NCBI GenBank assembly: GCA_052327205.1
Contig: CM126232.1
Location: forward strand, 35,402,001-35,466,000
Reading direction: 5' to 3'
From: Somniosus microcephalus
Lineage: Eukaryota
Length of the DNA: 64,000 bases
Shown: in pieces, positions 1-64,000 of the stretch
Layout: each line of letters starts with the position of its first letter
Numbering within the stretch: position 1 is the stretch's first letter
Translations under genes and position numbers: made by a program
The notes under the pieces: model-generated
Told to the model about the DNA's origin: nothing
Seen by the model: only the letters and a program-made list of their open reading frames with translations
Database searches by the model: none

Positions 1-483
1 GGAGACGAAAATCCCTGTGCACAATCCATGCTTGCAAGAGCTATTGCAGTGGAGTTTCAGCAAATCGAACTGGAACATAGCAGATAGGAGCAGGAGTAGG
101 CCATTCGGCCCCTTGAGCCTGTTCCGCCATTCAATGCGATCATGGCTGATCATCCAAATTCAGTACCTGGTCCCTGCCTTCTCCCCATACCCCTTGATCC
201 CCTTAGCCTTAAGGAATATATCCAACTCCTTCTTGAATATAATAGAAACATAGAACCCCCCACCCATGACCTGCGCCACTCCTCTCTCCCCCCACTCCTC
301 CCCCACCATCCTATTCCAGATCTGGACTCTGCAAAAATAGCGAGGAATCCAAGCTAAAAAATATGTATTCCCTCCTCGGTTGGGTCTCAAGTGAAGACTG
401 TTACAACGTGGGGGAGAGGTTTTAAAAGAGGTTCATTGACGACCTCTTACACTCCCTTTCACCTGTTGGGCGGAATCCCCCTT

Positions 484-489
484 TTTATT
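484..489 (-). terminator. Candidate polyadenylation signal of the lectin gene
   Basis: AATAAA on the minus strand about 180 nt after the stop codon. Confidence 0.55.
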
Positions 490-666
490 GGGCGGGGGTT
501 TTGTTGGGCTTGGCTGAGCATAGGTCAAGTGTGGGCAAGCCACTGGCTTGTTTATCTCTGTACAGAAAGTTAATTGGAATCGCAAGCCTTGGATGGAAGG
601 AGTTGCCAAACAGACTGAGCGTCGGCTGGAAGATTAACACTCTCGGGTCCGTATCCTCTCCTTCAA

Positions 667-853
667 TCAGTCAGTGGGTTCCGTAGCTTGACAAATGTGG
701 GCCTTCACTTCATTTAATATGCTAACTAAATATTCCAGCAACGTCATCTGGCAGATCCACTTGTAATTTTGTGTACACGACACGTTAATCCAGCTTCCAT
801 TGGGTGGTTGGTAACCGCATGCTGATGTCCCAGGATCACGGAAGGCTAGGAAC
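667..853 (-). CDS. Lectin CTLD exon 3 (terminal): [61 protein letters not shown]
   Basis: Acceptor ttttgcttctag, phase 2; C...GSW....C.....WICQ CTLD signature; TGA at 667-669. Confidence 0.9.
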
Positions 854-3800
854 CTAGAAGCAAAATCAACAGACCCTATTTAAATGTATGTTTCAACAAC
901 ATTGATGTCATTCTCTCACCTTGCCCTGCTGTCCTGGCCAATATTTTTCCCTCTCATTTGCTGTTTATGGGACCTTGCTGTGTACAAATTACATAGAATT
1001 ACACAGAATATACAGCACAGAAACCGACCATTCAGCCCAACTAGACTGTGAAAGAAACGCTCACATTTATGCAGCTCCTTTGATGGCCACCAGACGTCTC
1101 AAAGCGCTTTACAGCCAATTAAGTAATTTTTGTTGAAGTGTAGTCACTGTTGTAATGTGGGAAACGCGGTAGCCAATTTGCGCACAGCAAGCTCCCACAA
1201 ACAGCAATGTGATAATGACCAGATAATCTGTTTTTGTTATGTTTGTTGAGGGATAAACATTGGCCAGGACACCGGGGAGAACTCCCCCTGCTCTTCTTCG
1301 AAATAGTGCCATGGGATCTTTTACATCCACCCAAGAGAGAAGACGGGGCCTCGGTTTAATGTCTCATCTGAAAGACGGCACCTCCAACAGTGCAGCACTC
1401 CCTCAGTACTGCCCCTCCGACAGTGCGGCGCTCCCTCAGTACTGCCCCTCCGACAGTGCGACGCTCCCTCAGTATTGTCCCTCCGACACTGCTGCGCTCC
1501 CTCAGTACTGACCCTCTGACAGTGCAGCGCTTCCCTCAGTACTGACCCTCTGACAGTGCAGCGCGCCCTCAGTACTGCCCCTCCGACCGTGCGGCGCTCC
1601 CTCAGTACTGCCCCTCTGACAGTGTGACGCTCCCTCAGTACTACCCCTCCGACAGTGCTGCACTCCCTCAGTACTGCCCCTCCGACAGTGCAGCGCTCCC
1701 ACAGTACTGCCCCTCCGACAGTGCAGCGCTCACTCAGTACTGACCCTCCGACAGTGCGGCACTTCCTCAGTACTGCTCCACCGACAGTGCAGTGCTCCCT
1801 CAGTACTGCCCCTCCGACAGTGCCGCGCTCCCTCAGCACTGCACTGGGAGTGTCAGCCTGGATTTTTGTGCTCGAGTCTCTGGAGTGGGACTTGACCCCA
1901 CAAACCATCCGACTCACTGGTGAGTGTGCTGCCCACTGAGCCACTGAGCCAAGCAGAATGATACATTACCTTGGTGCGGTGTTAGCGGTAGTGCCATTGA
2001 CCAGTGTTGCCTTGCGTTGATCTCCAGTCCAATGCCTCGTGTTATTAATTCTCTTCTCAATGAAAGCCTGTTCATGGAATAAGTGCAGGGTTACTATCTA
2101 AAGCAGGGCTAGGCTGGTCCACTGAAGAGTAAAGGGTTGGATTTCTGCTGGGCGATTCTCCCACTCCTACGCCATAACGTCAACGCAAGATCTGTGGAAA
2201 CTCCAGGCCTGAGTAACAACATGAGTGCAGTGGGTGACATGAATCTTATCATTCATGGGAAATGATTTATGAAATGATACTGGGCCGCCTGCTGGTGGCG
2301 CTGTCCAGGGAGAGTATAAATACTCGGGCACGGGCCCAGCGTGTGCAGGACATTCTTTAACAGGAACTAGTGAAGGACACAAATACACAACAGAAAATGC
2401 TGGAAAAACTCAGCAGGCCAGGCAACATCCGTGGAGAGAGAAAATAGAGTCGATGTTTCGGGTGAAAACCCTTTTTCAAGATTAAAGAAGCACAGGGAAT
2501 GAAATAGATTAAGAGGCCGGGCTGGGAGAGAACAAAAGAGAAATGAAGAGACATTAAGAGGTATTCAAAACGAGATGAGATGGTGATAGGACTAGTGGAG
2601 ACAAAAGACGGCTCTAGATTAGGTGTGAAATGCGCTGGCAGAATGGGAGACAGCTGCCATGTGGGAGAGAGCAAAAAAAAGAAAGGGGGGGGGTGGGGGA
2701 AAGGCCAAAACAAAGGTGTGGATAAAAAATATAAGTAAAAATGTAATAGGGGCCGAGGTTATGATCTGAAATTGTTGAACTCGATATTGAGTCCGGAAGG
2801 CTGTAAAGTGCCTAATCGGAAGACACAACTAGATCTCCATGTTGGAAAACAGTTGATTAAAGCTTTGTTTAACACTCAGACCGAGTGCCTCGTAGTTTCC
2901 TTACATCAGTGGGTTTCCCCCCCACCCCCCCCCGGGATTTCCACTGAACGCACAGCGGACAAATGGAAGAATCCCCATCCTGAAATCTAAGAGCAGCCAA
3001 TATTCTGCTTAAATCTAATTGGTTTTAACATATTTTAACAAATAATCCTGTCACTTTTTGCGATGGCCTCATTGGCCCACCGCGAATCGTAGCTGTGTCT
3101 TAAGAACAACGTGCCTCAGATTGTGTCGCTCTGCTGACCCAACAAAAGGAAGTGCCTGCATTAAACTTTATATTCTTCAACAAAAAAAAAGGCTTATCGT
3201 TCGACATTGGTTGTATTTTCACCTTCGAGACCGGGTTCAAATCTAGTCCAGACTGGTGAAACGGAATCCCCCGCTATCTGTCCCGTTGCAAAGTTCTCTT
3301 ATGATTCACCAGAATGATATTTGTGCTAAAAGGGTTCAATTATGAGGACAGGTTGCCTAGAATGGGCCTGTATGTCCTTGAATATCGGAGATTAAGGGGT
3401 GAACTAACTGAGATGATTAAAGGAGTTGACAGGGTAGATAGAGAGAGAAACTATTTCCTCTGGTGTGGGGAGTCCAGAACAAGGGGGCATCACCTTAAAA
3501 TTATAGCCAGGCCGTTCAGGGGTGAAGGCATCAAGGGGTATGGGGAGAGAGCGGGAATATGGTATTGAGATAGAGGATCAGCCATGATCACATTGAATGG
3601 CAGAGCAGGCTCGAAGGGCCGAATGGCCGACTCCTGCTCCTATTTTTCTGTTTCTATGTAAGGAAGCACTTCTTCACGCTAAGGGCAGTGGAAATCTGGA
3701 ACTCTCTCCCCCAAAAAAGCGGCCGAGGCTGGGGGCTCAATTGAAAATGTCAAAACTGTGATCGATCGATTTTTGTTAGGCAAGGTTATTGAGGGTAACG

Positions 3801-6800
3801 GTACCAAGGTGGGTGGATGGGAGTTAAGATACAGATCAATCGTGATCTGATTGGATGGCGGAACAGGCTCGAGGGGCTGAATGGCCTCCTCCTGTTCCTA
3901 TGTTCCTAATACAGCTTGAAATGATCCAGTCCCAACTGGGCATATGCACAAAGCACAGCGCTAAACCCTAATTCAGCACTAACTGGCACTGTCCATCCAA
4001 GAAGCCATTGGTTGGCCAGAGTGGGAACTGCAAAATATTAAGCCAATGCAGTGTGATATACGCTTCCAAGATTGGGACTGAGAGATATTGTTGAAGACTA
4101 GAAGGAGTTAAAGTACATTGAAGAACATAAGAATTAGGAGCAAGAGTAGGGCTTATGGCCTCTCGAGCCTGCTCTGCCAATCAATAAGATCATGGCTGAT
4201 CATCGACCTCAACTCCACTTTCTCGCCCGATCCCCATATCCCTGGATTCCCCAAGAGTCCAAAAATCTACCGATCTCAGCCTTGAAGAGTCTTGCAAAGT
4301 GCACTCAACAAAATCCCGTCATGACGGTTCATCAGCAGAGTTGTGGAATGGACTGCTCCACACTCCCTCCGGTGGGGACATTAGCTATTGTAAAGGCTGC
4401 AGTGGCTGGATTTCCTAAACCTACTGCGTTACGTATTTCCCATCTCCTGTGAAAGTGCATCGCCATTTCAAATATGTACCATTAACAGGGCACTGTGGCG
4501 TGGTCGTACCTGCTCCTTCGCGTTGCTGATCACTGCAAGATGAAACCCTTCCGATCGACACGATTCATTTGCCTTGTGCCAGTCAGAGTAAGTCGATGAA
4601 AAGTAGTAGTACTTTCCATCAACGCAGTGCTCGTTTTCAGGACACTGTGCATCAAAGTTTCCTGGGGGAAAAACACAAGGAATCAGAAGGTTTTTTCAAC
4701 GCGTGATTGGTTTGTAGTGTACAACTGGATAATAAAATTTTAGAAACTGTACATTATGAGTTATTGCATATCACTTGAAGCTAATATTAATGGACAACTT
4801 TAAGTGTTTTGTATTCACATCTCAGATATAATCAACACTGATAAATGTGAGGTATTACATTTTGGTAGGAAGAATAGGGAGGTCACTTATCACTTGGAGG
4901 GTGCGAGTCTAGGTGGGGTAGAGGAACAAAGGGATCTCGGAGTACAAATACACAAATCACTAAAAGTTGTGACACAAGTTAACAAGGCCATAAAAAATGC
5001 AAACCAAGCACTAGGGTTTATTTCTAGAAGGATAGAATTGAAAAGTAGGAAAGTTATGCTAAACTCGTATCGAACCTTGGTTAGACCACACTTGGAGTAC
5101 TGCGTACAATTCTGGTCGCCATATTATAAAAAGGATATAGAGGCACTGGAGAGGGTGCAGAGAAGATTTACAAGGATGGTACCAGAAATGCGAGGGTATA
5201 CATATCAGGAAAGGATGAACAGGCTGGGTCTCTTTTCTCCTGGAACAAAGAAGGCTGAGGGGTGACCTAATAGAGGTCTTTAAAATTATGAAAGGTTTTG
5301 ATAGAGTGGATACAGAGAGAGTGTTTCCACTTGTGGAGAAGAGCAAAACTAGAGGCCTTCAATATAAGATAGTCACCAAGAAATCCAATGGGGAATTCAG
5401 GAGAAACTTCTTTACCCAGAGAGTGGTGAGAATGTGGAACGCGCTACCACAGGGAGTGGGTGAAGCGAATAGTATCGATACATTTAAAAGGGAGGCTGGA
5501 CAAGTACATGAGGGAGAAGGGAATAGAGGGTTACGCTAATAGAGTTAGATGAGGAAAGACGGGAGGAGGCTCGAGTGGAGCATAAACGCCGGCATGGACT
5601 GGAATAACAACAGAAAATGCTGGAAAAACTCAGCAGGCCAGGCAACATCCGTGGAGAGAGAAATTAGAGTCAACGTTTCGGGTCCCAGCCTGGCCTCTTA
5701 ATCTATTTCATTCCCTGTGCCTCTTTAGTCTTGATAAAGGGTTTTGACCCGAAATGTCGACTCTATTTTCTCTCCACGGATGTTGCCTGGCCTGCTGAGT
5801 TTTTCCAGCATTTTCTGTTGTTATTCCGGCATGGACTGGTTGGGCCGAATGGCCTGTTTCTGTGTAATAATCAGAGAAGCAAATGGTTTATGTACAGTTG
5901 AATGGATCAAGTGTGACTTCTCTGAGGATATTTTTGCCAAAAATTCACAACCAAATTCATCAATAGCAGCAACCAAAAAGAAAGACTTGCATTTCTATAG
6001 CGCCCTTTACCACCTCAGGGTGTCCCAAAGCTCGTTACAGCCAATTTTTTTGAAGTGTGGTCACTGTTGTAATGTAGGAAACGCGGCAGCCAATTTGCGC
6101 ACAGCAAGCTCCCACAAACAGCAGTGTGATAATGACCCAGATAATCGATGGATATATTGGCCTTGGAGGGAGTGCAGCGTGGATTTACCAGAATGATACC
6201 CGGACTCCAAGGGTTAAGTTATGAGGAGAGATTACACAAATTAGGGTTGTATTCCCTAGAATTTAGAAGGTTAAGGGGTGATCTGATCGAAGTTTAAGAT
6301 ATTAAGGGGAACAGATAGGGTAGACAGAGAGAAACTATTTCCGCTGGTTGGGGAGTCTAGGACTAGGGGGCATAGTCTAAAAATTAGAGCCAGACCTTTC
6401 AGGAGTGAAATTAGGAAACACTTCAACACACAAAGGGTGGTAGAAGTTTGGAACTCTCTTCCGCAAACGGCAATTGATGCTGGGTCAATTGTTAATTTTA
6501 AATCTGTGATTGATAGCTTTCTGTTAACCAAAGGTGTTAAGGGATATGGGCCAAAGGAGGGTGGATGGAGTTAGGTCGCAGATCAGCCATGATCTCATTG
6601 AATGGTGGAACAGGCTCGAGGGGTTGAATGATCTAACTGTTCCTGTGTTCCTAATCTGTTTTAATGATGTTGGTTGAGGGATAATTATAGGTCAGGGTAA
6701 ACGGGTCCGCACTGGTTCACTAATGTCCTTTAGGTGAAGGAAATCTGCTGTCCTTACCCGGTCTGGCCTATATATGACTCCAGGCCCACAGCAATGTGGT

Positions 6801-9800
6801 TAACTCTTAACTGCCCTCTGAAATGGCCCAGCGAGACACTCAGTTGTACCAAACCGCTGCAACAAACCACTGTGGGAGAACCTTCACCACACAGACTGCA
6901 GCGGTTCAAGAAGGCGGCTCACCACCACCTTCTCAAGGGCCACTAGGGATGGGCAATAAATGCTGGCCTTGCCAGCGACGCCCACATCCCGAGAACCAAT
7001 AAATAAAAGAAAATACACCTGCGATGTTAACCTCCTCTCTTTCTCTCTCCACAGATGCTGCCTGACCTGTTGAGCGTTCCAGCAATTTTGTTTCATCACC
7101 AGTAGCTCTCTGTACTGTTGAGAGACCAAAGGCCCCAGTGCAGAACATTGCCAGGGTTGGAAAGAGTGATAGGGAAGATAAGGTGAATCAGGCAGTACTG
7201 ATTAAGGGACTCCAAGCCTGAAGATGGTGGAACAACTTAGCAGAGGGGTCAAAACTAGGGGGCACAAATTTAAAGTAATTGGTGGAAGGTTTAGAGGGGA
7301 TTTGAGGGGAAATTTATTCACCCAGAGGGTTGTGGGGGTCTGGAACTCACTGCCTGAAAGGGTGGTAGAGACAGAAACCCTCATCGCATTTAAAAAGTAC
7401 TTGGATGTGCACTTGGGATGCTCTAACCTGCAGGGCTACGGACCAAGAGCTGGGAAGTGGGATTAGGCTGGAGAGCTCTTTGTTGGCCGGCGCGGACACG
7501 ATGGGCCGAAATGGCCTCCTTCCGTGCTGTAACTTTCCATGACTCTATGATTCTATGAAGGGAATGACTGCAGAGGGCAAAGAGTTCCTCAGTTCTGTGA
7601 TAACACAATAAGGTACAAGAAGTAACAGTGATGGGGCAGCAGGTTTTACCCTCCCTATTCCGCCTTTTAATTTTGTGTGTAAGGTAGGTAAAGTAATGAT
7701 TAAAGTAGCTGATGACTCGCATGTGAAGAATGGAAAGGTATTGAAGGTGTCGGCCGTGGCTCAGTGGGCAGCACTCTCGCCTCTGAGTCAGAAGGTCGTG
7801 GGTTCAAGCCTCGCTCCAGAGACCTGGGCACAAAATCTAGGCTGCCATTTCAAAGGGAGTCTTAGTCACAGAGTCATCGAGTTATACAGCACAGAAAGAG
7901 GCCCTTCGGTCCATCATGTCCGCGCCGGCCATCAAGCCCTGTCTATTCTAATACCATTTTCCAGCACTTGTTCCGTAGCCTTGTATGCTATGGCCTTTCA
8001 AGTGCTCATCCAAATGTTTCTTGAATGTTGTGAGGGTTCCTGCCTCTACCACCCTTTCAGGCAGTGAGTTCCAGATTCCAACCACCCACAGCGACTACGC
8101 TTCAAAAAAAAATTACTTCATTGGCTGTAAAGCACTTTGGGACGTCCGCTGGTCATAATATACCTGTCTCTTTGAGAGTCTTCCACAGATATAAGTCAAT
8201 AAAATTGGGCAGAGTGTAAAGTGCGCGCCTGACCCAAACCCACTGTGTTCCCTCTGATGGGGTTCGGTTAAAATCCGGGCTACACCGTTCTTCACTCTTT
8301 AGTGATGCTTGAGGGATAACTATTGACCAGGACACCGGGGATAACTCCCCTGCTCTTCTTCGAAATAGTGCCACAGGATCCTTTACATCCACCTGAGAGA
8401 GCAGACGGGGCCTCGGTTTAACATTTCATCCGAGCGATGGCACCTACTTCACTCCTTCACTCTTGGTTGGGGCAGTTGGTAGGGTCAGTCATTCCCTATC
8501 AGGAGTTTTTCCTCAAATCCCCTCTAAACTTCCTGCCCCTTACCTTGAAACTATGCCCCCTGGTTATTGACCCCTCTACTAAGGGGAAAAGTTCCTTTCC
8601 ATCTACCCTATCTATGCCCCTCATAATTTTGTATAACCTCAATCAGGTCCCCCCTCAGCCTTCTCTGCTCTAAGGAAAACAACCCCAGCCTTTCAGGTGA
8701 GATCCTGTCTACCCTCTCTGGTGGGCGTGAAGGACCCCCCCCGGCTGTACCTGAAGAGCAGGGGAGCTCTCCCGGTGTCCTGCTGAGCATTTGTTCACTC
8801 AACCGACACCACCAAAAAGAGAACATTTGCTCATTTATCTCATTGCTGTTTGTTGGGCCTTGCTGTTTGCAAATTGGCTGCCGTGTTTCCTTATGTTCCA
8901 AATCAGATTGCGCTTAAAATGCTTCGGGATGTCCCGAGGTCATGGATGGTGTCTATAGAATTGCAAGATCTTCCTCTTCATCCAACTGACAGTATCGCTC
9001 TACCTCAGGACTGCACTGGAGTGTCAGCCCAGATGGTCCCCTTCAACCCTAATCTGGGGCTTCAATCCACAACCTTCTGCCTCAACTGAGCTAGACTAGA
9101 ACCTGCTGTCATTTTGGGCTTCCCTTCCCCACTGGGTGCAGGCCAAGTAGAGATGGCGTTGTGTCTGGCGGGATTATTAGTAAGGCTGGTCAGGCTCTTT
9201 GATCCTTTCGGCTACCGCCGACGTCAAGTGCTGACTCAATGAGTTGCCTCCTTCTCCCTCTGCCCCAGCCCGAGTGTCCTGATAGGGAATGACTAACCCT
9301 ACCAACTGCCCCAACCAAGAGTGAAGAACGGTGTAGCCCGGATTTTAACTGAACCGCACCAGAGGGAACACAGTGGGTTTGGGTCAGGTGCTCACTTTAC
9401 ACACTGCCCAATTTTATTGACTTATATCTGTGGAAGATTCCCAAAGAGACAAGTATATTACGACCACCGGACGTCCCAAAGCACTTTACAGCCAATTAAG
9501 TACTTTTTTTTTTGAAGTGTAGTAACTGCTGTAATGTAGGAAAAAGCAGCTGCCAATTTACACACAGCAAGCTCCCACAAACAGCAATGTAAAAATGGCC
9601 AGATAATCTTTAGTGATGCTTGAGGGATAACTATTGACCATGACACTGGAGATAACTCCCCTGCTCTTCTTCAAAATAGTGCCATGGGATCTTTTACGTC
9701 CACCCGAGAGAGCAGACGGGGCCTCGGTTTAACGTCTCATCCGAGCGATGGCACTTCCGACAGTGCGGCACTCCCTCAGTAATGCCCCTCCGACAGTGCA

Positions 9801-12800
9801 GCACTCCCTCAGTACTGCCCCTCCGACAGTGCAGCGCTCCCTCAGTACTGCCCCTCCGACAGTGCAGCGCTCCCTCAGTACTGCCCCTCCGACAGTGCAG
9901 CGCTCCCTCAGTACTGCCCCTCCGACAGTGCAGCGCTCCCTCAGTACTGCCCCTCCGACAGTGCAGCGCTCCCTCAGTACTGCCCCTCCGACAGTGCAGC
10001 ACTCACTCAGTACTGACCTTTAAGGGTATGCACGGCCCATTCACAATACCATGCCTGTGCGCATTTTCCTATTTCGAAGCCAGTCAGCCGACTGCGAGGG
10101 AGCTGTAGAGCGCAGCACCGCCACACAGCTCAAAGGGAGCATTGGTCACTGTTGTAATGTATGAAATGAGGCAGACAATTTCAGCACAAACAGCAATGAG
10201 ATAACGATCAGATAATCTGTTCCGTTGAGCAAGGGATAAATATTGGCCAAGACACCGGGGAGAACTCTCCTGCTCTTCTTCAAATATGCCATGGGATCTT
10301 TTATGTCCAACTGAGAGAGCAGACGGGGCCTCAGTTTAACGTCTCATCCGAAAGACGGCACCTCCGACAGTGCGGCGCTCCCTCAGTACTGCCCCTCCGA
10401 CAGTGCGGCGCTCCCTCAGTACTGCCCCTCCGACAGTGCTGCGCTCCCTCAGTACTGCCCCTCCGACAGTGCGGCGCTCCCTCAGTACTGCCCCTCCGAC
10501 AGTGCGGCGCTCCCTCAGTACTGCCCCTCCGACAGTGCAGCGCTCCCTCAATACTGCCACTCCGACAGTGCAGCACTCCCTCAGTACTGCACTGGGAGTG
10601 TCAGCCTAGATTTTGTGCTCAAATCTCTGGAGTGGGACTATGAACACACAACCTTCTGACTCAGAGGTGAGGCTGCCACCCACTGATCCACAGCTGAAAT
10701 TTGTAAAGAACGTCATTCGCAAGGAATACAGGATAGAATCCTAGGCTACTCACCACTGAAGTTCAGTTGCTTAACAATATTACTTATTTCTTCCACTTTT
10801 TTACAATTTGCAGAATCTGGAAGGAATAAACAGATTAGAGGATATTATTCTCACACAAACATTCTCTCAATTCCCTCAATCATTCATTAAGTCCCAGCAG
10901 AGCTGAAGCCAATAAGGACCTTAATTAAAAAAACACTGAGTAAGAGAGCCAATAGAGGGTTGGAATCCAAGTCTCGGTTGCCATGTTTACATTCCAGACA
11001 TAGGGTAAAAAGTAAAGAAAGAGCTTGCATTACATACAGCACCTTTCACCACCTCAGGACGTCCCAAAGTGCTTTATAGCCAATGTTATAGCCAATGAAG
11101 TTCTATTGAAGTGTAGTCACTGTCAATGGTCCCTTTAATTTTTCTTGGGGTGTGTGGCCCCTTTAAGGGTCTGCGCAGCCCATTCACAATACCGTACCTG
11201 CGCGCATTTTCCTATTTCGAAGCCAGTGAGCCAACTGCGAGGGAGCTGTAGAGCGCAGCACCGCCAAGCAGCTCAAAGAGAGCATTGGTCACAGTTGAAA
11301 TGTGTGAAATGAGGCAGACAATTTCAGCACAAACAGCAATGAGATAACGATCAGATAATCTGTTCCGTTGATCAAGGGATAAATATTGGCCAAGATTCCA
11401 GGGAGAACTCCCCTGCTCTTCTTCAAATACGCCAGGGGATCTTTTACGTCCAACTGAGAGAGCAGATGGGGCCTCCGTTTAAAGTCTCATCCGAAAGACG
11501 GCACCTCCGACAGTGCAGCACTCCCTCAGTACTGCCCCTCCGACAGTGCGCCACTCCCTCAGTACTGCCCCTGTGACAGTGCGGCACTCCCTCAGTACTG
11601 CCCCTGTGACAGGGCAGCGCTCCCTCAGTACTGCCCATCCGACAGTGCGGCGCTCCCTCAGTACTGCTCCTCCGACAGTGCGGCGCTCCCTCAGTACTGC
11701 CCCTCCGAAAGTGCGGCACTCCCACAGTATTGCCCCTCGGACGGTGCGGCGCTCCCTCAGTACTGCCCCTCCGACAGTGCGGCGCTCCCTCAGTACTGCC
11801 CCTCCGACAGTGCGGCGCTCCCTCAGTACTGCCCCTCCGACAGTGCGGCGCTCCCTCAGTACTGCCCCTCCGACAGTGTGGCGCTCCCTCAGTACTGCCC
11901 CTCCGACAGTGCGGCACTCCTTCAGTGCTACACTGGGAGTGTCAGCCTAGATTTTTGTGGGATTTGAACCACACAATCTGGCTCAGGGGCGAGAGTGCAA
12001 CCCACTGAGCCGGTGGAAGGGAGGGAGTGATAGGTTCGGGAGTGGGAATATCACCACGGGAATGACTTACCGCTTTGTTTCATTGCTGAAGATGCCTCTG
12101 TTGGTGCCGGTGTTTTGGGATTAACTTCTGATACTGTTGAAACAAAAAGGCGATTCCAAATTATTTCCAGAAGGAAAAGCGTAGCAATAATTTTCACAAA
12201 TGAAATAGGTTGACAGGCAGATGAAGGCTATTGATCATCAACAACAACAACAACTTTTATTTATATAGCGCCTTTAATGTAGTAAAACGTCCCAAGGTGC
12301 TTCACAGGAGTATTATAAGACAAAAATTTGACACCGAGCCACATGAGATATTAGGGCAGGTGACCAAAAGCTTGGTCACAGAGGTGGGTTTTAAGGAGCA
12401 TCTTAAAGGAGGAGAGAGAGGTGGAGAGGTTTAGCGAGGGAATTCTGGAGCTTAGGGCCCAGGCAGCTGAAGGCACGGCCACCAATGGTTGAGTGATTAT
12501 AATCAGGGATGCTCAAGAGGGCAGAATTAGAGGAGCGCAGATATCTCGGGGGGTTGTGGGGCTGGAGGAGGTTACAGAGATAGGGAGGGGCGAGGCCATG
12601 GAGGGATTTGAAATGGGCGAACGGGACTTGGTGCGAGTTAGAACACGGGCAGCCGAATAAGGACCTCAATTAAAGAAACGCTGAGTAAGAGAGCCAATAG
12701 AGGGTTGGAATCCAAGTCTAGGTTGCCATGTTTACATTCCAGACATAGGGTAAAAAGTAAAGAAAGAATTTGCATTACATACAGCACCTTTCACCACCTC

Positions 12801-15800
12801 AGGACGTCCCAAAGCGCTTTATAGCCAATGTTATAGCCAATGAAGTTCTATTGAAGTGTAGTCACTGTCAGTTGTCCCTTTAATTTTTCTTGGGCTGCAC
12901 GGCTCCTTTAAGGGTCTGCGTGGCCCATTCACAATACCGTGCCTGCGCGCATTTTCCTATTTCGAAGCCGGTGAGCCGGCAGCGAGGGAGCTGTAGAGCG
13001 CAGCACCACCACGCAGCTCAAAGGGAGCATTGGTCACTGTTGTAATGTATGAAATGAGGCAGACAATTTCAGCACAAACAGCAATGAGGTAACGATCAGA
13101 TAATCTGTTCCGTTGATCAAGGGATCAATATTGGCCAAGATTCCAGGGAGAACTCCCCTGCTCTTCTTCAAATACACCATGGGATCTTTTATATCCAACT
13201 GAGAGAGCAGACGATGCCTCGGTTTAACATCTCATCTGAAAGACAGCCCCTCCAACAGTGCAGCGCTCCCTCAGTGCTGCCCCTCCAACAGTGCGATGTT
13301 CCCTCAGTACTGCCCCTCCGACAGTGCAGCGCTCCCTCAGTACTGCCCCTCCAACAGTGCGACGTTCCCTCAGTACTGCCCCTCCGACAGTGCGGCGCTC
13401 CCTCAGTACTGCCCCTCCGACAGTGCAGCGCTCCCTCAGTACTGCCCCTCCAACAGTGCGACGTTCCCTCAGTACTGCCCCTCCGACAGTGCGGCATTCC
13501 CTCAGTACTGCCCCTGTGACAGTGCGACATTCCCTCAGTACTGCCCCTCCGACAGTGCGGCATTCCCTCAGTACTGCCCCTCCGACAGTGTAGCGTTCCC
13601 TCAGTACTGCCCCTCCGACAGTGCGGCGCTCCCTCAGTACTGCCCCTCCGACAGTGCGGCGCTCCCTCAGTACTGCCCCTCCGACAGTGCAGGGCTCCCT
13701 CAGTACTGCCCCTCTGACAGTGCGGCGCTCCCTTAGTACTGCCCCTCCGACAGTGCGGCGCTCCCTCAGTACTGCCCCTCCGACAGTGCGGCGCTCCCTC
13801 AGTACTGCCCCTCCGACAGTGCGGCGCTCCCTCAGTACTGCCCCTCCGACAGTGCGGCACTCCCTCAGTACCACACTTGAAGTGTCAGCCTAGATTTTTG
13901 TGGGACTTGAACCATACAATCTGACTCGGGGGCGAGAGTGCGACCCACTGAGCCGGTGGAAGGGAGGGAGTGATAGGTTCGGGAGTGGGAATATCACCAC
14001 GGGAATGACTTACCACTTTGTTTGATTGCTGAAGATGCCTCTGTTGGTACCGGTGTGTTGGGATTAACGTCTGATGCTGTTGAAACAAGAAGGCGATTCC
14101 AAATTATTTCCAGAAGGGAAAGCGTGGCTATAAATAACGCAAATGAAATAGGTTGACAGGCAGATGAAGGCCATCTATCATCAACAACAACAACAACTTG
14201 TATTTATATAGCGCCTTTAACGTAGTAAAATGTCACAAGGCGCTGCACAGGTGCATTGTAAGACAAAAATTTGACACCGAGCCACATAGGGATAAATTAG
14301 GGCAGGTGACCAAAAGCTTGGTCAAAGAGGTTGGTTTTAAGGAGCGTCTTAAAGGAGGAAAGAGAGGCAGAGAGGTTTATGGAGGGAATTCCGGAGCTTT
14401 AAGCCTAGGCAACAGAAGGCACGGCCGCCAATGGTGGAGCGATTATAATCAGGGATGCTCAAGTGGGCATAATTAGAGGAGCGCAGATATCTCGGGGGGG
14501 GTTGTGAGGCTGAAGAAGATTACAGAGATAGGGAGGGGCAAGGCCGTGGAGGGATTTAAAAACAAGGATGAGAATTTTGAAATCGTGACGTTGCCGGACC
14601 GGGAGTACAGGGGGTGATGGGATAACGGGACTTGGTGCGAGTTAGGACACGGGCAGCCGAGTTTTGGATGACCTCAAGTATACGGAGGGTAGAATGTAGG
14701 CAGTTAAATTGAATTCCTCAAATAATAAAAAAACATTAAATGTCAAAAATCTAAACATGCTGAGAGATTCACACTTAGAATTCCAGTGGGCTCCAAATTG
14801 TGAGCAGATGCATCACATCAAGTGTGAAGAATCAAAAGTTCCAGGGTTGTTTTGCACAGAAAATAATTCCCAAGTGTTCATCCTCTTTATAAATCACTGC
14901 TGCTTCTAACTGGGCTTTTCCGGGCTGGAATGATGGGCAGACCGGAAGCCTTAGGTTACGATAAGTGTGAGCGTGCTGGTTAGTTCCCTCAGTAACCCCT
15001 AGATGGCACCTTCACTTGTTTTTTTCCTTTTGCTAATTGTTACTAGTTTCTCCTGTGTTTATTACTTAACTGCCTTTCATCAGGTTTATTGGTTTCACCT
15101 GTTTTTGCTTGTATTTAAGTTCTGTGGTTTCTTCCCTCTGTGCTCAGTCTTGACAAGCCGTTTGCCTAGTGGTAGCTTGTCTTGAGCTCCTATGTTTGTA
15201 ACTGTTGACCTGTGTGATTCTAGTAAAGTACTTTTATTTAAGACTGCATACCTGCTTCTCGCCTCATCTGTCTGCACTTGGGTCCAGAACCAGCCTCGCC
15301 CTGACAGCAAGACTGCCCAGCTGGTTGTCCAGCATGTCTTCCGCCTCCATGGCTTGCCCCTGGATGTCGTCTCTGACCGTGGTCCCCAGTTCTCATCCAG
15401 GTTCTGGAAGGCTTTTTGTTCCCTCCTGGGCACTTCCGTCAGTCTCTCCTCTGGGTTCCACCCACAGTCTAACGGCCAGACTGAGAGAACCAACCAAGAT
15501 CTGGAGAGGGTGCTAAGAAGCTTTGTGTCCTCCCAGCCTTCCACCTGAAGCAAGTATCTGGTCTGGGCGGAGTACGTGCACAATACCCTTCAGAGCTCCT
15601 CCACTGGCCTCTCACCTTTCTAATGTCAATATGGCTTCCAACCGCCACTCTTCCCTGAACAGGAGAGGGAGGTAGGAGTCCCGGCTGCCCAGGGGTTCGT
15701 CCAACACTGCCGCCGTACCTGGAGGAGGGTCCGATCCGCCTTGCAGCTCGCTTCTTCTCGGCAGAAAGTGCAGGCTGACCGACACCATCGCCAAGCTCCT

Positions 15801-18800
15801 CGGTTCCGGACCGGACAGAAGGTCTGGCTGTCTACCCGGAATCTTTCGCTCCATGTGGAGCCCCGCAAGTTGGCTCCCGGGTTCATCGGACCTTTTAGGA
15901 TTTTGGAAAAAGTAAACCCTGTGGCCTACCGGCTCCTCCTTCCTCGGTCGATGAAGATACATCCCACGGTTCATGTCTCTCACCTCAAGCCGGTACTTAC
16001 CAGTCCCTTGGTTCCTGCTTCCAGCCCTCCCCCCCCGCCCTGCATGATTGACGGTCAGCATGCCTACACTGTCCGTCGCCTCCTTGATAGTCGCCGGGTT
16101 AGGAGGAGCATTCAATACCTGGTCGACTGGGAGGGTTATGGTCCTGAAGAGCGTTCCTGGGTTCCAGCCCGGGACATTTTGGATCCTGAACTCATCAGGG
16201 ATTTTTGCCATCGCCACCCTGATCATCCAGGAGGAATGTCAGGAGCCGTTCCTAGGGGAGGGGGTCCTGTGAGGGTGCCAGTTAGTTCCCTCAGTAACCC
16301 CTAGATGGCACCTTCGCTTGTTGTTTTCCCTTTGCTAATTGTTACTAGTTTCTCCTGTGTTTATTACTTAACTGCATTTCATCTGGTTTATTGGTTTCAC
16401 CTGTTTTTGCTTGTACTTAAGTTCTGTGGTTTCTACCCTCTGTGCTCAGTCTTGACAAGCCGTTTGCCTAGTGGTAGCTTGTCTTGGGCTCCTATGTTTG
16501 TAACTGTTTACCTGTGTGATTCTACGAAAGTACTTTTATTTAAGACTGCATACCTGCTTCTCGCCTCGTCTGTCTGCACTTGGGTCCAGAGCCAGCCTCG
16601 CCCTGACAGACAAGCCCCTGTCCCGCATTTGTCCAAAACGTCCCACAGAGGCCATTTATCCCCTTGAGTCTGCTCCGCCATTCAATGAGATCAGTGCTTA
16701 TACTCAAACACCTTTCAAGGTGGAGGAGGTGAGGTGATCGTGGAGGGGAGCAGGGACAGAACGTGACCTGAAACCCTGGTGCCCAGAACTGGTCTCCTTC
16801 CTATTATCTGTTGAGACCAACCTGGCCACAAACACAACTTTTCAGTAGCAATATGTCGTAGAATTTACAAAGAAGGTGTTCGGCTCCTGGTTTCCACGTG
16901 ATGAATGCAGCGTCAGAGCCAGCCCGTTGGGAGGGAGGCACCATGAAACGGAGACAGGGACCTCCTTAGAGAGACGGAGAGGGAACAGAGGCTGAGGGAG
17001 AGCAGGTCTGTCCTCACTCCCCGCTTGACCAGAGAATGGCGGAGAGCTTGGGGAGACTTAACCAAAAAAAACCGCAACTTACAGAAATGATTTCAGTAAC
17101 TTACTTGTGTCTTGAATCTTGGTCGGTGCGGTCGGTTCTTTGGTCGGCTCCTGCTTCATTTCTGTGCCTAACGCTGAGACTGAAAGACAGATTGAAATGA
17201 CCGCTGTCATCAAAAAAACAGCAGCTGAACGTCAAAAACAGAAGAATTTTGGGGGAGAAGTTCGGTGGGTTAGCGCCTCCTGTTAAGGCCCCGGGAGGGG
17301 GCGATAACGAGGCGCTAATGACTTGCCGCCCGGGTACGGCGAGATGAGCGACTCCCACTAACTTGGCCAACAGGTTTGCGCCAGTGCTAAAACCTTGCGC
17401 CTCCATCTCCTGCGCCCGGAGACGGTGACATCATGGGTGTGCGCATCGCCCCGGCAGCGCCCCGGACCCGAACTTCGGCTCCGTCCCATTGCAGCACCAC
17501 CGGGCGACGACAGCGACAGCTGCAGGAGGCGTTGTTCGGGAGGCCGGGCGCTTCGGGGGGTCGGGGGGGAGGGCGGGAGTTCAAGGGGAGGTTGCTGAGG
17601 TAAGGAGCAAAATTTCTAAAAAAAATTTTGAGCAATTTCTTCCAATTCTCCTGGGCCGCGATCGATCGGCCCGGCGCTCTGCTGGAGAGCGCGGGGCTGG
17701 TCAGGCCGAAATGCGGCCGCCGTCAGGGAACCAGCTCACTGGTCCCAGTGCAGAGCCTCCAGCGACGGCCCCTTCGCTTTAAGGGAGGGAAGGAGCCTCG
17801 GATCACGGCAGCGCTGCACCACTCCCGCCCCGGCCAGCGTCCTGTAGCGAAACTCCAATGTCGTGAAAGCTGGAAATCATTAGTGCCTGGCGCTATGTTT
17901 CCCAGCTTTCAAAAGTTACCACTCCCCCCCAAAACGGGGCGATAATGAATTTCTCCCCCTTTAAGTCAACCATTTTCAGGAAGAGTGACGAAAAAAATGT
18001 TTAGGATTTATCAGCTTTTATTTCGGATGCAATCATCACTCACACCTCACTCCTTATTTTATTGATCAACCTTGACAATTCTCCAAAGGCAGTCAAAGGA
18101 ATCGCCGCGGTTTATAACATGTTTACACCATCTCTCATTTCAAAAAAAAAAACCCCACTTGGAACCAGTATTGAAGGAAATAAACTTTCACGTCAGACCC
18201 CAGTCAAGGAAGCCTCAGAATATTTCTTCTGAGGGAAGATGAAACTTTGTGCAGGTTGCATTTCAGCAGCTTCTTTGGTATTTGTCATTTTTACTTATTC
18301 ATTCGTGAGATGTGTGCATCGCTGGCAAGGCCGGCATTTATTGCCCGTCCCTAGTTGCCCTCGAGAAGGTGGTGGTGAGCCGCCTTCTTGAACCGCTGCA
18401 GTCCGTGTGGTGAAGGTGCTCCCACGGTGCTGTTAGGGAGGGAGTTCCAGGATTTTGACCCAGCGACGATGAAGGATCGGCCGATATACTTCCAAGTTAG
18501 GATGGTGTGTGAGTTGGAGGGGAACTTGGAGGTGGTGGTGTTCCCATGCGCCTGCTGCCCTTGTCCTTCTAGGCGGAAGAGGTCGCGGGTTTGGGAGGTG
18601 CTGCCGAAGAAGAAAAACTTCTTTGGAGACAAGCAGCAAATAAACAAATCTGTGCAGCTGGAACTCTCAGAAACCAACAGCTCAATTTTAACGTTTTTCT
18701 ACCTCAAAGGTTGTACACAACAGACAATGGGAGCTAGCAAGATCTGATTGGTGCCAGTCCCACTGCCCAACATACCTCATCTGACTAGAGATATCAGTCC

Positions 18801-21800
18801 CACCCTCCGGCGATCTGACTGGTTAATCCGGACAACCTCCAACACCAGTGGGAGATGGTGGATTTTCTTGTCCAACTCTGACACCTAGGTTGAAACACTG
18901 CCTGCTTAAAAAACTAATAGTTGCATGGTTTATAACTGAAGTGGAACCCTTCAGTAAAATTACATCCTATTCTTGCACCTTGCCATCTATAATTCCAAAT
19001 GGTCAAATTAAGCGAATTAATCTTGAAGTGTATAATGAATATTGAAAGAGATTGTGAGTCACCTTTATCATTGCTACTGTTCACTTTCGCATCTCTGTCT
19101 TTCTGTCTGAGATTTAATGCTGAAAGGTGACATGAGTTTACACATTGTTATCCTCTGTGAACATACTACTGTACATGGATTTGCATCTTAGTGCCAGGGC
19201 TGAGGGAGTGCTGCACTGCCAGAGGTGCCGTGTTCCAGGTGAGACGTTAAACCGAGGCCCCGTCTGCCCTCTCAGGTAGGGGTAAAAGGACCCGCGGCCA
19301 CTATTCGAAAAAGAGCAGGGGAGCCCTCCCCGGGTGTACTGGCCAAACATTTATCCTTAAACCAATACCACTAAAAAACAAACATTTATCTCATCGCTGT
19401 TTCTGGGCTCCTGCTGTGCACCAATTGGTTGCCGCGTTTCCTCCATTCGGTGTCGGAGCCAGTCCATTGAGAGGGAGGCACCATGAAACGGAGACAGAGA
19501 CCTCCTTAGAGAGACGGAGAGGGAACAGAGGCTGAGGGAGAGAAGGTCTGTCCTCCCTCCCCGCTTGGCCAGAGCTTGGGGAGACTTAACCAAAAACACA
19601 ACTTACAGAAATGATTTCAATCACTTACTGTTAACTTGATTGGTGGACAGTTGGGACAGCTCCTGTTTCAATGCTGCTCTGAACGCTGAGACTGAAAGAC
19701 AGATCGAAATGACCTCCGTCATCAAATAAACAGCAGCTGAACGTCAAAAACAAAAGACTTTGAGGCAACCATTTTCTTACACTGTGACCAGCCGTATTTT
19801 TAAGGTGTTTCAGCCTTTATTTCACTGTATGTTGTGGAGAGATAGATTACTCTGTACTTCTACCGATGGAATTAAATGTCTTGTGGGACTTTGGAAAGTC
19901 TCCATGGAATGTGGAAAGCTCTTTTTATCGTAATTTAATAAATTCTGAATGAATCCACTTTGTATTGCGAAAGAAAAGCTATGATTTCTAGACAACTATG
20001 TTAGGTAAACCATGGTGATTGGCTCAAATAATACATGAACTAGATTGATTCCTGGGATGAGAGGGTTGTCCTATGAGGAGAGATTGTGTAGAATGGGCCG
20101 ATACTCTCTGGAGTTTAGAAGAATGAGAGGTGATCTCATTGAAACATACAAGATTCTGAGGGGGATTGACAGGGTAGATGCTGAGAGGTTGTTTCCCCCT
20201 GGCTGGAGAGTCTAGAACTAGGGGTCACAGTCTCAGGATAAGGGGTCGGCCATTTAAGACTGAGATGAGGAGGAATTTCATCACTCAGAGGGTTGTGAAT
20301 CTTTGGAATTCTCTGCCCCAGAGGGCTGTGGATGTTCAGTCGTTGAGTATATTCAAGGCTGAGATCAATAGATTTTTGGACTCTAGGGGAATCAAGGGAT
20401 ATGGAGATTGGGCGGGAAAGTGGAGTTGAGGTCGATGATCAGCCATGATCTTATTAAATGGCGGAGCAGGCTCGAGCGACCGTATGCCCTACTCCTGCAC
20501 TTATTTCTTATGTTCTTAACTAAAAAATGACCAATCAAAACCCATCCCCATTCACTAAATAATTGAGATAAAGCTACAGTCAATAATGATCAAAAGCCAA
20601 CTGAAGGGGTTTGATAGGGTAGACGTAGAGAAGATGTTTCTACTTGTGGGGGAGACCAGAACTAGGGGCCATAAATATAAGATAGTCACTGAGAACACGG
20701 ACAGCAGCGGTTCAAGGAGGCGGCTCACCACCACCTTCTCAAGGGCAAGTAGGGATGGGCAATAAATGATGGCCTTGCCAGCGACGCCCACATCCCAGGA
20801 ATGAATTTAAAAAATGTTTCCACTTGTGGGAGGGACCAGAGCTAGAGGCCATCAATATAAGACAGTCACTAATAAATCCAATAGGGAATTCAGGAGAAAC
20901 TTCTTTACCCAGAGAGTGGTGAGAATGTGGAACTCGCTGCCACAGGGAGTGGTCGAGGTGAATAGCACAGATGGAATTTAAGGCGAAGCTCAATTAAACG
21001 CATGAGGGCGAAAGGAATAGAAGGTTATGTTGCTAGGGTGGGAGGGAGGCACCATGAAACGGAAACAGAGACCTCCTTAGAGAGACGGAGAGGGAACAGA
21101 GGCTGAGGGAGAGAAGGTCTGTCCTCACACCCCGCTTGGCCAGAGAATGGTGGAGAGCTTGGGAAGACTTAACCAAAAAAACACAACTTACAGAAATGAT
21201 TTCAATCACTTACTGTTAACTTGGTTGGTGGACAGTTTGGACAGCTCCTGTTTCATTTCTGCTCTGAACGCTGAGACTGAAAGACAGATCGAAATGACAA
21301 CCGTCATCAAATAAACAGCAGCTGAATGTCAAAAACAAAAGACTTTGAGGCAACCATTTTCTTAAACTGTGACCAGCCGTATTTTTAAGGTGTTTCAGCC
21401 TTTATTTCACTGTATGTTGTGGAGAGATAGATTACACTGTACTTCTACCGATGGAATTAAATGTCTTGTGGGACTTTGGAAAGTCTCCATGGAACGTGAA
21501 AAGCTCTTCGTATTGTAACTTAATAAATTCTGAATGAATCCACTTTGTATTGCGAAAGAAAAGCTATGATTTCTAGACAACTATGTTAGGTAAACCATGG
21601 TGATTGGCTCAAATAATACATGAGCTAGATTGATTCCTGGGATGAGAGGGTTGTCCTATGAGGAGAGATTGAGTAGATTGGGCCGATACTCTCTGGAGTT
21701 TAGAAGAATGAGAGGTGATCTCATTGAAACATACAAGATTCTGAGGGGGATTGACAGGGTAGATGCTGAGAGATTGTTTCCCCTGGCTGGAGAGTCTAGA

Positions 21801-24800
21801 ACTAGGGGGCATAGTCTCAGGATAAGGGGTCGGCCATTTAAGACTGAGATGAGGAGGAATTTCTTCACTCAGAGGGTGGTGAATCTTTGGAATTCTCTGC
21901 CCCAGAGGGCTGTGAATGCTCAGTCGTTGAGTATATTCAAGGCTGAGATCGATAGATTTTTGGACTCTAGGGGAATCAAGGGATATGGAGATCGGGCGGG
22001 AAAGTGGAGTTGAGGTCGATGATCAGCCATGATCTTATTGAATGGCGGAGCAGGCTTGAGGGGCCGAATGGCCGACTCCTGCTCTTATTTCATATGTTCT
22101 TATGTTCTTAACTAAAAGATGACCAATCAAAAACCATCCCCATTCACTAAATAATTGAGATAAAGCTACAGTCAATAATGATCAATGACCAGCTGAAGGG
22201 GTTTGATAGGGTAGACGTAGAGAAGATGTTTCTACTTGTGGGGGAGACCAGAACTAGGGGCCATCAATATAAGATAGTCACTCAGAACACTGACTGCAGC
22301 GGTTCAAGGAGGCGGCTCACCACCACCTTCTCAAGGGCAAGTAGGGATGGGCAATAAATGATGGCCTTGCCAGCGACGCCCACATCCGAGTAATGAATTT
22401 AAAAAATGTTTCCACTTGTGGGAGGGACCAGAACTGGAGGCCATCAATATAAGACAGTCACTAATAAATCCAATAGGATATTCAGGAGAGACTTCTTTAC
22501 CCAGAGAGTGGTGAGAATGTGGAACTCGCTGCCACAGGGAGTGGTCGAGGTGAATAGCACAGATGGTATTTAAGGCGAAGCTCAATTAAACACATGAGGG
22601 CGAAAGGAATAGAAGGTTATGTTGCTAGGGTGGGAGGGAGGCACCATGAAACGGAAACAGAGACCTCCTTAGAGAGACGGAGAGGGAACAGAGGCTGAGG
22701 GAGAGAAGGTCTGTCCTCACTCCCCACTTGGCCAGAGAATGGTGGAGAGCTAGGGAAGACTTAACCAAAAAAACACAACTTACAGAAATGATTTCAATCA
22801 CTTACTGTTAACTTGATTGGTGGACAGTTTGGACAGCTCCTGTTTCATTTCTGCTCTGAACGCTGAGACTGAAAGACAGATCGAAATGACAACCGTCATC
22901 AAATAAACAGCAGCTGAATGTCAAAAACAAAAGACTTTGAGGCAACCATTTTCTTAAACTGTGACCAGCCGTATTTTTAAGGCGTTTCAGCCTTTATTTC
23001 ACTGTATGTTGTAGAGAGATAGATTACTCTGTACTTCTACCGATGGAATTAAATGTCTTGTGGGACTTTGGAAAGTCTCCATGGAATGTGGAAAGCTCTT
23101 CGTATTGTAACTTAATAAATTCTGAATGAATCCACTTTGTATTGCTAAAGAAAAGCTATGATTTCTAGACAACTATGTCAGGTAAACCATGATGATTGGC
23201 TCAAATAATACATGAACTAGATTGATTCCTGGGATGAGAGGGTTGTCCCATGAAGAGAGATGGAGTAGATTGGGCCGATACTCTCTGGAGTTTAGAAGAA
23301 TGAGGTGATCTCATTGAAACATACAAGATTCTGGGGGGATTGACAGGGTAAATGCTGAGAGATTGTTTCCCCCTGGCTGGAGAGTCCAGAACTAGGGGGT
23401 GTTGTGTATGTACCTTTAAGAGAATAACTGGTCTCAGACTGCAGTACCGGCAGTGACCACTCCTGTATAAAAGGCGCTAGAGAGCCTCTGTTGGTTCGTT
23501 TCGTTTATGCCTTTCACCAGTAAAGACTTGTTTGTTTCTCTCCTGCTAGTCCGTGTCTCAATCATTCACGGACTTAACACTGGCGACGAGTTAGAAACGA
23601 ACTTACCTGCAACTCAGCAGCAGCTCCGACGACGTGTTGAAGGTCGGAGCCAGAAGAAAGAAAAAAAAAGAAAAAAGAAAAAAAAATAGGCCATTGAAAC
23701 TCGAGAAACGGGCGTCGACCGTCAATCATCGATTTCAAAACTTGCAGGAGAGACTGTCCAGAGCCAGGCTGGGTTCCTCGGTCCGTGGTTTCCCAGCTAA
23801 TCGGGCTGGTGGCAGGTAGTGCTCTGATCCTTCCTGGGCTGCAACGGGGCCGGGCAGCGAGTCGGGAAGCAAGGAGAGAGAGAGAGGGTGGAGCATACAG
23901 GGCGCGGGCGGTGTTTCGAAGCTGGGCAGCGTTCGGACCTCAGAAGAGGGAGGGAAGTGTCCCAGAGGGTCCGCTCCACAACGGGAAGATAATAAAAGAA
24001 AACGAATTAATATTTAACGCGCAGGAAACCGTGGAAAGCAGCGCTAACAACAACGGGGAAGAAGGAAAAGCGCGGGAGGCGCCATTTTGTTAAATCGGAG
24101 AAGAAGGCAAAGCGCGGGAGGCGCCATTTTAGATTTGCAAGATGCCGAAGACTGGCTGTATCACTGCTTTTGATAATACATTAGAGGACTGGACCACGTA
24201 TGTGGAAAGAGTCGAGGTATATTTCGAGGCAAATGAAATAGCGGAGGGGAAAAAGGCATCAATATTGCTAAAAGTAATGGGCGCTAGAACGTACGGCCTA
24301 TTGCGGGATCTGATTACTCCAGCCAAACCGAAGGCAAAGAGTTTTAACGAAATTGTTGCTGTTCTACAGGAGCACTTAAACCCTGCACCGCTGTTGATAG
24401 CAGAAAGATTTAAATTCCACAGGAGAACTCAGCACAAAGATGAGAGCAATGCTGAGTATCTTACGGAACTACGCAAGCTATCAAAGCACTGCCAGTTCGG
24501 AGCAGGACTGGCAGATACCCTACGGGACAAATTTGTCTGTGGACTCCTGAGTGAAGGAACACAGAAGAAGTTACTCGCAGAAAAAGAGCTGACGCTAGAT
24601 AAGGCTTTCAGCGTGGCAGTATCGTATGAAGCAGCAGCCAGGGGAGCTGCAGAAATTCAACAAAAACCACAGGAATACGGCACCCACGAAATGACACGGG
24701 GATTTGCAAAATGTTATAGCTGCAGCAGAACTAACCATGACCAGAAGGACTGCTGGTCCAAAGACAAAATATGCAGACAATGCGGGAAGATTGGACACAT

Positions 24801-27800
24801 TGCACGAGTTTGTAGGTCTGGGAAGAAGACTAGCGACAACAAAAAGGCTACTAAGGAACCGTACAAGAAAGTACAAAAGATGAGCGATAGTGAATCCGAG
24901 AACAGGAGATTAAGCTGTCTCAAACTTCACAATGTAATCGCAAAAGAGGATCACCGAACCATTTGGGTCACCCTCACGATAGCAGGGTCCCAAGTTAAAA
25001 TGGAATTGGATACAGGATCAGCGCTAACCGTCATGAATCGACGAGACTATGAGCGGCTATTTTCACACATACCCTTGAGAGAGACATCCATCGTCTTGAC
25101 GACGTATACGGGGCAAAAAGTATACCCCAGAGGAAAAATAAGGGTGCCTGTCGAATACAATGGCAAGAAAATACGGAAATTGTATCTCTACATACTGCCA
25201 AATGGTGGACCACCGTTATTGGGACGGGAATGGATCAGGAAGATAAACTTAGATTGGCATTCCATTCATGCAATGACGGTGGACGGTAAAAAAGATTTAG
25301 ACGTCACTCCTGGACGATTGTCAACAATCTTAGCTAACGCCAAAGAGGTATTTCAACAAGAACTGGGCACGCTTAAAGGCGTAACCGCCTCGTTAAAAAT
25401 AGAAGAGAATGCAGTTCCCAAGTTTTTCAAAGCGAGACCGGTACCATATGCAATTCGTCCAGCCATCGAGGCAGAGCTGGAGAATCTGGAGAAGGCGGGC
25501 GTGTTGTCTAAGGTCGACTGGAGTGAGTGGGCGACACCCATCGTTCCTGTCATGAAGAAAACGTTAAGCAATAAGTCCGGAGAGCCAAGGAAGATTCGCA
25601 TCTGTGGGGATTTCAAGGTGACGGTGAACCCTGTCCTTCACACAGTACAATATCCTCTTCCAAGGATAGAAGACATCTTCGTCTCACTGTCTGGAGGGAA
25701 GCGTTTTACAAAAATCGACCTAGCACAAGCATATTTGCAGATGGAGGTTGAAGAGTCCTCTAGGAAGTATCTCACGATAAACACTCACAAAGGTCTTTAC
25801 CAGTATCATCGATTGGTATTCGGAGTAGCATCGGCTCCGGCGATATGGCAAAGAGCGATGGAACAAGTCCTGCAAGGGATTCCGGGGACTCAGTGTTACT
25901 TGGACGACATCCTTGTAACAGGTGAAGATGACAGTGAACACCTTAACAACCTAGAACAGGTGCTCACTAGACTATGGGAACATGGGCTGCGAGCCAACCG
26001 CCCCAAGTGCGAATTTTTTAAGAAACAGATATCGTATTGTGGCCACGTGATTGATGAAGAGGGGTTACATGAGTCCCCTGACAAAATTGAAGCAGTTGTT
26101 AAGGCCCCAGCGCCTGAAAATGTGTCGCAACTGAGGTCATTCCTCGGGTTGGTGAATTACTATCATAAGTTTTTGCCGAATTTGTCGACAATTCTGCATC
26201 CACTGAACGCCCTGCTACGAACGGGGGTAGCATGGAAATGGAGCGATGATTGTAAACGTGCTTTTCAGAAGAGTAAGGACTTAATCACTTCGAAGGAAGT
26301 ATTGGCTCACTACAACCCAGCACTGCCAATCAGGCTGGCGTGTGATGCGTCTCCCTACGGCATTGGGGCGGTACTGTCACATAAATTCCTTGATGGTTTG
26401 GAGAGGCCGATAGCTTTTGCGTCACGCTCGTTAACTTCTGCCGAGCGTAACTATGCCCAGATTGACAGAGAGGCCCTCAGCCTAGTGTGGGGGGTGAAGA
26501 AGTTCAATCACTATCTGCACGGTCAAAAATTTACTCTACTAACCGATCATCAACCTCTTGTCTCCATTTTCAACCCTCAGAAGGGCGTACCGATAATGAC
26601 AGCGCAACGGCTGCAGAGGTGGTCCCTTTTCCCAGGGGCACACCAATATGACATCGAGTACAAAGGAACTAAACCGCATGGGAATGCTGATGGATTGTCA
26701 CGCCTACCGTTGCCGACGGTGGAAGAAGAAGACCTTGCAGTGGATCCAATGGAGTTATTCCACTCGACCATAGTCGAATGTCTCCCTGTGACGAATGCAA
26801 ACATAGAAAAGGAAACACGGAATGACCCAACACTATCACGGGTCTATGATTTAACGGTGAAGGGATGGCCAGCACATGGCGAACCACTGCTGCCAGCATT
26901 CTCGCCGAGAAGAGAACAGCTGTCAGTGTGCAGAGGAACCTTGATGTGTGGATCCAGAGTAGTAATTCCACCTAAGTTGACGGATAGAGTGCTCAATGAG
27001 CTTCATGAGGGTCATCTGGGTGGGGTAAAAATGAAGAACTTAGCCAGAGCGTTTGTGTGGTGGCCGGGAATCGATAGAGAAATCAAAGAGATGACCAAGA
27101 GCTGTGCTGGATGCCAGAAGGTCCAAAACGCCCCACCACAAGCTCCTCTGCATCCATGGGAGTGGCCCTCATCTCCATGGCAAAGGGTGCACATTGATTT
27201 TGCTGGTCCCTTCATGGACTTGATGTTTTTAATTGCGGTGGATGCACATTCAAAGTGGCCAGAGGTAATAAAAATGTCCTCAACCACCACGGAAAAAACT
27301 ATCGCAGTTTTACGAACCATATTCGCCAGGAATGGGCTGCCTGAACAGATTTGCTCTGACAATGGACCACAGTTTGTGTCTGAAGAGTTCCGGAGGTTCT
27401 TAAAGAACAATGGTGTTAAGCATTACACATCTGCCCCATATCATCCAGCCACTAATGGATTGGCCGAGAGGTTTGTCCAAACATTCAAGAAGGCTATCAA
27501 GGCAATGTGTAATGAAGATATACCCCTACAACACAAGGTGGACAACTTCTTGTTTGCCTACCAGAATGCGACACATGCGGTTACCAACCAAACTCCAGCC
27601 ATGATGTTCTTCAATCGAAGACTACGATGCCGCTTGGATTTGGCTAAGCCAAACGTCCGAAGAGATGTGGAGAACAGGCAGTTTCAGAATATGAATGAAA
27701 GGCCGACCAGGAGTTTTAAGATAGGTCAACCAGTTTTGGCCCGGGACTACCGCACTGAGAAATGGCAGCCAGGAACGATTTGTACACGACAAGGACCTCT

Positions 27801-30800
27801 CATGTATACCGTGGACGTTGGGGAGAGCATTGTAAGACGCCATGCTGACCAGATTCTAGAGTCACTGGAAAACGTCAACTCCACACCACGATCTGATACA
27901 CCTGGTAATGAAATCGACGTTCCAATTGCAGCTACCGCAGAACCGGTAATATTGGAAGCAGATGAAACAAACAACGACATTGATTCTGACTCAACATTGC
28001 CAGAAGAACCTGATACTCCAAAGAGGCGTTATCCAGACAGAATCAGGAAGCCTCCTCAAAGACTGAGCTTATAATTGCTTAAACTTAACCAATGTATCTA
28101 GCAACAGTAATTGTGATTGTAATTCGCTATCATTAGTTGTTAAATGAATGTTATGTACTGTTTATCTAAAAGGGGAGGAATTGTTGTGTATGTACCTTTA
28201 AGAGAATAACTGGTCTCAGACTGCAGTACTGGCAGTGACCACCCCTGTATAAAAGGCGCTAGAGAGCCTCTGTTGGTTAGTTTCGTTTATGCCTTTCACC
28301 AGTAAAGACTTGTTTGTTTCTCTCCTGCTAGTCCGTGTCTCAATCATTCACGGACTTAACAGGGGGCATAGTCTCAGGATAAGGGGTCGGCCATTTAAGA
28401 CTGAGATGAGGAGGAATTTCTTCACTCAGAGGGTTGTGAATCTTTGGAATTCTCTACCCTAGAGGGCTGTGAATGCTCAGTCTTTGAGTATATTCAAGGC
28501 TGAGATCGATAGATTGTTGGACTCTAGGGGAATCAAGGGATATGGAGATCGGGCAGGAAAGTGGAGATGAGGTCGAAGATCAGCCATGATCTTACTGAAT
28601 GGCAAAGCAGGCTCGAGGGGCCGTATGCCCTACTCCTGCACTTATTTCTTATGTTCTTAACTAAAAGATGACCAATCAAAACCCATCCCCATTCACTAAA
28701 TAACTGAGATAAAGCTACAGTCAACAATGATCAATGACCAGCTGAAGGGGTTTGATAGGGTAGACGTAGAGAAGATGTTTCCACTTGTGGGGGAGACCAG
28801 AACTAGGGGCCATCAATATAAGATAGTCACTCAGAACACTGACTGCAGCGGTTCAAGAAGGCGGCTCACCACCACCTTCTCAAGGGCAAGTAGGGATGGG
28901 CAATAAATGATGGCCTTGCCAGCGACGCCCACATCCGAGTAATGAATTTGAAAAATGTTTCCACTTGTGGAAGAGACCAGAACTAGGGGCCATCAATATA
29001 AGACAGTCACTAATAAATCCAATAGGGAATTCAGGAGAAACTTCTTTACCCAGAGAGTGGTGAGAATGTGGAACTCGCTGCCACAGGGAGTGGTCGAGGT
29101 GAATAGCACAGATGGTATTTAAGGCGAAGCTCAATTAAACACATGAAGGCGAAAGGAATAGAAGGTTATGTTGCTAGGGTGGGAGGGAGGCACCATGAAA
29201 CGGAGACAGAGACCTCCTTAGAGAGACGGAGAGGGAACAGAGGCTGAGGGAGAGAAGGTCTGTCCTCACTCCCCACTTGGCCAGAGAATGGTGGAGAGCT
29301 TGGGAAGACTTAACCAAAAAAACACAACTTACAGAAATGATTTCAATCACTTACTGTTAACTTGGTTGGTGGACAGTTTGGACAGCTCCTGTTTCATTTC
29401 TGCTCTGAACGCTGAGACTGAAAGACAGATCGAAATGACAACCGTCATCAAATAAACAGCAGCTGAACGTCAAAAACAAAAGACTTTGAGGCAACCATTT
29501 TCTTAAACTGTGACCAGCCGTATTTTTAAGGTGTTTCAGCCTTTATTTCACTGTATGTTGTAGAGAGATAGATTACACTGTACTTCTACCGATGGAATTA
29601 AATGTCTTGTGGGACTTTGGAAAGTCTCCATGGAATGTGGAAAGCTCTTCGTATTGTAACTTAATAAATTCTGAATGAATCCATTTTGTATTGCGAAAGA
29701 AAAGCTATGATTTCTAGACAACTATGTTAGGTAAACCATGGTGATTGGCTCAAATAATACATGAACTAGATTGATTCCTGGGATGAGAGGGTTGTCCTAT
29801 GAGGAGAGATTGAGTAGAATGGGCCGATACTCTCTGGAGTTTAGGAGAATGAGAGGTGATCTCATTGAAACATACAAGATTCTGAGGGGGATTGACAGGG
29901 TAGATGCTGAGAGGTTGTTTCCCCTGGCTGGAGTGTCTAGAACTAGGGGGCATAGTCTCAGGATAAGGGGTCGGCCATTTAACACGGAGATGAGGAGGAA
30001 TTTCTTCACTCAGAGGGTGGTGAATCTTTGGAATTCTCTGCCCCAGAGGGCTGTGGGGGCTCAGTCGTTGAGTATATTCAAGGCCGAGATCAATAGATTT
30101 TTGGACTCTAGCAGATTCAAGGGATATGGAGATCGGGCAGGAAAGTGGAGTTGTGGTCACCTACTCCTGCTCTTATTTCTTATGTTCTTATGTTCTTAAT
30201 AAAAGATGACCAATCAAAAACCATCCCCGTCCACTAAATAATTGAGATAAAGCTACAGTCAACAATGATCAATGACCAACTGAAGGGGTTTGATAGGGTA
30301 GACGTAGAGAAGATGTTTCCACTTGTGGGGGAGACCAGAACTAGAGGGCCATCAATATAAGATAGTCACTGAGAACACTGACTGCAGCGGTTCAAGAAGG
30401 CGGCTCACCACCACCTTCTCAGGGGCAAGTAGGGATGGGCAATAAATGCTGGCCTTGCCAGCGACGCCCACATCCCAGGAATGAATTTTTAAAATGTTTC
30501 CACTTGTGGGAGGGACCAGAACTAGAGGCCATCAATATAAGATACTCACTAATAAATCCAATTGGGAATTCAGGAGAAACTTCTTCACCCAGAGAGTGGT
30601 GAGAATGTGGAACTCGCTGCCACAGGGAGTGGTCAAGGTGAATAGCATAGATGGTATTTAAGGGGAAGATCGATAGACACATGAGGGGGAAAGGAAAAGA
30701 AGGTTATGTTGATAGGGTGAGATGAAGTAGAGTGGGAGGAGGCTCGTGTGGAGCATAAACACCGGCACGGACTAGCTGGGCTGAATAGCCTTTTTCTGTG

Positions 30801-33800
30801 CTGTACATTTGAGGAAAATTGATACAAAAACTATGTCATTTGGGTGGGATTCCTTCATTCTTCCAATCACCACCCGCCCCCCCACCCCTGCCCACAATCA
30901 CTCTCTGAAGACACTGATTACGCTGGGATAGGGTTCTTAGGGACCCAGATCAACCTTCAGTTCCTTGCACCAGTGCCTAAACATCACGTGTGAGCCAAGA
31001 CACTGAATGGCAGCAAACTGTTTGACCATGGAGGGAATCACTCCATTATCACTTAGAAACATAGAAACATAGAAAAAATAGGAGCAGGAGTCGGCCATTC
31101 GGCCCTTCGAGCCTGCTCCGCCATTCAATATGATCATGGCTGATCCTCTATCTCAATACCATATTCCCGCTCTCTCCCCAGACCCCTTGATGCCTTTTGT
31201 GTCTAGAAATCTATCTATCTCCTTCTTAAATATATTCAGTGACTTGGCCTCCACAGCCTTCTGTGGTAGAGAATTCCACAGGTTCGCCACCCTCTGAGTG
31301 AAGAGATTTCTCCTCATCTCAGTCCTAAATGTCCTACCCCGTATCCTGAGACTGTGACCCCTCGTTCTAGACCCCCCCAGCCAGGGGAAACATCCTCCCT
31401 GCATCCAGTCTGTCTAGCCCTGTCAGAATTTTATACGTTTCAATGAGATCCCCTTGCATTCTTCTAAACTCTAGTGAATACAGGCCTAGTCGACCCAATC
31501 TCTCCTCATATGACAGTCCTGCCACCCCAGGAATCAGTCTGGTGAACCTTCGCTGCACTCCCTCTATGGCAAGTATATCTTTTCTTAGGTAAGGAGACCA
31601 AAACTGCACACAGTACTCCAGGTGTGGTCTCACCAAGGCCCTGTATAACTGTAGTAAGACATCCTTGCTCCTGTACTCAAACCCTCTTGCAATGAAGGCC
31701 AACATACCATTTGCCTTCCTAACTGCTTGCTGCACCTGCATGTTTGCTTTCAGTGACTGGTGTACAAGGACGCCCAGGTCCCTTTGTACATCAACATTTT
31801 CCAATCTATCACCATTTAAATAATACTCTACCTTTCTGTTTTGCCACCGAAGTGGATAACCTCACATTTATCCACGTTATACTGCATCTGCCATGTATTT
31901 GCCCACTCACTCAACTTGTCTAAATTGCCTTGAAGCCTCTTTGCATCCTCCTCACAACTCACAATCCCACCTAGTTTTGTGTTGTCAGCAAACTTGGAAA
32001 TATTACATTTGGTTCCCTCATCCAAATCATTGATATATATTGTGAATAGCTGGGGCCCAAGCACTGATCCCTGCGGTACCCCACTAGTCACCACCTGCCA
32101 ACCCGAAAAAGACCTATTTATTCCTACTCTCTGTTTCCTGTCTGTTAATCAATTTTCAAATCCATGCCAGTATATTACCCCCAATCTCATTTGCTTTAAT
32201 TTTGCACACTAACTTCTTATGTGGGACTTTATCAAAGGCCTTCTGAAAATCCAAATACACCACATCCACTGGTTCTCCCTTATCTATTCTACCAGTTACA
32301 TCCTCAAAAAACTCCAGTAGGTTTGTCAAGCACGATTTCCCTTTCATAAATCCATGTTGACTTTGTCTAATCCTGTTGATATTTTCTAAGTGTCCTGTTA
32401 TCACATCCTTTATAATAGACTCTAGCATTTTCCCTACTACTGATGTTAGGCTAACCGGTCTGTAGTTCCCCGTTTTCTCTCTCCCTCCTTTTTTACTTGA
32501 CATCCACGTTCTCCATCAGGTGTCCCTGGATTGTAGGACCTCTGACTAATTCTACCCCACAAGAGTTGCGAATGGCACGAACCAACCAGCAAGAACCTAT
32601 TGTAGAACCCGCCCAATTTTCATTCCGCTGTTCTGGTGTGCCAGTCAGAGGCAGTTCCTGTCTAGTTAGTATGAAGAATGGGATACTTGCCTTCATTAGC
32701 CAAGGCATAGAATATAAGAGCAGGGAGGTTATGATGGAGCTGTACAAAACGCTAGTTAGGCCACAGCTGGAATACTGTGTGCAGTTCTGGTCACTACACT
32801 ATAGGAAGGATGTGATTGCATTGGAGAGGGTGCAGAGGAGATTCACCAGGATGTTACCTGGGCTGGAGCGTTTCAGCTATGAAGAGAGACTGGACAGGTT
32901 AGGGTTGTTTTCCTTAGAGCAGAGAAGGCTGAGGGGGGACCTGACTGAAGTGTACAAAATTATGAGGGGCATAGATAGGGTAGATAGAAAGGAACTTTAC
33001 CCCTTAGTAGAGGGGTCAATAACCAGGGGGCATAGTTTCAAGGTAAGGGCAGGAGGTTTAGAGGGGATTTGAGGAAAAGCTTTTTCACCCAGAGGGTGGT
33101 TGGAATCCGGAACTCACTGCCTGAAAGGGTGGTAGAGGCAGGAACCCTCACAACATTCAAGAAGCATTTAGGTGAGCACTTGAAACGCCATAGCATACAA
33201 GGCTACGGACCAAGTGCTGGAAAATGGGATTAGGAGAGACAGGGCTTGATGGCCGGCGCGGACACGATGGGCCCAAGGGCCTCCTTCTGTGCTGTATAAC
33301 TCTATGACTCTAAGTACTTACCATTTGAGAGGACAGTCATGAACAGAACCAGCATCACGAGGAAAGTGACTCCTAGAATCAGAAAGAAGACACACGCTTT
33401 TCCATACAAAATGGACCATCTCCCACATGTAAGCTCTCCTCTGCAACCTAAAAGAAAGAAAAGTCAGATGAACGGTTTATCTGTAGCTCCAGAAAGATTA
33501 GGGGGTAACTCCACAATCCACACTCCTGACAGGGAGCCCCAATCCCTGGGAGCGCGGATTGGAGAGTAGGGCTTCTAGGCCTCGCTCTGACCAGTGCTCC
33601 CAGTCAGTTCAGCTCTCCGCTGGGGAGAGGGTGTAGGAGCCCAGAATTACCCCTGCTGGGATAGAGTTTCCGCTTCGGGCGCAGTCGGGAAATTGCACCA
33701 AAATTGCCCTTGAAATTGCGCTAGTTAGGTCCATTGAAATTCATTTGCATAATCACAAACATAAAATCTTCCTTGAACCAGCGCAATCAGTTCAGTTCAG

Positions 33801-36800
33801 TTCCATTTGCAACTCCTCAGATAATGAAGCAGTCCATGCCCACATGCAGCAAGACCTGGACGACATTCAGTTTTGGGCTGATAAGTGGCAGGTAACATTC
33901 GTGTCACACAAGTGCCAGGCAATGACTATCTCCAACAAGAGAGAATCTAACCACCTTCCCATGACACTCAATGGCATTACCATCGCCGAATCCCCCACCA
34001 TCAACATCCTGGGGGTCACCATCGACCAGAAACTTAACTGGACCAGCCACATAAATACTGTGGTAACAAGAGCAGGTCAGAGGCTGGGTATTCTGCGGCG
34101 AGTGTCTCACCTCCTGACTCCCCAAAGCCTTTCCACCATCTACAATGCACAAGTCAGGAGTGTGATGGAATACTCTCCACTTGCCTGGATGAGTGCAGCT
34201 CCAACAACACTCAAGAAGCTCAACGCCACCCAGGACAAAGCAGCCCGCTTGATTGGCACCTCATCCACCACCTTAAACATTCACTCCCTCCACCACCGGC
34301 GCACCGTGGCTGCAGTGTGTACCATCTACAAGATGCACTGCAGCAACTCGCCAAGGCTTCTTCAGCAGCACCTCCCAAACCCGCGACCGCTTCCACCTAG
34401 AAGGACAAGGGCAGCAGGCGCATGGGAACACCACCACCTCCAAGTTCCCCTCCAAGTCACACACCATCCTGACTTGGAAATATATCGTCCGTTCCTTCAT
34501 CGTCACTGGGTCAAAATCCTGGAACTCTCTCCCTAACAGCACTGTGGGAGCACCTTCACCACACGGACTGCAGCGGTTCAAGAAGGCGGCTCACCACCAC
34601 CTTCTCGAGGGCAACTAGGGATGGGCAATAAATGGAATGAATGAATAAAAATTAAAAATCGGGCAGTGTCATAGAATGCAATTGTTCCTTTTATTTGCTT
34701 TCCATTAAAATGTATTCTTTGTTGTGTTTAAGAGCGGTAACCTGGTGCAGTTTTATTGATGGCGCTGAAGATGGGTTTATTACCAAAAATAAGCATTTTT
34801 CATAAGTGTACTGTCCTCCACCTGTGAGTAATCTGAGATAAAATCACTAAAAATGACTTAAAAAGAATCATTTATTGGTGTAGATTAGTCAGTTTCTTAG
34901 TAAATTAAATATTTTTTGATGTGAAAATAGTTTTAAAACGTGCCGAGTAGTGCCCGTGCGCCTGAGAAAACGTGCGCACTTTGATGATCCTACCCGAACC
35001 AGCGCAGTCGGTGGAATCTCGCAATTTCGGCCTGGGGGGGAGGGGCGTGGCTAGTTTTGTGGGCGGGGCCTGATCCAGGGATATTGAAACAAAAAGAAAA
35101 TACTGCAGATGCTGGAAATCTGAAATAAAAACAGAAAATGGCGGAGATACTCAGCAGGTCAGGCAGCGTCTGTGAAGAGAGAAACAGAGATAACCTGAAA
35201 CAGTCGATGACCTGAAACGTTAACTCTGTTTCTCTCTTCACAGATGCTGCCTGACCTGCTGAGTATCTCCATCCATTTTCTGTTTTTATTCCGGGGATAT
35301 TGAATCCTGAACCAGCGTGAAAGATCGCGGAAAACACGATGGTTTCAGCCGTAATTCACCTATGTCGTCCACTCCCCTGATCATTTTTAGCGCTAGCTCA
35401 GCCGATACCGCCAGATTGCATTGGAATCTGGCCGCAAAATTAGCGGAACCACCTCCACGCACCCCCCCCCCCCCACCAGACCACATTGTGTTCAGAGGTG
35501 ATCATGAAAGCGTTTTTGTCAAACCCGGTGTTGTTTGTTGACACGCACCACCAGGTCTCCTGAGAGGACCTAGCTGAAGGACCATAGGGCAGGATTCCAG
35601 CAAGGTTGGACGGTGCAGGCGAAAAGAACAAGGTAAATCGGGGACGTAGCGTTTAGGCCGTGCTAAGCTTGGATTTTAAAAGCTGGAAGACTGCAGGGAG
35701 AAAGGACAGACTGAGGGAGGAAGGAGTTCCGCATTGTTCAGGTTTTTGCCAAAGAACGGGTTAGAGTCGGAGGCTGGGGTAAGCCTTGATGTCAACACGG
35801 TAGGAATGCTGGTCGGAGGAAGGGTGAGGAGGACATTCCAGTTGGAGCTAGTGAGGGGGACGAGAGGGAGGTTCACAGGAGCAATGAACATGCTGGTCCT
35901 GAATATCCACGGAGGTTCTCTCGATCTCCTGCTGTAACGTTACCCCCACGAGATAATGTAAATGGCTATTTTTTTCTCCTTTGACTCCATTTCTCCGTGA
36001 CTGAACTTGTGCCAACATCCTACTGGAGAACTCCCGTGAAAATTCCAAGTGAGTAATACCTGGCTTACTATAAATGCAGCCATCCTACCCTCTAATTATT
36101 GCTCGTCTTTTGTGCAAGGACATTAGACCTTCGTTGGTGCTAGCGCCTAAGAAAACGAATGCAATTTGAAGAGCATTCCCGAACCAGCGCAATGGGCAAA
36201 ATCTCGCAATTTCAATCTGGGGGCGTGGCTAGTTTTGTGGGCGGGGCATATAGAATCTTTAACCAGCGTAAAAGATCGCAGAAAACGTGGGGGGATTGTG
36301 GAATTACCCCCCAGTGCCATGATGTCCTTTACGTCCACCTGAGAGGGCAGACCATGGGTGCAGCCATCCTACCCTCTAGGTATTGGCCATCTTGCATAGA
36401 AACATAGAAGATAGGAGCAGGAGTAGGCCATTCGGCCCCTCGAGCCTGCTCCGCCATTCAACGAGATCATGGCTGATCATCCAAATTCAGTACCCTGTCC
36501 CTGCTTTCTCCCCATATCCCTTGATCCCCTTAGCCTTAAGAAATATATCTAACTCCTTCTTGAATATATTTAATGAATTGGCCTCAACTGTCTTCTGTAG
36601 TAGAGAATTCCACAGGTTCACCACTCTCTGGGTGAAGAAATTCCTTCTTATCTCAGTCCTAAATGGCTTACCCCTTATCCTTAGACTGTGACCCCTGGTT
36701 ACATGCAGTGTCATTGTACCATTGTTGGGGTGCACCCAGTGTCATGTAATCCTTCCGTAAGTAGTGACGTAATAAAGACTCACTACGCACTTGCTTGTAC

Positions 36801-39800
36801 ATAAAGCAAGGCTTTAATCGACTTGTAACAAAACATGGAGGTCTAGTTAGTAGTCACTAGCTTCCTGTTTCCAGACTGTCTCTGGCCAAGGTGGGCCCAC
36901 GCCCGAGTATTTATACTCCTCGGGCGGCGCCCACAGCTGGCCGTTCAGTAGTACTTCTTGTAGAAGTACTCCCGGTGTCAAATTCCTCGCATTGGGTGTC
37001 GTTGCTTACCCTGTAGTCTCGTGCCTTATAGCCGGGTCATTGGGATTAATACTTGGCACCAGACCTGGATGAGGAGCTGCACCTCATCTCTCCAGTATCA
37101 CTCCATGGTTTTTCTTTTACTCAGTGGAGCACCTCCTGGGCTCTTGGGGTTGTGGAGACACATCAGGTTGGGTGGTTCTCCTTCCCCACTGACTGATGGG
37201 CGGAATCTGACTGCCCGTTTGGCCGTCAGGACCCTGACGTTCTTGAGTTTCCAAATGGTCTGCTCGTTTGCCTAACACCTTCAGGGTCTTACACTCTTGG
37301 TTAAGCAAGCATGACCTTGGGTCATTTGGAACTACGACCAGCAATCAATCACTCAACATACAAAAGGTCAATGTCTCCATGTTCTTTACATGTTCTTTAC
37401 ATGTTCTATGCAAAGTTTCCCTCAGTTTCTTGTATTTATACCTCTATGTGGTAGGTGGTAAGTCATACAACAACAACAACAATTTGTATTTATATAGCGC
37501 CTTTAATGTAGTAAAACATCCCAAGGCGCTTCACAGGATTGACACCGATCCACATAAGGAGAAATTAGGGCAGATGACCAAAAGCTTGATAAAAGAGGTA
37601 GGTTTTAAGGAGCGTCTTAAAGGAGGAGAGAGAGGTAGAGAGGTTTAGGGAGGGAATTCCAGAGCTTAGGGCCCAGGCAATAGAAGGCACGGCCGCCAAT
37701 GGTGGAGCGATTATAATCAGGGATGCTCAAGAGGGCAGAATTAGAGGAGCGCAGATATCTCGGGGGGGCGGGGTGGGGGGAGGTTGTGGGGCTTGAGGAG
37801 ATTACAGAGATAGGGAGGGGCGAGGGCCATGGAGGGATTTGAAAACAAGGACGAGAATTTTGAAATCGAGGCGCTGCTTAACCGGGAGCCAATGTAGGTC
37901 AGCGAGCACAGGGGGTGATGGGCGAACAGGACTTGGTGCGAGTTAGGACACGGGCAGCCGAGTATTGGATGACCTCAAGTTTACGTAGGGTGGAATGTGG
38001 GAGGCCGGCCAGGAGTGCGTTGGAATAGTCAAGTCTGGAGGTAACAAAGGCATGGATGAGGGTTTCAGCAGCGGATTAACTGAGGCCGGGGCAGATGAAG
38101 AACGGTATGTTTTACAGCTTTGTAGTGCGTACTATTCATCGGATTGACACGAGAAGAAGCCACAAGTACTTTGCCGCTGAGAAGGGTGCATGTTGTTCCT
38201 GCCCAGACCTCAGATGCGATTAAACCGGCACGTACTTTAGATGTACAGGAACAGATAGTGAGACACACACATGAGCTGCGCAGTATCAGATGGGAGTATA
38301 ATGCCTCTGGTTAATCAGCGTACTGCCAAGACCTCTTCGGCAGCACCTCCCAAACCCGCGACCTCTACCACCTCTAGAAGGACAAGGGCAGCAGGCGCAT
38401 GGAAACACCACCGCCTCCAAGTTCCCCTCCAAGTCACACATCAACCTGACTTGGAAATATATCGGCCGTTCCTTCATCGTCGCTGGGTCAAAATCCTGGA
38501 ACTCCCTCCCTAACAGCACTGTGGGAGCACCTTCACTGCACGGACTGCAACGGTTCAAGAAGGTGGCTCACCACCACCTTCTCAAGGGCAACTAGGGATG
38601 GGCAATAAATGCTGGGCCTTGCCAGCGACGCCCACATCCCGAGAATGAACCACAAAAAACTTGAATAGTGTATGCAGAATCCTAGAATATTAAAGAAAGG
38701 CTTGCATTTCTATAGCGCCTTTCATAACCAACAGACGTCCCAAAGCGCTTTACAGACAATGAAGTACTTTTTTTGAAGTGTAGTCACTGTTGTAATGTAG
38801 GAAACGCGGCAGCCAATTTGCGCACAGCAAGCTCCCACAAACAGCAATGTGATGAATGACAAGATAATCTGTTTTTGTTATGTTAGTTGAGGGATAAATA
38901 TTGGCCCCAGGACATCGGGGAGAACTCCCCCTGCTCTTCTTCAAAATAGTGCCGTGGGATCTTTTACATTGACCTGAGACAGCACCTCCAACAGTGCAGC
39001 ATTCCCTCAGCACTGCACTGGAGTGTCAACCTAGATTTTTGTGGTCAGGTCCCATGAGAGTGGGACTTGAACCCTCAACCTTCTGACCCATAGGCGAGAG
39101 AGCGACCCACTGAGCCACAGCAGACACATTACAGCGTAGAAACTGTGTTAAACTATCTACTCATTAGGGAAGGAAATCTGCCGCCCTTACCCGGTCTGGC
39201 CGGTATGTGACTCCAGACCCACAGCAATGTGGTTGACTCTTAACTGTCCCTCTGAAATGGCCCAGCAAGACACTGATGGGCAATAAATGCCTGCCTTGCC
39301 AGTGATGCCCACATCCCGTGGACAGATTTTAAAAAAAAAATGTTTTTAAACGGTTCAACTGTATCCATTGGTTGAGGGGTCTAGATCGAGGGGACATAGG
39401 ATTAAAATGTAAGCGATTTAGGAAAGAGAGCAGGAGAATTGTTTTTACACAGAGGGTTGCGGGGCTCTGCACCGCACTACCGGAGTTAGTGATTGGCGCA
39501 GAGACCTAGTCAGAATAGGTTAGGTACTTAGTCGAAAGAAAGGGGAATAAAGGGATAAAGGGAGCATGGGATTAGGATTATTGCTCATGTGGAAGACAAA
39601 CACCAGTAAGGGCTGGTTGGACCGAACGGCCTGTTTCTGTCCTGTAACATCTGTATAATATGTGACAATAAAGAAGTGGTATGTAACAAGGTTAGCACCT
39701 GGTGATTTAAACAGTCTGAACATGTTTGACGTTTTTGGGGGTGAATTTGAGGGGGTTGTTTTTTATTATTCGTTCCTGGGATGTGGACGTTGCTGGCAAG

Positions 39801-42800
39801 GCCAGCATTTATTGTCCATCTCTAGTTGCCCCTTGAGAAGGTGGTGGTGAGCCGCCTTCTTGAACCGCTGCAGTCCGTGTGGAGAAGGTGCTCCCACAGT
39901 GCTGTTAGGGAGGGAGTTCCAGGATTTTGACCCAGCGACGATGAAGGAACAGCCTATATATTTCCAAATCAGGTTGATGTGTGACTTGGAGGGGAACTTG
40001 GAGGTGGTGGTGTTCCCATGCGCCTGCTGCCCTTGTCCTCCTAGGCAGTAGAGGTCACGGGTTTGGGAGGTGCTGCCGAAGCCTCCCGTTCGACCACTGC
40101 TACTTCTGCGGAAACCCTGGGGTAATGGGGTAAAGGTCACTTACCCCTTTGTTCCCGGGGTTTCTGTGCCAAATGGACGGCCGGAGTAGGACAACTCCCG
40201 CCCCTCCCCCCCTCCCACAGCCTCCCAATCCCCCCGACTCCCACCCACCATCACACCAACCCCCCCGGCCCAGAAATTCACCCACTGATGATTTGAACTA
40301 GACGAATATCGCGTGGTTTCTCTAACGGGTGGGCAAGATGCCCAAGCTGTGGTCGAAAATGACCACCCCCAACCCCCCCCTTTGTCTTATTCTATTGTGA
40401 ATGGAAAACTTGGTAAAGCAGCTTGTAAATTCGGAACTCAAAACCCAGTTTTTGTCTCTTTAAATCAATCCCTTCCGAGCGAAGGCACGTAGATTGAAGT
40501 TCCCGTGATGTAAATATGGCTCAGTTTGAATTTATAAATCGTGCCGTGATTCAAAATAAGGAATTGAATCTAACGAATCATTCTGATGGAAGTTCCCAGC
40601 AGAAATATCAGCCCATCTAACTCTCTCTCTCTCTTTCAGATCGCAAGTGACCGAGTGTGAATTCCAGCAATTTCACCATTTCCAGATTTCTTAGTTATTT
40701 TTGAGCTTTTTACAAAGTTTGCGCTGATCTCGACACGTTAGCTTCTGCTTTTCATTGGGTGGATCTACAGTGAGTTAAACGTTGGATAAAATTATATTTC
40801 TTTTCTTTATACCACATAGAAGTTTTAACAATGGTGCCGGTACCAGTCCTTCAGCGGGAATAAGCGAATGTTGATTAGTTTATCAAATTTAATAAGATAG
40901 AATCAGAGAAATTTACGGCACAGAAGGAGGCCATTCGGCCCATCATGTCCGTGCCGGCCGACAAAGAGCTCTCCAGCCTAATCCCACTTTCCAGTTCTCG
41001 GTCCGTAGCCCTGTAGGTTACGGCACTTCAAGCGCCGATCCAAGTACTTTTTAAATGTGATGATTTCTGTTTTGAATATACTCAACGACTGAGCCTCCAC
41101 AGCCCTCTGGGGCGGAGAATTCCAAAGATTCACCTCCCTCTGAGTGAAGAAATTCCTCCTCATCTCAGTCCTAAATGGCCGACACTTTATCCTGAACCCT
41201 TAGTTCTAGTTGCCTTGACCACCCCGTCAGGCAGTGAGTTCCAGACCCCCACCACCCTCTGGGTGAAGAATGTTCTCCTCAACTCCCCTCTAATCCTTCT
41301 ACCAATGACTTTAAATCTGTGGCCCCCTGGTTATTGGCCAAAATAGTGATTTATTTTGCTTCGGGTGTCGACCCCTAAGTTGTTTGGGGTAGACTTTCAC
41401 CTTCAGCGCCAGACAGTAATCTGGTGGGGAAATCACCGCCCTTTACACGACCTCCCTCTGACCTCCATTCCTTTGAAATTATGGGATGAAAAACGAGCGA
41501 GGTTAACAACCCCCCTCAGCTTGTCCTTCTAACATTTTCATATCACTGAGAAGCAGTTCAAAAACAAACTCCACCAGGGAAAGGCCATTCAGCAGGAGCC
41601 AGCCCTTTGCAATGATTCCCATTGTTTTTTTATTTACCCAAGTGTTAACTGTCTTAATTAAATAGCTTTTACTCAATTACCTTCTTTGTGCTAAATATTA
41701 ATAAAATACCTCAGTGAGGAATAACCAGACCACTGGTGATATTTCAAATATCATTCATTTAAGTACTTAAGAACATAAGAAATAGGAGCAGAAGTCGGCC
41801 ATTTGGCCCCTCGAGCCTGCTCCGCCATTTAATAAGATCATGGCTGATCGTCAACCTCAACTCCACTTCCCGCCCGATCCCCATATCCCTCGATTCCCTT
41901 AGTATCCAAAAATCTATCGATCTCAGCCTTGAATATACTCAACGACTGAGCCTCCACAGCCCTCTGGGGCGGAGAATTCCAAAGATTCACCACCCTCTGA
42001 GTGAAGAAATTCCTCCTCATCTCAGTCCTAAATGGCCGACCCCTTATTCTGAGACTGTGACCCCCTGGTTCTAGACTCTCCAGCCAGGGGAAACATCCTC
42101 CCTGCATCTACCCTGTCAAGCCCTGTAAGAATTTTTTATGTTTCAATGCGATCACCTCTCATTCTTCTAAACTCCAGAGAATATAGGCCTCGTCTACTCA
42201 AACAATTTAAAAACATTCAAGTATTCCCATGACCCTCAGCAAATATTCTTTCAACAACTTATTCGAAGGAGTGATCTTCGTCTAAGCAACAGGCAGAAAT
42301 AGTCGTTATATAAATGATAGCGAAGTCAAACCGCGATATGTCAGTGGGCTCAGTCAAGAGCAATCTCGCCCCATTTGCGAATCCCGCACTCTTTCAGTCC
42401 AAGGGGGTTATATTAGGAAACGAGGAGGCAAGTCATCTTTCAAACCATCTCTCTTTTCCCCTTCATTGTCCATAAACAACGGAGAAAAGAAACTCGGATC
42501 ATCTGAAGGTGGAACGGGGAGTCCACAGGAATGTTCAGCATCTCAGTATCTGAAGAAAATTCTTCAAAGTGAGACAGACTGCTACAACTGTAAATACAAG
42601 TATCATTACAATTACCGTATTTATGTTAATGATATTTATATGTCTTTTTAGTGACATAAGCAGAGAAGGTTAAGGGGAGTTTTAATCAAGGTCTTCAAAA
42701 TGATAGAGTGGACAGGGAGAGACTGTTTCCTTGGCAGGAGGGTCGGTAACCAGAGGACACAGATTAACATAACTGGCAAAAGATCCAGGGGGGAGATGAG

Positions 42801-43463
42801 GAGAATTTTCTTTATGCAGCGAGTTGTTGTGATCTGGAACGCGCTGCCTGAAAGGGCGGTGGAAGCAGATTCAATAGTAATGGTTCATACAGCACAGAAG
42901 GAGGCCATTCGGCCCATCGTGCCTGTGCCGGCTCTTTGAAAGAGCTCTCCAATTAGTCCCACTCCCCCCTGCTCTTTCCCCACAGTCCTGCAAATTTTTC
43001 CCTTTCAAGTATTTATCCAATTCCCTTTTGAAAGTCACTATTGAATCTGCTTCCACCGCCCTTTCAGGCAGCGCGTTCCAGATCACAACAACTCGCTGCG
43101 TAAAAAAAAATTCTCCTCATTCCCCCCTCTGGTTCTTTTGCCAATTATCTTAAATCTGTGTCCTCTGATTACCGACCCGCCTGCCAGTGGAAACCGTGTC
43201 TCCTTATCTGCGCCTTCAAAACCCCATCAGAAATTTGAACACCTCGATTAAATCTAATGGGGCCTCTGATCGCCGCAGTCAGGCGGCTCGCTGTAAAACG
43301 AACGCGTCCCTGGACCGTTTGTGAGCCGCCCTTTACCTCGTCTCCCTTGGCGCTCCCGCTCCTGCTCGTGGCGCGAGTGGGCGCAGAAGTTGCTGTAGAT
43401 GGTTGCATCCTCCCTGCTCCCGCGGAGATCCTGGGAGTTGCTGTAAGTGGGCTCGTGGGGCAT
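667..43463 (-). CDS. Spliced type II transmembrane C-type lectin-like receptor (CD23/CD209/CLEC17A-like architecture), about 15 coding exons, roughly 460 aa
   Basis: Exon chain assembled from AG/GT boundaries with compatible phases: 43463-43337 and 35662-35549 (both tentative), 33447-33322 (TM), 29417-29355, 22868-22806, 21276-21214, 19691-19629, 19119-19063, 17179-17105, 14076-14014, 12133-12071, 10816-10754, 4661-4510, 2067-1970, 853-667. Open frame from the TM exon to the stop; AATAAA on the minus strand at 484-489. Confidence 0.85.
1052..1945 (-). mobile_element. tRNA-derived DeuSINE-type SINE (SacSINE1-like) with an expanded internal 33-bp minisatellite
   Basis: tRNA-like head at about 1880-1945, Deu-type core (TTAAACCGAGGCCCCGTC...AAAGATCCCATGGCAC), array at about 1380-1840. 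Confidence 0.85.
1970..2067 (-). CDS. Lectin CTLD exon 2: [32 protein letters not shown]
   Basis: Acceptor ccatgaacag, donor ag|gtaatg, 98 nt, phase 0 to 2; degenerate WIGL (WTGD) and WVDGT (LVNGT) motifs. Confidence 0.8.
2235..2908 (+). mobile_element. Solo LTR (family A) interrupted by a Penelope-type fragment at about 2385-2825
   Basis: TG...TTACATCA ends, GTGGG TSD, GTATAAATAC TATA, ATTAAA; similar to the 51021 and 58143 copies. Confidence 0.8.
4510..4661 (-). CDS. Lectin CTLD exon 1: (G)[50 protein letters not shown]
   Basis: Acceptor tttttcccccag, donor cag|gtacga, 152 nt, phase 1 to 0; CP...YYFS....W..A...C.....HLAVI....EQ signature. Confidence 0.92.
4840..5865 (+). mobile_element. 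CR1 LINE 3' fragment
   Basis: [42 protein letters not shown]; frameshifted. Confidence 0.9.
5603..5825. mobile_element. Penelope-type inverted-repeat (hairpin) insertion
   Basis: About 80-bp inverted arms (aataacaacagaaaatgctgg...ccagcattttctgttgttatt), 14-bp TSD CCGGCATGGACTGG. Confidence 0.75.
9468..10696 (-). mobile_element. Two DeuSINE-type SINE copies with 33-bp arrays (about 9757-10015 and 10362-10590)
   Basis: Same core; unit ctccctcagtactgcccctccgacagtgc(a/g)gcg. Confidence 0.85.
10754..10816 (-). CDS. Lectin neck exon, 63 nt: (D)[20 protein letters not shown]
   Basis: Acceptor ttccttccag, donor g|gtgagt, phase 1-1; coiled-coil-like. Confidence 0.85.
11283..12011 (-). mobile_element. 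DeuSINE-type SINE with a 33-bp array (about 13 units)
   Basis: Same core and head. Confidence 0.85.
12071..12133 (-). CDS. Lectin stalk exon, 63 nt, P/T/S-rich: (V)[20 protein letters not shown]
   Basis: Acceptor gtttcaacag, donor g|gtaagt, phase 1-1; duplicate of 14014-14076. Confidence 0.85.
13030..13954 (-). mobile_element. DeuSINE-type SINE with a 33-bp array (about 19 units)
   Basis: Same core and head. Confidence 0.85.
14014..14076 (-). CDS. Lectin stalk exon, 63 nt, P/T/S-rich: (T)[20 protein letters not shown]
   Basis: Acceptor gtttcaacag, donor g|gtaagt, phase 1-1. Confidence 0.85.
14966..16608 (+). mobile_element. Internally deleted chromovirus-type Gypsy element: two 341-bp LTRs flanking an integrase C-terminus and chromodomain
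   Basis: LTRs at 14966-15306 and 16268-16608 (TG...CA); [21 protein letters not shown] motif, chromodomain [18 protein letters not shown]; purine tract before the 3' LTR; in-frame stops; flanks gataag/gacaag. Confidence 0.92.
17105..17179 (-). CDS. Lectin stalk exon, 75 nt: (V)[24 protein letters not shown]
   Basis: Acceptor ctgtctttcag, donor a|gtaagt, phase 1-1; diverged paralogue of the [11 protein letters not shown] exon with homologous flanking intron. Confidence 0.85.
17251..17959. mobile_element. GC-rich non-autonomous DNA transposon (Harbinger-like MITE)
   Basis: TIRs GGGGGAGAAGTT / AATTTCTCCCCC, 3-bp TTT flanks; absent at the homologous position of the four other intron copies. Confidence 0.7.
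19063..19119 (-). CDS. Probable lectin stalk exon, 57 nt: (T)[18 protein letters not shown]
   Basis: Acceptor cacctttcag, donor aag|gtgact, phase 1-1, open frame. Confidence 0.65.
19629..19691 (-). CDS. Lectin stalk repeat exon 4, 63 nt: (I)[20 protein letters not shown]
   Basis: Acceptor ctgtctttcag, donor a|gtaagt, phase 1-1. Confidence 0.85.
21214..21276 (-). CDS. Lectin stalk repeat exon 3, 63 nt: (I)[20 protein letters not shown]
   Basis: Same splice sites, phase 1-1. Confidence 0.85.
22806..22868 (-). CDS. Lectin stalk repeat exon 2, 63 nt: (I)[20 protein letters not shown]
   Basis: Same splice sites; differs from copies 1 and 3 by one synonymous AAT/AAC change. Confidence 0.85.
23400..28361 (+). 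mobile_element. Full-length Ty3/Gypsy LTR retrotransposon (Mag/K02A2.6-like)
   Basis: 180-bp TG...CA LTRs at 23400-23579 and 28182-28361 (3 differences seen), GGGGG TSD, PBS TGGCGACGAG at 23581-23590 (complementary to the tRNA-Ser GCT 3' end), PPT AAAAGGGGAGGAA at 28168-28180. Confidence 0.97.
24142..28074 (+). CDS. Gag-Pol polyprotein, 1310 aa, uninterrupted
   Basis: Two CCHC knuckles ([28 protein letters not shown]), protease ELDTGS, RT YLDD, RNase H CDAS/TDH/NADGLSR, integrase HHCC plus HIDF/SDNG/AER. Confidence 0.96.
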   Translation: MPKTGCITAFDNTLEDWTTYVERVEVYFEANEIAEGKKASILLKVMGARTYGLLRDLITPAKPKAKSFNEIVAVLQEHLNPAPLLIAERFKFHRRTQHKDESNAEYLTELRKLSKHCQFGAGLADTLRDKFVCGLLSEGTQKKLLAEKELTLDKAFSVAVSYEAAARGAAEIQQKPQEYGTHEMTRGFAKCYSCSRTNHDQKDCWSKDKICRQCGKIGHIARVCRSGKKTSDNKKATKEPYKKVQKMSDSESENRRLSCLKLHNVIAKEDHRTIWVTLTIAGSQVKMELDTGSALTVMNRRDYERLFSHIPLRETSIVLTTYTGQKVYPRGKIRVPVEYNGKKIRKLYLYILPNGGPPLLGREWIRKINLDWHSIHAMTVDGKKDLDVTPGRLSTILANAKEVFQQELGTLKGVTASLKIEENAVPKFFKARPVPYAIRPAIEAELENLEKAGVLSKVDWSEWATPIVPVMKKTLSNKSGEPRKIRICGDFKVTVNPVLHTVQYPLPRIEDIFVSLSGGKRFTKIDLAQAYLQMEVEESSRKYLTINTHKGLYQYHRLVFGVASAPAIWQRAMEQVLQGIPGTQCYLDDILVTGEDDSEHLNNLEQVLTRLWEHGLRANRPKCEFFKKQISYCGHVIDEEGLHESPDKIEAVVKAPAPENVSQLRSFLGLVNYYHKFLPNLSTILHPLNALLRTGVAWKWSDDCKRAFQKSKDLITSKEVLAHYNPALPIRLACDASPYGIGAVLSHKFLDGLERPIAFASRSLTSAERNYAQIDREALSLVWGVKKFNHYLHGQKFTLLTDHQPLVSIFNPQKGVPIMTAQRLQRWSLFPGAHQYDIEYKGTKPHGNADGLSRLPLPTVEEEDLAVDPMELFHSTIVECLPVTNANIEKETRNDPTLSRVYDLTVKGWPAHGEPLLPAFSPRREQLSVCRGTLMCGSRVVIPPKLTDRVLNELHEGHLGGVKMKNLARAFVWWPGIDREIKEMTKSCAGCQKVQNAPPQAPLHPWEWPSSPWQRVHIDFAGPFMDLMFLIAVDAHSKWPEVIKMSSTTTEKTIAVLRTIFARNGLPEQICSDNGPQFVSEEFRRFLKNNGVKHYTSAPYHPATNGLAERFVQTFKKAIKAMCNEDIPLQHKVDNFLFAYQNATHAVTNQTPAMMFFNRRLRCRLDLAKPNVRRDVENRQFQNMNERPTRSFKIGQPVLARDYRTEKWQPGTICTRQGPLMYTVDVGESIVRRHADQILESLENVNSTPRSDTPGNEIDVPIAATAEPVILEADETNNDIDSDSTLPEEPDTPKRRYPDRIRKPPQRLSL
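29355..29417 (-). CDS. Lectin stalk repeat exon 1, 63 nt: (V)[20 protein letters not shown]
   Basis: Same splice sites, phase 1-1. Confidence 0.85.
31055..32495 (-). mobile_element. CR1 LINE, 5'-truncated, broken RT
   Basis: [35 protein letters not shown]; tail repeat tctatgtt. Confidence 0.93.
32675..33310 (+). mobile_element. CR1 LINE 3' fragment
   Basis: [14 protein letters not shown]...RRLRGDL; conserved 3' tail. Confidence 0.9.
33322..33447 (-). CDS. Lectin transmembrane exon: (G)[41 protein letters not shown]
   Basis: Strong acceptor cttttctttcttttag, donor g|gtaagt, 126 nt, phase 1-1; hydrophobic run of about 23 aa (type II signal anchor). Confidence 0.9.
33800..34650 (+). mobile_element. 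3' fragment of a second non-LTR retrotransposon family; shorter copies at about 6865-7000, 18295-18606, 38320-38650, 39765-40080 and 62660-63220
   Basis: WADKWQVTF...[16 protein letters not shown]...[12 protein letters not shown]; shared tail ggcaataaatgctggccttgccagcgacgcccacatccc in the other copies. Confidence 0.85.
35089..35290. mobile_element. Penelope-type inverted-repeat insertion
   Basis: Inverted arms; 14-bp near-perfect TSD CC(A/G)GGGATATTGAA. Confidence 0.75.
35549..35662 (-). CDS. Tentative lectin cytoplasmic exon: (A)[37 protein letters not shown]
   Basis: Donor g|gtgcgt in phase 1; 114 nt if the cttag acceptor is used. The stronger upstream acceptor (exon start 35690) introduces stops in all frames, so the boundary is uncertain. 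Confidence 0.4.
36765..37340 (-). mobile_element. Family A LTR with a degenerate internal remnant resembling a Gypsy integrase C-terminus
   Basis: Reverse complement of the family A LTR end from 36765; adjacent minus-strand translation DPRSCL...KRADHL resembles the GPxSY...RHxDxL motif. Confidence 0.55.
38693..39124 (-). mobile_element. DeuSINE-type SINE without minisatellite expansion
   Basis: Head, core and tail present; only one copy of the seed unit at about 38983-39020. Confidence 0.85.
43337..43463 (-). CDS. Tentative first coding exon of the lectin: [42 protein letters not shown]
   Basis: ATG at 43463, donor ag|gtaaag in phase 1, two YSN motifs, unique non-repeat sequence, Ets/GATA motifs upstream. 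Confidence 0.6.
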
Positions 43464-43674
43464 GGATCCAGACACGGACTGCCTCCGGGTGCGTCCAGTC
43501 GAAAGAACCGTGGAAAAAAAAAATATTCAGTTGTCACCAAGAAGCCAGAAGTGAAGTTGATCTGGGGTTTTTTTAAGAACAGGTGGGCTGGGTATTTTGG
43601 CTTTAGCGTCACATTTTACTCTGAACGCACTTGTATTCTAAGATAGGTTCAGTGGGGGCTGATGCTATCTCCTG

Positions 43675-43697
43675 CACTTCCTGTGAGTTGCTTATCT
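43675..43697. promoter_or_regulatory. Candidate haematopoietic promoter motifs (Ets/PU.1-like CACTTCCTG and GATA TTATCT) about 210 nt upstream of the lectin ATG
   Basis: cacttcctg at 43675-43683 and ttatct at 43692-43697; motif match only. Confidence 0.35.
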
Positions 43698-43995
43698 CAA
43701 TAATGTACCAAGAAAAAAAGATGGCACTGCTATCAAAAATGATTGCGTCTTGTCTCTGCTTTACATCTGCCTAACCATTTCCTATTTTATTTCCATTCCT
43801 TAACGTGGAGGGGGGTGGCGGCGGTGGCGGGGTCGGGGGGGCAGATGTTGATGCTCGGGAACTTGTTTCAGCATCAGGTGTGCTTCCAGATGGAGCAGGT
43901 TGTGAGTTCGATGCAGAGCAGAGCTCCCAGTACCCTGCCCTAGCAACACACTTGGGCTCAACGGCAGAGTTGCATCACTAACTGTAGGAGGGGGG

Positions 43996-44052
43996 CTGAC
44001 CTTTAGCAGCAGGGGACCTGACCTTTAGCAGCAGGGTATCTGACCTTTAGCA
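43996..44052. repeat. Three direct repeats with a 22-bp period, each containing TGACCTTT
   Basis: tgaccttt at 43997, 44019 and 44041. Confidence 0.85.
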
Positions 44053-44204
44053 CCCGTGCGCCATCATTAGTGAGGGAGCCACGGATGACTACGTGGCTTT
44101 GGAGCCAAGCAGAATCAGGCTTAATCCGCATATCCAACTCTCAATCAACCTGGTGCTTTTTGGAGACCTTGGACTATAACATTTCCACCTATAGAATCAT
44201 CGAT

Positions 44205-46048
44205 GGCCAGAATTTTCCGGGGTGTCAGGTGGCGGGTCGGGTAGGAAAGTGTTTTTTTTTTGCCAGCGGGTTGGGAACCCGCCGCAAAGCACCTTTCCCA
44301 ATGTCGGGTCTGTCAGCGCTGAGCAGACCCGACAGGCAGTGGCGGGGGACTCAATTAAACTCATTATAATCTACTTACCAGACCCTTAACAGACTTTTTT
44401 AACTTACTTTTTAACTTTAACTTCATGACCATGGGAACCACGCTGTTCGGTAACCACGCCTGTCAATCTGAGGCGGGAGTTCAGTGGCCATTGCTCCAGC
44501 TGATTCCTTGGCAGCTTCAAATGTACAGTAAAAGCTCCCACCTGACAGACATATCTTCCTTCAGCCACAAGCTGTTCCTCAATGGATTCACCATGCCGCA
44601 AGTCTTTCCATGAGTCTCCATCCACTCTCACCTCATTACCTCTCTCACCATTGACAGATCGCTTCTGTCATCTCTACTTCACCTACCATCTATTCCATCA
44701 GCATGGGTGCCCTTTATACTCTCTCACCTTGGTCCTCAGAATCCCACCACAATCAGCCCAACACCAGCAGCACCAACAACAACACCAACCTTCTCCGCAA
44801 TCACACTGATGCTGCACAGGACAGAGGGCATCAACACCCAACCACATTGCTGCCCAGGAGGCCAGGGATGGCCTCACTATGGCCAGATTTACTTCACTTG
44901 ACGCTGTACACCCTGGCTGCCACATGATGTGCCAGGTTGGCACCACCCCACACCAACACCATAAAGCATCTCTACAATGCCCAAGCCATTCCTTTCACAC
45001 TCATCACCATTGCGGGGGGTACTGTTATGTCTCACCATTCACTGCAACTCACTAAGCCACTTCCAAATGTGCACACAAATCTGTCCAAGATCGTAAAATG
45101 CTGAAAATAAAGATTTCAATGTATGGCAGCACACTAACAGAAACATTACATAAATATTGGATAAAACACCCAAGTGCCTTGTGTGTTGTTAGTTGGTATG
45201 ATTGGACTAGGTTGAGGGTGAGTGTGAGGGCTGGCTAGTGAGATGGGGAAGTGATAATATAGATAGAGAGAGATGGGTGGAGGTGCAAGGCAAGTTGTTG
45301 TGAGTAAGTATGTGCAGGAGTAGGGTAGGGAAGGCAGAGTGATGGGGATGTGATAAGAGGCACAGCAGATTGAGGTTGAGTGCGGTTTTGTACTAACATT
45401 TCGTGATCTCATGAGATAGTTGAAACGTTTGCGCCACTGCACCCAGGTCCCCCTGAACACATCCCTTCTGGTGCCCTCCTGTGCAATGTGCAACCAGGCT
45501 GTTTTGGTCTCCTGGGGAGCTCTCTTCTGCCCATGGGAAGGGAAGAGGACCTCCCTGCGTGCTGTGACTCCCTCCATAAGCATATGGAGGGAGTCATTGG
45601 AGAACCTGGGTGCAGCCCTCTGCCTCTGTGCAGTCATTGTCAGTGTTTGCGGCACTCCAATGCTGTAGAACTCTGAGGGGGGGAAAATTGGGTTACTTCC
45701 AGTAAATTTCAACCACTCAATTTCCGGCGCGGGGTCACTAATTTTTCCGGGATGCTAAACGTAGTGCCCCGGTGAAGCTAGCGGCGCTATTCAATTTTTA
45801 GCCCCGACAGCACAAATGTCAAAAGAAAGTTGGCCATGGTCCCTTTAAGGAAGCCAGCTGATGATGGGTCATGAATGACATCACCAGACCCGCTTCCTCT
45901 AATTGGCCTGGGAAACGCGCTGGGTGGGCTTAACAAGCCCTTTCAACGGAAAATCATTTTAGACAGCGGGATGGAGCCAGCAGCAGGGCCGCGATCCGCC
46001 ATCAACATCGCCCGCCCCGGACCCGCTGAGGTAGGGGAAACCCCGGCC
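44205..46048 (-). mobile_element. Degenerate PIF/Harbinger-type element with a Myb/SANT-like coding remnant
   Basis: Minus-strand APRFSNDSLHMLMEGV...KTAWLHIAQE...RGTWVQWRKRFNYL (about 45400-45640); imperfect GGCC-type terminal inverted repeats; small nested inverted-repeat element at about 45676-45805. Confidence 0.65.
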
Positions 46049-47574
46049 AAAGAATCTTACAGAAGGAGACCATTCGGTCCATCGTGCCTGTGCCGGCTCT
46101 TTGAAAGAGCTCTCCAATTAGTCCCATTCCCCCCGTCCCCCTTGCTCTTTCCCCACAGCCCTGCAAATTTTTCCTTTTCAAGTATTTATCCAATTCCCTT
46201 CTGAAAGTTACTGTTGAATCTGCTTCCACCGCCCTTTCAGGCAGCGCATTCCAGATCACAACAACTCGCTGCGTAAAAGAAATTCTCCTCATCTCCCCTC
46301 TGGTTCTTTTGCCAATCACCTTAAATCTGTGTCTTTTGGTTACTGACCCTCCTGCCACTGGAAACAGTTTCTCTAGTTTGACTAGACACCTCTATTAAAT
46401 CTCCTCTTAACCATCTCTGCTCTAAGGACAACAATCCCATCTCCTTCACATCTCTGTCTCTCTCATTTAATTCCTTCTTTCCCTCCCTGCTACGTTACCT
46501 CTCTTCTCTCTGAATACTTTCCCCTTCATTCTTCGGTTATGAATCTCTGCTTGAATCGCTTTATCAAGCCTATAGCACGCTGGTCAAAGTTACCAACGAT
46601 ACCTTTATCTCTCCTCGTCCTTCTGGAGCTCTTTAACCTTTGAGTATGGATAGCCATCTCATCCTCCTCCAACGTCTCTCGTTTTGCGGTCCGGCCATCA
46701 GACTTTCACGCTCCCCAACTTAGCCGTCCAATGTCTTGTGCCACCGGGGGCGTCCTCCAAGGTTCCATCCACACCAGGGTCCCACAGGGATCTGCTGCTC
46801 TGTACCAACGAGCGAGGTGAAGGCACCGAGGTCAAAGTGTCCGCCAGTTCAGAGGAGATGCAAAGAGATGCGCGGGAGCAAGGACCCCAGATGCAGCCAG
46901 ATCTACACATGATGGGGGAAAGAGCCTGTATCTGTAATATACATAAATGAAGTGTTATGCACTTGGGCAGATAGAACTCCCGGCATGTTTACACCTTCTG
47001 GGGTGCGTGCTGGAGGCTGCATAGCGTGAGAAGGACCTTGCATTGAAGGTCCATGCCCAGTGCCATGTGGCACACAGATGGCAGCTCTTGCGTGGCGCGG
47101 GCAACACCAGGTCTGGTCAACAGCCGTCCAAATTTAATAACAGTCACCTTGGAGCCAATGTATCTGACAGAGGGGACAGGGACAGTCTACCGAACACAAG
47201 GAGGCACAAGAAGTAATAAGAGAGACTCGCATTTCTCCAGCACCTTTCACCACCTCAGGGCGTCCCGAAGCGCTTTACAGCCAATGAAGTTCTTTGTCAA
47301 GTGTAGTCACTGTTGCAATGTAGGAAACATGCACAGCAAGATCCCACAAACAGCAACGTGATAATGGCCAGATCACCTGTTTTAGTGATGTTTGCTGAGT
47401 GGTAAGCATTGGCCAGGACACCGGGGGAGAACTAAAATGCCTTTTAATAATACTTCAGGAAAGCTCAGAGATTCAAAGAACTCCTTCTGTAATTTTACAG
47501 GTCATTTACATTTTCTTTTTAATCAAAAAGAAGTGAAATGGAGAGAATTGCTGACTGTGGTACTATTCTCCCCA

Positions 47575-48320
47575 AAACCCCACCTCACTCCTCCTCCCCA
47601 CCGCCCCGCCCCTCCTCCCCACCCTCCCCCTCCACCCCACCCCCACCCCCACCTCCTCCCCATCCCCACCTCCCCCACCGCCCCACTCCTCCTTCTCTCC
47701 CCCTCCACTCCCACAGCCCTCCCTCCCCCACCGCCCCACCCCCACCTCCCCCCCCACCCCTCACCACCCCACCCCCCTCCTCTCCTACTCCCATTTCACC
47801 CCCACCCCACCTCTCCACTCCCCCGCCCCCCTACTTTCCCCCTACACCCCATCCCACCCCTCCATTCCCCCCCAACCCACCCCTCCACTCCTCCTCCCTT
47901 CTCCTCTCCCCCCTACACCCCATCCCACCCCTCCACTCCCCCCCACCTGCCCCAACCCTCCATCCCCCCTCCTCTCCCCCCGCACCCCTCCACTCCCCCA
48001 CCCCTCCATTCCCCCTCCCCCCCACCCCACTCCTCCTCCCCACCGCCCCACCCCCACCTCCCCCCCACCCCTCACCACCCCAACCCCCTCCTCTCCTACT
48101 CCCCTCTCACCCCCGCCCCATCCCTCCATTCCCCCTCCCCCCCACCCCACCCCTCCACTACCTTCCACCCACCCCACCCCTCCACTCCCCCCCACCCGCC
48201 CCACCCCTCCATTTCCCCTCCCTCCCGCCCCACCCCTCCACTACCTCCCACCCACCCCACCCCTCCACTCCCCCCCCATCCACCCCACCCCTCCACTCCC
48301 CCCACCACCCAACCCTCCTC
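47575..48320. repeat. C-rich low-complexity tract of about 750 bp (G-rich on the minus strand)
   Basis: Imperfect ccacccctcca/ccccac repeats with almost no G on the plus strand. Confidence 0.9.
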
Positions 48321-49036
48321 AAAACTCTTGAGGGTGAAATTTTATTGCAGCTAGGTCAAAACTGAGATTGATAGATTTTTGTTGGGTGAGGGTATTAAGG
48401 GTTACAGAACCAAGGCGGGTAAATGGAGTTAAGATACAGATCAGCCATGATCTCATTGAATGGCGGAACAGGCTCAAGAGGCTGAATGGCCTCCTCCTGT
48501 TCCTACGCTCCTCCATAAGTTCAGCAAAAACGTCCCCACTCTATAACCCCCTCACCTTTTCCACTCAGGATGATGACCCATCACCTCATGGCTAAAAGAG
48601 AGAGACAGAGACAGGAGTTGTAACGGAGAGAGGGAACAATTAGAGGGTCAGATGGGTTGGATGATGACCTTCAGCTTGTATCCGAGCCAGTCATGTGAGG
48701 GACGTGTTAATGTGGTCTTGCCAGATACAGGAAGACATTTCCTCCTGAAACTCATCTGTGTTTGGACCCCCTGGAATCCATGCAGCTTTTCAGACGATGA
48801 GTAAAGGTGTGCACCAGATTTAGCCTCAACCCTGATTTTTTGGCAATTTCCGAGATGCAGTGCCAAGACTCATATATGTTGTTTCTTCAGCCTAATCGAT
48901 TACATCTACTGAGGAAACTTTGCAGAGTCAAAGGTTCACTGTACAATCAACATTTTTTAATTAATTTTTTAAATAGTTTCAGACAGACCAAAGGTTAAAA
49001 TGGTAAAATACATGGGATCAAAATGTGCTTGGTCGC

Positions 49037-49369
49037 CCTCACAAGATGGTGGCTACACCGTCATCCCCTCACAAGATGGTGGCCACACGTCATCACCTCA
49101 CAAGATGGTGGCCACGTCAGGTAACCTTCACAAGATGGTGGCCACATGTCATCACCTCACAAGATGGTGGCCACGTCATCACCTCACAAGATGGTGGCCA
49201 CACGTCATCACCTCACAAGATGGTGGCCACGCGTCATCACCTCACAAGATGGTGGCCACGTCATCACCTCACAAGATGGTGGCCACACGTCATCACCTCA
49301 CAAGATGGTGGCCACACCTCATCACCTCACAAGATGGTGGCCACGTCAGGTAACCTTCACAAGATGGTG
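49037..49369. repeat. Tandem repeat, 12 copies of a 27-30 bp unit (cctcacaagatggtggccacacgtcatca)
   Basis: caagatggtg counted 12 times from 49042 to 49369. Confidence 0.95.
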
Positions 49370-49589
49370 TTTCGCCTCTACGGACTGTCTGCTTACACCA
49401 ACCTTTACCGCACAACTCTCTAAATCTCCAGAAAAAATGTCAAGTAGAGAATAAATATTCAACTGAATGAATAGCTGGGAATCGATTTTTTAACCTAATC
49501 TCAATTTGTATAAACTGGTGAAAATAACATCTTTCTGTACCTCCTCTTGAGTGCCTGCAATGCCTGCTGTAATAGAACTAACATCTAGA

Positions 49590-50266
49590 TCCCCAAATAG
49601 CTCAGCACCTCCTGTTTATCATCGTCCGCCTCTGCTCCTGCCTCAGCCCATCCGCTGTTGAAACCCTCATACGTTGCCTTCGTTACCTCCAGACTCGACT
49701 ATTCCGACGCTCTCCTAGATGGCCTCCCACTTTCCACCCTCTGTAAACTTGAGCTCATCCAAATCTCAGCTGCCCCGTGTCCTAACTCGCACCGAGTCCC
49801 CTTCACCTATCATCCCCCCCGCTGTGCTCGCTGACCTCCACTGGCTCCCGGTCCGGCAACACCTTGATTTTAAAATTCTCATCCTTGTGTTTGATCCCTC
49901 CATGGCCCTCGCCCTCGCCCCCCCCCCCCCCTCCCTATCTCTGTAACCTTCTCCAGCCCTACAACCCTCCGAGATCTCTGCGCTCCTCCAATTCTGGCCT
50001 CTGGTGCTGCCCCGATTTCCTTCGCCCTACCATTGGCGGCCGTGCCTTCAGCTGCCTGGGCCCTAGGCTCTGGAATTGCCTCCCTAAACCTCTCTACCTC
50101 TCTCTCCTCCTTTAAGACGCTCCTTAAAACCGACCACTTTGACCCACCTGTCCTAATATCTTATTCTGTGGCTCGGTGTCAAATTTTTTGTCTGATAATC
50201 GCTCCTGTGAAGCGCCTTGGAACATTTTACTATGTTAAAGGCGCTATATAAATGCACGTTGCTATT
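49590..50266 (+). mobile_element. L2 LINE 3' fragment; further copies at about 12236-12655, 14180-14700, 37467-38092 (minus) and 63620-63880
   Basis: [42 protein letters not shown]; (TTG)n tails on the other copies. Confidence 0.85.
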
Positions 50267-51020
50267 GTGTGTTCCCTACTCAAGGGAATGCAAGTCTGGT
50301 CTATGCAAACTGTCCTTAAAACGTATCACAAAATGAACAATGTAGACTATCGCTTGTCGTATCATTTTAGAGCAGAGATCAAACACAGAACCTTCCCTAG
50401 CGAAATAGGATGCTTTTAGTTCTACAATATTTTGACATTTTTACCACATGTAAAACTCACAATATTATACAAAAATACAGAAATATTACATTGATGCTGT
50501 TTATATCTTTTTTTCCAAAATGTCATCCCCTCCCAGTTCCCCCGCCAAGCCGCACACGCCATCTTGGCTTGGACACATATCGACATTCCTTTATTGTTGC
50601 TGGGTCAATAACAGGGATATCCTTAGCTAACAGCGCTGTGGGAATACCTTCACCGCACGGGCTGCAGCGGTTCAAGATGGCGGCTCACCACCGCCTTCTC
50701 AAGGGCAACTAGGGACAGGCAATAAATGCCAAGCCTCGCCGGCAACGCCCATGTCCTGAGAACGAATATCTTTTTGAACTCTCTCTTTGCAGCAAGATCC
50801 AGGGCATCAATTGCACCCTAATTCTTATTTCAATATAAGGCCGTCACTGGGTGACTGAGGGTGGGGAGGTTGACCAAAAACACCAATTCTGAAGCGAGTG
50901 GAGTGACTTGTATATGGGCGTGCTTTAAAATCGAACCGTTGAAATATGCTAGAAATATTGTAATCCAATTAATTTGATTGCAGATCGGGTGAGATGAAAT
51001 AGGGGGTGGGAGGAGGCTGG

Positions 51021-51247
51021 TGTCGTGAATCTTACCATTCGTGAAGAAATGACTCATGAAATAACACTGGGCGGCCAGCTGGTGGCGCCGTCCAAGGAGT
51101 ATAAATACTCGGGCGTGGGCCCAGCTTGCTCAGGACGTTTTTGTAACCAGGAACTAGTAATGAAACTAGAATCTCATGGTTGTGAAACAGTTGATTAAAG
51201 CTTTGTTTTATAATCAAATCAAGTGCTCAGTGAGTTTGCTTACATCA
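51021..51247 (+). mobile_element. Solo LTR (family A) inserted in a CR1 3' end
   Basis: TG...CA ends, GCTGG TSD at 51016-51020 and 51248-51252. Confidence 0.85.
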
Positions 51248-51602
51248 GCTGGTGTGGAGCATAAACACCAGCACGGACCGGTTGGGCCGAATGGCCTGTT
51301 TCTGGGCTGTACGTTTGATGCAATTCGAAGTATTTGTTGAATCCCACGACCACCAAATCTGGTCCCCGTTCTCAACCTGCTGCCAGTGATCGGCCGGCAC
51401 ACTGCCAACACTCCCAACGCTACATGACACGGGGTCGGAGTGGGTGGGGGTGGGGGAGGGGGGTGGGCAGCATGCTAACCTACCCGATCCCAAAGCTTAA
51501 GCCAATGCTGCTGAGAAACCCAGTGGACAACGGGACGCTGACCAGCCACAGAAGTAGATCCAAACAGTCGCTGCGACCAGCCCCCTAAGGAAGCTGATAG
51601 AC

Positions 51603-51608
51603 TTTATT
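51603..51608 (-). terminator. Candidate RASAL3 polyadenylation signal
   Basis: AATAAA on the minus strand about 185 nt after the stop. Confidence 0.55.
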
Positions 51609-51792
51609 CAAGGCTCTCCCCCCTCAGGCACAGTGAACGATAATATACCATGAAAAGAACACATGAATATGTAGCCAGATGTTGTAAACCAATGAAGAAT
51701 TACAAAAATATATCATTTTTTTTAAAGAAATTTCTAATGCCATTTTTATGGGGCAAACAAACCCCACAATCTCAAAAGGGGCGAAGACGTTC

Positions 51793-52047
51793 TTAGCAAC
51801 TGCCGTTCTCTACTTGGCCATTTTCCACAATTGGCAGCTTGGTGGGACTGGGTGGCGCCTTGGAACAGGATGGAGCCTCGGAGTTGGGACCGGATGGAGC
51901 CTCGGGATTGGGATCGGATGCAGCCTCGGCTACGGCGCTGGGTGGAGCGATGTGGCTGCCGCTTGCTGGGTGGCAGTTGTCCCTCAGCACTTTGAGGGAG
52001 CTCAGCAACTTCTTGTGTTCTTCTTCCACTGAAAAGAGGCGACTTTC
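51793..52047 (-). CDS. RASAL3: RASAL3 terminal exon
   Basis: Acceptor tgttttgatgcag, phase 0, 255 nt; ends SPTKLPIVENGQVENGSC*. Confidence 0.88.
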   Translation of the reverse strand, partial: ESRLFSVEEEHKKLLSSLKVLRDNCHPASGSHIAPPSAVAEAASDPNPEAPSGPNSEAPSCSKAPPSPTKLPIVENGQVENGSC

Positions 52048-55000
52048 CTGCATCAAAACACAGGAGGCATCTGGGTTACAGCCATGGGTCTCTGCCCCAT
52101 CTTTACCCGACATAAGCTATACACGTTTAGGGAATGAACCAATATTTTTTAAGCACCCAAAAGACCCGTACTGATTTCCCTATCGTCTTCTGCCTTCCTT
52201 CAGAATCAAGCATTGAAGCAGTATTGTGTCTGTTGTTGCATATCCATAACCAGTCATATAGAATAGGATCATAGAATGATACAGCACAGAAGGAGGCCAT
52301 TCGGCCCACCGTGCCTGTGCCGGCTCTTTGGTAGAGCTCTCCAATTAGTCCCACTCCCATGCCATAAGACATAAGAAATAAGAGCAGGAGTAGGCTTTAT
52401 GGTCCCTCGAGCCTGCTCCGCCATTCAATAAGATCATGGCTGATCTTTGACCTCAACTCCGCCTGATCTCCATATCCCTCGATTCCCCTAGAGTCCAAAA
52501 ATCTGTCGATCTCAGCCTTGAATATACTGAACGACTGAGCCTCCACAGCCCTCTGGGGCAGAGAATTCCAAAGATTCACAACCCTCTGAGTGAAGAAATT
52601 CCTCCTCATCTCAGTCCTAAATGGTCGACCCCTTATCCTGAGACTATGCCCCCTAGTTCTAGACTCTCCAGCCAGGGGAAACAATCTCTCAGCATCTACC
52701 CTGTCAATCCCCCTCAGAATCTTGTATGTTTCAATGAGATCACCTCTCATTCTTCTAAACTCCAGAGAGTATAGGCCCATTCTAATCAATCTCTCATATT
52801 CTGATGAAGGGTCCCAGACCTGAAACGTTAACTGTTTCTCTCTCCATGGATGCTGCCTGGCCTGCTGAGTGTTTCCAGCATTTTCTGTTGTTATTTCAGA
52901 TTTCCAGCATCCGCAGTATTTTGCTATTCTAATCAATCTCTCCTTGTGTCTGTTGATGCGTGTAGAATAGGATCATAGAATCTTACAGCACAGAAGGAGG
53001 CCATTCAGTCCATCGTGCCTGCGCCGGCTCTTTGAAAGAGCTCTCCAATTAGTCCCACACACCCCCTGTTCTTTCCCCATAGCCCTTCCCAGTAGAGGAA
53101 GGGGGAGTAGAGATATTGGATAGGATATAAATAGATAGAAAGGAGGTGCTAAACATGTTGGCATCACTCAAAGTTAACAAGTCACTCGGTCCAGATGAGA
53201 TGCATCCTAGGTTGCTGAGGGAAGCTAGTGTGGAGAAAGCAGAAGCTCTGACCACAATCTTTCAATCCTCCTTGCATATGAGAATGGTGCCAGAGGACTG
53301 GAGGATTGCAAATGTTACACCCCTATTCAAAAAAGGGGAGCAGGATAAACTTGGTAGCTAACGTCAGTGGAGGCAAGACTCCTAGAAACCATTGTCCAGG
53401 GCAAGATCAATTCTCACCTGGAGAAGCATAAGGGACAGCCAGCATGGATTTGTTAAAGGCAAACCATGTCTGACTAATCACATTGAGTTCTTTGATGAAG
53501 TAACAGAGAGGGTTGATGAGGGTAGTGCAGTAGATGTTGTATATGTGGACTTTTTAAAAGGCATTTGATAAAGTATCACATAACAGACTTATTCAGAAAA
53601 TAGAAGCACATGGTATTAAAGTAACTTGGGTACGTAATTGGCTAAGGGATAGGAGGTAGAGAAGAGTGGTGAACGGATGTTTTTCTGACTGGAGGGAAGT
53701 ATGCAGTAGGGTCCCCCAGGGGGTCAGTATTTGGACCATTGCCTTTCTCGTTATATATAAGTGACCTGGACTTGGGTAAAGGGGGTACAATTTCCAAATT
53801 TGTGAATGATACAAAAACTTGGCAGCATAGTAAATAGTGAGCAGGATAGTAGCGGACTTCAGAAGGACAGAGACAGACCGGTGCAATGGGCAGAGACACG
53901 GCAGATGCAATTTAATGCAGATCAGTGTGAAGTGATGCACTTTGAGAGAAACAACATGGAGAGGCAGTGTAATCTCAATGGTACAAAAGCAAAATACTGC
54001 GGATGCTGGAAATCTGAAATAAAAACAGAAAAATGCTGGAAACACTCAGCAGGTCAGGCAGCATCTGTGGAGAGAAAAAATGTAGCGAGAGAGAGAGAGA
54101 GGCGGCACCGCCGGCAGTGCAGCACTCCCCCAGTACTGCCCTGAAGAGTCCGCCTAGATTAGGCGCTCAAGTCCTAGAGCCGAGCTTGAACCCACAACCT
54201 TCTGACTCAGAGTGTGAGGGCTATCACTGAGCTAAGTCCACGCTCGAAATTAGCAATCGAAAAGGTGCTATTTTGATGGGGTTGCAAGAACAGAGGGACC
54301 TGGGGGGGCGTATTCACAAATCTTTGAAGGTGGCAGGGCACGTTCATGAGGTGGATAAGAAAGCATATGGGATACTTGGCTTTGTAAATAGGGGCATTGA
54401 ATACAGAAACAAGAAAGTCATGCTAAACCTTTACAAATCACTGGTTAAATCTTAACTGTGTGGCAAAGCCACCAACAGACTCCTGTATAAATGTATAACT
54501 GCCTTTAACAGAGTGCTACAGCACCTATATTTGTTTACTGTATGTAAATAGCCGTTCTGGATAAGCCCCAGAATCAGCGCGATGACGTCATCACGTTGGT
54601 CACGTGACGCCCCGAACGGCGGGAAACGTGATGAAGTCATGACGTCAGAGAGTGGGAGGTTCCCAACTCAGACCTCGTGAAACCAGCACCAGAAAAGACC
54701 TGTTGATTATTTCTCCTGCATGTAATTGTTTGTTCTCCAGTTTCTATTAAACTTCGTTTTATTATCGGACTGACTCGACCTCAGTGCTTCAGTTAGGGAT
54801 CTGACGATTCCTACAACTGGAGTATTGCGTACAATTCGGGGCACCACACTTTAGGAAGGATGTCAAGGCCCTGGAGAGGGTGCAGAGGAGGTTTACCAGG
54901 ATGATATTAGGGATCAGGGCCTTCAGCTATCTGGTGAGATTGGAGAAGCTGGGGTTGTTCTCCTTTGAGCAGAGAAGGTTAAGGGGAAATTTAATAGAGG

Positions 55001-58000
55001 CGTTCAAAATTATGAGGGGTTTCGATAGAGTGAGCAGGGAGAAACTGTTTCCACTGGCAAGAGGGTCGGTAACCAGAGGTCATAGATCTAAAATACTTGG
55101 TGAAAGAGCTAGAGGGGAAATGAGGAGAAACGTTTTCACACAGAGGGTTGTTAAGATCTGGAACGTACTATCTGAAAGGGTGGAATCAGATTCCACAGGA
55201 ACTTTCAAAAAGGCAATTGGACATGTACTTTCGGAAGAGGACTAAGTTTTAGGGTTATGGGGAAAAAGTTGGGAGTGGGAATAATTGGAGAGCTCTTTCA
55301 AAGAGCTGGCACAGGCACAACGGGCCGAATGGCCTCCTCCCGTGCTGTAGGATTTTACGGTTCTATTAATAAGAAGCTGACAAAGAGCGGCCAGTGACAC
55401 ATCTACTTACCAAACGCTCAATCTTCTGCAGGGTCCGGCCGGCTGCTTGTAATTTTTCCACGTCCTTCTTCCTTTCCTCTTCAATTGTTTCCAGTCTGTA
55501 AAAGGAGGGAACATTTCAACGAGCGGTCAGGCTGCGGTGCGGTTTAGCCCAAGCGCGGCAGGTCAATGGACCTGCTGGAACAAGGCGACCGTCGAGAGCA
55601 AGAGCGGCAGAAATAAAGGCGGCGGAGTAATCCGAGGGGCAGAGTGCGGAGGGTGGCAGTATAATGAGGTTGGTAGATTCAGTCATCGCCCCGAACATTT
55701 GCGTTAATTGTTCACCTCTCTACTGGACCGAGTCTATCGGGTGTGGAAACATAGAAACATAGAAGATAGGAGCAGGAGTCGGCCATTCGGCCCCTCGAGC
55801 CTGCGCCGCCATTTAATGAGATCATGGCTGATCATCCAAACTCAGTACCCTATCCTTGCTTTCTCCCCATATCCCTTGATCCCTTTAGCCTTAAAAAATA
55901 TATCTAACTCCTTCTTGATTATATTTAATGAACTGGCCTCCATTGCCTTCTGTGGTAGAGAATTCCACAGGTTCACCACTCTCTGGGTGAAGAAATTCCT
56001 CCTCATCTCTGTCCTAAATGGCTTACCCCTTATCCTTAGACTGTGACCCCTGGTTCTGAACTCCCCGACCATCGGGAACATCCTTCCTGCATCTAGTCTG
56101 TCCAGTCCTGTCAGAATTTTATAAGCTTCAATGAGATCATAGAATGGGGTTCAAGCCCTGAAAAGGTTTCAGAGATAGCACAAATTTCTCTGGTCAACAT
56201 GTGTAGCCACATGGGTAAATATCACTGCACTCCCCAGCCACGTGTTTAATAACAGCACCAACTCAACCAACTGGAGCTGGTTCTGGACTCCCCCGCCATC
56301 AGGAACATCCTTCAGCAGTAGCAAAAAAAACCCCATCCCGTCTTGTCAAATAGAACTTGCATTTCTATAGCGCCTTTCGCAGGATGTGCCAACAAGCTTC
56401 TCAGCCCATGAGGGTGCTTTATGAATTTCAGTCGTGGCTGTTACGTAGGCAACCACTGTGCGCACAGCGAGATCCCACAAGTTGCGGCGCGGTAAGTAAC
56501 CAGTTCATCTGCTTTTTTGGGGGCTGTTGGAGGTGAGATAAACGTTGGCCGGGAGAACTCCGCATGCTCTTTGTTGAAGAGTGCCACGGGATCTTTTACA
56601 CCCACCTGAAAAAGGGGCAGGCGGCACCCCCGGCAGTGCAGCACCCCGCCCCCCCCCCCGCAGGACTGCCCTGAAGAGTCCGCCTAGATTAGGCGCTCAA
56701 GTCCTAGAGCCGGGCTTGAACACACAACCTTCTGACTCAGAGGGTGAGGTGAGGTACCACCACCGAGCTAAGCCGACACTCGAAATAAGCAATATATCCT
56801 TCAATAAATTACTTCAATATTATGGTATCCTCACGTTGTGGAGTATTTTAAACCAACACTCGACACAAGGTTTACAGATCGATAGTCAAATCGTCTTTAT
56901 TACACCGGTGGGGGGGCGATCTCTACTGGTGCGCCAGGAGACTTCTCCAAATTGTTACAGCAAGCACTACATTTTTATACATTAAAATACACAAGGCAGC
57001 CTCGTGCACAATTCATTCCTGAAACCTGATTGGATCTTGGCCCGGATGCTCCTTTACGGATTGGTTACATATCCTAAGGTAAACATGTGTAAGCTGCTTC
57101 CTCAATCATTCACTCAAACTGCTGAATGCTGATTAAAAGGTAACTTGGAATGCGACCCAGTTAATAAAGTTCTTAAGGGCAGTTGAAATGCTGGACACCC
57201 TGTCTCCACATAATTGTTTTTAGCCTTCAAGGGTCAGCTATCTTGACCGCCTCTTTATGGATGTGGCCTTTCATGTTAGCCCCTGTCTTTCTTACACCAT
57301 TCAGTGAAACTGCCAGCGATGTCAGCTTAACTCTTTCCCCACTTCACCTCATGTCCACCTAGATAGGTGTCATAGCATCATGGAATCTTATAGCACAGGA
57401 GGAGGCCGTTCGGCCCATCGTGCCTATTTCTGGCTCTTCGAAAGAGCTCTCCAATTAGTCCCACTCCCCTGCTCTTTCCCCATAGTCCTGTAGTACTCAT
57501 AACACAGCCCAAGGGGCCGCTTGCTGTGCAATTCACTCGTGCCTGTGGCTCTTGTTGCTCCATGTGTCTCTGAGGTTGCAGGCTATTTGAATGCGAGGTG
57601 TTACTGGAGCACATTGGTGCTATTTACCACCTCCTACTCTGCACAACAGTGAGGCGATCCCAACATTCACACTACGGTGGATCTTAGAATGCAAGCCGTC
57701 ACATAAGGCTGCAGCAATCCTGAGAGAGACCCTCAATCGTGCCACAGCTTGAGACAGTGGCCCTCAACCAGATGTTACCAAAGCTAACTTAGGCGGATAC
57801 CCCTTGGTTAGTCTTATTATTGGAGCAATACGTTCTCACCTGCTAGCAAGCCTCTTTATCTGCTTGTCCTTTTCCTCCAGTTGTTTTTTCTGCTTCTCCT
57901 CGTCCTCTTGCAGCATTCGCTGAACATGTTCGTTTATGCAATTTTTAAACTCCTTCAGCTCCTGGTTGATTGTCTGCATGCTTTCCTGTAGACTGGAGAT

Positions 58001-61000
58001 GTCTTGTTCATGCTGTGTAGGGCGGGGGGTGGGGGGGAGGGAGGAGGAGTTGAGTGAAGCCAGGGAGATGTTACTCGTTTCTTCACATGAAATGAACGCT
58101 TAGATATTCTAGGCTGGCTAAAAAAAAATTCTACAAGAACGCTGTTATAAATCTCATCATTCATCAAGAAACTACTCGTGAAATAACGCTGGACGGCCAG
58201 CTGGTGGCGCCGTCCAAGGAGTATAAATACACGGGCGTGGGCCCCAGCTTTCCAGGGGCATTTTGTAAGACAAGGAACTAGTGAAGTACAACTAGGCCTC
58301 CATGTTCTGAAACAAGTTGATTAAAGCCTTGCTTTATACTCAAACCAAGTGCGTAGTGAGTTTTATTACGTCAAGCGCTTCCCCCCTACACGGCAGTCGC
58401 AGTGTGGAACTGAGCCAAGAACAGGGAGGTCCCAACTTCCTCCCACGTCAGCTCAGACAGCTAACTGCACCGTGCGACACTGAGGACGCCACAATTGGCA
58501 CAACGGTCCTGGGCCAGTTGCCCACTCCAGATTGGCATCAGGTACCCCTGCCGGTAAAAATGGATGTGCATGGATGTCGGGCGAGCAGAGGCTAGGGATG
58601 GACTGGGGCGCCACTCCCCTGGTCGAACGACCCGGTGGCACTCACTTCCTGAGCTCTCGTGTGAAGAATGGACACTTGGGTGAGGAATCAAGGGGGCAAC
58701 CAGCACTCCTGGAACTATACCCCAGCGCACTCAGGAGAGAAAGAAAGACTTGAATTTATATAGTGCCTTTCACAACCCCAGGACGCCTCCAAAGTGCTTT
58801 ACTTTGATCAGCTCCAAGGAGTTTACAATTTAGGTTATTCACATTGAAGGAAAATATCCATAAGGTATGTAGTTGGTCCAAATCAGAGGCTGGAGTGTAC
58901 GCTGCTTACCTTCTCAAAAGGTTTGAAGTCCTGTCTTCCTGGCTCGGTCTGAGGGGACCACTCCCCACCTTCAGAGTTGCGATCCCACGGGACTTGGGAC
59001 TTGCGGAATGAGTCAACCGGCATTAGGCGTGGGTTGTGGCCCTGTCACAGAAAGAGCAAAGTCAGATACGTGCACTGAAAGTAATTCTTCCGAACTGCGC
59101 AGAGATCTCATCAAAACAAAATTCATGGGCAAGGGTGGGTGGGTGGGTGGGGGGGGGAGCAAACAGCGTGATGTTAACTGGGACAGCCAATGGGGGCGCT
59201 ACGATTTGCCTCAGCCAATTGGGTGCTATGATTTGCTTCAGCCAATGGGGAAACAGTTAGCCAGTGTCCCCATTCCTGATTGGCATTCAGAAGTTTCTCC
59301 TGAAGTCCTTATTGGATTTATTAGTGACTATCTTATATTTATAATCCCTAGTCTTGGACTCCCTCACAGATGGAAACATCTACCCTATCAAACCCCTTCA
59401 TAATTTTAAAAACCTCGATCAGGTCACCCCTCAGCCTCCTCTTTTTTTTAGAGAAAAACACCCCAGCCTGTACATTCTTTCCTGATGGTTGTACCCTCTC
59501 GGTTCTGGTGTCATCCTTGTAAATCTTTGTTGCGCCTTCCCTTGAGCTTTTATATCCTTGTTATAATATGGAGACCTGAGCTGTGCACAGTAACTCCAAG
59601 TGTGGCCTATCCAAGGTTCAATACAGGTTTAACATAACTTCTCTGCTTTTGAGTTCCCTTTCTCCAGGAATGACCACCACCCCCCCCCCACCAACCCCCC
59701 CCCCCCACCCCCGCCCCCATGCTTGGCTTCCAATGGGCTTCGGCCGAAGGGTCCCTATCTCAAATGTTAACCCATCTTTTTAGATGCTTCAGTGGGGAAA
59801 GAGTTAAACTGACATCACTGGCAGTTTCACTGAATGGTGTAATAAAGACAACAATCTAATAGGCCTTTGCAGTAGTAAGCTTTTCCTGAGTTGCTGAACT
59901 GGCAGTTGAGATAACCTAAGAATGACATGGTGATTTTGCAGTGGTGTTAGAATGATTAACGATGGCAAACTGTATAACATGGAAACAATTGCAAATAGCC
60001 AGACATGGAACCATAAGAGGCCTAGAGGATGTAAGGTCTGTTCTGGCAGAAAAGTAAAACAATGAGTTGGAAGTAAAGAGGCCTAGAGAGGCAGGAAAGG
60101 AGGACAATGAGTCAGAAGTACAATGTTGGTGAGACCCCATCTGGCATAAATAAAGGTCATAGGTGCAACAACAGCTTGCGGTGATATCGGATATATAATT
60201 TTCCGGTAATAAAGGCGGTACTTTAATGTAACGCGGCATTGGCAACTAATCAGTGAAGATGCTCACGGGGCGAAACCCAATCAAATTGTTAAGATGGATC
60301 GTGCACGAGGCTAATTATGTACCAAATTTTTGTATAAAAGACTGCTTAAATTTTGTATCATTGGCGAGAAGTCTGGCTAAGACAGAGCAGACCGTCTCCC
60401 CACCGGTGGAATAAAGACAACTTGACTATCGATCTGAAAACCTTGTGTCGAGTGTTGGTTTGAAATACTCCACAACAATGCTTAAGGGTCTGCTGCATAT
60501 TTCCTGCCTTTTCTGTGTTAATGCGAGCAATTCTGACATCGACAAGCACGTAGGAGCATTGAGACAAAGTGTGCTGAGGGAGGACACAGTTACCTGCATT
60601 CTCAGACGAGGGTTGCCATGTGTGCGGATGTGGGGCGACTTTAATGACTGGGTAACAGAGACGGGCGTTTTTTTTAGGGTACTGTAAGGTCTGTCTGGCA
60701 GGTTTGGGAGGGTGTCTTCATCGCCTCTCTCTGAAACAGGTTCCCAGGCTGACTGCTTCTGAGCGATGTTGGGCTTCTTCCGCGCCGGCACACTCTGGGT
60801 GCGTTTCACCGCTGTCGTGCTCTTGCTTGTAATCCCGCCAGACTTCAAGTTCTGCTCTTCCGCTGTGCACCTCTGCAAGCTCAGCAGCGACGCAGTGACG
60901 TGATTGACGTTTTTGGGCGCCACGTAGCTCGGCTTGTCTTCCCGGCTGTAGGGGCTGAAAGAGAAGGCGTCCCATGTGAGTATTGTATTTGGTAGTGGGG

Positions 61001-63391
61001 GGCCATGCAATGCGGCAGCACTTTCTTTGGAACCCCCCAACCCACCAAGGTGGGGTGTTTACAGAATGGAAGAGCATGTGGGGGTAGGGGGTGGCGGATT
61101 TTTTTGGTCCTGTACTTCCCCACACTGTGAGCTTCAGGCTCAGTCATGGTGTCATACCTAGTGCCTGTCCACGGGTCTGAAAGGGAAACCTTCGATGAGC
61201 TAGTCAACTCAACACTCAACCACACCGTCCTCTTTGGCAGGGGTCTGGGAATCAGGTCATCCGGAGGGGACAATGGACTCTGCAACTTCTTCAACTCTTC
61301 AATCCTCATCTCTATAAAGTCTGTCCAAGACTACGACATGGCTGCCATATCTGGGGGGGGGGTGTGTCTAGCTTCCCTTTTATCTCTCAGGATAAGGGGT
61401 CGGCCATTTAAGACTGAGAGGAGGAGGAATTTCTTCACTCGGAGGGTTGTGAATCTTTGGAATTCTCTGCCCCAAAGGGCTGTGGATGCGGAGTCGTTGA
61501 GTATATTCAAGGCTGAGACAGATAGATTTTTGGACCCTAGTGGAATCAAGGGATATGGAGATCGGGCGGGAAAGTGGAGTTGAGGTCGAAGATCAGCCAT
61601 GATCTTATTGAATGGCGGAGCAGGCTCGAGGGGCCGAATGGCCGACTCCTGCTCCTAATTTTTATGTTCTTATGATACAAACCAATGCTCTTGTCTGATT
61701 GGTTATCCCTGTACTCTCCAACCTTCATCCCAACCTTCCTTTGTCTATTTTCTTGCTATTTTACTCTGGTGGCCTGTCGCTCTGAATTTTCTCCTCTTCA
61801 CCCTCCTAAGCTCCAAAGACGTCACCCTACATCCTTCTATTTTCTTCACTGTCACTACATTGAAATCAGGGCGGCTCCTCGCCTCCTACAATCGACACAC
61901 TTTTAAAGCTCAGGATCAGCACCACTGAACCATTATACCATCAATTCAGGGGGAATACTGCTGCTCATCCCTCTTGTAATGTCACCATCTTGGGAAAACT
62001 CTTCCTTTGATCATTTTATTGACGTCCCCGTTTCTCAAGATCAACCATTGGCTGAGAGAACTGCTCCAGAATTTTTTGTTCCGATTCACCTCCTCATTTC
62101 CTCTTTACGCCAGATCACCTTTGTAGGAAAAACCCGGACCATCTCATAGAACCATAGAAATTTACGGCACAGAAGGAGGCCATTCGGCCCATCGTGTCTG
62201 TGCCGGCCGACAAAGAGCTCTCCACCCTAATCCCACTTTCCAGCTCTTGGTCCGTAGCCCTGTAGGTTATGGCACTTCAAGCGCATAGCCAAGTACTTTT
62301 TAAATGTGATGAGGGTTTCTGCCTCTACCACCCTTTCAGGCAGTGAGTTCCAGACCCCCACCACCCTCTGGGTGAGAACATTTCTCCTCAACTCCCCTCT
62401 AATCCTTCGACCAATTACTTTAAATCTGTGCCCCCTGGTTATCAACCCCTCTGCTAAGGGAAATATGTCCTTCCTATCCACTCTATCTCAGTCCCTCATA
62501 ATTTTATACACCTCAATTAACTCACACTTCAGCCTCCTCTGTTCCAAAGAAAACAACCCCAGACTATCCAATCTTTCCACAATATTTTGTAAGGAATACT
62601 CTTCCCAAATCACCAGGGGGTGCGTGAACACTGTTCCTTTACCTCTCTAGCCCCAAAATCTCACCTCCTGACTCCCCAAAGCCTTGCCACCAGCTACAAG
62701 GCACAAGTCAGGAGTGTGATGGAATACGCTCCACTTGCCTGGATGAGTGCAGCTCCAACAACACTCAAGAAGCTCGACACCATCCAGGACAAAGCAGCCC
62801 GTTTGATTGGCACCCCATCCACCACCTTAAACATTCACTCCCTCCACCACCGGCGCACCGTGGCTGCAGTGTGTACCATCTACAAGATGCACTGCAGCAA
62901 CTCGCCAAGGCTTCTTTGGCAGCACCTCCCAAACCCGCGACCTCTTCCACCCAGAAGGACAAGGGCAGCAGGTGCAGGAACGCCACCACCTCCAAGTTCC
63001 CCTCCAAGTCACACACCATCCTGACTTGGAAATATATCGGCCGTTCCTTCATCATCGCTGGGTCAAAATCCTGGAACTCCCTCCCTAACAGCACTGTGGG
63101 AGCACCTTCACCACACGGACTGCAGCGGTTCAAGAAGGCGGCTCACCACCACCTTCTCAAGGGGCGACGAGGGATGGGCAATAAATGCTGGCCTTGCCAG
63201 CGACGCCCGCATCCTATAAACACATTTTTTAAAAAGTCAGCAATTCATCCATTCATGGACAATCGATGTGTAGGGACGTTTCAGTCTTACCTTAAGTCCT
63301 GGTGATGTATCAGTGGTACATTTGGGTTTTTCAGGGAATGGGTGATACCATTCAGAATGGCGGGAAGAGGTCGCAGCCTGGCTAGTTCTTG
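51793..63391 (-). CDS. RASAL3: RAS protein activator-like 3, last six coding exons; gene continues beyond the window end
   Basis: Exons 63391-63291 (QELARLRPLPAILNGI), 60954-60594 (EDKPSYVAPK...VKRTQSVPARK), 59041-58910 (SFRKSQVPW), 58012-57840 (HEQDISSLQE...EEKDKQIKRLAS), 55495-55411 (LETIEEERKKD), 52047-51793 (ESRLFSVEEE...SPTKLPIVENGQVENGSC*). All phases are compatible. Motifs match recalled human RASAL3 (EPLPTIL, PGFLAPRD, VQRTQSVP, RKPSVPW) and the DAB2IP/RASAL2 coiled coil and C-terminus. Confidence 0.85.
52796..52925 (+). mobile_element. Penelope-type terminal fragment with a hammerhead-like core
   Basis: 17-bp TSD ATTCTAATCAATCTCTC; CTGATGA, short stem, GAAACGTT at 52801-52829. Confidence 0.7.
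53090..55365 (+). mobile_element. CR1 LINE fragment with RT, interrupted by Penelope-type, SINE and LTR insertions
   Basis: KSLGPDEMHPRLLRE, PEDWRIANVTPLFKKG, then 3' motifs after the nested inserts. Confidence 0.88.
54459..54815 (+). mobile_element. Solo LTR (family B), CRE-rich, splitting a CR1
   Basis: TG...CA ends, ACTG TSD, CR1 sequence resumes on both sides; two TGACGTCA and one CACGTG. Confidence 0.82.
55411..55495 (-). CDS. RASAL3: RASAL3 coiled-coil exon LETIEEERKKDVEKLQAAGRTLQKIERL
   Basis: Acceptor ctccttttacag, donor gtaagt, 85 nt, phase 2 to 0. Confidence 0.88.
56834..57346 (-). mobile_element. Solo LTR (family C)
   Basis: CCTCA TSD; both ends match the reverse complement of the 59789-60477 element. 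Confidence 0.8.
57840..58012 (-). CDS. RASAL3: RASAL3 coiled-coil exon HEQDISSLQES...KQIKRLAS
   Basis: Acceptor ccctacacag, donor ag|gtgaga, 173 nt, phase 0 to 2. Confidence 0.88.
58143..58373 (+). mobile_element. Solo LTR (family A) in a RASAL3 intron
   Basis: TG...TTACGTCA, flanks aacgc/agcgc, same TATA and ATTAAA blocks. Confidence 0.8.
58910..59041 (-). CDS. RASAL3: RASAL3 exon GHNPRLMPVDSFRKSQVPW...KPFEK
   Basis: Acceptor ctctttctgtgacag, donor aag|gtaagc, 132 nt, phase 0-0. Confidence 0.85.
59789..60477 (+). mobile_element. Solo LTR (family C, longer variant)
   Basis: ATGCT TSD, TATAAAA and AATAAA, ends CCACAACA. Confidence 0.8.
60594..60954 (-). CDS. RASAL3: RASAL3 exon PYSREDKPSYVAPK...VKRTQSVP...GNPRLRMQ
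   Basis: Acceptor ttctctttcag (alternative in-frame acceptor gives a start at 60945), donor cag|gtaact, phase 2 to 0. Confidence 0.85.
63291..63391 (-). CDS. RASAL3: RASAL3 exon following the GAP domain: QELARLRPLPAILNGITHSLKNPNVPLIHHQDL
   Basis: Donor ag|gtaaga in phase 2; acceptor position uncertain by a few nt; L.PLP.IL motif of the SynGAP family. Confidence 0.75.
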
Positions 63392-64000
63392 CTGTTCTTT
63401 GCAGGACGTGGCGATGACAACAGTAGCAGGGTCAGGATTGTCGGAGGGTGCATTGAAAATAGGCAGAAAAAGGAAAAAGGCATTAGCGACATGGGGCATG
63501 AATGTAAAGTTACACAATTTTAAAAGCGAATTTACTGCTCATCAAGTTGAAGGAGGTTATGCCGAGGGGGGGCGGGGGGAGGACTAGGGTAAGATTTTTC
63601 ACCTATTGTCCTCTTATCCATCCTTTGCCCTACCATTGGCGGCCGTGCCTTCAGCCGTCTGGGCTCTAAGCTCCGGAATTCCCTCCCTAAACCTCTCTGC
63701 CTCTCTCTCCTCCTTTAAGATGCTTCCCAAAACCTACCACTTTGACCAAGCTTTTGCTCACCCGTCCTAATGTCTCCTTCTTCGGCTCGGTGTCGATTTT
63801 TGTCTGCTTACGCTCCGGTGAAGCGCCTTGGGACGTGTTACGACCTTAAAGGCGCTGTATAAATGCAAGTTGTTGTTGTTGAACGGACAAAAATCTAGTC
63901 CCATTGCGCTCCGATGTCCGTATACCAAAGCCAGTTGCAAAGTAAAGCTCCCTCCACACTGCCCCAGCAATAAGGGCTAAAGGGATCAAGGGATATGGGA

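Follow-up and report, generated by a model that had tools for sequence, protein, structure and literature searches.

The predicted receptor gene

The window analysed here is the whole stretch of 64,000 nucleotides, and the gene model built from its sequence is a single open frame of 401 residues across 13 GT-AG exons, all on the minus strand. The predicted product is a type II transmembrane C-type lectin-like receptor, comprising a cytoplasmic tail, one transmembrane segment, a stalk and a lectin-like domain at the C-terminus. The first coding exon (43337..43463, ending in phase 1) encodes a 42-residue tail with two Y-x-N motifs, at Y7 and Y23, while the 126-nt transmembrane exon (33322..33447, phase 1-1) holds the only hydrophobic segment of the protein (hydropathy peak 2.98; windows starting at residues 53-72). 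The lectin-like domain is split over three exons, a trait of type II C-type lectin-like receptors, with phases 1-0 (4510..4661), 0-2 (1970..2067) and 2-stop (667..853); the Lectin_C profile matched two single window exons, at E 0.05 (the first lectin-like exon) and 0.024. Ca2+-dependent sugar-binding group II lectins (CD209, CLEC10A, ASGR) carry EPN or QPD plus WND motifs. EPN, QPD and WND are all absent from the lectin-like domain here and in its horn-shark counterpart, which places the predicted receptor outside that group; a CTLD gene 1 Mb away has both EPN and WND. A simple splice-site scan, with thresholds chosen after the exons had been seen, returned 19 rows at 11 donor sites, 9 of these being the transmembrane exon and the 8 stalk exons, and 0 rows on the opposite strand. 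A multi-copy gene family was ruled out, because the tail and transmembrane exons each gave a single match.

A horn-shark relative

As queries in word-indexed protein searches, neither the first nor the last lectin exon gave a match, nor did the frame of the repeat exon, and only a full HMMER scan found the horn shark (Heterodontus francisci) proteins XP_067877312.1 (X1) and XP_067877313.1 (X2), named 'C-type lectin domain family 10 member A-like' (Lectin_C E 4.4e-8); both are computed RefSeq models, known here as protein sequence. X1 is colinear with the predicted receptor, having a tail with two Y-x-N motifs, a transmembrane segment, the same family of stalk modules, a P-type segment and a lectin-like domain, and judged by its sequence it is probably the orthologue. 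Nine of the 11 window exon peptides tested match X1 at p <= 0.004, and the stalk exon R0 (below) does so at p 0.012. Identity amounts to 18/36 aligned residues in the tail, where both Y-x-N motifs are retained, 19/40 in the transmembrane exon, and 25/46, 16/22 and 32/53 in the three lectin-like exons, respectively.

A stalk of eight exons

Four of the eight stalk exons are the 63-nt repeat exons R1 (29355..29417), R2 (22806..22868; one synonymous difference from R1), R3 (21214..21276; identical to R1) and R4 (19629..19691; three amino-acid differences from R1). Each has an AG acceptor, a GTAAGT donor and phase 1-1, such that any subset keeps the reading frame in the stalk of the predicted receptor; the four symmetric exons with intact splice sites claimed in an earlier note on this DNA were thus borne out, including the peptides given there. 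Two whole-assembly DNA searches gave 5 matches each, every one within the window. An alternative AG 6 nt downstream of the R-exon acceptor would yield a 57-nt in-frame exon, and the start of the horn-shark module aligns with the 63-nt form. A 108-nt form via an upstream acceptor was ruled out, since the horn-shark modules lack the hydrophobic stretch that it brings in.

The remaining stalk exons lie downstream in the gene. R0 (75 nt, 17105..17179) is Pro/Thr-rich and an older R paralogue, identical to R1-R4 at 47-50 of 63 exon positions with flanks 89-95% identical; it is a fifth, diverged copy outside the range of 19470..30715 covered by the earlier note. P2 (14014..14076) and P1 (12071..12133), each 63 nt and Pro/Ser/Thr-rich, are identical to each other at 57/63 positions, and P2 matches the horn shark at 10/20 residues. 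They are carried by a second tandem duplication (10907..14600, ends approximate, no strand assigned) of two units of about 1.74-1.94 kb that are about 91% identical. The membrane-distal neck exon N (63 nt, 10754..10816) has one cysteine, and its local alignment to the horn shark was not significant (p 0.13).

The 21 residues of the R repeat had been read as three heptads, a reading for which our tests gave a weak signal: positions a and d together gave p 0.47, with one heptad position of I/M/L reaching p 0.08, and single repeats scored p 0.64 (R1) and p 0.76 (R4). The same a+d test gave p <= 0.018 in 5/6 paralogue exons and p <= 0.031 in 2/3 horn-shark modules. N-x-S sequons fall at residues 84, 105, 126, 147 and 168 of the predicted receptor. 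Modelled by AlphaFold from its single sequence, the horn-shark protein (mean pLDDT 49) came out mostly helical over residues 54-231; we give this model no evidential weight.

The array, its junctions and an LTR element

The four R exons sit in an array of exon+intron units (19468..30722, no strand assigned), each with about 570 bp of non-repeat DNA and about 1 kb made up of fragments of LINEs and further interspersed repeats. Unit lengths are 1571, 1592, 1582 (excluding an LTR element) and about 1540 bp, the unit anchors are spaced at 1571, 1592 and 6549 bp, and all 6 pairwise identities fall within 95.05-96.96%, with private indels. The near-identical units of the earlier note therefore stand, but not as four contiguous stretches of 1.59 kb, since a 4,962-bp LTR retrotransposon (23400..28361, plus strand, antisense to the gene) interrupts one of them. 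This element is of the Ty3/Gypsy type, with 180-bp LTRs differing at 3/180 sites, a target-site repeat (GGGGG at both flanks), and a protease-RT-RNase H-integrase order; it has one open frame (24133-28074).

At every unit junction a LINE 3' region abuts non-repeat intron over a short GGGAGG overlap. Accordingly the LINE part, which we take to be CR1, makes up a single side of the junction, and the placement of the junctions in a CR1 3' end holds for that side alone. At about 30722 the right-hand duplication breakpoint truncates the end of the LINE 3' fragment at 30495..30773 (plus strand). Recombination between two flanking LINE copies was ruled out as the first event, given that the left breakpoint lies in non-repeat intron common to R0.

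That the array is an assembly artefact, with haplotypes or reads stacked in tandem, seems to us highly improbable. The four-unit array does rest on the assembly sequence; against the artefact, its four versions are 3-5% apart with private indels, share one novel junction, and include a single copy with an LTR insertion flanked by a target-site repeat, so that two alleles cannot be their source, and the window has no N. Matches of four sequencing runs to 13900-33800 were swamped by interspersed repeats; among the 15 matches listed of about 5,000 there was no exon-exon joint and no piece spanning the array.

Exchange between units and the age of the array

The units are mosaics, and hence have exchanged sequence. 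Twenty-one two-versus-two sites distribute 10/6/5 over the three possible trees, as compared with 3.7-5.7 expected from homoplasy, and the best tree is contradicted at 11/21 of these informative sites; among 400 simulations per setting, 0-1.75% reached that number. Polarity is seen in the outermost unit, with private changes in 1/556 inner vs. 26/901 outer columns (p 6e-5), a contrast that coincides with the split between non-repeat and LINE DNA; polarity in the other outer unit was not significant (p 0.55). This mosaicism fits gene conversion as well as crossing-over, and the LINE parts could have been converted by dispersed copies.

If unequal crossing-over still gains and loses units, individuals would differ in receptor height. 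We consider such live copy-number polymorphism rather unlikely, even though the units are mosaic and the non-repeat parts of three of them are only 1.4-2.1% apart. The length alleles of CLEC4M are old and stable in configuration (PMC3261175), and age alone therefore does not exclude polymorphism. The best unit pair, however, reaches 96.96% and none is near-identical over its full length, which points to no recent gain on the examined haplotype, and the unit with the LTR element has seen no copying since the divergence of its LTRs at 3/180 sites. The count of four applies to one haplotype, and others may differ in length. Of the proposal that unequal crossing-over makes a variable stalk, in-frame exons and past exchange among units were upheld, while the 3-5% divergence, private indels and LTR insertion in one unit only argue against a fast VNTR.

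A further reading, which we regard as quite improbable, is that the additional copies ride along almost neutrally in an intron rich in repeats, with most transcripts using one or none and stalk length independent of unit number. In the most distant copy the exon differs at 4/63 positions and the intron at about 3-4%, so that purifying selection on the copies is not apparent; the donors score 5/7 on a simple splice score, and the heptad signal is weak. All four copies nevertheless retain an open frame and the splice sites at either end; in the horn-shark models one protein holds three to four modules of the R family; and the P1/P2 pair is another instance of exon duplication with retention in the same stalk.

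Proposed history of the stalk

We favor, with some confidence, the reading that an in-frame stalk exon+intron was duplicated in tandem to give the four units, which likely lengthen the stalk, and that the array is old and largely stable as opposed to a fast length polymorphism. A 75-nt helical neck exon would have been duplicated, with the new copy losing 12 nt; a segment of ~1.58 kb would then have been duplicated at a microhomology of intron DNA with a LINE 3' end; the copies would have multiplied and mixed by unequal crossing-over or gene conversion; and the parent exon R0 would have turned Pro/Thr-rich. All four R exons, if spliced in together, would add 84 residues with an N-x-S sequon at each junction. 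The result may be a helical stalk, segmented and glycosylated, keeping a lectin-like domain that does not bind sugar at a distance from the membrane, with the Y-x-N tail possibly signalling via a Grb2-type adaptor and single-exon skipping fine-tuning receptor height.

From the end of the transmembrane exon to the first domain Cys, the stalk measures 178 residues in the window gene, 184 in X1 and 159 in X2, and its composition is unlike between the two species. The horn-shark modules have 25 residues, whereas the window gene has four copies of a shortened 21-residue module and two P exons; the block duplicated in the horn shark is a different one, of 25+20 residues (45 in all; copies 40/45 identical), and the horn-shark protein's 20-residue spacer and diverged 25-residue module were looked for in the window and not found. 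X1 and X2 differ by exactly one 25-residue module, which is compatible with exon skipping. The height of a receptor bears on how far it reaches for ligand and on its signalling where cells touch. We speculate, as an unlikely extension, that shark lineages keep the stalk near 180 residues via birth and death of whole exons, with independent duplications of different modules in two sharks, and that length alleles and skipping still tune the height of this non-sugar-binding immune receptor in living populations. One gene here displays several stages of stalk building (a Pro/Thr-rich old exon, two copies at 91% identity, four at 95-97%, and an LTR insertion that can be dated), and a second shark lineage attains a similar length from other modules, making this a clean test case for stalk-length selection in cartilaginous fish.

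Comparison with named systems

Stalk growth by duplication of symmetric exons is a known mechanism, of which this receptor is a further case. In glycophorin C (exon duplications) and LPA (the kringle IV-2 repeat), the number of exon+intron units is altered by unequal crossing-over; these proteins are unrelated to the window gene and have demonstrated human alleles, and the 'whole-exon scale' is therefore not new. Our literature search found no glycophorin C exon-duplication case. The stalk of CD23 has 21-residue repeats, each with a small exon of its own (human three, mouse four), making it a closer precedent for whole-exon stalk repeats than CLEC4M; a repeat-per-exon statement for CD23 was not found in the literature searched. 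CD23 (FCER2) is a lectin-like receptor of type II whose stalk is built on heptads (PMC6791321, PMC2212946). The predicted receptor resembles it in type and in its repeated stalk; CD23 has a regular a/d heptad and trimerises, whereas the R repeat does not score as such a heptad.

The neck VNTR of CLEC4M (L-SIGN/DC-SIGNR) has 4-9 repeats of 69 bp, or 23 residues (PMC3261175), all within exon 4 (PMC11945572). Set side by side by description, both necks have repeated modules between membrane and lectin domain, and to that extent the analogy drawn earlier holds; it fails in that CLEC4M has its repeats inside one exon, with demonstrated polymorphism, whereas every R repeat is its own exon with its intron. 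CLEC17A (prolectin) is a type II lectin receptor whose Tyr motifs recruit Grb2, the SH2 domain of which binds YXNX (PMC2709368). The window gene shares this layout and the tail Tyr motifs, but the tail of prolectin is long and its ligands are mannose/fucose, as compared with the 42-residue first exon and a domain lacking sugar-site motifs here. PDB matches were a mixture of NKG2D, CLEC4F, CLEC4M and CD23, with no single mammalian gene singled out, and an ESM Atlas search led to generic Lectin_C clusters. TRAPP and NDUF_B7 matches, whose human counterparts are presumably at 19p13, lie on the same contig as the receptor gene, ~22 Mb off.

Results

The duplication of stalk exons in this lectin-like receptor gene is real and gene-shaping, and of an already known kind. 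Exons R1 (29417-29355), R2 (22868-22806), R3 (21276-21214) and R4 (19691-19629), all on the minus strand, are 63 nt long, flanked by an AG acceptor and a GTAAGT donor and starting and ending in phase 1, confirming the four near-identical units, each with one symmetric exon and intact splice sites, of the earlier note. R1 and R3 are identical in sequence; R2 carries one synonymous change and R4 three amino-acid changes. As to the regular ~1.59-kb array claimed there, two anchor spacings agree (1571 and 1592 bp) but the third, of 6549 bp, holds a 4,962-bp LTR element (23400-28361) that fills the long gap between unit anchors, with 180-bp LTRs differing from each other at 3 sites, GGGGG at both flanks, and a frame whose matches to protease, RT, RNase H and integrase families follow one another in Gypsy order. 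Leaving this element out, identity over the six unit pairs is 95.05-96.96%. The R exon region has 5 matches in the whole assembly, every one inside the window, the fifth being R0 (17179-17105, minus strand), a 75-nt paralogue of R1-R4. Another LTR-like insertion, smaller than the first, was judged by eye between R0 and the stalk exon P2 at 15000-16640; its ends repeat directly and it contains an integrase-like fragment.

A single open frame of 401 aa, predicted from thirteen GT-AG exons between 43463 and 667, runs through all R exons, bearing out in-frame growth of the stalk by exon units. The predicted protein comprises, in order, a tail of 42 aa bearing two Y-x-N motifs, a single transmembrane (TM) segment, a stalk on eight exons of phase 1-1 (R1-R4, R0, the Pro/Ser/Thr-rich P2 and P1 of 63 nt each, and a 63-nt neck exon) and a lectin-like domain on three exons. 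P1 and P2 are carried by a second tandem pair, ~91% identical; the tail and TM exons are each single copy, and the second-best match to the first lectin exon is 44% identical. A simple splice scan, with thresholds chosen after the exons had been seen, returned 19 rows, which fall on 11 donor sites; 9 of these sites belong to the TM exon and the 8 stalk exons. The opposite strand had 0 rows. The sugar-site motifs EPN, QPD and WND are absent from the lectin-like domain in the window; a lectin gene 1 Mb away carries EPN and WND. The horn-shark protein shares a conserved hydrophobic, helix-like tail that follows the domain (667-750, minus).

When the first lectin exon was used for a HMMER scan, 104 matches came up, mostly with several lectin domains (5 of the 104 were looked up), and the best single-domain match (54%) was XP_067877313.1, the horn-shark 'CLEC10A-like' isoform model X2, whose cluster mate is XP_067877312.1 (X1). 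When 11 window exon peptides were compared with X1, 9 matched at p <= 0.004 and R0 at p 0.012, with no significant match for the neck exon peptide (p 0.13); these sequence matches support the exon model independently and assign the window to a cartilaginous fish, probably a shark. In the horn-shark stalk, modules of 25 aa stand at 86, 156 and 201 and a diverged one at 131, a 20-aa spacer occurs twice, and a 45-aa block has been duplicated in its own right (40/45 identical). Up to the first domain cysteine, the stalk measures 178 aa here (predicted), 184 aa in X1 and 159 aa in X2, and these comparisons support a stalk make-up that differs between species. Since X2 is X1 minus exactly 25 residues, the length a 75-nt exon would encode, exon skipping in the horn shark is suggested by these computed RefSeq models, which were compared as protein sequences.

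Discussion

Over 1,457 gap-free columns of the units, 21 two-versus-two sites are spread over all three possible trees (10, 6 and 5). Of these, 11 disagree with the best tree, where homoplasy would be expected to give 3.7-5.7, and a count of 11 came up in 0%, 0.5% and 1.75% of the 400 runs made under each of three simulation settings. Exchange of sequence between the units is therefore probable. The sites support past exchange but do not tell crossing-over, the unequal form of which the earlier note proposed, from conversion. Private changes in one outer unit fall at 1/556 inner vs. 26/901 outer columns (p 6e-5), a contrast that is lacking in the second outer unit (p 0.55). Two things speak against rapid turnover: no unit pair exceeds 97% identity, and the unit with the LTR element has not been copied.

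At its right end, near 30722, the array interrupts a LINE fragment (30495-30773) that resembles a nearby RT-bearing LINE and is presumably CR1, so the placing of unit junctions in a CR1 3' end stands for this side but not for the left end, which is non-repeat intron common to the R0 region. This argues against a crossover between two LINE copies as the first duplication. Because the intron and the LINE join over a short GGGAGG overlap, the first duplication looks microhomology-mediated.

R0 differs from R1 at 13/63 exon and 16/230 flank positions (p 0.003, gapped alignment); over the ungapped first 39 nt only, the exon excess has p 0.056, with 5/6 changed codons non-synonymous. R0 (17105-17179, minus) also has three prolines where the same-position horn-shark module is helix-like, and, with divergence faster than in the intron flanks, a helix-to-mucin conversion is possible.

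As to the "three heptads" per exon, the repeat has I/M/L at one heptad position (p 0.08), but a and d together are unremarkable (p 0.47). An N-x-S sequon is formed at every R junction (residues 84, 105, 126, 147 and 168). At five other lectin loci on the same contig, scanning placed 2-3 different exons, 72-81 nt in length and of phase 1-1, ahead of each lectin exon, and the stretches read had no tandem copies that were near-identical. Clear heptads are present in 5 of the 6 such exons that were tested, and one of these exons resembles R1 (p 0.0013) and R4 (p 0.0003) among 36 comparisons. We postulate that the repeat likely descended from a coiled-coil neck exon and would now form a segmented, glycosylated helix. 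At 6.8-11.0 Mb of the contig (G000:C31; stretches L008-L015 and L024-L035) lies a cluster of C-type lectin genes that are nearly identical to one another and have two small coiled-coil neck exons apiece.

The CD23 stalk is laid out with one repeat per exon, a statement not found in the literature searched. In published work, the CLEC4M neck has 69-bp, 23-aa repeats in 4-9 copies (PMC3261175), CD23 trimerises through a heptad stalk (PMC6791321, PMC2212946), prolectin recruits Grb2 via YXNX (PMC2709368), and fish receptors are placed unstably between groups II and V (PMC514892). A limited literature search named no paper on this shark gene among the matches listed. TRAPP and NDUF_B7, whose human location is 19p13, have matches on the same contig. 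They give a hint that the contig is the matching chromosome, but they lie ~22 Mb from the window.

A 33-bp tandem repeat forms five arrays inside an interspersed element (1381-1842, 9756-10015, 10361-10590, 11504-11926 and 13246-13871), two of the arrays being carried within the P1/P2 units. Upstream of the first coding exon lie a minisatellite with a 29-bp unit and a long low-complexity tract rich in C (49037-49369 and 47565-48320), and upstream of the gene (57839-58099, minus) an 87-aa charged, coiled-coil-like open frame with weak, below-cut-off Pfam matches. An 18-kb array of a ~28-bp satellite sits between two C-type lectin genes (G000:C31:36410388-36428501, L018-L020). At the TM exon region (33288-33726), a sequencing-run contig differs at 8/439 positions, compared with 0-4 in other unique stretches, which hints at local polymorphism.
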